From Beijerinckiaceae bacterium (lineage in GTDB: Bacteria; Pseudomonadota; Alphaproteobacteria; Rhizobiales; Beijerinckiaceae): a DNA stretch of 35,806 nt. The translations under genes and the position numbers were made by a program. Location of the stretch: contig JBIPLL010000001.1 of assembly GCA_044368425.1 (NCBI GenBank), positions 1 to 35,806 of the forward strand. The letters are read 5' to 3'. The notes beneath the pieces are model-generated. The model saw only the letters and a program-made list of their open reading frames with translations, was not told the origin of the DNA and ran no database searches. Below are positions 1 to 35,806 of this stretch, piece by piece. How positions within the stretch are numbered: position 1 is the stretch's first letter; the number at the start of each line of letters is the position of its first letter.

Positions 1-1293
<1,293 letters not shown>

Positions 1294-1307
1294 CGTCGTT
1301 CTCCTCG

Positions 1308-4300
1308 TCACTCGGCCGCGGTGAGCACTGCGTTGTGGGATGCGGGGCGGCGGTCTTCCGCAAGCGGACCCTCGAGCCAGTCGACCTTGCCGAGCTTGCG
1401 GATGATCACGAACTCGTCGCGATTGGTGCCGATCGTGCCGTAATAGTTGAAGCCGTAGGCGAGCTGGACATAGCCGCCGATCATGTGGGTGGGCTTGAGG
1501 ACCGCCCGCGTGACCGAGTTGTGGATGCCGCCGCGCTGGCCGGTGATGTTCGAGCCCGGCACGTTCACGATCTTCTCCTGGGCATGGTACATCATGACCA
1601 TGCCCTCCTTGACGCGCTGGGAGACAACCGCGCGGGCGACGAGCGCCCCGTTGGCGTTGTAGGCCTCGATCCAGTCGTTATCGACGATGCCGGCCTTGCG
1701 GGCATCGACTTCCGAGAGCCAGACGATCGGGCCGCCGCGCGACAGCGTCAGCATCATCAGGTTGTCGGTATAGGTCGAATGGATGCCCCATTTCTGGTGC
1801 GGCGTGATGAAGTTGAGCACCACTTCCTTCTCGCCGTTGGGCTTGAGGCCCTTGACGGGATGGATGGTCTTGAGGTCGACCGGCGGGCGATAGACGCAGA
1901 AGCCCTCGCCGAAGGCGCGCATCCAGAGATGGTCCTGGTAGAGCTGCTGGCGGCCGGTCAGCGTGCGCCACGGAATGAGTTCGTGCACATTCGTGTAGCC
2001 GGCATTGTAACAGACCTTCTCGCTTTCGAGGCCCGACCAGGTCGGGGCGGAGATGATCTTGCGCGGCTGGGCGACGACATCGCGGAAGCGGATCTTCTCG
2101 TCCTGCTTGGGGAGCGCGAGATGGGCATGCTCGCGGCCTGTCGCCCTGGACAGTGACTCCCAGGCCCTGACCGCGACCTCGCCATTGGTTTCGGGCGCCA
2201 GCATCAGCAGCACCTCGGCCGCGTCGATGTCGGTCTCGATGCGGGCCATGCCCTTGGTCGGACCGTCAGCAACGACGCCATTGAGCTCGCGCAGGTGCTG
2301 GACCTCGTGGCCCGTCTTCCAGGCGATGCCCTTGATGCCGTTGCCGATCGTGTCCATCAGCGGACCGAGCGCGGTGAAGCGGGCATAGAGGTTGGGATAG
2401 TCGCGCTCGACGACCGTGACAGCCGGCATGGTCTTGCCGGGCACCGGCTCGCATTCGCCCTTCTTCCAGTCCTTCGGGACAGGCCCCTGCGCCAGTTCGC
2501 CGGGACTGTCGTGCTGGAGGGGGCTCAGGACCACGTCCTGCTCTACGCCCAGCACCTCGGGCGCGACCTGCGAGAAGGCGCGGGCGATGCCCTTGTAGAT
2601 CTCCCAGTCGGAACGGGCTTCCCAGGCCGGGTCCACCGCGCCGGTCAGCGGGTGGATGAAGGGATGCATGTCGGAGGTGTTGAGGTCGTTCTTCTCGTAC
2701 CAGGTGGCGGTCGGCAGGACGATGTCCGAGTAGACGCAGGTCGTCGACATGCGGAAGTCGAGCGTGACCAGCAGGTCGAGCTTGCCGCGCGGCGCCTCGT
2801 CGTGCCAGCGCACCTCCTTCGGGCGCTGGCGGCCTTCCTCGCCCAGATCCTTGCCGAGCACGCCATGCGAGGTGCCGAGCAGGTGCTTGAGGAAATATTC
2901 GTGGCCCTTGCCGGACGAGCCGAGCAGGTTCGAGCGCCAGACGAACATGTTACGCGGCTGGTTGGGCACTGCGTCGGGGTCTTCCCAGGCGAAGGATAAC
3001 TCGCCCGACTTCAGGCCCTGCGGCACGTAGTCCTTGACCTCGAGCCCGGCGGCCTTCGCCTTCCTGGCGATGTCGAGCGGGTTCTGGGTCAGTGTCGGGT
3101 AAGCCGGCAGCCAGCCCATGCGGGCGGCGCGGATATTGTAGTCGATGATGGCGCCGTCCCACGGACCCGCGGGCGCGGTCGGCGACAGGATCTCGCCCGC
3201 CTCCAGCGTCTCGTAGCGCCACTGGTCGGTGTGGAGATAGAAGAACGAGGTCGAGTTCTGCTGGCGGGGCGGACGGCCCCAGTCCAGCGCGAAGGCGAGC
3301 GGTGCCCAGCCGGCCTGCGGGCGCAGCTTCTCCTGCCCGACATAATGCGACCAGCCGCCGCCCGACTGGCCGACGCAACCGCACATGACCAGCATGTTGA
3401 TCACGCCGCGATAATTCATGTCAGCGTGGTACCAATGGTTCATGGCGGCCCCGATGATGATCATCGAGCGGCCATTGGTCTTCTCGGCATTGGTCGCGAA
3501 TTCGCGCGCGACCTGGATGATCTTGTCGCGCGACACGCCCGTGATCTTCTCGGCCCAGGCCGGGGTATAGGGCGCATCCTCGTCGAAGGAGCCGGCGACA
3601 TTGTCACCGCCGAAGCCTTGATCGACGCCGTAATTGGCGAGGAACAGGTCATGGACGGTCGTGACCAGCACCTCGCCGTCCGTCGTGGCAAGGCGCTTGA
3701 CCGGCACGTTGCGCTCCAGCACCGAGTCGTGGCCCGAATGGGTGAAGTGCTCGTGCGGGATATTGCCGAAATAGGGGAAGGCGACCGGCTCGAAGCTGTC
3801 CTCCAGACCCTTCATCGACAGGCGCAGCTTCGTCGCCTCGCCGGTTGAGGCCTTTTCCTCGATGTTCCACTTGCCGCTCTCGCCCCAGCGAAAGCCCGCC
3901 GAGCCATTCGGCACGACGAGCTGGCCCGTCGTCTCGTCATAGGCCAGCGTCTTCCAGTCCGGGTTGTTCGCCTCGCCCATGGCGCCGTCGAGGTCGGAGG
4001 CGCGCATGAAGCGGTCGGGCACCAGCCGGCCGTCCTGCCTGACGAGCTTCACCAGCATCGGCATGTCGGTGTACTGGCGCACGTATTTCTGGAAATACGG
4101 GACCGTACGGTCGACGTGATATTCCTTGAGGATCACGTGGCCCATGGCCATGGCGAGCGCCGAGTCGGTGCCCTGCTTCACCGACAGCCAGATGTCGGCG
4201 AACTTGGAGGCTTCCGAATAATCGGGGCAGATCACCGCGCTCTTGGCGCCGCGATAGCGCGCTTCCGTGTAGAAATGCGCGTCGGGCGTGCGGGTCTGGG

Positions 4301-5069
4301 GGACATTGGAGCCCCACAGGATCAGGAAGCCGGCATTGTACCAGTCGGCGCTCTCGGGCACGTCGGTCTGCTCGCCCCAGGTCTGGGGAGAGGCCGGCGG
4401 CAGGTCGCAATACCAGTCGTAGAACGACATGCAGACGCCGCCGAGCAGCGACAGATAGCGCGAGCCCGCCGCGTAGGAGACCATCGACATGGCCGGGATT
4501 GGCGAGAAGCCGATGATGCGGTCGGGGCCGAAGGTCTTGGCCGTATAGGCGTTGGCGGCAGCGATGATCTCGTTCGCCTCGTCCCAGGTCGCGCGGACGA
4601 AGCCGCCATGGCCGCGCACGCTCGTGTAATCGTCGCGCTTGGCCTTGTCCTCGACGATGCTCTTCCACGCCGCGACCGGGGTCAGCAGCGCGCGGGCCTT
4701 GCGCCACTGGCGCAGGAGCCGGCCGCGGATGAGGGGGTATTTCACCCGGTTGCCGGAATAGAGATACCAGCTGTAGCTCGCGCCGCGCGCGCAGCCGCGC
4801 GGCTCATGGTTGGGGAGATCGGGGCGCGTGCGGGGATAATCCGTCTGCTGGGTCTCCCAGGTGACGATGCCGCCCTTGACGTAGATCTTCCAGGAGCAGG
4901 AGCCGGTGCAATTGGCGCCGTGGGTGGAGCGCACGATCTTGTCGTGCTGCCAGCGCTGGCGATAACCGTCCTCCCAGCGGCGGTCCTCGTCGGTGAGGAT
5001 GCCGTGGCCGTTCGAGAAGGTTTCCGTCACCTTCCTGAAGAATGTCATGCGGTCGAGAAAGTGGCTCAT
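1308..5069 (-). CDS. narG: Respiratory (membrane-bound) nitrate reductase alpha subunit NarG, molybdopterin-guanine dinucleotide enzyme
   Basis: 1253-aa ORF. The N-terminus MSHFLDRMTFFRK...WEDGYRQRWQHDKIVRSTHGANCTGSCSWKIYVKGGIVTWETQQTDYPRTRPDLPNHEPRGCARGASYSWYLYS is near-identical in pattern to enterobacterial NarG, including the vestigial Tat-like leader and the HxxxCxxxC FS0 cluster ligands. It is followed directly by narH. Confidence 0.98.
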   Translation of the reverse strand: MSHFLDRMTFFRKVTETFSNGHGILTDEDRRWEDGYRQRWQHDKIVRSTHGANCTGSCSWKIYVKGGIVTWETQQTDYPRTRPDLPNHEPRGCARGASYSWYLYSGNRVKYPLIRGRLLRQWRKARALLTPVAAWKSIVEDKAKRDDYTSVRGHGGFVRATWDEANEIIAAANAYTAKTFGPDRIIGFSPIPAMSMVSYAAGSRYLSLLGGVCMSFYDWYCDLPPASPQTWGEQTDVPESADWYNAGFLILWGSNVPQTRTPDAHFYTEARYRGAKSAVICPDYSEASKFADIWLSVKQGTDSALAMAMGHVILKEYHVDRTVPYFQKYVRQYTDMPMLVKLVRQDGRLVPDRFMRASDLDGAMGEANNPDWKTLAYDETTGQLVVPNGSAGFRWGESGKWNIEEKASTGEATKLRLSMKGLEDSFEPVAFPYFGNIPHEHFTHSGHDSVLERNVPVKRLATTDGEVLVTTVHDLFLANYGVDQGFGGDNVAGSFDEDAPYTPAWAEKITGVSRDKIIQVAREFATNAEKTNGRSMIIIGAAMNHWYHADMNYRGVINMLVMCGCVGQSGGGWSHYVGQEKLRPQAGWAPLAFALDWGRPPRQQNSTSFFYLHTDQWRYETLEAGEILSPTAPAGPWDGAIIDYNIRAARMGWLPAYPTLTQNPLDIARKAKAAGLEVKDYVPQGLKSGELSFAWEDPDAVPNQPRNMFVWRSNLLGSSGKGHEYFLKHLLGTSHGVLGKDLGEEGRQRPKEVRWHDEAPRGKLDLLVTLDFRMSTTCVYSDIVLPTATWYEKNDLNTSDMHPFIHPLTGAVDPAWEARSDWEIYKGIARAFSQVAPEVLGVEQDVVLSPLQHDSPGELAQGPVPKDWKKGECEPVPGKTMPAVTVVERDYPNLYARFTALGPLMDTIGNGIKGIAWKTGHEVQHLRELNGVVADGPTKGMARIETDIDAAEVLLMLAPETNGEVAVRAWESLSRATGREHAHLALPKQDEKIRFRDVVAQPRKIISAPTWSGLESEKVCYNAGYTNVHELIPWRTLTGRQQLYQDHLWMRAFGEGFCVYRPPVDLKTIHPVKGLKPNGEKEVVLNFITPHQKWGIHSTYTDNLMMLTLSRGGPIVWLSEVDARKAGIVDNDWIEAYNANGALVARAVVSQRVKEGMVMMYHAQEKIVNVPGSNITGQRGGIHNSVTRAVLKPTHMIGGYVQLAYGFNYYGTIGTNRDEFVIIRKLGKVDWLEGPLAEDRRPASHNAVLTAAE

Positions 5070-5096
5070 GATGCGTGCCTCAGGTGAGGGAAATCG

Positions 5097-7922
5097 TCAT
5101 TCAGCGGGGGTCGGCATCGGGGCGGCGGGCGGGGAGCCGGCGCCGCGCTCGATATCGAAGAGCAGGCCGCCGCGGCGGGTGTAGACCCACCAGGTGATCG
5201 CGATGCAGCTCAGGTAGAAGCCGAGGAAGCCGTAGAGCGCCGCGCTCGCCCCGCCTGTCATGGCGATGGAGGTGCCGAAGCTCTTGGGGATGAAGAAGGC
5301 GCCATAGGCGGCAACCGCCGAGGTGAAGCCGATGATGGCTGCCGCTTCCTTCTCGGCCTGCCTGACGCGCTCGGCCGCGCTCATGCCGGTTTCGAGACGC
5401 GCGACTTCCTTGCGCATGATCGCGGGGATCATCTGGAAGGTGGAGGCGTTGCCCACGCCCGATGCCGCGAACAGGAACAGGAACGAGCCGAAAAAAACGG
5501 GGAAGGCCGTCGGATCGCCCTTCATGCCGATGGCATAGAGGACGCCGACGACGCCGAGGCTCATCGCCACAAAGACCCAGAGCGTGATGCGTCCGCCGCC
5601 GATCCGGTCGCAGGTCTTGCCGGCAAGCGCGCGGGAGACGGCACCCACCAGCGGCCCGAGAAAGGCGAGCTGAAGAGCGTTGACCTCGGGGAAGAGGATC
5701 TTCGACAAGAGCGGGAAGGCTGCCGAGAAGCCGATGAAGGAGCCAAATGTGCCGGTATAGAGCCAGCACATGATCCAGTTATGGGCGCGGCGGAAGATCA
5801 CCGCCTGATCGGCGAAGGAGGCCTTCATCGAGGCGATGTCGTTCATGCCGAACCAGGCCGCGAAGGCCGAGGCGGCGATGAAGGGCACGAAGACGAAGCC
5901 CGCATTCTGCAGCCAGAGCGTCGAGGTGACGCCCGCAACCGTCGCGGTCTGCGGATTGCCGCCCAGCGCGCCGAAGACGCCGGCCGTGATGGCGAGCGGC
6001 ACGACGAACTGCACGACGCTGACGCCCAGATTGCCCAGACCCGCATTGATGGCGAGCGCGTTGCCCTTCTCCGCCTTGGGGAAGAAGAAGGAGATATTGG
6101 CCATCGAGGAGGCGAAGTTGCCGCCGCCAAGGCCGCAGAGCAGCGCAAGGAGGAGGAAGATCCAGTAGGGCGTGGCCGGGTTCTGCACGGCAAAACCGAT
6201 GCCCAGCGCCGGCAGCATCAGCGACCAGGTGGCGAGCGTCGTCCAGAGTCGCCCGCCGAAGATCGCGGGCATGAAGCTGTAGAAGATACGCAGCGTCGCA
6301 CCCGACAGGCCCGGCAGGGCCGCGAGCCAGAAGAGCTGTTCGTTCGAGAAGGCGAAGCCCACGCTCGGCAGCTTGGCCACGACGACCGACCACACCATCC
6401 AGATCGAGAAGGAGAGGAGCAGGCAGGGCACCGAGATCCACAGGTTGCGCCGCGCAATGGCCCGGCCTTGCGCCTGCCAGAAATCGCGGTCCTCGGGCCG
6501 CCAGTCGCTGATCGCCCCCTTGGCCGAAAGCGCGCCAGCCTGGGACGGCCCGTGGATCGGCTGCATCTCGGGCAGTTCGGGGAGCGAAGCGGCCTTGCCG
6601 CTGGCTTCGAGAGCGTCGCGCTCCATTTGCCGGACGGCGACATGCATCCAGATCAGCGAGACGGTGACGATGGCGAAGAGAAGCCAGAAGCAGCTCTGCC
6701 AGATGCCCGTCAGGTCGTTGAGCATGCCGAAGGTGATCGGCAGGATGAAGCCGCCAAGTCCCCCGACGAGGCCCACGACACCGCCGACCGCGCCCACGCG
6801 GTCGGGATAATAGACCGGGATATGCTTGAACACCGCCGCCTTGCCCAGGCTCATGAAGAAGCCGAGCACGAAGGCGACCACGATGAAGCCCGTGACACCC
6901 ATGCGGGTGGAAAAGGCGATCGGGCCGGACATGCCCTGCACGACATAATCGGTCGGCGGATAGGACAGGATGAAGGTGCAGGCCACGCAGACCATGAAGG
7001 TCCAGTACATCACGCGGCGGGCGCCATACTTGTCCGAGAGATGGCCGCCATAGGCCCGGAAGACCGAGGCCGGCAGCGAATACATGGCGCCGATCAGACC
7101 GGCGGTGGTGATGTCGACCTTGTAGACGCCGATGAGATAGCGCGGCAGCCAGAGCGCCAGCGCGACGAAAGCGCCGAAGACGAAGAAGTAATAGAGCGAG
7201 AAGCGCCAGACCTGGACGTTCTTCAGCGGCTCCATCATCGCCGCGAGCGACTCGGGCTTCGCACCGGTGGCGCGGCGGCGGGCGAGGTCGGGATCGTCCT
7301 TGGTGAAGACGAAGAAAAGGACGGCGGTGATCGCAAGCGCAGCCGCCCAGACGAGCGCGACCGTCTGCCAGCCATAGGCGACCATGACAGTCGGCGCGGC
7401 GAACTTGGTCAAGGCCGAGCCGACATTGCCCGCGCCGAAGATGCCGAGCGCGGTGCCCTGCTTCTCCCTGGGGAACCATTTGACGACATAGGCGACGCCG
7501 ACCGAGAACGAGCCGCCCGCGATGCCGACGCCGAGCGCCGCGATCAGGAAGGTCGTGTAGTCATAGGCGAAGACAAGGAGGGCCGTCATGAGGGCCGCGC
7601 TCAACATGGTGAGCGTGAAGACGACCCGCCCGCCATATTGATCGGACCAGATGCCGAGGATCAGGCGGATCAGGGATCCGGTGAGAATCGGCGTGCCGAC
7701 AAGCAGGCCGAACTGCGTCTCGGTCAGGCCGAGGTCCTTCTTGATCTGGATGCCGATGATCGCGAAGATCGTCCAGACGGAGAAGCAGATGGTGAAGGCG
7801 AAGGTCGACATCCAGAGGGCCTTGCCCTGATCGCTCCTGTCGAACCCCGTGCCCCCCGTTAACGTGCCTGCAGCCGGCACGCCTGCGGGCCGTCCTGCAG
7901 CCCCTTGTGCCCCGATTGCCAT
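5097..7922 (-). CDS. narK: Fused two-domain MFS nitrate/nitrite transporter (NarK1-NarK2 type)
   Basis: The ORF runs to 7955, where the start is GTG. I prefer the ATG at 7922 (MAIGAQG...), which is preceded by a G-rich purine tract. There are two tandem MFS halves. The second begins DWRPEDRDFWQAQGRAIARRNLWISVPCLLLSF, the typical NarK N-terminal signature. It ends 27 nt upstream of narG. Confidence 0.9.
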   Translation of the reverse strand: MAIGAQGAAGRPAGVPAAGTLTGGTGFDRSDQGKALWMSTFAFTICFSVWTIFAIIGIQIKKDLGLTETQFGLLVGTPILTGSLIRLILGIWSDQYGGRVVFTLTMLSAALMTALLVFAYDYTTFLIAALGVGIAGGSFSVGVAYVVKWFPREKQGTALGIFGAGNVGSALTKFAAPTVMVAYGWQTVALVWAAALAITAVLFFVFTKDDPDLARRRATGAKPESLAAMMEPLKNVQVWRFSLYYFFVFGAFVALALWLPRYLIGVYKVDITTAGLIGAMYSLPASVFRAYGGHLSDKYGARRVMYWTFMVCVACTFILSYPPTDYVVQGMSGPIAFSTRMGVTGFIVVAFVLGFFMSLGKAAVFKHIPVYYPDRVGAVGGVVGLVGGLGGFILPITFGMLNDLTGIWQSCFWLLFAIVTVSLIWMHVAVRQMERDALEASGKAASLPELPEMQPIHGPSQAGALSAKGAISDWRPEDRDFWQAQGRAIARRNLWISVPCLLLSFSIWMVWSVVVAKLPSVGFAFSNEQLFWLAALPGLSGATLRIFYSFMPAIFGGRLWTTLATWSLMLPALGIGFAVQNPATPYWIFLLLALLCGLGGGNFASSMANISFFFPKAEKGNALAINAGLGNLGVSVVQFVVPLAITAGVFGALGGNPQTATVAGVTSTLWLQNAGFVFVPFIAASAFAAWFGMNDIASMKASFADQAVIFRRAHNWIMCWLYTGTFGSFIGFSAAFPLLSKILFPEVNALQLAFLGPLVGAVSRALAGKTCDRIGGGRITLWVFVAMSLGVVGVLYAIGMKGDPTAFPVFFGSFLFLFAASGVGNASTFQMIPAIMRKEVARLETGMSAAERVRQAEKEAAAIIGFTSAVAAYGAFFIPKSFGTSIAMTGGASAALYGFLGFYLSCIAITWWVYTRRGGLLFDIERGAGSPPAAPMPTPAE

Positions 7923-8014
7923 CGCAACCCCCGACCTGTTCCCGATCGCACGCACGACGATTGTCGCGCGGCCCTGATGCAGGGGTACGCTGGCGGGCGG
8001 GGGCCTGCTTCAAA

Positions 8015-8028
8015 CTGATTTAAATCAA
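8015..8028. promoter_or_regulatory. FNR/Dnr/NarR-type box CTGAT-TTAA-ATCAA upstream of narK
   Basis: Read directly from the sequence: cTGATttaaATCAA. It matches the consensus TTGAT-N4-ATCAA at 9 of 10 half-site positions. It lies in the narK/regulator divergent intergenic region, about 65-100 bp upstream of the candidate narK starts. Confidence 0.6.
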
Positions 8029-8128
8029 GGGTCTGCGGCGCTGCGAACGATTCAAGCGGAGCCGCGAGTGTCGTCAATGCCGTCGGCGGGGACGGTCAAT
8101 CGCGCTGCCGCGAGATGCAATCCACGAC

Positions 8129-8142
8129 TTGATTTTTGTCAG
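8129..8142. promoter_or_regulatory. Weaker FNR-type box TTGAT-TTTT-GTCAG upstream of the Crp/Fnr regulator gene
   Basis: The left half-site TTGAT is perfect. The right half GTCAG matches ATCAA at 3 of 5 positions. The box centre is about 59 bp upstream of the ATG at 8195. Confidence 0.35.
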
Positions 8143-8194
8143 GCTTGCGAGAGGCGCGTGCCGTCCTCTAGATTTGGAGCGCAAGGGAGTGGCG

Positions 8195-8893
8195 ATGCGC
8201 ATTGAAGAGATCGATCAGGTGCGGGGCCTCGCGCTTTTCCAAGGCTGCGACCCGGAACGGATCGAGTCGCTGCTGAGGGCCTCGTTCCTGCAGCGCTTCC
8301 CTGCCCAGGTCGAACTGCTGCACGAGAGCGAGCGCGCGGATTTCCTGCATGTCGTGGTCGAGGGGCATGTGGAGGTCTTCGCCCGCTATCGGGACCGGGA
8401 GACCACTGTGGCGGTCCTGGGCCCCAGCCAGACCTTCATCCTGGCTGCGGTGATGACCGACAAGCCTTACCTGAAGTCGGCGCGCACTCTCTCGCCGAGC
8501 CGGATCCTGATGCTGCCGTCGGAAATGGTGCGCTCGCTCTTCGATGCAGAGCCGGCCTTCGCCACGGCCATCGCGGTCGAGCTTGCCCATGCCTATCGCG
8601 ATGCGATCAAGGAACTGAAGAACCAGAAGCTGCGCTCCAACCTCGAGCGGCTGGCCAACTGGGTCATTCGGACCGAACGGGAGCAGGGCGGACAGGGCAC
8701 GCTGGAACTGACCTTCGACAAGAGGGTTCTCGCCTCGCGCCTGGGCATGGCGCCAGAGGTCCTGTCGCGCTCCTTCGCGGCACTCGCGGCCTATGATGTC
8801 GGTGTCACCGGGCGCCGGATCACCATCGGCGACAGGGAGGCCCTGATGCAGCTGGCCCGGCCCGACGCCCTCATCGACGATCCGGAGATCTGA
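8195..8893 (+). CDS. Crp/Fnr-family transcriptional regulator lacking the FNR Cys cluster (NarR/NnrR/Dnr-like), divergent from narK
   Basis: The ATG at 8195 is preceded by AGGGAG at 8184..8189. The track ORF start at 8129 is a TTG. The product has an N-terminal cNMP-binding-like beta-roll (FLHVVVEGHVEVF...). The C-terminal HTH carries the FNR-type recognition motif E-x-x-S-R (PEVLSRSFAAL). There is no N-terminal Cys cluster. Confidence 0.85.
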   Translation: MRIEEIDQVRGLALFQGCDPERIESLLRASFLQRFPAQVELLHESERADFLHVVVEGHVEVFARYRDRETTVAVLGPSQTFILAAVMTDKPYLKSARTLSPSRILMLPSEMVRSLFDAEPAFATAIAVELAHAYRDAIKELKNQKLRSNLERLANWVIRTEREQGGQGTLELTFDKRVLASRLGMAPEVLSRSFAALAAYDVGVTGRRITIGDREALMQLARPDALIDDPEI

Positions 8894-8918
8894 CCGACGA
8901 AATCCGGCCCATTTGCCA

Positions 8919-8938
8919 GGCGTCGCTCCGCCGACGCC
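8919..8938 (+). terminator. Possible intrinsic terminator hairpin after the regulator gene
   Basis: GGCGTCG-ctccgc-CGACGCC forms a perfect 7-bp stem with a 6-nt loop. It starts 26 nt after the stop at 8893 and is followed by TCCTTGC, which is only a weak T tract. Confidence 0.3.
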
Positions 8939-8995
8939 TCCTTGCACAGCACCCCGCTACGGTCCACATAAAGCCAGTCTTTCCGGGAGAACCCA

Positions 8996-10168
8996 ATGTC
9001 GAGCGCGCCCGTCACCATCAAGACTCCGATGCAGTATCTGGACAAGGCAATGGGCGCGCTGCGCGACCTCGGCCTGCAGCCGGCCAAGGTCGAGGATGCA
9101 CCGATCAACGTGCTCCTGCAGAAGATTTCCGATCTCGACCAGGACCGCATCGCGGTGATCGCACGCACGCTCGGGCAGGCAACCGTCTTCAACGAGGTGG
9201 TTCGCGAGCAGACCCTCGCGATGGATATCGGCAATCGCTACCAGGAGATCGCCGAGAGCTTCAACTCGATCCGTGACGACGCCAAGAAGATGGTCGACCA
9301 GATCGGCGACGGGAAGATCGACGTGTTCGAGCGCGTCACAAATGTCTGGATGAAGATCTCGCGCGGGGACATCTCCGACCGTTTCGACTCGATCAAGGCC
9401 AAGTATCTCGACGTCACGTCCTCCACCAAGGACCAGATCGAACGCGAGGGCATCATCCTCGACGCCTACCGGGACTTCCGCGGCGCGCTGAAGCAGGCTG
9501 AAGTGCTGGCGCTGGAGGTGCTCAAGACAGCCGAGGGCAAACTTGAGGCGGAGAAGGCGCGGCTCAAGATCGCGTCGGAGGCGGTCGCGGGATTCGCCGG
9601 CACCGAGCCGGCCGAGCGCGCCAAGCTCGAACTCGTGCGGGACGAGCACCTGCGCCTGACGCAGGACGAGGAGAAGCGCTATCAGATCGCCAAGGATCTC
9701 TCCGACAACCTCACCGTGTCCTACAACACGTCGGAAGTCATCATGGCTCGCCTGATGCAGACGACAAATGCAAAGGAGCGCGTCTATGCGCAGGCCGTAT
9801 CGTTCTTCTCGACGAATGACAGCGTCCTGACCGCACTGAAGGCATCGTTCACGGGCATGTTCGGCCTGCACGAGGCGACGCAGACGCTTGAAGTCATGAA
9901 GGAAGGCATGTCGAAGAGCCTCGAGACGCTGGCCGAGATCGGGGACAAGGTTCAGGAGGCGGCCGTGCGTGCCGGCTACGGCCCGACCATCCGCGCCGAT
10001 GCCGTCAAGAAGCTCGTCGACAGCGTGGTCGGCTTCCAGGAGCGCTCCATCGGGATCGTGGCGGAGATGCGCAAGCTCTCCACGCAGAATGCCACCGAGA
10101 TCCGCGATGCGGTCGAGGATGGCAAGAAGCGGATCGCGCGCCTCGTCGCGGAAGGCCAGACGCTCTGA
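8996..10168 (+). CDS. Hypothetical all-helical cytoplasmic protein, distantly TelA/YaaN-like (toxic anion resistance family); gene 1 of a three-gene module
   Basis: 390-aa ORF with GGGAGA at 8985..8990 upstream of the ATG. Composition is protein-like (K, I, E, D, N, Y, F present) and GC3 bias is strong. There is no signal peptide or TM segment. The length and the order of helical segments resemble my memory of TelA-family proteins. This was not verified by a profile search. Confidence 0.8.
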   Translation: MSSAPVTIKTPMQYLDKAMGALRDLGLQPAKVEDAPINVLLQKISDLDQDRIAVIARTLGQATVFNEVVREQTLAMDIGNRYQEIAESFNSIRDDAKKMVDQIGDGKIDVFERVTNVWMKISRGDISDRFDSIKAKYLDVTSSTKDQIEREGIILDAYRDFRGALKQAEVLALEVLKTAEGKLEAEKARLKIASEAVAGFAGTEPAERAKLELVRDEHLRLTQDEEKRYQIAKDLSDNLTVSYNTSEVIMARLMQTTNAKERVYAQAVSFFSTNDSVLTALKASFTGMFGLHEATQTLEVMKEGMSKSLETLAEIGDKVQEAAVRAGYGPTIRADAVKKLVDSVVGFQERSIGIVAEMRKLSTQNATEIRDAVEDGKKRIARLVAEGQTL

Positions 10169-11172
10169 TGGGCGCGGGCGCGGGCAGCGGAGGCGCCATC
10201 ATTCAGGGCACCTCGTCGGCGGTGGTCGGTGCCCGGCAAGGGGCGGCCGGCCAGACGCTCGACGAGCTGATGCTCGCGATGGACGTCGTCGATACCCTGC
10301 GCCACCAGGATGCGATCGTCGCGCGCGAGCTCGACGAGACCCGCCGCGAGGCGGAGCTCATCGCGCGGTTGCGCGGCATCTATCACGGGCAGGGCATCGA
10401 GGTATCCGACGACGTGATCCGGCAGGGAGTGTCGGCGCTCAAGGAGAGCCGCTTCGTCTATACCCCGCCCGCGCTCGGGCTGAAGCGCACGATGGCGCTG
10501 ATCTGGGTCCGGCGCGGCCTCTATGCGAAGGTCGTCGCCGCGCTGATCGTGGCGATCGGGCTCGCATCCGGCGGCTGGTATTTCGGCTATGAGCGCCCGA
10601 GGCAGACGGAAATCGCGCGACAGAGCCAGGAGCTCACGCAGCTTTTGCCGCGCGCACTCGATACGGGCCACCGCGAGGTGATGGCGCTGGCAGCGTCCGC
10701 CACGGGACGCGAGCGCGGCGACCAGCTGCTGGCGGATGGCAAGGCGGCACTTTCGCGCGGCAACGCGGCGGGCGCACGGGCTGCCGTTGCGGGACTCGAG
10801 GAATTGCGCGCGCGCCTTGCCCAGAACTACCGCGTCATCGTCTATAGCCGGCCCGGCCAGCCGTCGGGCGTCTGGCGGCTGCCGCCGCGGCAGGCTTCGG
10901 ACCGGGGGCGCAACTATTATCTGATTGTCGAGGCCATCGGACCCGACGGCCAGCCCATGACCCAGTCCATCCGCAACGAGGAAGACGGCACGACCGAATC
11001 CGTCACGCGCTGGGGCCAGCGGGTCAGCCAGCAGGTCTATGACGTCGTGGCGCAGGACAAGCGCGACGACGGCGTGATCCAGCGCAATCTCGTCGGCGAG
11101 AAGCGGCGCGGCGAGGTCGATGTCACGTTCCAGATGCCGGTCGTGCCCGGCGCCACCATCACGCGCTGGTAA
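10168..11172 (+). CDS. Hypothetical single-pass membrane protein; gene 2 of the three-gene module
   Basis: The start ATG overlaps the upstream TGA (TGATG at 10166..10170). One hydrophobic segment, LYAKVVAALIVAIGLASGGWYFGY (about nt 10519..10590), is preceded by KRTMALIWVRRG, which by the positive-inside rule suggests an N-in topology. The N-terminal helical region contains LDELMLAMDVVDTLRHQD. The C-terminal ~190 aa look beta-rich and soluble. Confidence 0.75.
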   Translation: MGAGAGSGGAIIQGTSSAVVGARQGAAGQTLDELMLAMDVVDTLRHQDAIVARELDETRREAELIARLRGIYHGQGIEVSDDVIRQGVSALKESRFVYTPPALGLKRTMALIWVRRGLYAKVVAALIVAIGLASGGWYFGYERPRQTEIARQSQELTQLLPRALDTGHREVMALAASATGRERGDQLLADGKAALSRGNAAGARAAVAGLEELRARLAQNYRVIVYSRPGQPSGVWRLPPRQASDRGRNYYLIVEAIGPDGQPMTQSIRNEEDGTTESVTRWGQRVSQQVYDVVAQDKRDDGVIQRNLVGEKRRGEVDVTFQMPVVPGATITRW

Positions 11173-11181
11173 AGGTTCGCC

Positions 11182-12672
11182 ATGATCACCGGACGCCAGG
11201 CGCTGGCATCGATCGAACAGGCCATCACCGATGTGCGGGCGGGCGAAAGCCAGCTCGACGCGACCCTGCGCTCGGCCAGCGACGAGGCCGCGCGGCTGCG
11301 CGGCGAGCGGGCGAGCCTGTTCAAGGAACTGGCGCGCGTCAGGCTCGACATCTTCCAGCGGGAGGATGTGGCGCAGGTCCTCGATTCCGCCGAACGCAAG
11401 GCGATGGACATGATCCGCCGCCAGTCCGAGGCGCGCCGCGAGCGTGGCGAGGAGCGATCCCGGCTGATCGCGGCCGTCGAGACGGCGCAAGGCGAGCGCC
11501 ACCGGCGGGCGGAAGCGCTGGAACAGGCCCTCGACGCCTTCGAGGCGGCGCGCGAGACGGCCGAGCCGCGCATGCGCGCGTCGGTCGCGTGGCAGGCGCA
11601 GCGCAAGCGCATCGACACGGCCAGGGACGTGGCGCAGCAGGCACGGCGCAAGTCCGAGGTGGCGCAGGCCGATCTCGCCGAGAAGCGGCGCCCCTACGAG
11701 GACGATCCGCTCTTCATGTATCTGTGGAACCGGAAATTCGGCACCGCAGAGGACAATAGCAGCTTCTTTGCCCGGTTCTTCGACCGGATGGTCGCAAGGC
11801 TTGTCGGCTACAGCGGCGCGCGCGCGAACTATGCGATGCTGCAGGAAATCCCCGCGCGCCTGTCCGCTCATGCCCAGGCGCGCGAGGCCGATATTGCCCT
11901 GCAGGAACAAGAGATGGCCCGGATCGAGAGCGAGGGGCTGCGGGAGCATGGGGCTGGCGAGGCGATGGATGTGCTGGCACGGGCTCGCACGGCGCTCGTG
12001 ACGGCGGAAGAGGCACTCGCCATGCAGCGTGGGCGGCTGGCGCAACTCGACGAGGCCGACGAGGCGGATCGCAACGACGACAATTATGCCGCGGCCATCG
12101 CACTGATGGCCGAGGCCGATTCCCGGCAGGACATCCGCGATCTCTATCGCGAGGCGGCGCAGACGAAATCACCCGAGGACGAGGCGATCGTACGCCGCGT
12201 CGAGGCGGTCGACGCGGCCATTGCGCGTGCGGAAGAGGAAGTTACCGATATCCGCCGTCAGGCGCGCGATCTCGCCCGCCGCCGGATGGAGATCGAGAAG
12301 GAGCGCGATGCGTTCCGACAGCAGGGCTATGACGCGCCCGGCAGCACATTCGGCAACGAGAGCCTGCTCGGACAGGTCATCAAGGGACTGATCACCGGAG
12401 CCATCCAGGGCGCCGTGCTGCGCGACACATTGCGCCAGGGTCATCACCGGGACCGCCGCAATCCCGGCCCGATGTTTCCGATGCCCGGCGACAGCTGGGG
12501 TGCGCCGAGCGGCGGTCCCTGGGGCGGCGGGGGTGGCGGTGGCGGACTGCCGCCGTGGCTCGGTGGCGGCAGCGGCGGTGGAGGCGGCGGTCGTTCGTCT
12601 GGCGGAGGCAGTTCGGGCGGAAGCAGTTCGGGGGGCGGGAGCGACCGCTTCACGACCGGCGGGTCTTTCTGA
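11182..12672 (+). CDS. Hypothetical long coiled-coil protein with a Gly/Ser-rich C-terminal tail; gene 3 of the three-gene module
   Basis: 496-aa ORF starting 9 nt after the gene 2 stop. Long E/R/A/Q-rich heptad-like stretches flank a conserved-looking aromatic core, DDPLFMYLWNRKFGTAEDNSSFFARFFDRMVARLVGYSGARANY. The tail reads GGPWGGGGGGGGLPPWLGGGSGGGGGGRSSGGGSSGGSSSGGGSDRFTTGGSF. I saw no Walker or other catalytic motif and no TM segment. Confidence 0.75.
   Translation: MITGRQALASIEQAITDVRAGESQLDATLRSASDEAARLRGERASLFKELARVRLDIFQREDVAQVLDSAERKAMDMIRRQSEARRERGEERSRLIAAVETAQGERHRRAEALEQALDAFEAARETAEPRMRASVAWQAQRKRIDTARDVAQQARRKSEVAQADLAEKRRPYEDDPLFMYLWNRKFGTAEDNSSFFARFFDRMVARLVGYSGARANYAMLQEIPARLSAHAQAREADIALQEQEMARIESEGLREHGAGEAMDVLARARTALVTAEEALAMQRGRLAQLDEADEADRNDDNYAAAIALMAEADSRQDIRDLYREAAQTKSPEDEAIVRRVEAVDAAIARAEEEVTDIRRQARDLARRRMEIEKERDAFRQQGYDAPGSTFGNESLLGQVIKGLITGAIQGAVLRDTLRQGHHRDRRNPGPMFPMPGDSWGAPSGGPWGGGGGGGGLPPWLGGGSGGGGGGRSSGGGSSGGSSSGGGSDRFTTGGSF
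12508..12642 (+). repeat. Imperfect GGN triplet (Gly/Ser codon) low-complexity tract inside the 3' end of the 11182..12672 CDS
   Basis: Runs of ggc/ggt/gga/agc codons are visible at 12508..12642, for example ggcggcgggggtggcggtggcgga and ggcagcggcggtggaggcggcggt. Confidence 0.8.
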
Positions 12673-12673
12673 C

Positions 12674-12701
12674 GCCGGCATGGGCCGGCCGGTGTGACCG
12701 G
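12674..12701. terminator. GC-rich stem-loops between convergent genes (possible bidirectional terminator)
   Basis: GCCGGC-atgg-GCCGGC lies at 12674..12689 and CCGGT-gtg-ACCGG at 12689..12701, within the 36-nt gap between the stops at 12672 (+) and 12709 (-). There is no clear U tract. Confidence 0.25.
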
Positions 12702-12708
12702 TGCCTCG

Positions 12709-14904
12709 TCAGTCTTGCAGGGCCTGCCAGATCGCTGCGGGCGTGAAGGGGATGTCGACAGGCCCCCTGCCCCGCCTGGCGAGGGCGTGATTGACTGCAT
12801 TTCCGAGAGCCGCGAGGGCGCCCGTCGTGCCGGCCTCGCCCACGCCCTTCACGCCGAGCGGATTATTGGGCGAGGGGATCTCGACGAGCCGCGTTTCGTA
12901 ATGCGTGAGGTCGTCGGCGCGCGGTAGCGCATAGTCCATCAGGGTCGAGGTCAGAAGTTGCCCGTCCGCGTCGTAGCGGGCGGCCTCCATCAAGGCCCCG
13001 CCGATCCCCTGCGCGATGCCGCCATGGATCTGGCCCTCGATTGCGGCGGGCGACAGCGCGTGCCCGACATCGTCCACCGCCGTGTAGCGGGTCAGGCGCA
13101 CGACGCCGGTCGCCGGATCGACAAGGACTTCCGCGACATGGCAGCCGCTGGGAAAGCTCAGTGACGGCAAGGCCCGGCCTTCGGTCACGAGAGCCCCGTC
13201 CTCGCCAGATTCGAGCCGCTCCCGCATCGCCTTGCAGGCCGCGAGCAGGGCTGCGCCGACCGTGCTCGTGGTGCGCGAGGCGAAGGCTCCGGCACCGGCG
13301 AGGCCCTGGGCAACCGGCCGCAGCGCGATGCGCTCACCGGGGCAGTCGAGCGCCTGCGCGGCAACCGCGATCAGGGCTTCGGCCTGCGACTGCCCGGTGG
13401 ACTGGGCGAGCGTCTCGATGACGTAGAAGGGACCATCGGCAGTCAGTTCCCGGCACAGGCGCACGCTGTCATGCGTGACCGGTCCCCCGCCCGCCACTTC
13501 CACGAAGAGCGCAAGCCCGATGCCGTGCAGGAGACCCTGCCGGGCCGCATCGCGCGCGCGCGACCGGGCACCCTGCCAGTCGGACAGGTCAAGCGCCTCG
13601 GCCAGCAGGCGGGCATAATCGCCGCTGTCATAGCGCACGCCGACCGGCGTCACATGCGGGAAGGCCGAGGCCGGCACGAGGTTGCGGCGGCGCAGTGCGA
13701 CGCGGTCGATGCCAGAGATGCGGGCGGCCTCGTCAACCAGCCGCTCGACGAGAAAGGCGATGTCGGGCCGACCTGCGCCGCGATAGGGGCCGATGGGTAC
13801 GGCATTGGTGAAGGCGAGGCGGAAGGCGCCATGCGCCACGGGGATGCGATAGCAGCCGGTGAGTGTCTGGAGCGGGTTGTGGACATTGATATGGGCGCCG
13901 ACCGGCGTGACCCAGGCGCCGAGATCGGCCTCGTGGAGCACGCCAAGCGCCAGGAAGCGGCCACGCGCATCCAGCGCCAGCGTGCCGGTCAGGCGCGTGC
14001 CGCGCCCGTGATGGTCGCTGACGAAGCCCTCGAGCCGGGAGCCCTGCCAGCGCACCGGGCCGCGCAGGCGATGCGCGGCGGCAAGCAGCAATGCATGTTC
14101 CGGATAGGCTGGCCCACGCGCGCCGAAGGCCCCCCCGACATGCTCCGCGACGATGTCGATGCGATCCTCCGCCACGTCGAGCACGCGCGACAGGTCGCGG
14201 CGCAGCTCGGGTGCGCCCTGATGAGGGGCGTGCAGCGTGTAGCGGCGGCTCTTGGCGTCGTAGATCGCGAGTGCGGAGCGCGGCTCCATCGCATTGGGCA
14301 CGAGGCGCGGCAGCTCGACGGTCAGGCTCACGACATGGGCGGCGCGCTCGCGGGCCGCGCGGCAGCCCTGCGCATCGCCGGCCTCGACCTCGATGGCGAG
14401 GTTGCCGGGCACGTCGGCGTGGATCGCCGGTGCATCCGGGGCAAAGGCTGCATCGATGCCGACGATGGCCGGCAGGTCCGCATAATCGACCGTGATCAGC
14501 TCAGCGGCATTCTCGGCGCTGATGCGGTCGCGCGCCACGACCATGGCGACGATCTCGCCGACATAGCGCACCTTGTCGGAGGCGATGGGCGGGCGACCGG
14601 GCGCACGCAGAGGCGCCCCGTCACGGCCGGAATAGCGCAAATTGGCGGGAAAGGTGCCGAAGGGGCCGACATCGCCGGCCGCCCAGGCGGCGACAACGCC
14701 CGGCGCCGCGCGTGCGGCATCGAGATCGACGCAAAGGATGCGGGCATGCGCCCTGTCCGCGCGCAGGAAGACGGCGTGCAACTCGCGCGGTGACAGGAGG
14801 TCCGCCGTATAGGCGCCCTCCCCGCGCACGAGACGCAGGCGGCTGTCGCCTCCAGCGGCGCCGGTCGGAGTGCTGGCGGGCGGGCTGGTCCGGCTGCGGC
14901 TCAT
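12709..14904 (-). CDS. Xanthine dehydrogenase/aldehyde oxidase/CoxL-family molybdopterin-binding large subunit
   Basis: The Arg-rich first 69 codons of the track ORF overlap the upstream gene, so I place the start at ATG 14904 (MSRSRTSPP...). That ATG forms an ATGA overlap with the upstream stop at 14901. Family hallmarks include the a/b-hammerhead region (VRYVGEIVAMVVA), HVGGAFGARG (GGGFG-like) and a long C-terminal Mo-binding domain. Confidence 0.85.
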   Translation of the reverse strand: MSRSRTSPPASTPTGAAGGDSRLRLVRGEGAYTADLLSPRELHAVFLRADRAHARILCVDLDAARAAPGVVAAWAAGDVGPFGTFPANLRYSGRDGAPLRAPGRPPIASDKVRYVGEIVAMVVARDRISAENAAELITVDYADLPAIVGIDAAFAPDAPAIHADVPGNLAIEVEAGDAQGCRAARERAAHVVSLTVELPRLVPNAMEPRSALAIYDAKSRRYTLHAPHQGAPELRRDLSRVLDVAEDRIDIVAEHVGGAFGARGPAYPEHALLLAAAHRLRGPVRWQGSRLEGFVSDHHGRGTRLTGTLALDARGRFLALGVLHEADLGAWVTPVGAHINVHNPLQTLTGCYRIPVAHGAFRLAFTNAVPIGPYRGAGRPDIAFLVERLVDEAARISGIDRVALRRRNLVPASAFPHVTPVGVRYDSGDYARLLAEALDLSDWQGARSRARDAARQGLLHGIGLALFVEVAGGGPVTHDSVRLCRELTADGPFYVIETLAQSTGQSQAEALIAVAAQALDCPGERIALRPVAQGLAGAGAFASRTTSTVGAALLAACKAMRERLESGEDGALVTEGRALPSLSFPSGCHVAEVLVDPATGVVRLTRYTAVDDVGHALSPAAIEGQIHGGIAQGIGGALMEAARYDADGQLLTSTLMDYALPRADDLTHYETRLVEIPSPNNPLGVKGVGEAGTTGALAALGNAVNHALARRGRGPVDIPFTPAAIWQALQD

Positions 14905-15893
14905 CCCGGCAGGCGGAAGAAGGCGCGGGCCGTGCCGCCACAGATGGCGGCCATGGCTGTGGCGTCGAGACCGGCGCGCTCGACGGTGCCGAGCGGATCG
15001 GGATCGCCCATGTCGAAGGGATAGTCGGAGCCCAGCATGACACGGCCGGGGCCTGCGAGCTTGACCAGAGTTGCGATATGGTCGGAGCGGAAGACGCAGG
15101 TGTCGTACCACATGCGCGACAGATAGTCGGAGGGGCGCTGCTCCGTCAGGCGGCGCAATTCCGGCCGGTATGTCCAGGCATGGTCCATGCGCCCGACATA
15201 GTACGGGAAATAGCCGCCGCCATGGGCAACCAGAACCCGCAGTTCCGGGTGGCGATCGAGCACCCCGCCGAAGATCAGGTGGTTGATGGCAATGATCTCC
15301 TCGAGCGGCTGGCCGATCGTATTGACCATGAAGAACGCGCCGAATCGCTCGCCATGCGAGAAGCCGAGCGGGTGGATCATCAGCGGGACGTCGAGTTCAA
15401 CCAGCCGGCGATAGAGCGGATCGAGGCTCGCATCGGACAATTCGCGGTCGAGAACGCGCGAATCGACCTGGAAGCCGCGCAGGCCCTTTTCCTCGACGGC
15501 GCGGCCGGCCTCGTCGATCGCGGCCTGCACGTCGCTCATCGGCAGAGTGCCGAGCCCCCAGAATCGCGACGGCTCCTGCGCGACGAGGGCGGCGACGTGA
15601 TCGTTCTGGGCGCGTGAAATGTCGGCAAGCAACCCGGCCTCCGCCCAGTAATGCTGCTGGCCGGGCGCGGGCGCGATCACCTGCGCATCGATGCGCATGC
15701 GCGCCATGATCTCGCGGCGCGCGGCAAGGTCGTTGAAGCGGGGGCCGAGGACCGGTCCCTGCGCGGCATCGACCTCCTTGCTCTCGGGCGACATGTCGCG
15801 CTGGTAGGGCACGACGCCGGGACGCATGGCCGGCGCGACCATGCCATTGACGGCCGGGCACAATGTGTGGGCGTGGCAGTCGATGATGGTCAT
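14901..15893 (-). CDS. Amidohydrolase_2 (ACMSD/LigW/IDCase-like metal-dependent hydrolase or decarboxylase) family protein
   Basis: The true start is ATG 15893 (MTIIDCHAHT...), with an ATGA overlap onto the amidase stop at 15890. The HxH metal motif appears in IDCHAH, and the late acidic ligand motif in MLGSDYPFD. The upstream 117 codons of the track ORF are an Arg-rich artefact. Confidence 0.85.
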   Translation of the reverse strand: MTIIDCHAHTLCPAVNGMVAPAMRPGVVPYQRDMSPESKEVDAAQGPVLGPRFNDLAARREIMARMRIDAQVIAPAPGQQHYWAEAGLLADISRAQNDHVAALVAQEPSRFWGLGTLPMSDVQAAIDEAGRAVEEKGLRGFQVDSRVLDRELSDASLDPLYRRLVELDVPLMIHPLGFSHGERFGAFFMVNTIGQPLEEIIAINHLIFGGVLDRHPELRVLVAHGGGYFPYYVGRMDHAWTYRPELRRLTEQRPSDYLSRMWYDTCVFRSDHIATLVKLAGPGRVMLGSDYPFDMGDPDPLGTVERAGLDATAMAAICGGTARAFFRLPG

Positions 15894-17338
15894 GGCGTGT
15901 CCTTCGGAGCGGAGTCGGGAAGCGCGTCGAGGCCGTCGGGCCGGCGCATGTGCCAGTCCGTCACGCGCTGGAAGGCGTCGGCGACGCGCAGGAGCAGCTT
16001 TTCGCTCCAGGGGCGGCCAACGAGCTGGGCGCCGATGGGAAGCCGGCCGTCGGCAAAGCCGATGGGAAGCCCGACGACAGGCAGGCCGAGATAGTTGAGC
16101 GCGCGCGTATTGCGGGTCACACGTCCGATGACAGCGGCCACATCCTGCGGCGAGCCCCGCGTCGTCTCCGCAATGGAGGGCGCAGGCAACGGCACGCTGG
16201 GCAGAAGCGCGCAATCGGCACCGCCAAGCGCGACATCGAGCCATTCGCGCGCCAGCGGCCCGCGCAGCGACAGGGCCTCGACATAGCGCGTCGCGGGGTA
16301 GAACAGGCCGGGCTCGATGCGGGCGCGAACCTGATCCGCATAATCGCCGGGGCGCGTCTCAAGCCATTTGCGGTGGATGGTCGCCGCCTCGACCGCGATC
16401 ACCACGGCCAGCATGGCGTTGAGACGGTCCATGTCGGGGACCGGCGTCTCGATCAGGCGCGCGCCGCGATCGGCGAGCACGCGGGCGGCCTCATCAAGCG
16501 CCGCGGCGTTGCGCGGGTCGAGATCCTGCCGGTAATAAACCTGCGGCAAGGCGATGGTCAGGCCGCGGAGGTCACCCGTCAGAGCCGCCTCGCAGCCGCC
16601 TTGCGGAGCGCCGCGCGTTGTCGGATCGGCAGCGTCGGGGCCTGCGAGCACATCGTGAAGGCGGGCTGCGTCGCGGGCATGGCGCACGAGCGGGCCGATG
16701 CAGTCGAGGCTCGCGGACAGGGGCATGGTGCCGGCAAGACTGACGGCACCGTGGGTCGGCTTCAGGCCTAGAAGACCGCACATGGCAGCAGGGTGGCGGA
16801 TCGATCCGCCCGTGTCGCTGCCCAGCGCCGCAGGCACGCAGTCGGCTGCAACGACGATGCCGGAACCCGAGGAGGAGCCACCGCAGACATGGTCGGGGTT
16901 CCACGGATTGCGCCCATGACCGTCGTGCTCGTTGTAGCCGGTCGGGCTCATCGCGAACTCGGCCATGTGCAGCGTGCCGCAATCGACGGCGCCCGCCGCA
17001 TCGAGCCGGGCGAGAGCGGTCGACGTCACGTCCGGGCGGAAGCCGCGCCGGATCTTCGAGCCGCAGGCCGCCTCGCGACCGGCGCGGTAAAAGAGATCCT
17101 TGTGCGCCATCGGCACGCCCGCGAGCGGTCCGAGAGCGCGTCCGGCGGCCCGGTCGGCATCGATCCGCGCCGCCATGTCGAGCGCGCGCTGCGCCTCCAG
17201 CAGCACGACGCCGTTGAAGCGGCGCCCGCGCGTCGCGAGGCGGTCGATGGCAAGCTGCGCGACGGCCTGCGCCGTCGTCTCGCCGCGCGCCACGGCCCCG
17301 GCAATGGCGACGACGCCTTCTGCAATCCGTTCGCTCAT
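15890..17338 (-). CDS. Amidase-signature family amidase (AtzE/GatA-like)
   Basis: The start is ATG 17338 (MSERIAEG...), with an ATGA overlap onto the small upstream ORF stop at 17335. The amidase signature GGSSSGSG is present (CGGSSSGSGIVVAA), and the catalytic Lys context is MAHKDLF. Confidence 0.9.
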   Translation of the reverse strand: MSERIAEGVVAIAGAVARGETTAQAVAQLAIDRLATRGRRFNGVVLLEAQRALDMAARIDADRAAGRALGPLAGVPMAHKDLFYRAGREAACGSKIRRGFRPDVTSTALARLDAAGAVDCGTLHMAEFAMSPTGYNEHDGHGRNPWNPDHVCGGSSSGSGIVVAADCVPAALGSDTGGSIRHPAAMCGLLGLKPTHGAVSLAGTMPLSASLDCIGPLVRHARDAARLHDVLAGPDAADPTTRGAPQGGCEAALTGDLRGLTIALPQVYYRQDLDPRNAAALDEAARVLADRGARLIETPVPDMDRLNAMLAVVIAVEAATIHRKWLETRPGDYADQVRARIEPGLFYPATRYVEALSLRGPLAREWLDVALGGADCALLPSVPLPAPSIAETTRGSPQDVAAVIGRVTRNTRALNYLGLPVVGLPIGFADGRLPIGAQLVGRPWSEKLLLRVADAFQRVTDWHMRRPDGLDALPDSAPKDTP

Positions 17339-17559
17339 GGCTGCCTGCCTTTTTCGGCGCATTCCGCCTTGAACGCCTCGAAGGAGAGCGGCGTCGCATC
17401 GAGCGTCAGGACGGCGTCGGCAGCCGCGCGCACGGCCGCATTGAACTGAGCGACCGGTGCTGCGTGCCGGGCGGTGCGCCCGGCCGTCGCCGGCACGCGG
17501 TTCAGGTCGGCAGCAATGAAGGCGAGTGTCGAATCCCTGTCTGTCGGATCCTGTGCCAT
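17335..17559 (-). CDS. Small (74 aa) protein translationally coupled to the amidase; AtzG/HpxX/GatC-like accessory subunit candidate
   Basis: The ATG at 17559 (MAQDPTDRD...) lies 7 nt after the upstream ABC ATPase stop at 17567. The track's 17580 start is a TTG. The stop overlaps the amidase ATG. Size, position and the Ala-rich helical sequence ending ...TLDATPLSFEAFKAE fit the small partners of AtzE-type amidases. This is from memory and no profile search was run. Confidence 0.5.
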   Translation of the reverse strand: MAQDPTDRDSTLAFIAADLNRVPATAGRTARHAAPVAQFNAAVRAAADAVLTLDATPLSFEAFKAECAEKGRQP

Positions 17560-17566
17560 GGCGACC

Positions 17567-18271
17567 TCAATGCACGCCAAGGTAACGCTCGAGCGTCGCG
17601 GTATCCGACTGAATCTGTGCGGCCGAGCCCTCGTGCACGATCCGGCCGGTCTCGATCAGGTAGACACGGTCGGCGAGCGCCAGCGCGCTGTAGAGGTTCT
17701 GCTCGACGAGCAGGACGCCGAGGCCCTCGGCGCGCAGGCCCGCGATGACGGTTTCGAGATGCTGGACCATGACCGGGGCAAGCCCTTCGGAGGGCTCGTC
17801 CATCAGGATCAGCTCGGGATCGATGACGAGCGCCCGGCCGACCGCCAGCATCTGGCGCTCGCCGCCGGAGAGCTGGTTGCCGCGATGCTGCCGGCGCTCG
17901 GCCAGCCGCGGGAACGTGTCGAAGATGCGCTCGACCGTCCAGCCCTCCTTCGACGAGGCCGGCTTGAGCATGGTCAGGTGCTCGGTGACGGTCAGCGAGG
18001 GAAAGAGCCGGCGCCCCTGCGGCACCAGCGCGATGCGCCGGCGCGCGATCATGTGGGGCGGAAGGTTGTTCAGCCGCTCGCCCTTGAAGGCGACCTCGCC
18101 CGAACGGACGATGGGCTGGCGCAGGTTCATGATCGAGCGGATCGTCGTGGTCTTGCCCATGCCGTTGCGACCGAGAAGGGCGACGATTTCGCCCGGCGCC
18201 ACGTGGAGGGTGACCCCCTGCAGCACATGAGCCTCGCCGTAATAGGAGTTGATGTCAGTGACCGTCAGCAT
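17567..18271 (-). CDS. ABC transporter ATP-binding protein, LivF-like (HAAT family)
   Basis: Start at ATG 18271 (MLTVTDINSYYG...). Walker A is GRNGMGKTT, the signature is LSGGERQML, and Walker B is LILMDEPSEG. Confidence 0.92.
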   Translation of the reverse strand: MLTVTDINSYYGEAHVLQGVTLHVAPGEIVALLGRNGMGKTTTIRSIMNLRQPIVRSGEVAFKGERLNNLPPHMIARRRIALVPQGRRLFPSLTVTEHLTMLKPASSKEGWTVERIFDTFPRLAERRQHRGNQLSGGERQMLAVGRALVIDPELILMDEPSEGLAPVMVQHLETVIAGLRAEGLGVLLVEQNLYSALALADRVYLIETGRIVHEGSAAQIQSDTATLERYLGVH

Positions 18272-19097
18272 GGGCGCCTCCTTCGACGACGACCTTGTGC
18301 GGCTTGCCCAGATAGACTTCCTGCACGAGCGCATTGGTGCGGATATTGGCGGGCGAATCCTCGACGATCAGCTTTCCGTTCTGCATGACGGTCACGTAGT
18401 CGACGAGGCCGAGCGCCAGGTCCATGTCATGCTCGATGAGAACGACCGTGAGCTCGCGCGGCAAGGCGCGGATGATGTCGGCGAGAAAGCCGCGCTCGAC
18501 AGGAGAGAGTCCCGCTGCCGGCTCATCCAGCAGCAGCAGGCGCGGCTCGGCGACAAGCGCCATCGCCACCTCAAGCTGGCGCTGCTCGCCGTACGACAAT
18601 TCCTTGACGACGACATTCTCACGGCCGCCGAGACGCGAGGCCGACATCGCGGCCTCGACGCGCGCGAGCTGGCGCCCGTCGAGATGATCGTGGCCGAAGA
18701 GCGAGAACTTGGCCGGCGTCAGGCCGCGTGCAGCCAGCCGCATGTTCTCCGCCACGGTCATCTGGCCGAACAGGTTGGTGATCTGGAACGTGCGGGCGAT
18801 GCCCCGATAGGCGCGGGTCTGCGGGGACATCCGGGTGATGTCCTCGCCTGCCAGCAGTATGCGGCCAGATGTCGGCGGAATGGCCCCTGTCATGGCGTTG
18901 AACAGGGTCGTCTTGCCGGCGCCATTGGGGCCGATAACGGCGCGCCGCTCGCCCGGCCGCAGCGACATGGTCACGTTGTCGACGGCCTTCAGCGCGCCGA
19001 ACTGGACGCAGACATCCGTCAGGGAGAGGATGGGATCGGGCAAGGCGAGCCTCTGGAGGGGCTTGAGCTTCCGGGACGGAGGCCCGGCCCGCCTCAT
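18255..19097 (-). CDS. ABC transporter ATP-binding protein, LivG-like (HAAT family)
   Basis: Walker A is GPNGAGKTT, the signature is LSYGEQRQLE, and Walker B is LLLLDEPAAG. The 3' end overlaps the LivF-like start by 17 nt. Confidence 0.92.
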   Translation of the reverse strand: MRRAGPPSRKLKPLQRLALPDPILSLTDVCVQFGALKAVDNVTMSLRPGERRAVIGPNGAGKTTLFNAMTGAIPPTSGRILLAGEDITRMSPQTRAYRGIARTFQITNLFGQMTVAENMRLAARGLTPAKFSLFGHDHLDGRQLARVEAAMSASRLGGRENVVVKELSYGEQRQLEVAMALVAEPRLLLLDEPAAGLSPVERGFLADIIRALPRELTVVLIEHDMDLALGLVDYVTVMQNGKLIVEDSPANIRTNALVQEVYLGKPHKVVVEGGAHADGH

Positions 19098-19141
19098 GGC
19101 GGACCGGGAGGGCGCCAGGTTGTGGCGTCAGTTTGCGGCGA

Positions 19142-20413
19142 TCAGCCCTTCACGCCCTGGAAGGTGCGCGAATAGGGGGGCTGCTTCAGGTAGGTCTCGG
19201 GATCGTATTTCCAGAACTGCGAGACATTGGCGTAGGTCTCGGTCGGGACGTTCCAGAGCTTGCCGTCGGCGCGGCGCTCGACCTTGCGGATATAGGCGTC
19301 GTAGATCGGGTTGCCGTAGGCGTCGAGACGAACGGTCTTGCCGAGCGGCGAGCCGGTGAGTTCGGTCGCGAGCACCATCTTGAGGAGGGCGTCGCGGTCC
19401 TCGACCTTGCCGCCGAGCTTCTTGATGGCCTCGGCCACCCACATGGCGCCCGAGAAATGCGAGAAGCCGTAAATCGACGGGAGCTTGTTGTAGCGCTTCT
19501 CGTAATCCGCGACGAAGGCCTGCGTGATCGGATCCTTCGAGCCTTCCGCGAAATGGGCGCAGGAGACGATGCCCTCGCATTCGGCACCCATCGTGCGGAT
19601 GACCGACTGGTCGGTCGCGTTCATGGCGCCCATCAGCGGGATGCGGCTCTTGAGGCCGAAGCTCGACCATTGCTGGATGAAGCGAGTGGCGTCGGCACCC
19701 GTCTCCATGGCGAAGACGGCATCTACGCCGGAATTGGCGAGCTGGCCGAGATAGGGGCTGAAATCGGCCGTGTTGAGCGGGTGCCAGAACTGCTGCACCA
19801 CGCGACCACCGAGTTCGGACATCATCTGGCTGAAGCCGCCGCACTGCTCATGACCGAAGGTGTAGTCCTGAGAAATCGTGGCGATCCGCTTGTAGCCCTG
19901 CTTGAAGGCCCAGTCGGCCATCGGGCGCGACATCTGGCTTGCGGTATAGCCGGCAACGCGGATGACATTGGGAATGCGCTGGCGCTGCGTGAGGTCGTCG
20001 GCCGCGATGACCGGAATAAAATAGGGCGTGCCGGTGCCCTTGACGTAGTTGGCGACCGCAAGGCCGGTATTGGCCAGGATGTTGCCGAACAGGAAGTGCA
20101 CATTGCCCTGCTCGACGAGGCGACGGGCCTTCTGGAGCGCGGTGTCAGGGTTGGAGGCATCGTCCTCGATGACGATCTCGACCTTGCGGCCGGCGACCTC
20201 CTTGTTGACGGTCTCCCAGTACATCTCGAAGCCCTCGACGAGCTCTCGCCCGCCGGCCGCGATGACGCCCGTGAGCGGCGCGAGAAGGCCGATGCGGATC
20301 GGACCGCCCGAGCCCTGCGCCTTGACGATGGCCGGCATCGGGAAGAGGCCGGCGGCAGCGAGCCCGGCCGTGGATTTCAGGAAGCGGCGACGATCTGTGG
20401 TGTAACGGGTCAT
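19142..20413 (-). CDS. Periplasmic substrate-binding protein, LivK/amide-urea binding family (type I PBP), with a twin-arginine signal peptide
   Basis: The N-terminus is MTRYTTDRRRFLKSTAGLAAAGLFPMPAIVKAQG (Tat consensus RRxFLK, an h-region, and AxA-like cleavage). The mature part is typical of Leu/Ile/Val-binding-protein-like SBPs. GAGGAG lies on the minus strand at 20422..20427. Confidence 0.9.
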   Translation of the reverse strand: MTRYTTDRRRFLKSTAGLAAAGLFPMPAIVKAQGSGGPIRIGLLAPLTGVIAAGGRELVEGFEMYWETVNKEVAGRKVEIVIEDDASNPDTALQKARRLVEQGNVHFLFGNILANTGLAVANYVKGTGTPYFIPVIAADDLTQRQRIPNVIRVAGYTASQMSRPMADWAFKQGYKRIATISQDYTFGHEQCGGFSQMMSELGGRVVQQFWHPLNTADFSPYLGQLANSGVDAVFAMETGADATRFIQQWSSFGLKSRIPLMGAMNATDQSVIRTMGAECEGIVSCAHFAEGSKDPITQAFVADYEKRYNKLPSIYGFSHFSGAMWVAEAIKKLGGKVEDRDALLKMVLATELTGSPLGKTVRLDAYGNPIYDAYIRKVERRADGKLWNVPTETYANVSQFWKYDPETYLKQPPYSRTFQGVKG

Positions 20414-20446
20414 GGCTCTGTTCTCCTCTGGAACGGTCGGTTCTCG

Positions 20447-21436
20447 TTATGCGGGCCCGCTCTTGTCGGACGGGTTGTTGCTGGACAGGTTCTTGCCGGG
20501 CAGGTTCTTGCTGTTTCTGGCAGCCAGGATCAGGCGTGCCTTTCCGACGACACCCTCGGGGGCGAAGATCATTATGAGAATGAAGGTGAAGCCGAGCACC
20601 ATCAGCCAGCGCTCCGTATAGGCGCTGACCATCTGCTCCAGCATGATGATCAGGAAGGCGCCGACAAAGGAGCCGAACAGCGTGCCGATGCCGCCGACGA
20701 TGGCCATCAGGAGGCCCTCGACCGACTGCGCCAGCTGGACCGTGGACGGGCTGACGAAGTCGTTGAACACGGCATAGAGCGCGCCGGCCACGCCCGCGAA
20801 GAAGCCCGATGCCGTGAAGGCCAGCGTCAGGTGCACCGGCACGTTGTAGCCGAGGCTGGCCATGCGGCTCTCGCTGTCCTTGATGCCGCGCAGCGTCAGG
20901 CCGAAGGGCGAGCGCACGAAGCGCCACATCACGAAGGTCAGCACCGCCACAAAGGCCGCCACGATCAGGTAGAGTGTGACAGGGTCGCTCAGCGCACCGG
21001 TGCGCAGCTGGCCGCGCAGGCCGTTCTCTCCGCCGGTCACCTGGGTCCAGCGCAGACAGATGCCCCAGACGATCAGCCCGAGCGCCAGAGTCAACAGCAG
21101 GAAATAGACGCCGGATGTGCGGACCGCGAGCATGCCGAACAGGGCCGCCAACGCGGTTGCCGCAAGGATGCCGAGCACGAAGGCCATGGGCAAAGGCAGG
21201 CCCATCACGGTCACCGTGTAGACCACGACATAGGTCGAGGTGCCGAAGATGGCGCCGTGGCAGAGGGGCGTGCGACCCGTGAAGCCCGCGAGGATATCGA
21301 CCGCCATGGCCAGCACGGCGAAGATCAGGATCTCCGTCGCCACGCTGACATAGTAGGTCGGCAGGACGAAAGGCACGAGCGCGATGGCGAGCGCCAGGAC
21401 GATGATGAGCGGGGCTGTGAACGCACGGGACATCAC
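20447..21436 (-). CDS. ABC transporter permease, LivM-like
   Basis: A polytopic hydrophobic 329-aa ORF. The start is either GTG 21436 (GTGA overlap with the upstream stop) or ATG 21433. It has a hydrophilic C-terminal extension ...ARNSKNLPGKNLSSNNPSDKSGPA. Confidence 0.88.
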   Translation of the reverse strand: MMSRAFTAPLIIVLALAIALVPFVLPTYYVSVATEILIFAVLAMAVDILAGFTGRTPLCHGAIFGTSTYVVVYTVTVMGLPLPMAFVLGILAATALAALFGMLAVRTSGVYFLLLTLALGLIVWGICLRWTQVTGGENGLRGQLRTGALSDPVTLYLIVAAFVAVLTFVMWRFVRSPFGLTLRGIKDSESRMASLGYNVPVHLTLAFTASGFFAGVAGALYAVFNDFVSPSTVQLAQSVEGLLMAIVGGIGTLFGSFVGAFLIIMLEQMVSAYTERWLMVLGFTFILIMIFAPEGVVGKARLILAARNSKNLPGKNLSSNNPSDKSGPA

Positions 21437-22284
21437 GCCGCCTTTCCGAAAAGACCGAGGGGGCGGAAGGCGAGGAGAACCGCCATCGGGCCGAAGATCA
21501 CGAAATAGGCGAGCTCCGGAAACCAGACCTGCCCGAACGTGTTGAGAAGGCCGATCAGCAGCGAGCCAATGGCCGCGCCGACGAGGCTGCCGCGCCCGCC
21601 GATGATCACGACGGCGAGGCTGAAGACGAGGATCTCGGCATCGGCCGAGGGGTAGAGCGCAAGGAAGGCGCCCCCCAGGAGCCCGCCAAGGCCCGCCAGA
21701 GCCGAGCCCAGCATGAAGGTGATGAGGAAGATGCGGCGAATGTCGATGCCGCAGGCCTGCACCGTCTCCGCATCGTCGACACCGGCCCGGATCAGCGCGC
21801 CCAGCCGCGTCTTGTTGAGCAGCAGCCAGAGCGCGACGAAAACAACCACGCCGACGAACAGCACGAAGATGCGGAAGCGGGGATAGAACAGCCCGCCGAT
21901 CTGGACCGCACCCTGGAGCCAGGCGGGTGTCGCGACCGTGAAGGTGTCACCGCCCCAGATGACGAGGGCGAGGTCGTTCAGAACGAAGGCGACGCCGAGC
22001 GTCAAAAGCACCTGACGCAATTCGAAGCCGCGCACGAAGCGCAACAGGCCCTGATCCAGCGCCAGACCTGCCAGGGCGACAAAGACCATCGCGCCGAGGC
22101 CGGCGAGGAAGAAGCTGCCGGTGAGCTGACCGATCGTGTAGCCGATATAGCCGCCGAACAGGTAGAGCGCGCCATGGGCCAGATTGACGATGCGCAGGAG
22201 CCCGAAGATCAGCGTGAACCCGGAGGCCACCACGAAGAGCAGGGCCGCGAAGGTCAGGCCGTTCATGATCTGGAAGGCCATCAT
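21433..22284 (-). CDS. ABC transporter permease, LivH-like
   Basis: A polytopic hydrophobic 283-aa ORF (MMAFQIMNGLTFAALLFVVASGFTLIFG...), typical of a LivH N-terminus. A GGGGAG SD lies inside the 3' end of the upstream gene. Confidence 0.9.
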   Translation of the reverse strand: MMAFQIMNGLTFAALLFVVASGFTLIFGLLRIVNLAHGALYLFGGYIGYTIGQLTGSFFLAGLGAMVFVALAGLALDQGLLRFVRGFELRQVLLTLGVAFVLNDLALVIWGGDTFTVATPAWLQGAVQIGGLFYPRFRIFVLFVGVVVFVALWLLLNKTRLGALIRAGVDDAETVQACGIDIRRIFLITFMLGSALAGLGGLLGGAFLALYPSADAEILVFSLAVVIIGGRGSLVGAAIGSLLIGLLNTFGQVWFPELAYFVIFGPMAVLLAFRPLGLFGKAA

Positions 22285-22289
22285 GGCGG

Positions 22290-23180
22290 TCAGGCTCCCC
22301 CGTTCAGGCGGCGACGCTCGCCGGCATGCCAGTCGAAGATCTGCTCGCCCGTCCAGAACACGACGTCGGGCACATGGCGGATGCGCTCAAGGATCTGGCG
22401 GAAATAGGTCAGCCGGTGCGGTGCACCCATGATGTAGGGATGCAGCACCAGCGCCATGACGCGTGCGCCGTGGCGGGCGTCGTGATGGAGTTGTGCGAAC
22501 TGGTCGAGCGCGCGATCGCGGTATTCCGAGGCCTTGTGATGCTGGATGAGCATCATGGCGACGTCGTTGCATTCCTGCGTGTAGGGGATGTTGACGATCT
22601 CGCCGCCATCGCGCGTGCGCAGGAGCGTTGGCTGGTCATCCAGCACCCAGTCGCAGACATAATCATAGCCGGCTTCCTTCAGGAGGTCCGGCGTGTGCCA
22701 GGTCTCGGTGAGGCCCGGCCCCAGCCAGCCGCGCGGGCGCTTGCCGGTGAAGCCTTCGATGGCGCGCGTGGTGCGCTCGATGTCGAGCGCCTCGTTCTCG
22801 ACCTTCTGCATATTCTTCTGGGTGTAGCCGTGGCCGATGAATTCCCAGTTCCGCTCGTGCGCGGCCTGTGCGATGGGGCGATAGGTCTCGATGGCCGAGC
22901 CATTGATGGCAAGCACGGCCGGAATGTCGAAATCGTCGAAGACCTCGAGCATGCGCCAGAAGCCGACGCGATTGCCATATTCGTGCCAGGCCCAGTTCGG
23001 GATGTCGGGCATCGGCGAACCGCCGGCGGGCGGGGTCAGCACGGTGCGGGGCATCGGCGCATTGATGTCCCATTCCTCGACATTGACGATGACCCAGACC
23101 GCCAGCCGCGCTCCGCCGGGCAGTTCGAGCCGGGGGCGGGCCGAGATGGCCGAAAAGTCGATGCGCTCCTTCGGCTTCAT
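22290..23180 (-). CDS. Polysaccharide deacetylase-fold (PuuE allantoinase-like) hydrolase, paralog 1
   Basis: 296-aa ORF whose ATG at 23180 overlaps the FAH stop (ATGA). It shares conserved blocks with the paralog at 23875..24777: VW.IVN.E.WDI, NW.WHEYG.RVG.WR, WEF.GH.Y.Q, FTGKRP.GWLGPGLT.T..TPD, LPYT.ECND..MM..QHH, and HPYI.G.PHR..Y. Confidence 0.8.
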   Translation of the reverse strand: MKPKERIDFSAISARPRLELPGGARLAVWVIVNVEEWDINAPMPRTVLTPPAGGSPMPDIPNWAWHEYGNRVGFWRMLEVFDDFDIPAVLAINGSAIETYRPIAQAAHERNWEFIGHGYTQKNMQKVENEALDIERTTRAIEGFTGKRPRGWLGPGLTETWHTPDLLKEAGYDYVCDWVLDDQPTLLRTRDGGEIVNIPYTQECNDVAMMLIQHHKASEYRDRALDQFAQLHHDARHGARVMALVLHPYIMGAPHRLTYFRQILERIRHVPDVVFWTGEQIFDWHAGERRRLNGGA

Positions 23181-23878
23181 GCCGGCGCTCCGATCGTGAT
23201 GCGCAGGGGCGGCAGGCCGTCGACGGAGGCTTCGAGGACGTCGCCGGCGACGACGGCACCCACGCCCTCGGGCGTGCCCGTCATGATGATGTCGCCAGCC
23301 TCAAGCCGGTAATGCTCGGAGAGTTTGGAGACAATCTCGGGCACCGACCATGTCATGTGCGCAATGGTGGAGGACTGGCGCACCGCGCCATTGACCACAA
23401 GCCTGATGGCCCGATCGCCGCGATGGCCGACCTCGCTTGCCAAAGCCAGCGCGCCGCAGGGCCCGGAATGGTCGAAGGCCTTGCCCATCTCCCAGGGCCA
23501 GCCCTTATCCTTGGCGATTGTCTGGAGATCGCGCCGGGTCATGTCGAGGCCGACGCCATAGGCGAGAACGTGGTCGAGCGCGCGGGCCTGCGGGATGCGG
23601 GAGCCGCCCTTGCCGATGGCGACGACGAGTTCCACCTCGTGATGGAGCGACGAGGTCAGCGACGGATAGGGCACGATGCCGCCGTCATGCACGATGGAAT
23701 CGCGCGGCTTCTGGAAGAAGAAGGGCGGATCGCGCTCGTCTGCCCCCTCGTTCATCTCGCGCACATGCGCGAGATAGTTGCGGCCGACGCAGTAGATGCG
23801 GCGCACAGGAAAGGCGGACTGGTGGCCCGCGATCGGCAGCGAGACCGTCGCCGGGGGCGGAAGGACGAAGCCGCTCAC
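23177..23878 (-). CDS. Fumarylacetoacetate hydrolase (FAH) family protein
   Basis: The probable start is GTG 23878 (VSGFVLPPP...), forming a GTGA overlap with the upstream stop at 23875. The longer track ORF carries an Arg/Pro-rich artefactual N-terminus. FAH-type blocks include RRIYCVGRNYLAHVREM, PPFFFQKP, HHEVELVVAIGK and GDIIMTGTPEGVG. Confidence 0.88.
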   Translation of the reverse strand: MSGFVLPPPATVSLPIAGHQSAFPVRRIYCVGRNYLAHVREMNEGADERDPPFFFQKPRDSIVHDGGIVPYPSLTSSLHHEVELVVAIGKGGSRIPQARALDHVLAYGVGLDMTRRDLQTIAKDKGWPWEMGKAFDHSGPCGALALASEVGHRGDRAIRLVVNGAVRQSSTIAHMTWSVPEIVSKLSEHYRLEAGDIIMTGTPEGVGAVVAGDVLEASVDGLPPLRITIGAPA

Positions 23879-24777
23879 GGGTGCACCTTCGCGATGTCGT
23901 TGTACCAGTCGTAGATCTGTTCGCCGTTCCAGTGGATGACGCCGGGATGCGAGTTGATGTGCTCGTAGATCTCCTCGAGGTACCTGATGCGGTGCGGCTG
24001 GCCCGAAATGTAGGGATGGATGGCGATCGCCATGATCCGGGGACGCTGCGCGCCTTCCTGCCAGAGGCGATCGAACTGGTCGCAGCAGCGCTTCTTCCAG
24101 TATTCCGACTCGTGGTGCTGGACGATCATCATCGGGATGTCGTTGCACTCGACCGTATAGGGCAGCGTGACGAGCGGGCCGTTCGTGGTGCGGATCACCG
24201 TCGGCTCGTCGTCATAGACCCAGTCGCCGATATACTTGACGCCCGCGCCGGCCAGGATGTCGGGCGTGTCGTAGGTCTGGGTCAGGCCGGGCCCAAGCCA
24301 GCCCACCGGCCGCTTGCCGGTGAAGTCGCTGATCACGTCCATCGAGCGATGGATCATGGCCTTCTGGTCATCGATCTTGTGGATCGGCATCTGCTCATAG
24401 GCGTGGCCCATGAATTCCCAGCCGCAATCGCGCGCCTCGGCAGCCACGCGCTCGTAATCCTTGCAGACGCGGGCGTTGATCGAGAGCGTCGGGCGCAGGC
24501 CCAGCCGCTTGTAGAGATCGAAGAAGCGCCAGACGCCCACGCGCATGCCGTATTCGTGCCAGCTCCAGTTGGCGACATCGGGCAGAAGCACCTGCCCGGT
24601 CGGGGCCGGGATAACCTGCCGGGCCATGGCCCGGGCGATATCCCAGACCTCGAGATTGACGATGCTCCAGACGATGATGCGACCGTCATCGGGCAGCTTC
24701 AGCGGCGGCCGGTCGACGATGGCGGAATATGCGTTCCGCTGGCCCGGCAGCATCGCGTTGTTGGGGTTGTCCGACAT
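23875..24777 (-). CDS. Polysaccharide deacetylase-fold (PuuE allantoinase-like) hydrolase, paralog 2
   Basis: 300-aa ORF. A GGAGAT SD lies in the 16-nt spacer after the OsmC-like stop. It is alignable by eye with paralog 1 over its whole length. Confidence 0.8.
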   Translation of the reverse strand: MSDNPNNAMLPGQRNAYSAIVDRPPLKLPDDGRIIVWSIVNLEVWDIARAMARQVIPAPTGQVLLPDVANWSWHEYGMRVGVWRFFDLYKRLGLRPTLSINARVCKDYERVAAEARDCGWEFMGHAYEQMPIHKIDDQKAMIHRSMDVISDFTGKRPVGWLGPGLTQTYDTPDILAGAGVKYIGDWVYDDEPTVIRTTNGPLVTLPYTVECNDIPMMIVQHHESEYWKKRCCDQFDRLWQEGAQRPRIMAIAIHPYISGQPHRIRYLEEIYEHINSHPGVIHWNGEQIYDWYNDIAKVHP

Positions 24778-24793
24778 GCCCGAAATCTCCAGC

Positions 24794-25282
24794 TCAATGC
24801 GCGGGCGCCGCAGTGGCGCCCCTGTATTCGATGGTCCAGCTGTCCTCGATGACCGACCCTGCCTGGGTCAGGATCACCGACATCGGGCAGCGCAGCTTCA
24901 GTTCGCGGCGCAGGTCGTCCATGGCCGCCTCATCGGCGCTCGTGACGGCCTGAATGGCCAGCTCGATCTTCGGAAAGGGCACCGGCACGTCGGCCTCAAG
25001 GTCGATGCCGCGATGGTCGAGATGACCCACGCAGCCGATGCGCGCGATCTTCAGGTCGATGCCCTTTTCGTGGGCGATACGGCGGGAAATCACGTTGGTG
25101 CAGGCGATGAGCGCGCCGAGCATCGTCTCAAGCGGGGTCTGAGCCACGTCCGTACCGTGGCGATAGGGCGGCTCGTCGATGACGAAGGAGTGCTTGCGCA
25201 CCCGGATCTCGGTGAGGCTCATCGTCGGGCAATGGCCCTCAAGCTCGACGCGAATGATCGGCTTCGTCCGGACCGTGCTCAT
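24794..25282 (-). CDS. OsmC/Ohr-family protein (thiol peroxidase-like fold)
   Basis: 162 aa. Both family Cys contexts are present (GALIACTNVI and LKLRCPMSVIL). The ATG overlaps the upstream stop (ATGA at 25279..25282). Confidence 0.8.
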   Translation of the reverse strand: MSTVRTKPIIRVELEGHCPTMSLTEIRVRKHSFVIDEPPYRHGTDVAQTPLETMLGALIACTNVISRRIAHEKGIDLKIARIGCVGHLDHRGIDLEADVPVPFPKIELAIQAVTSADEAAMDDLRRELKLRCPMSVILTQAGSVIEDSWTIEYRGATAAPAH

Positions 25283-25956
25283 GCCGCCACCTTTTTGAGT
25301 TCAGCGATGGCCGGGGCCAGGAACTGTTCGAGATTGGTGTAGAGGAAGCGGGCGCCGCGCCCGATCCAGTCGCCCGCGTTCGCGGTCGTCACAGGCAGGC
25401 CGAAGGGCTTTCCGAGCGCTGAAACCTGCGCGGCGCTGTCGCGGACGGCCTCCTGCAGGGAGGGGCGCGTGGTGTCCCCGGAAAAGCCCATGGAATGGGC
25501 GAGGTCGTTGGGGCCGATCAGGACGAGATCGACGTCGTGATGGCCGGCAATGGCGGCAAGTTCACCGCGACCCGCGACGCTCTCGATCTGGGCGATGAGA
25601 AACGTGCCGGAGCGGTCGCCCTTGCCGAAGATGCGCGCCACAGAGCCCATCCGCTCGCAGGTCGCGGCGCTCTCGACCTGCGGCACGACGAGGCCGTCAA
25701 TGCCGCAATCGAGATAACGCAGCAGGATCGCAGCCTCCGCGCTCTCGGAGCGCACGACGCAGGAGAGGCCGGCGGCACGGGCAGCCCGCGCCAGCATCGG
25801 CACGCTGTCGACGGAGATCGGCGTGCGCTCGCAGTCGATGAACAGGCAATCGGCTCCGCCGCGCGCGATCATGTCGATCACGGGCAGCGCCACGCCACCG
25901 GCATTGACCGCCAGCACGGGGCGGCCGGAGGCAAGCGATTGCCGCAGGCGGTTCAT
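25279..25956 (-). CDS. HpcH/HpaI aldolase / citrate-lyase beta-like family protein
   Basis: The start is ATG 25956 (MNRLRQSLASGRPVLAV...), forming a TGATG overlap with the upstream stop. Family-like blocks are DCLFIDCERTPIS, GLVVPQVESA, LIAQIESV and VLIGPNDLAHSMG. Confidence 0.8.
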   Translation of the reverse strand: MNRLRQSLASGRPVLAVNAGGVALPVIDMIARGGADCLFIDCERTPISVDSVPMLARAARAAGLSCVVRSESAEAAILLRYLDCGIDGLVVPQVESAATCERMGSVARIFGKGDRSGTFLIAQIESVAGRGELAAIAGHHDVDLVLIGPNDLAHSMGFSGDTTRPSLQEAVRDSAAQVSALGKPFGLPVTTANAGDWIGRGARFLYTNLEQFLAPAIAELKKVAA

Positions 25957-26597
25957 CAGGCGGCGCTCCTCTTGCGCCCGACGAGGGCGAGTGCGTCGCG
26001 CGATGCCATCACATGCGCAAAAGCCGTGCGCAGGCACAGGAGGGCCGCCTCGTGATGGGCGGGGCCGTCCATCGTGTCGACGCAGTCCTCGACGACGATG
26101 ACCGAGTAGTCACGGACATTGGCGGCGCAGGCGGTCGCCAGCACACAGCTATTGGTGTTGATGCCGGTCAGCAGCACGGCATTGATGCCGTGCGTGCGCA
26201 GGGTCGTGTCGAGGTCGGTGCCCTGGAAGCAGTCGTAGCGCTTCTTGGTATCCACGATCATGTCGCCCGGCTGGTGCAGGCCCGGCATGATCGTGCAGCC
26301 GGGCGAGCCCATCAGGTTGTGGCGCAGCACGTTCTTGCGGGTGGCGTTCGGGTCCTCGGCGCGGGTGCGCCAGAATGGGTTGGCGCGGATCTCCTCCACA
26401 TCGCGGTAGGTCGTGACGACGTGCACGACCGGAATGCCCAGAGGACGCGCGGCATCGAAGAAGGCGCGGTTGGCCGCGATGAGACGTGCGGCCACGTCGG
26501 CAGGCGCCGGCATGGTCGCCACGGCCGGGTCGAGATGGCCCCGGTGACAATCGATGGCCACGATGGCCGGGCGGATGGTGTCGAGACCGAGATTCAT
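25956..26597 (-). CDS. Isochorismatase-family cysteine hydrolase (amidase type)
   Basis: 213 aa. The Asp-Lys-Cys triad contexts are VAIDCHRGHLD, DTKKRYDCF and LLTGINTNSCVLATA. Confidence 0.88.
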   Translation of the reverse strand: MNLGLDTIRPAIVAIDCHRGHLDPAVATMPAPADVAARLIAANRAFFDAARPLGIPVVHVVTTYRDVEEIRANPFWRTRAEDPNATRKNVLRHNLMGSPGCTIMPGLHQPGDMIVDTKKRYDCFQGTDLDTTLRTHGINAVLLTGINTNSCVLATACAANVRDYSVIVVEDCVDTMDGPAHHEAALLCLRTAFAHVMASRDALALVGRKRSAA

Positions 26598-26610
26598 CGT
26601 CGCCTCTCCC

Positions 26611-27849
26611 TCAGATCAGCGCGTTCCAGCCGGTCTTCAGCAGAGCCCGCTGGTCGATGCCGAAGATGTCGGCGAGCCAGTCCGACAGCACTTCCTGGCC
26701 GATGGTCGGGTTGTCGTGCTGGCAGTGCTCGGCACCGGTCTCGTGCGGCTCGATCAGGCGCATGGTCACGTCGACGCCCTTGGCCTTGGCATAGTCGTAG
26801 GTCTTGCGGGCCGCAGACACGGTGAGCACGTCGTGGCCGCCATGCAGGATCAGGTAGGGGCAACGCATGTTCTCGAGGTGTCCTTCAAGCGTGAAGGGCA
26901 CGGCCTTTTCCATGGCCGCCTTCATCGTCGGCGTGCCGAAGACCCATTTGACATGCATGGCAAGGCCGAAATCCTCGCCCTTGTTGCCCCAGATGTCGGT
27001 GATCGACCAGATCGCGCCATGCGAGATGCAGGCCGCGAGGCGGTGCTCGTAGCAGCCGGCGCGAGCGGCGTAGTAGCCCCCGAGGCTCGATCCGCAGACC
27101 GCGATGCGGGCGGGATCGACATCGGCGCGCGTCAACAGCCAGTCGATGCACTTGCCGACCGGGTATTCGGTATCGACGCGGTTGACGACCTTGTGGCGGC
27201 GCAGCGTGCCGCCCTGGCCCGGCATGTCGACCATCAGCACGGAAATGCCGCGCTGCAGGCAGCCATGGGCCTGCATGAACCACATCTCGTCCTTGATGCT
27301 GTCGAGCCCGCCCATGCAGATCAGAACAGGCAGCCTGTCACCGGGAAACGGCGCGCGGACGAAATATCCGCAGAGCGAGACGCCATTCTCGTAGGGGATC
27401 TCCACCACTTCGCCGGGCGGATTGAGATATTTCAGGAAATTCTGGCTGCATGCCTCCATGCGCTCGAAGGTCGGCAGCCGGCGCGGATCGTCGGGCTCCA
27501 GATGGAATTCGGCCTGGCGGTAATAGTCGGCCGCGCGCAGGAAGCAGTTCATCGCGGTGCGGCTATGGCCCGCCTTCTCCTCGGACTGACCACGCTCCCA
27601 GTTGAAGTCGCCAATGCGCTTCCACTCCGCATGCCAACTCTCGAGGTCGCCCGGAATCATGCGCGAGGCGGCTAGGAAGACCTCGGAGACGGCACCGCCG
27701 CCTTCCTGGGTTTCGCCGAGTCCGCGACGGAACTGGTAGGACAGCCACGGATGTTCGGGCCAGTGATGCCACCCCATCGGCTCGTAATGGGGACCGCGAT
27801 CAGCCGTGATGGCCTCGATCGCATTATCATCATCCAAAGGCGCGGACAT
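26611..27849 (-). CDS. Alpha/beta hydrolase, FrsA/DUF1100-like (2,6-dihydropseudooxynicotine hydrolase-like family); first gene of the operon
   Basis: 412 aa. A long helical N-terminal domain is followed by LPVLICMGGLDSIKDE, the nucleophile elbow GSSLGG, and a late His (GAEHCQHDN). The family assignment is from memory of FrsA-like sequences. Confidence 0.75.
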   Translation of the reverse strand: MSAPLDDDNAIEAITADRGPHYEPMGWHHWPEHPWLSYQFRRGLGETQEGGGAVSEVFLAASRMIPGDLESWHAEWKRIGDFNWERGQSEEKAGHSRTAMNCFLRAADYYRQAEFHLEPDDPRRLPTFERMEACSQNFLKYLNPPGEVVEIPYENGVSLCGYFVRAPFPGDRLPVLICMGGLDSIKDEMWFMQAHGCLQRGISVLMVDMPGQGGTLRRHKVVNRVDTEYPVGKCIDWLLTRADVDPARIAVCGSSLGGYYAARAGCYEHRLAACISHGAIWSITDIWGNKGEDFGLAMHVKWVFGTPTMKAAMEKAVPFTLEGHLENMRCPYLILHGGHDVLTVSAARKTYDYAKAKGVDVTMRLIEPHETGAEHCQHDNPTIGQEVLSDWLADIFGIDQRALLKTGWNALI

Positions 27850-27897
27850 CGTGTTCCCCGATCAACTCCAGGTAGCAGAATGCTGGCCGACGCGAAA

Positions 27898-27918
27898 ACA
27901 CTTGTCAATGGCAAGTGT
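27898..27918. promoter_or_regulatory. Inverted repeat ACACTTG-N7-CAAGTGT, a candidate GntR operator in the divergent promoter region
   Basis: Perfect 7-bp arms at 27898..27904 and 27912..27918. Further copies of the half-site occur at CACACTT (27920..27926) and GCACTTG (28004..28010). All lie in the 207-bp AT-richer gap between the hydrolase operon and the GntR gene. Confidence 0.4.
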
Positions 27919-28056
27919 GCACACTTATTGAGGGCGGGATACAATATGCCGCGCTTTAGGGCGAGTTGGCGCATTTTTCAGCGCAAAAAGCCCGTTTATG
28001 TATGCACTTGCCAGGAGCGCGCTCGGTAATGTATCCAATTCCGACGGGAGAGGCTC

Positions 28057-28830
28057 ATGGACTACCCACGTCACAGCGAGGCCCACGCGAGAAGCGCGGA
28101 GATCGACGTGCCTGCGGCCGACGATGGCGGCGGCCCCCGCTCGCTTTCCGTGGCGGAGCGGGTTCGCGAACGCATCCTGACCGGCGAGATCGCGCCGGGC
28201 GAGCGGCTGAACGAGGTGCATCTGGCGCGCGAGCTCGGCGTCTCGCGCACGCCGATCCGGGCCGCACTGCATGCGCTCGCGGCCGAGGGGCTTCTCGACT
28301 ACGTGCACAATCGCGGCTTCTCCGTGCGCGATGTCCCGCTGGCGGCCATGCTCGACGCCTACGAAATCCGCGCCTCGCTCGAGGGCCTCGCCTGCCGCTT
28401 CGCCGCCGAGCGGGGCCTGACGCCGGAGCAGCGGGAGACGATCCGGGCTGCGCTCGCCAAGGGGGACGAGATCCTCGAGCGACCACAGCTGACCGATCGC
28501 GACCTTGCCGAGTATCGCACCGTCAATGTCGATTTCCACGACACGATCCTGGCTGCTGCCCAGAACCGCATGCTGGTCGAGGCGGTTCGGCTCACGCTCA
28601 ACATGCCTGGTGCAACCTACCGGCACATCGTCTCGTTCACGCATCGCGACGTGAGGCGGCGTCACGACGATCACCACCGGATCTTCGAGTTGATCGAATC
28701 AGGCGACGGCTGGCGTGCCGAGATCCTGATGCGCGAGCATGTGAGTGGCATTCGCGGTTCGCTCCTGCAGCGCCGCAAGCGCGAGGCCGAGGGGATCAAT
28801 CTCGGCTTCCCCGCCCCGCTCAACGATTGA
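28057..28830 (+). CDS. GntR-family transcriptional regulator, FadR/FCD subfamily
   Basis: GGGAGAGG at 28046..28053 precedes the ATG. The winged-HTH block is LNEVHLARELGVSRTPIRAALHALAAEGLL. The C-terminal all-helical FCD-like domain has His residues (FHDTIL, HRDVRRRHDDHHRIFE). Confidence 0.9.
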   Translation: MDYPRHSEAHARSAEIDVPAADDGGGPRSLSVAERVRERILTGEIAPGERLNEVHLARELGVSRTPIRAALHALAAEGLLDYVHNRGFSVRDVPLAAMLDAYEIRASLEGLACRFAAERGLTPEQRETIRAALAKGDEILERPQLTDRDLAEYRTVNVDFHDTILAAAQNRMLVEAVRLTLNMPGATYRHIVSFTHRDVRRRHDDHHRIFELIESGDGWRAEILMREHVSGIRGSLLQRRKREAEGINLGFPAPLND

Positions 28831-29586
28831 GGCGGACGCCTCCCGCTCCATCGATGTGGTAGCCGCCGAGCTGCTCCGCCTGTCTGGCGAATTCCGGCTC
28901 GCGCATACGGGCGAACAGCGCCTGCGCCGCCGGCTCGAAGGCGGTGCGCCAGTGCATTGCGAGATCAAACCGCCCCCAGGCCAGCGGCACGAAGCTGAGC
29001 CATGCCCTTGCGCCGCCGCGCGGGTGGCGATGACACAATCGACCTTGCCCCCGCATTGAATCGGCCAGATCCTGCGCCGTGGGGTGCTGTTGCGCGTGGG
29101 CGACCAGCACATGGGAGTCGACACCGGAATCGGCCAGCAGCTTCTTGAAAAGCATGCGGGCGCCGGCACCGGGCTGGCGCATGCCGAAACGCGCGCCCCG
29201 TTGGGCTGAATCGGCCAGGCTCGTCATTCACTGGGTTTTCCGGGCGCGACCATCAGGCCCTGCTCGCGGCGGGCGAAGCCGATCCGCACGGCCTCGATAT
29301 TGGCGTCGAGATAGGCGAGGGCCGCGACGGTTCCATGACAATGAATGGCGGCGATCGCCACCTTGTCGTGCTCCAGCCGCGCGAGGCCACGACGAGCCCT
29401 CGCAGAGGAGCGCAAGGCCGCAATCGGCATGGCGCACGACCCATTACGAGCACGGATCGTGGCTGCCGCCAATGATAAGCGGGGGCGATGCGGGCTGGAG
29501 CCCTTCGGGCATCGAAAACCCCGACGCGATCCACGCGACGAGGGCTGACCCTCGTCATGACCACGCATGAGATGTGACAGGCGCAC
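28820..29586 (-). pseudogene. Decayed PBP-like-domain regulator (ModE-associated / pfam PBP_like type substrate-binding domain) broken by at least three 1-nt indels
   Basis: Homology-like sequence jumps between frames. ...RGLARLEHDKVAIAAIHCHG...REQGLMVAPGKPSE stops at 29224. It resumes one frame over as TSLADSAQRGARFGMRQPGAGARMLFKKLLADSGVD. The expected block GKVDCVIATRAAAQGHG is in a second frame (ORF 28699..29169) before returning to LSFVPLAWGRFDLAM. No intact HTH is visible upstream. Confidence 0.5.
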
Positions 29587-29825
29587 CGGCTTGCATCTTG
29601 AACATTGTCGTCACTCGCATCCCTGCACCGGACCAGTACCGCCCGGAATGCGAGGGATGGGCCTGCGACGATGTCCACGCAATGATCTTGCTCGAGGAAA
29701 CCGTGCTGGGCAGCGGGGCGTTGAGATGATGCACCGTGGCGCAGCCTTCATGATCCCGATCAATGGACCGGGCTCGGGCAGGGCCCATTGTCGGCGCAGC
29801 TTCACTGCGGATCGAGGAGACAGCG

Positions 29826-30182
29826 ATGTATCAGGACTGGGCCGAATTCACGAAGACCCTGTCGGCCGGCCCCCTGCGCGAGTTGCGCAGCGGCACGCCG
29901 GAGGTGATGAAGGGCTTCTCGGCCATGGCACAGGCCGCCCTGAAGCCGCAGGCGCTCGACACCAAGACCAAGGAACTGATCGCGCTCGCCATCAGCGTCG
30001 CCATCCGCTGCGACGATTGCATCGGGTTCCACGCCAAGGCCGCGGCGCAGCAGGGTGCGACGCGCGAGGAGATCGCCGAGGCGCTCGGCATGGCGATCTA
30101 TATGGGTGCGGGCCCCTCCGCGATGTATGCGAGCCATGCACTGGAGGCCTTCGACCAGTTCGCCGTGCCCTCGCAGGAGTGA
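29826..30182 (+). CDS. Carboxymuconolactone decarboxylase (CMD)/AhpD-like family protein
   Basis: The ATG at 29826 is preceded by GAGGAG at 29814..29819. The 118-aa product carries the AhpD-type CxxC-xxx-H motif (AIRCDDCIGFHAKAA). Confidence 0.85.
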   Translation: MYQDWAEFTKTLSAGPLRELRSGTPEVMKGFSAMAQAALKPQALDTKTKELIALAISVAIRCDDCIGFHAKAAAQQGATREEIAEALGMAIYMGAGPSAMYASHALEAFDQFAVPSQE

Positions 30183-30214
30183 TCGCTTCGGGCTGGCGGC
30201 TTTGGGCTCACGGT

Positions 30215-31243
30215 TCACGGGCCATCGAGCGCGGCGACGGCGTGGGCGGCGAAGCGGGCCGAGAGCGGGCCGACCTGTTGCGCATCGGCGGACGCGGCAT
30301 TGCCTGTGCGGGCGCGCGCCGCGATCCCCTCGAAGATCACGGCAAAGCGGAACAGGGCGAATGCCATGTGAAAGGGCTGAAGCCGCAGCCCCTGCGGCGA
30401 TGCTTCGGCATAGGCCGCTTCGAACGCGCTGCGGTCCGGAATGCCGAGGGCCGCGAGGTCGAGCCCCGCCAGCCCGCCATAATCCTGCGGCGCGACATGC
30501 CAGCCCATGCAGGCATGGGCTAGATCGGCCAGCGGATGGCCGAGCGTCGACAATTCCCAGTCGAGCACGGCGATGACGCGCGGCTCGACCGGGTGAAACA
30601 TCACGTTGCCGACGCGATAGTCGCCATGCACGACCGTCGTCAGGTCGTCAGCCGGCACGTGGTGCGGCAGCCAGGCAATGAGGCGCTCGACATTGGCATC
30701 GTCCCGGCTGCGGGACAGCTCCCATTGCCGCGTCCAGCGCGCGATCTGGCGCTGGAAATAGTTGCCCGCCTTGCCGAAATCCGACAGGCCCGCCTTGTCG
30801 GGATCGACGCCGTGCAGGCGGGCCAGCTCGCGCGCCAGCGACAGATACATCGCGCGCCTGTCGCCTGGCGAAACACCGGTCAGCGTCGCATCGTGGAAGA
30901 CGCGACCGTCCAGCCGCTCCATGACGTAGAAGGGCGTGCCGATGATGTCTGCGTCGCTGCAATAGGCGAGCACGTCGGGCACGCCGATCCCCTGATCCCG
31001 CAATGCGGCCATGACCCGGAACTCGCGGTCGATGGCGTGAGCGGAGGGCAGCAGCGGGCCGGGAGGCTGCTTGCGCAGGACGAGGCGGCGGGCACCCGTC
31101 GTCACGAAGAAGGTCGGGTTCGACTGCCCGCCTGCAATTCGCTCGATATCGAGCGCATCGCCGATGCCGGCAAGGTTGGCCGACAGCCATTGCCGGAGGC
31201 GAGTTGCGTCGAAGGGCGGCGTCTCCACGACAGGCCCGGTCAC
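30215..31243 (-). CDS. Aminoglycoside-phosphotransferase-fold kinase (APH/ACAD10-11 N-terminal-like; LvaA-like)
   Basis: The probable GTG start at 31243 ([12 protein letters not shown]...) forms a GTGA overlap with the synthetase stop at 31240. The Brenner motif is [13 protein letters not shown] and the Mg-binding motif is [12 protein letters not shown]. The N-lobe reads [12 protein letters not shown]...LVLRKQP. Confidence 0.85.
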
Positions 31244-32877
31244 GGATCGCTCCGCAGTTCGGCCTGCAAGTCGGCCTGCAAGTCGGCCCGCAGGGCGTAT
31301 TTCTGGATCTTGCCCGTCGCGGTGCGCGGCAGGTCGCGAAAGACGAAGCGGCGGGGAATCTTGAAACCCGCCAGCCGCTCGCGGCAGAAGGCGGTCAGTT
31401 CCGCGACGGCCGGCCGGGGCACGCCTGCGCGCAGCTCGATGAAGGCGCAGGGCACCTCGCCCCATTTCGGGTCCGGCGCGGCCACCACGGCAGCCAGAAG
31501 CACGGACGGATGCTGGTGGAGCACGCTCTCGACCTCAAGGCTCGATATGTTCTCGCCGCCCGAGATGATGATGTCCTTGGAGCGGTCGCGGATCTCGACA
31601 TAGCCGTCCTCATGGCGGACAGCGAGGTCGCCCGTATGGAAGACGCCCCCCGTAAAAGCGGCATCGGTGGTGGCGGCATCCCCGTAATAGCCGGCCATCA
31701 GCGTGTTGCCGTGCAGGACGATCTCGCCCAGGGTGGCGCCATCGGCGGGCACCTCCTGCCCCGCGGCATCGACGACGGAAAGCCGGCTGGCGGTCATGTG
31801 CCGGACGCCCTGGCGGGCCAGTGCGCGGGCCTTGGCCGCGGAATCGGGAACGTCCCAGTCGTCGCGCAAGGCGCAGAGCGATGCAGGACCGAAGGATTCC
31901 GTCAGACCGTAGAGGTGGATCAGGTCCATGCCCATGGCGTCGAGCGCCTCGATCAGCGCGCTGGTCGGAGCCGCGCCGCCGGTGCCGATGACGATGCGCC
32001 GGCCCTGCGGGGGCTGCGGTCGCCGGTCATGGTTCAGGAGCATGTAGAGGACGACGGGCGCACAGCAGAAATGGGTGACGCCGCGCTCCTCCAGAGCCGC
32101 GACGATCAGGGCCGGATCGACCCGGTCGAGGCAGACATGCGTTCCGCCCGCCGCCGTCACGGCCCAGGTGTGGCACCAGCCGTTGCAGTGGAACATCGGC
32201 AGCGTCCAGAGATAGACGGTCGAGGCATCGAAGCGCAGCGCCATCACATTGCCCAGCGCATTCAGCCAGGCGCCGCGATGATGATAGACCGCGCCTTTCG
32301 GGCGGCCTGTCGTGCCGGACGTGTAGTTGATGCAGATCGGCTGCCATTCGTCGAGGATCGCCTCCGTGCCGATGGGCAAGGGCTCCTCCTTGGCCAATGC
32401 GGCGGCGAAGTCCTCGGCCGGACTGCACGCCTCCCCGCCCGGCAGCACCAGCAGGCGTGCCCGGCCGCGCGCAACGGTTGCGAGCGCGGTGCGCGCCGTT
32501 GGGGCGCTTGCGGGATCGGCCACGATCGCCTTCGCGCCGGCATGATCGAGAATATAGGCGACAGCCTCCGCGTCGAGGCGGGTGTTGACTGCGGCGAGCA
32601 CAGCGCCGAGCATCGGAACGGCGAAATGGGCCGCCAGCATTTCGGGACGGTTCGCCGCGATGACGGCGACGACATCACCCGGCCCGATCCCGGCGCGGCG
32701 CAGCACAGCGGCGAAGCGACCGACAAGATCGCCGAATTGCCGCCAGGTCAGGCGCTCGTCGTTCCAGATCACGGCCGTGCGCTCCGGATAGACCGCGAGT
32801 GTGCGCACCAATCCTTCCAGCGGCGTCAGGGGCTGGAAATTGGCCGGGCGGCGGGCCAGATGTTCCTCGTCACGCAT
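31240..32877 (-). CDS. AMP-dependent acyl-CoA synthetase/ligase (LvaE-like)
   Basis: Start at ATG 32877 ([23 protein letters not shown]...). The AMP-binding motif is [14 protein letters not shown], with later blocks HTGDLAV and SGGENISS. The longer track ORF N-terminus is Arg-rich noise that overlaps the ACAD gene's 3' end. Confidence 0.92.
31259..31294. repeat. In-frame 12-nt tandem repeat x3 (TCGGCCTGCAAG, TCGGCCTGCAAG, TCGGCCCGCAGG)
   Basis: Read directly at 31259..31270, 31271..31282 and 31283..31294. It encodes ...[12 protein letters not shown]... at the extreme C-terminus of the acyl-CoA synthetase, just upstream of the kinase start. Confidence 0.85.
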
Positions 32878-32960
32878 CCTGGCGCATCCTCCCGTGCCTG
32901 TCGTTTTCTGCCGTTCGTGTTCTGCTGCGGGCCTTCCCGGCCTTCGTGTTGAGTCCCGTC

Positions 32961-34169
32961 TCAGTCGGCAGCAACCGGCCATGTCCAGAAATCGCGGCCC
33001 TCGTCCGTTAGGAAGCGATTGAGGACCATGCGATGCACCTCGTCGGCGCCGTCGACGAGGCGGGCCTGCCGCGCATAGCGGTAGATCCATTCGAGGACCG
33101 TGTCCTTCGAATAGCCGCGCGCGCCGTTGATCTGGATCGCGGTATCGGCTGCCTGATGCAGGACATTGGCGACCTGCACCTTGGCCATCGAGACTTCCTT
33201 GCGGGCATAGCCGCCCCGGTCGAGTTCCCAGGCCGCCTTCATGACCAGCAGGCGGCCGATCTCGATCTGCATCGCGAGGCCGCCCAGCATGAGCTGGATG
33301 CTCTCGCGGTCCGACAGACGGACACCGAAGCCGCTGCGCGTGGCGGCATAATCCTGCGCGATCTCAACGCAGCGGCGCGCAAGGCCAAGCCAGCGCATGC
33401 AATGGGTCAGGCGTGCAGGCCCGAGCCGGGTCTGCGTGACGCGCATGCCCTTGCCCTCGGCCAGAAGGACGTTTTCGGCCGGAATCTCGAGCCCGTCGAA
33501 GACAATCTCGCAATGGCCGCCATGCTCCTCCGGGCCCATGATGGGGATGCGCCGCGCGATGTTCCAGCCCGGCTGGTCGCGATGGAAGAGGAAGGCGGTC
33601 AGCCCATGACGGGGATCGTCCGACGTACGGGCAACAAGGATGAAATGCGCGGCCTCACCCGCTCCGGTGATGAACCATTTGCGACCATGCACGACATAGC
33701 CGTCGCCCCGGCGCTCGGCGCGCGTCTGGATCATGCCGGGATCGGAGCCACCGCCGGGATGCGGCTCTGTCATGGCGAAGGCCGAACGCACCTCTCCCGC
33801 CACGATCGGGGCAAGCCAGCGCTCCTTCTGGGCCGGGGTGCCGAGCGCCTCGAGCACCATCATGTTGCCGTCGTCAGGCGCGGCGCTGTTGAAGACGACC
33901 GGCCCGAAGATCGAGCGGTTCATCGCCTCGTAGCAGACCGCCATGCCGACGCGGCCCAGACCCGCGCCGCCCGTCTCGGGCCGAAGCTGCAGGCACCAGA
34001 GCCCCTGCTCTCGCGCCTTGGCGCGCAGGCCCGCCAGCAGGTCCTGACGGATGTTCTCGTGAGCGTCGAAGGTCGCCGGATCGGATTCGAGCGGGATCAG
34101 CTCGCGCGCCACGAAGCCGGCAATGCGCGCGCGATAATCCTCCACCCGTGCGGGGATCGTGAAGTCCAT
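32961..34169 (-). CDS. Acyl-CoA dehydrogenase family protein (LvaC / ACAD10-11 C-terminal-like)
   Basis: 402 aa. ACAD blocks include FAMTEPHPGGGSDP, KWFITGA and a C-terminal four-helix domain (IYRYARQARLVDGADEVH). Confidence 0.92.
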   Translation of the reverse strand: MDFTIPARVEDYRARIAGFVARELIPLESDPATFDAHENIRQDLLAGLRAKAREQGLWCLQLRPETGGAGLGRVGMAVCYEAMNRSIFGPVVFNSAAPDDGNMMVLEALGTPAQKERWLAPIVAGEVRSAFAMTEPHPGGGSDPGMIQTRAERRGDGYVVHGRKWFITGAGEAAHFILVARTSDDPRHGLTAFLFHRDQPGWNIARRIPIMGPEEHGGHCEIVFDGLEIPAENVLLAEGKGMRVTQTRLGPARLTHCMRWLGLARRCVEIAQDYAATRSGFGVRLSDRESIQLMLGGLAMQIEIGRLLVMKAAWELDRGGYARKEVSMAKVQVANVLHQAADTAIQINGARGYSKDTVLEWIYRYARQARLVDGADEVHRMVLNRFLTDEGRDFWTWPVAAD

Positions 34170-34241
34170 GGTCGTCTCCCCCGGTGTTGTCCGTTGATCG
34201 CCGGCATCCGTTGCCGATGCGTTCCGACGTCCCGCTCCCGG

Positions 34242-35003
34242 TCAGAGCGAGGAAACCAGATGACCGCCATCCACGACAAGGGCCGTGCCGGTCATGTAGC
34301 GGCCCGCATTTCCGCACAGGAGCAGAAGCGGCCCGTCGAGATCGCCGGGCTGGCCCAGGCGCCGCTGCGGAATGCGCGCGATGAGGGCCTGCCCCGGCGG
34401 CGTCGCGAAAAAATCGCGGTTGAGGTCGGTCTCGACATAGCCGGGACACAGGGCGTTGACCCGGATGCCGTAGCGCGCCCATTCGAGTGCCAGCGCCTTG
34501 GTGAGCTGGATGAGGGCGGCCTTGGAGGTCGCATAGGCTGCGACATTGCCTGCGACGCGCAGGCCCAGGATCGAGGCGACATTGACGATCGCGCCGCCCG
34601 CGCCGCGATCCTTCATCGTCCGGGCCACGGCCTGCGACAGCCGGAAGGCGCCTGTCAGGTTCGTGGCCAGCACGGCGTCCCATTCCTGCTCACCGTGGGC
34701 CAGAGCAGGCTTTGCCACCGTGATGCCGGCGCAGTTGACGAGGATATCGATGGGCGGCGCGTCAGCCGCAGCGACCGCCTTGTCGATGGAGGCCTGGTCC
34801 GTGATGTCGAGAGCAAGCGCACTCGCCACACCGCCGCGGGAGCGGATGGTGGAGGCCGCCTTATCCAGCGCATCGAGCCGGCGCGCCGCCAGCACGACAT
34901 GGGCCCCGGCATCGGCCAGCACGTCGGCAAAATGCCGCCCGAGCCCGCTCGACGCCCCGGTGACGAGGGCAACCTTGCCCTTCAGATCAGCTGCGATTGT
35001 CAT
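34242..35003 (-). CDS. Short-chain dehydrogenase/reductase (SDR), 3-oxoacyl reductase-like (LvaD-like)
   Basis: 253 aa. The cofactor motif is TGASSGLG, NAG is present (VNCAGI), and the catalytic motif is YATSKAAL. Confidence 0.93.
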   Translation of the reverse strand: MTIAADLKGKVALVTGASSGLGRHFADVLADAGAHVVLAARRLDALDKAASTIRSRGGVASALALDITDQASIDKAVAAADAPPIDILVNCAGITVAKPALAHGEQEWDAVLATNLTGAFRLSQAVARTMKDRGAGGAIVNVASILGLRVAGNVAAYATSKAALIQLTKALALEWARYGIRVNALCPGYVETDLNRDFFATPPGQALIARIPQRRLGQPGDLDGPLLLLCGNAGRYMTGTALVVDGGHLVSSL

Positions 35004-35156
35004 GAATGATCAGGAGCCCCGTCCGCGGTCGCCGCGAGCGCCAAGATTGGGCCATCGGAACGCAAGGCACAACCTCCACTGGCAGCGGAGGGCATCGGGG
35101 GCATCTGCGTGGATGACAGGCCGCGCTGTTGGCGTCGATGCCAGCGGGCCGCCCCA

Positions 35157-35806
35157 TTATCCGCGCGGCAGGGGCTCCAGCTCCCGCTGCGCCTGTCCGA
35201 GCCAGTCCCGCACGGTCTCGAGCTTGCCGAACAGGTGGGTGCGCAGGATGCGGCCGAGGTCCTCGCCACGCCTTTGCTCGAGGGCGGCGAGGATATCCTC
35301 GTGCTCCTTCACGGCGAGATCCCAGCGCTCGGGTGTCATCGTCGCCAGATAGCGGGCATTCTTGATCCGCGACGAGAGCCCGCGATAGACGCTCTTGAGC
35401 GTTTCGTTGCGCGTGGCATCCAGAATGGCCTCGTGGATCGCCTGGTTTGTCCTGAAATAGGGCTGCAGCCGCTGCCGCCTCCAGTGCTCGAGCATCTGGG
35501 CATGAAGCGTTCGCACCCGCTCCAGTTCCTCGGGCGTGATGAACCGGCAGGCCAGTTCCCCAGCAACAGCCTCGAGCGCGGCAATCACGGGGTAAACCTC
35601 GTCGATTTCCTCCAGCGTCAGGGTGCTGACGACCGCCCCCCGGTTGGGGCGCAGCGTGACGATCCCCTCGGATGCCAGAACCTTGAGCGCCTCCCGCAAC
35701 GGGGTTCGCGACACGCCGAAACGCTCGCACAGCTCGCGTTCCGGCACCTTCGTGCCCGGGAGGATCTCGCCATCGGTGATGAGGGCTCGCAGACGCTCCA
35801 CCAGCT
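35157..35806 (-). CDS. GntR-family transcriptional regulator (FCD subfamily), N-terminus cut by the right window edge
   Basis: wHTH block ERELCERFGVSRTPLREALKVLASEGIV. The reading frame stays open to position 35806, and the track start at 35801 is a GTG inside the helix preceding the HTH, so the true start is probably outside the window. Confidence 0.88.
   Translation of the reverse strand, partial: LVERLRALITDGEILPGTKVPERELCERFGVSRTPLREALKVLASEGIVTLRPNRGAVVSTLTLEEIDEVYPVIAALEAVAGELACRFITPEELERVRTLHAQMLEHWRRQRLQPYFRTNQAIHEAILDATRNETLKSVYRGLSSRIKNARYLATMTPERWDLAVKEHEDILAALEQRRGEDLGRILRTHLFGKLETVRDWLGQAQRELEPLPRG

Follow-up and report, generated by a model that had tools for sequence, protein, structure and literature searches.

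A co-inherited three-gene module of helical, single-pass membrane and coiled-coil proteins with a proposed role at the bacterial inner membrane

Layout of the locus

Three open reading frames lie on the plus strand at positions 8996-10168, 10168-11172 and 11182-12672 of a 35,806-nucleotide stretch of DNA from a Beijerinckiaceae bacterium (GenBank assembly GCA_044368425.1, contig JBIPLL010000001.1), the whole of which is referred to here as the window. They encode proteins of 390, 334 and 496 aa, and are termed genes 1, 2 and 3 of the trio (g1, g2 and g3); loci surveyed in other genomes are numbered in the form Lnnn. An initial annotation of this DNA described the genes as one compact unit, and the reading frames were found where it had placed them. 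The junction of g1 and g2 reads CTCTGATGGGC, and the TGATG overlap proposed there (10166..10170) consists of a single base, 10168, common to the stop and the start codons. The proposed 9-nt gap between g2 and g3 (11173..11181) is also read in the sequence, as AGGTTCGCC. A ribosome-binding site, GGGAG (8985..8989, plus strand), can be read directly 6 nt 5' of the g1 start codon, and the homolog in M. extorquens AM1 has a comparable GGAGAACCC-ATG context.

Two minus-strand genes, for NarG (1308-5069) and a fused double-MFS NarK-like transporter (5097-7955), lie upstream of the trio, as does a plus-strand gene for a Crp/Fnr-type regulator (8129-8893). Downstream, the expected convergent gene encodes a xanthine-dehydrogenase-family Mo subunit (12709-15111, minus strand), with an amidohydrolase and an amidase further along. 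The hairpin annotated at 8919..8938 (plus strand) proved real by folding: it is GC-rich, with an 8-bp stem, -17.2 kcal/mol and z = -1.9 against shuffles, and it has the stop codon of the Crp/Fnr-family gene (8893) on one side and a promoter-like motif (8941-8969) on the other. It was not among the terminators reported by a terminator scan and, since it has no U-tract, is not a canonical terminator; the upstream transcript may end at this point.

Architecture of the three proteins

The product of g1 (8996..10168, plus strand) is soluble and all-helical, as first described. Its AF2 model is an elongated helical bundle with a confident hairpin of ~70-residue helices (residues 126-198 and 205-273). 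No hydrophobic segment was found in the sequence, and no clearly amphipathic membrane-binding segment could be shown. Lysine is retained at 7.4% in g1, compared with 1.8% in g2 and g3, in a genome of 65-70% GC. The initial annotation likened this protein to TelA, and the likeness holds, weakly, only at the level of fold. Membership of Pfam TelA was rejected by HMM: none of 35 diverse g1 relatives matched at E<=0.1, while RK2-type KlaB scored 3e-86, and g1 has no assigned Pfam family. Profile-profile comparison with a nine-sequence TelA profile was marginal (score 28, probability 3-5%; controls 17-18 and 0.2%). Among the viral proteins, the top Foldseek matches of the model included five TelA-family proteins from phages, equal to g1 in length (E 1e-3 to 0.14, TM 0.23-0.38), and the sole match reaching E<=1e-3 was an unnamed 364-aa viral protein (2.3e-4). 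Structural matches also included membrane-inserting bundles of the ClyA family, with overall TM of 0.23-0.52 and large rmsd, values to be read in the light of the promiscuity with which long helical bundles match one another. The modelled fold is weakly TelA-/ClyA-like.

The product of g2 (10168..11172, plus strand) is a bitopic protein that matches DUF6384 (PF19911) over its full length (Pfam E = 1.4e-119). Its best-conserved part, in which invariant and near-invariant columns are concentrated, is an N-terminal head predicted to be cytoplasmic (residues 31-100, LDELMLAMDVVDTLRH...QGIEV...LKESRFVYTP; 10258..10467). Residues 1-26, which follow the presumed start codon, are not conserved, but there is no alternative ATG upstream of the conserved block. 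The single-pass character claimed for this protein was borne out. Its only hydrophobic span (residues ~118-141; 10519..10590) reaches a Kyte-Doolittle maximum of 1.83 in 19-residue windows and, across 78 homologs, follows an MDVVDT motif at a fixed distance of ~85 aa. In the same homologs lysine plus arginine beside the span amount to 3.7 N-terminally and 2.6 C-terminally, a modest positive-inside signal, and no signal peptide was found in g2. The C-terminal domain (residues 142-334; 10591..11169), earlier suggested to be beta-rich and presumed from this topology to be periplasmic, has a helical linker that varies and, after it, the conserved block RNYYLIVEA..PDG...NEE.G.TE.V..WG.RV....DK.DDG..Q...GEKRRG.

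The product of g3 (11182..12672, plus strand; 517 homologs) is a long antiparallel coiled coil (AF2 pLDDT 81.9). Judging by the 49 members searched, none of which had a meaningful match, its family is absent from Pfam, and Foldseek returned generic coiled-coil arms only. The aromatic core and glycine tail noted earlier are evident in the model, the invariant columns and the tail sequence. Inserted between the two halves of the coiled coil is an invariant, non-coiled core (residues 168-231; 11683..11874; pLDDT >90) with the pattern K-x-x-P-Y-x-x-D-x-L-F-x-Y-L-W ... D-R-x-x-A ... N-Y ... E-I-P-x-R-L-x-x-H, represented here by DDPLFMYLW and kept in homologs from Pseudomonas, a planctomycete-like lineage and Neorhizobium. 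Hydropathy and conservation mark Gly-zipper-like hydrophobic or amphipathic helices (residues 393-420, LLGQVIKGLITGAIQGAVLRDTL; 12358..12441), whose Kyte-Doolittle hydropathy peaks at residue 395 (1.45). Their consensus is LGxVLGGILxGAxQGxVL, an analogous segment occurs in distant homologs, and they are a candidate in-plane membrane anchor. A disordered Gly/Ser-rich tail (residues 427-496; 12460..12669; pLDDT <50) ends in the peptide F-T-T-G-G-S-F (nt 12649-12669). Its consensus, F-x-T-G-G-x-F, is found in distant homologs too, and across 75 loci the residues recur as F(-7) in 54, T(-5) in 65, G(-4) in 63, G(-3) in 63, S(-2) in 48 and F(-1) in 51.

Searches of Pfam, NCBIfam, PADLOC, PHROGs and PDB sequences gave no enzymatic family matching any of the three proteins, in keeping with the earlier statement that they carry no catalytic motif. 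No characterised system has the same composition and no literature on the trio was found; it appears to be an uncharacterised system whose genes have gone unstudied.

Co-inheritance, distribution and upstream motifs

In ~75 of the 80 genomes fetched the genes keep their order and adjacency, and they are packed about as tightly (a g2-g3 gap typically of 4-10 nt and a g1/g2 overlap often of 1-8 nt), so the arrangement is not due to chance. No other gene families are conserved at these loci, which upholds the description of an autonomous, co-inherited operon. Furthermore, the pairwise divergences of g1, g2 and g3 correlate (r = 0.79-0.88 over 2769 locus pairs), and the three genes have evolved together. 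Median pairwise identity is 73% for g1, 50% for g2 and 41% for g3; g1 is the most conserved member and is under strong constraint, with 74-87% across families of Hyphomicrobiales.

The trio is inherited as a set in hundreds of bacterial species, and megaplasmids and a giant phage carry it as well. At least 500 loci occur among species-representative genomes, in a distribution that mostly follows taxonomy. The linkage is seen in Rhizobiaceae, Gammaproteobacteria and Pseudomonas megaplasmids, and in a planctomycete-like lineage the genes are linked in a different order; the trio is also found in Arenicellales, Neorhizobium and P. aeruginosa megaplasmids. In L081, L099 and L100 g1 lies head-to-head with g2(-g3), which indicates that linkage survives rearrangement.

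One earlier suggestion, that the trio is a tellurite, toxic-anion or nitrite resistance determinant tied to the adjoining nitrate-respiration genes, found no support in this survey. In its favour are the proximity of narG, narK and the Crp/Fnr-type regulator in the window, the fold-level resemblance of g1 to TelA, and the modest tellurite sensitivity of Listeria TelA mutants (PMC12791056). However, no true nar, Crp-like or downstream-gene homolog was found near the trio at any of the 80 fetched loci, and no nar gene in the nine additional contexts inspected. With g1 outside the TelA family, no Ter-family domain in or beside the trio, and g2 and g3 unrelated to the RK2 partners of TelA discussed below, this explanation is largely refuted and highly improbable.

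Other copies occur on accessory replicons, such as the M. extorquens AM1 megaplasmid, a Bradyrhizobium plasmid (beside an IS110 element) and conjugative and IncP-2-type Pseudomonas megaplasmids, close to a type IV CRISPR module. One MAG has two copies (L041, L055), and in L099 a toxin-antitoxin pair is inserted inside the module. The Yersinia jumbo phage phiR1-37 carries homologs of g1 and g2 plus a g3-like gene (g190, g191 and g192). Published RNA-seq shows joint transcription of these genes throughout infection, with 14,000-42,000 normalised reads in every phase; in the part of the expression table examined, their values are among the highest and they are not labelled as virion proteins.

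These contexts, the variable genomic neighbourhoods and the very high phage expression from early infection would suit a conflict system (superinfection exclusion, abortive infection or plasmid/phage competition), in which g1 would be a latent ClyA-/TelA-like effector that permeabilises or blocks the inner membrane upon entry of a phage or competitor, held and positioned by g2 and g3. Structurally, g1 has pore-forming toxins and phage TelA proteins as its neighbours, and TelA/Ter systems, present in jumbo phages (157 phage records), are proposed to keep phages or xenobiotics from entering the cell (PMC7824862). That megaplasmids and a jumbo phage carry the trio suits this role and a stress assembly equally well. 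We nevertheless consider it unlikely: no PADLOC model matches g1, g2 or g3, the conservation of g1 is far above that usual for defence effectors, and the loci, at least 500 in number, largely follow taxonomy. ClyA-family pore formers need a hydrophobic head or beta-tongue, whereas g1 has neither. A scan of IMG/VR with the g1 profile gave no match, and among 50,697 phage records g1 occurs in one phage (two records).

Upstream of g1, a motif scan identified a Sigma32 (RpoH)-like motif on the plus strand (8941..8969), with CTTGCA (8941-8946), a 17-nt spacer and CCACAT (8964-8969), beginning 55 nt 5' of the ATG; by sequence it is indistinguishable from sigma70. Motifs of this CTTGCA/CCACAT type, with variable spacers, precede g1 in 12 of 72 upstream regions (shuffle mean 0.01, reverse strand 0), and account for 12 of the 16 matches in 2.65 Mb of locus sequence. 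Of 72 loci, 34, or about half, have either this motif or a GGAAC-type ECF motif 5' of g1, with enrichments of 540-fold and 770-fold over the background of the same loci; many of the loci sharing a motif are close relatives, so the observations are not independent. The consensus sequences came from published work (PMC4843759, PMC4167512, PMC3892343). The canonical EcfG box, GGAAC-N16-CGTT, was present at two loci only, and the variant in Microvirga, whose -10 (ACATT) is non-canonical, may share sequence with an operator-like inverted repeat. Stress-type promoter motifs are enriched before g1, and point to a physiological role more than to infection-triggered control.

They would also be unexpected for a housekeeping scaffold that organises the cytoskeleton or envelope, for example one serving polar growth, division or the spacing of the envelope in Hyphomicrobiales. 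Here g1 would be the polymer, g3 a coiled-coil spacer that recruits partners through its C-terminal peptide, as FtsZ or SSB do through their tails, and g2 the coupling to the periplasm. Ribosomal-protein-like conservation of g1, the wide spread of the trio in one bacterial order, and the g3 combination of coiled coil, disordered linker and conserved terminal peptide, a classic recruitment-tail design, all favour such a scaffold, and a stoichiometric structural protein could explain the phage expression. However, accessory replicons and a phage carry divergent copies, the distribution within Rhizobiaceae looks patchy (some genera only), and genes for division, elongation or the envelope were not found in conserved linkage with the trio, making this reading more doubtful than a conflict system.

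A proposed assembly and its relation to TelA systems

The best reading is still close to the membrane-anchored scaffold or membrane-stress machine first suggested: a non-enzymatic assembly, made under stress and located at the inner membrane on its cytoplasmic side, to which we assign a probability of roughly 40%. The DUF6384 protein, g2, would be its anchor, with the conserved head in the cytoplasm, one helix through the membrane and the C-terminal domain in the periplasm. The head would recruit g1, a presumably abundant, elongated bundle of TelA-/ClyA-like shape, which may form a layer or oligomer beneath the membrane and bind and stabilise, or reshape, the bilayer. The coiled-coil arm of g3 would link the parts, with the invariant core as a tip domain, the Gly-zipper helix lying in the membrane surface and the Gly-rich tail serving as a flexible tether that ends in the docking peptide F-x-T-G-G-x-F. 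Such an assembly would keep the inner membrane intact when heat or envelope stress strikes, and the phage version could do the same during infection.

The parallel once drawn with the RK2 kilA/tel operon is not supported beyond g1. KlaA is a TelA paralog, and both it and KlaC/TelB are unrelated to g2 and g3 (hhalign probability 0.5-0.7%); KlaC/TelB has four transmembrane spans. TelA proteins have a membrane protein as partner and belong to ECF envelope-stress regulons, as in xpaC-yaaN under sigmaW (PMC3498285). They influence how phospholipids are organised and how sensitive cells are to membrane-active agents (PMC12791056, PMC6811118), and were predicted to form sub-membrane structures (PMC7824862). 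By analogy, the trio is best read as a counterpart of the TelA systems and not as a member of them.

Organization and co-inheritance of the three genes

Three plus-strand open reading frames are closely packed in the window: g1 (8996-10168, 390 aa), g2 (10168-11172, 334 aa), and g3 (11182-12672, 496 aa). The stop codon of g1 and the start codon of g2 have one base in common (…CTCTGATGGGC…), and a spacer of 9 nt, AGGTTCGCC, separates g2 from g3; the coordinates and junctions described in the initial annotation are thus confirmed. The hairpin that it placed upstream is real (8919-8938, 8-bp stem, -17.2 kcal/mol, z = -1.9), but it lacks a U-tract, and the terminator scan did not report it. The sole terminator-like hairpin of the region lies at 12645-12662, inside the last codons of g3, with its T-run overlapping the stop codon, and the convergent gene on that side ends 37 nt past the trio, at 12709. 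Antisense reading frames over the three genes (for example 9976-12045 on the minus strand, 689 aa, spanning g1 to g3) were rejected as genes and regarded as high-GC shadow ORFs, which ‘recur’ in 58-73 loci because real genes overlap them. Rfam searches gave no known RNA element within the window.

Upstream of the trio are NarG, a fused double-MFS transporter of the NarK type, and a regulator of the Crp/Fnr type; downstream are a convergent molybdopterin subunit of the xanthine dehydrogenase family, an amidohydrolase, and an amidase. The G + C content is uniform along the window (62-73%), and the signature of a foreign island is absent. The NarK-like transporter (5097-7955, minus strand) joins two MFS modules in 952 aa, contains three MFS_1 stretches, and resembles the NarK1-NarK2 fusions that occur in some denitrifiers. 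Between narK and the trio, and divergent from narK, lies the Crp/Fnr-family regulator (8129-8893, plus strand; cNMP_binding and HTH_Crp_2), which is probably part of the nar cluster and not of the trio, since it is absent from all related loci.

A scan of species-representative genomes identified at least 500 trio loci, mostly in Hyphomicrobiales, and trios are also present in other lineages, such as Arenicellales and Neorhizobium. The three genes are adjacent and colinear wherever the contig permits (about 75 of 80 fetched loci), and their tight intergenic spacing is repeated among loci. When every ORF in the loci was clustered, g1, g2, and g3 were the sole common families, the other recurrent ones being antisense shadow ORFs. 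Furthermore, the pairwise divergences of the three proteins correlate (r = 0.79-0.88), with g2 and g3 evolving 1.8 and 2.1 times faster than g1, and median pairwise identities of 73% for g1, 50% for g2, and 41% for g3. In a divergent, planctomycete-like clade g1 lies head-to-head with g2-g3, and the linkage is kept in 3 of the 3 loci examined. The proposal that the genes form a co-inherited unit, independent of nar, is therefore borne out. By the same survey, the suggestion that their place beside narK and narG is functionally meaningful does not hold: neighbours of the nar, Crp-like, or xanthine dehydrogenase families occur in 0 of the 80 fetched loci. Linkage to nar was accordingly rejected, and a nitrate or toxic-anion role, for which the flanking genes in the window had spoken, is essentially excluded.

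Some individual loci have features of their own. One metagenome-assembled genome, MFD05567.bin.1.164, carries two complete trios on different contigs (L041 and L055; CAWEBE010000039.1 and CAWEBE010000049.1), and the g1 of each is about 77% identical to that of the window. At locus L099, genes for a 133-aa toxin with a PIN domain and a putative antitoxin of 71 aa lie at 1134-1747, between divergent g1 and DUF6384 genes, and a rhomboid-family gene is found just downstream of g1. Locus L061 (CAZYFM010000035.1), from a genome labelled as uncultured Flavobacteriaceae, has a trio of alphaproteobacterial type (g1 76% identical to that of the window) with a sigma32-like motif upstream, and probably originates from mis-binning or horizontal transfer.

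Anatomy of the three proteins

The Pfam family DUF6384 (PF19911, gathering score 25 bits) covers g2 over its full length (399.3 bits, E = 1.4e-119, profile positions 4-308 of 308), and it is also matched by the g2 homologs of Pseudomonas, M. extorquens AM1, the planctomycete-like locus, and Yersinia jumbo phage phiR1-37. A single hydrophobic span at residues ~118-141 holds a fixed position in 78 homologs, as expected from the initial description of a single-pass membrane protein, and the Lys and Arg counts around it (3.7 versus 2.6) mildly favour an N-in orientation. The region with the highest conservation is the N-terminal head, LDxLMLAMDVVDTLRH…QGIEV…LKESRFVYTPP. DUF6384 has no known function, and our literature search found no publication on it or on these proteins, and no earlier account of the obligatory link between it and the families of g1 and g3.

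The g1 protein is acidic and Lys-rich, and no hydrophobic segment is evident: the 19-residue Kyte-Doolittle mean peaks at 0.87 and no window reaches 1.5. Its AlphaFold2 model (pLDDT 74) is all helix and includes a very confident antiparallel hairpin of ~70 residues. The family is large: its clusters number more than 8000 when formed at 90% identity and 617 at 50% identity.

For g3, of which 517 homologs were collected, the AlphaFold2 model (pLDDT 82) and the alignments agree with the earlier outline of a coiled coil with an aromatic core and a Gly-rich tail. An invariant non-coiled core (residues 168-231) separates two coiled-coil halves, a Gly-zipper-like helix follows at residues 393-420, and the disordered Gly/Ser-rich tail ends in a conserved peptide. 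Foldseek searches with the long helices returned only generic antiparallel coiled-coil arms (MCP, Rad50, MukB, Smc5/6) at TM scores of 0.3 or less, and therefore the fold cannot be specified beyond an antiparallel coiled coil. The terminal sequence, F-x-T-G-G-x-[F/V/I]-COOH, persists across 75 loci and in far homologs, including the planctomycete-like one, a pattern that looks like a tethered docking motif. In the homolog from a Bradyrhizobium sp. 195 plasmid (locus L090, 8148-9539) the peptide is present as a tandem duplicate (…GFETGGSF GDGD FRTGGSF).

Two other explanations of the C-terminal region of g3 were set aside. A true transmembrane helix followed by a periplasmic Gly tail is unlikely because of the strongly basic flank after the helix and the 390-aa N-terminal part without a signal peptide; an in-plane membrane anchor is the reading of the Gly-zipper helix that we prefer. 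The rhomboid neighbour at L099 led us to consider a GlyGly-CTERM/rhombosortase signal, which was rejected because the GG motif has no transmembrane helix after it. Several g3 homologs (e.g. P0185, P0187, P0191, and P0198) are labelled ‘uncharacterized membrane protein YgcG’ by JGI, presumably from the Gly-rich tail with a terminal aromatic residue, like the tails of TPM-domain (YgcG-type) proteins. The likeness might reflect a shared recognition mechanism.

Searches of Pfam, NCBIfam, PADLOC, and PHROGs gave no family match for g1 or g3, and PDB sequence searches with all three proteins, as single sequences and as family profiles, gave chance or low-complexity matches only. HMM searches detected no enzyme family in any of the three, and in this respect the initial, non-catalytic interpretation stands. 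Homologs carry database names (‘cell surface protein’, ‘merozoite surface protein 3b’, ‘MotB’, ‘YgcG’, ‘chromosome segregation ATPase’) that were propagated from entry to entry or prompted by composition. A gene set with at least 500 loci in species-representative genomes and thousands of metagenomic protein clusters is thus known by misleading names only. The conservation of g1 is at a level normal for central cellular machinery, and its family, like that of g3, is absent from Pfam. A housekeeping role, as part of a cytoskeleton, is the least probable of the functions that we still weigh.

Promoter motifs and carriage by plasmids and phages

Two types of promoter-like motif occur upstream of g1, and in both the boxes are constant and the spacer lengths vary. 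A sigma32-like motif, CTTG[AC][ACG]-N16-17-CCANAT, precedes g1 in 12 of 72 loci, many of the 72 being closely related and sigma32 and sigma70 boxes overlapping in these bacteria; its carriers are the window (8941-8969), the closest clade, and the loci L061 and L063. An ECF-type motif, GGAAC-N15-17-[CA][GA]TT, is found in 22 of the 72, in the Microvirga/Enterovirga clade and a few others, with the exact EcfG consensus GGAAC-N16-CGTT in 2. Shuffled sequences would be expected to give 0.01 loci with the sigma32-like motif and 0.37 with the ECF-type motif, and the reverse strand gave 0-2. Measured against 2.65 Mb of actual sequence of these loci, the region upstream of g1 is enriched about 540-fold in the sigma32-like motif and about 770-fold in a narrower ECF form, GGAAC-N14-16-ACATT. 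Half of the loci lack both motifs, and a sigma70 scan of 8700-12900 in the window found no promoter-like site. Published consensus sequences for comparison are CTTGAA-N15-16-CCTATAT for RpoH1 and CTTGCC-N15-16-CCTATCT for RpoH2 (PMC4843759), cTTGAc-N16-cnATAA for R. etli sigma70 (PMC4167512), and GGAAC-N16-CGTT for EcfG (PMC3892343). The Microvirga -10 box is non-canonical. In Microvirga loci (e.g. L027 and L032) the ACATT box lies ~95-115 nt 5' of g1, within an inverted repeat GCACA-N9-TGTGC (…TTGCACATTAGACCGCTGTGC…), which could be an operator for some regulator, instead of or besides a -10 element.

The trio is also found on large replicons, including the M. extorquens AM1 megaplasmid (NC_012811.1, about 558.3-562.1 kb), a Bradyrhizobium plasmid, and megaplasmids of the IncP-2 type in P. 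aeruginosa. On the plasmid of Bradyrhizobium sp. 195 (L090) it is flanked by a general-stress-type protein (YsnF/AvaK) and an IS110 transposase. On the 398-kb megaplasmid of P. aeruginosa PA83 (L088) a type IV CRISPR-associated gene, csf2 (16797-17122), lies about 5 kb downstream, and the g2 homolog there is longer (476 aa), the part that follows the transmembrane helix being extended.

Yersinia phage phiR1-37 provides a further example. Its g190 is a homolog of g1 (40% identity), and the following gene, g191, encodes a DUF6384 protein (Pfam E = 5e-26). The next product, g192, is not significantly similar to g3 in sequence and shows a g3-like architecture of coiled coil, aromatic core, coiled coil, and a Ser/Gly tail with a GFSSSDSF end. 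RNA-seq during infection, in the portion of the published Table S2 covered here, shows transcripts of g190, g191, and g192 throughout the three phases, without assignment to a temporal class, at about 33-42, 14-16, and 16-24 thousand normalised reads; in the same portion most phage genes have 10 to 5,000, the highest about 41,600, and g189, just upstream of g190, about 50 (PMC4848604). The virion proteins listed there include none of the three. These data provide evidence from experiment that a homologous module is co-expressed, and the transcript abundance suits a stoichiometric structural role.

Carriage by megaplasmids and a phage, together with variable gene neighbourhoods, speaks for a function in conflict or in superinfection exclusion, and this is the main rival to a role in membrane maintenance. 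We consider it unlikely: g1 is strongly conserved, the distribution of the trio tracks taxonomy, PADLOC-DB v2 contains no family that matches any of the three proteins at E<=1, and the trio is nearly absent from phage collections. For example, a scan of IMG/VR with the g1 profile gave no match.

Proposed function and relation to known systems

The combined anatomy, in which g2 would be a bitopic anchor with a conserved cytoplasmic head, g1 an abundant and highly constrained helical bundle, and g3 a coiled-coil arm whose tip is conserved and which also bears a membrane-seeking Gly-zipper helix and a C-terminal peptide on a tether, with no enzyme among them, points to a structural assembly on the cytoplasmic side of the inner membrane. 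Promoter motifs of the stress type, and the parallel with TelA systems, fit this interpretation. Membrane maintenance under stress is the best-supported function, at a probability of roughly 0.4. A more specific and rather doubtful version is a self-contained machine beneath the inner membrane, in which g1 would polymerise on the cytoplasmic face, the DUF6384 protein would nucleate it, and the coiled-coil protein would cross-link it through its peptide, and which bacteria, megaplasmids, and at least one jumbo phage would use to protect or remodel the membrane. Such a machine, if real, would be a third class of membrane maintenance beside PspA/Vipp1 (ESCRT-III) and flotillin/SPFH, and would give the first mechanistic handle on TelA-like proteins. 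The function of the trio matters for membrane homeostasis, for plasmid biology, and for the interaction of phages with their hosts, given a module that sits on large multidrug-resistance megaplasmids of P. aeruginosa and that a jumbo phage transcribes, in the portion of the table covered, at top levels throughout infection. Tractable carriers include M. extorquens AM1, Microvirga species, P. aeruginosa megaplasmid strains, and phiR1-37 with Yersinia.

Several known systems share parts of this organization. With PspA/Vipp1/LiaH and their partners PspBC/LiaI, the trio as proposed has in common a soluble helical-hairpin protein recruited by small membrane proteins, induction by alternative sigma factors under membrane stress, and a non-enzymatic mode of action. 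However, g1 is twice the size of PspA and the partner proteins are unrelated; the PspA/IM30/Vipp1 HMM (PF04012) matched neither g1 nor 34 diverse relatives, and PspA and Vipp1 structures are absent from the top 50 Foldseek matches of g1.

The ClyA-family pore-forming toxins, tripartite (AhlABC, SmhABC, Hbl, Nhe, MakABE) or binary (XaxAB, YaxAB), are elongated five-helix bundles of ~330-400 aa encoded in operons of two or three genes. Hbl-B, NheA, MakE, SmhB, AhlB, XaxA, YaxA, and ClyA dominate the PDB matches of g1 in Foldseek, all at E values of 6e-3 or worse and with TM scores of at most 0.52 (pore forms of SmhB and AhlB). Unlike these toxins, g1 has no hydrophobic head or beta-tongue, neither g2 nor g3 resembles ClyA, nothing points to secretion, and the conservation of g1 is far above that usual for toxins; Pfam HlyE and HBL models matched neither g1 nor its relatives.

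The RK2/IncP-1alpha kilA operon, to which the initial annotation had drawn a parallel, also has three genes, with a TelA-type helical protein and a membrane protein, and is carried by broad-host-range plasmids. That parallel fails at the level of the partner proteins. KlaA is a shortened paralog of TelA (hhalign control of the TelA profile against KlaA, 96.7% probability), KlaC has four transmembrane spans, and the gene order and architecture differ. KlaC reached 0.5% against the g2 profile, and KlaA 0.7% against g3, 0.3% against g1, and 3.2% against g2. The trio was therefore rejected as a kilA/tel operon, KlaA and KlaC/TelB being unrelated to g2 and g3.

The likeness of g1 to TelA itself, also put forward at first, survives weakly as a matter of predicted shape and fails as family membership. 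The Pfam TelA HMM (PF05816, gathering score 30 bits) recognised KlaB of IncP-1alpha plasmid pBS228 as a positive control (289.9 bits, E = 3e-86), and it gave no match to g1 at E<=1 or to g1 with 34 diverse relatives at E<=0.1. In hhalign, the g1 profile reached a probability of 0.2% against KlaB alone. Against a profile of 9 TelA sequences from plasmids and jumbo phages (phage GenBank records), with the secondary-structure term left out, g1 profiles gave co-linear alignments with a score of 28, a probability of 3-5%, and E about 0.01, compared with a score of 17-18 and 0.2% for negative controls. Foldseek against BFVD placed five phage TelA-family models (326-387 aa) among the top 50 matches of the g1 model (E 1.4e-3 to 0.14, TM 0.23-0.38), and no solved TelA structure was among its PDB matches. 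We conclude that g1 is not a member of the TelA family, that its predicted shape is an elongated bundle of the TelA/ClyA type, and that it may be a very remote TelA relative.

The resemblance to TelA systems extends to their genomic setting. Like TelA/KlaB/YaaN, g1 is a soluble, all-helical cytoplasmic protein of the ~370-390-aa type with no catalytic motif and an adjoining gene for a membrane protein, and the trio, like TelA, occurs on chromosomes, conjugative plasmids, and jumbo phages. TelA-family genes are present in 157 phage records, mostly of jumbo phages, with hosts that include Escherichia, Klebsiella, Erwinia, Caulobacter, Brevundimonas, Prevotella (Lak phages), Lactobacillus, and Staphylococcus; CcrBL9, a phage of Caulobacter, has a further gene of tellurium-resistance type (L094, 1357-1736) after its TelA gene. 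TelA genes are under ECF envelope-stress control, xpaC-yaaN being part of the sigmaW regulon (PMC3498285), and motifs of the ECF or sigma32-like type lie upstream of g1. TelA and XpaC affect nisin and daptomycin tolerance and phospholipid microdomains (PMC12791056, PMC6811118), and TelA, which jumbo phages carry, has been predicted to form a ‘sub-membrane structure’ (PMC7824862). The usual partner of TelA is a small membrane protein, XpaC in Firmicutes and KlaC/TelB in RK2, whereas in the trio a DUF6384 protein, which is bitopic, and a coiled-coil protein of 500 aa take the place of XpaC or the four-span KlaC, and a link to Ter genes is absent. By analogy, we file the trio as acting like the membrane-associated, non-enzymatic stress modules of the TelA type, outside the family itself and sharing with it shape and genomic logic only. 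Solving the function of the trio could reveal the role of TelA-type proteins, a question since the work on RK2 kilA/tel.
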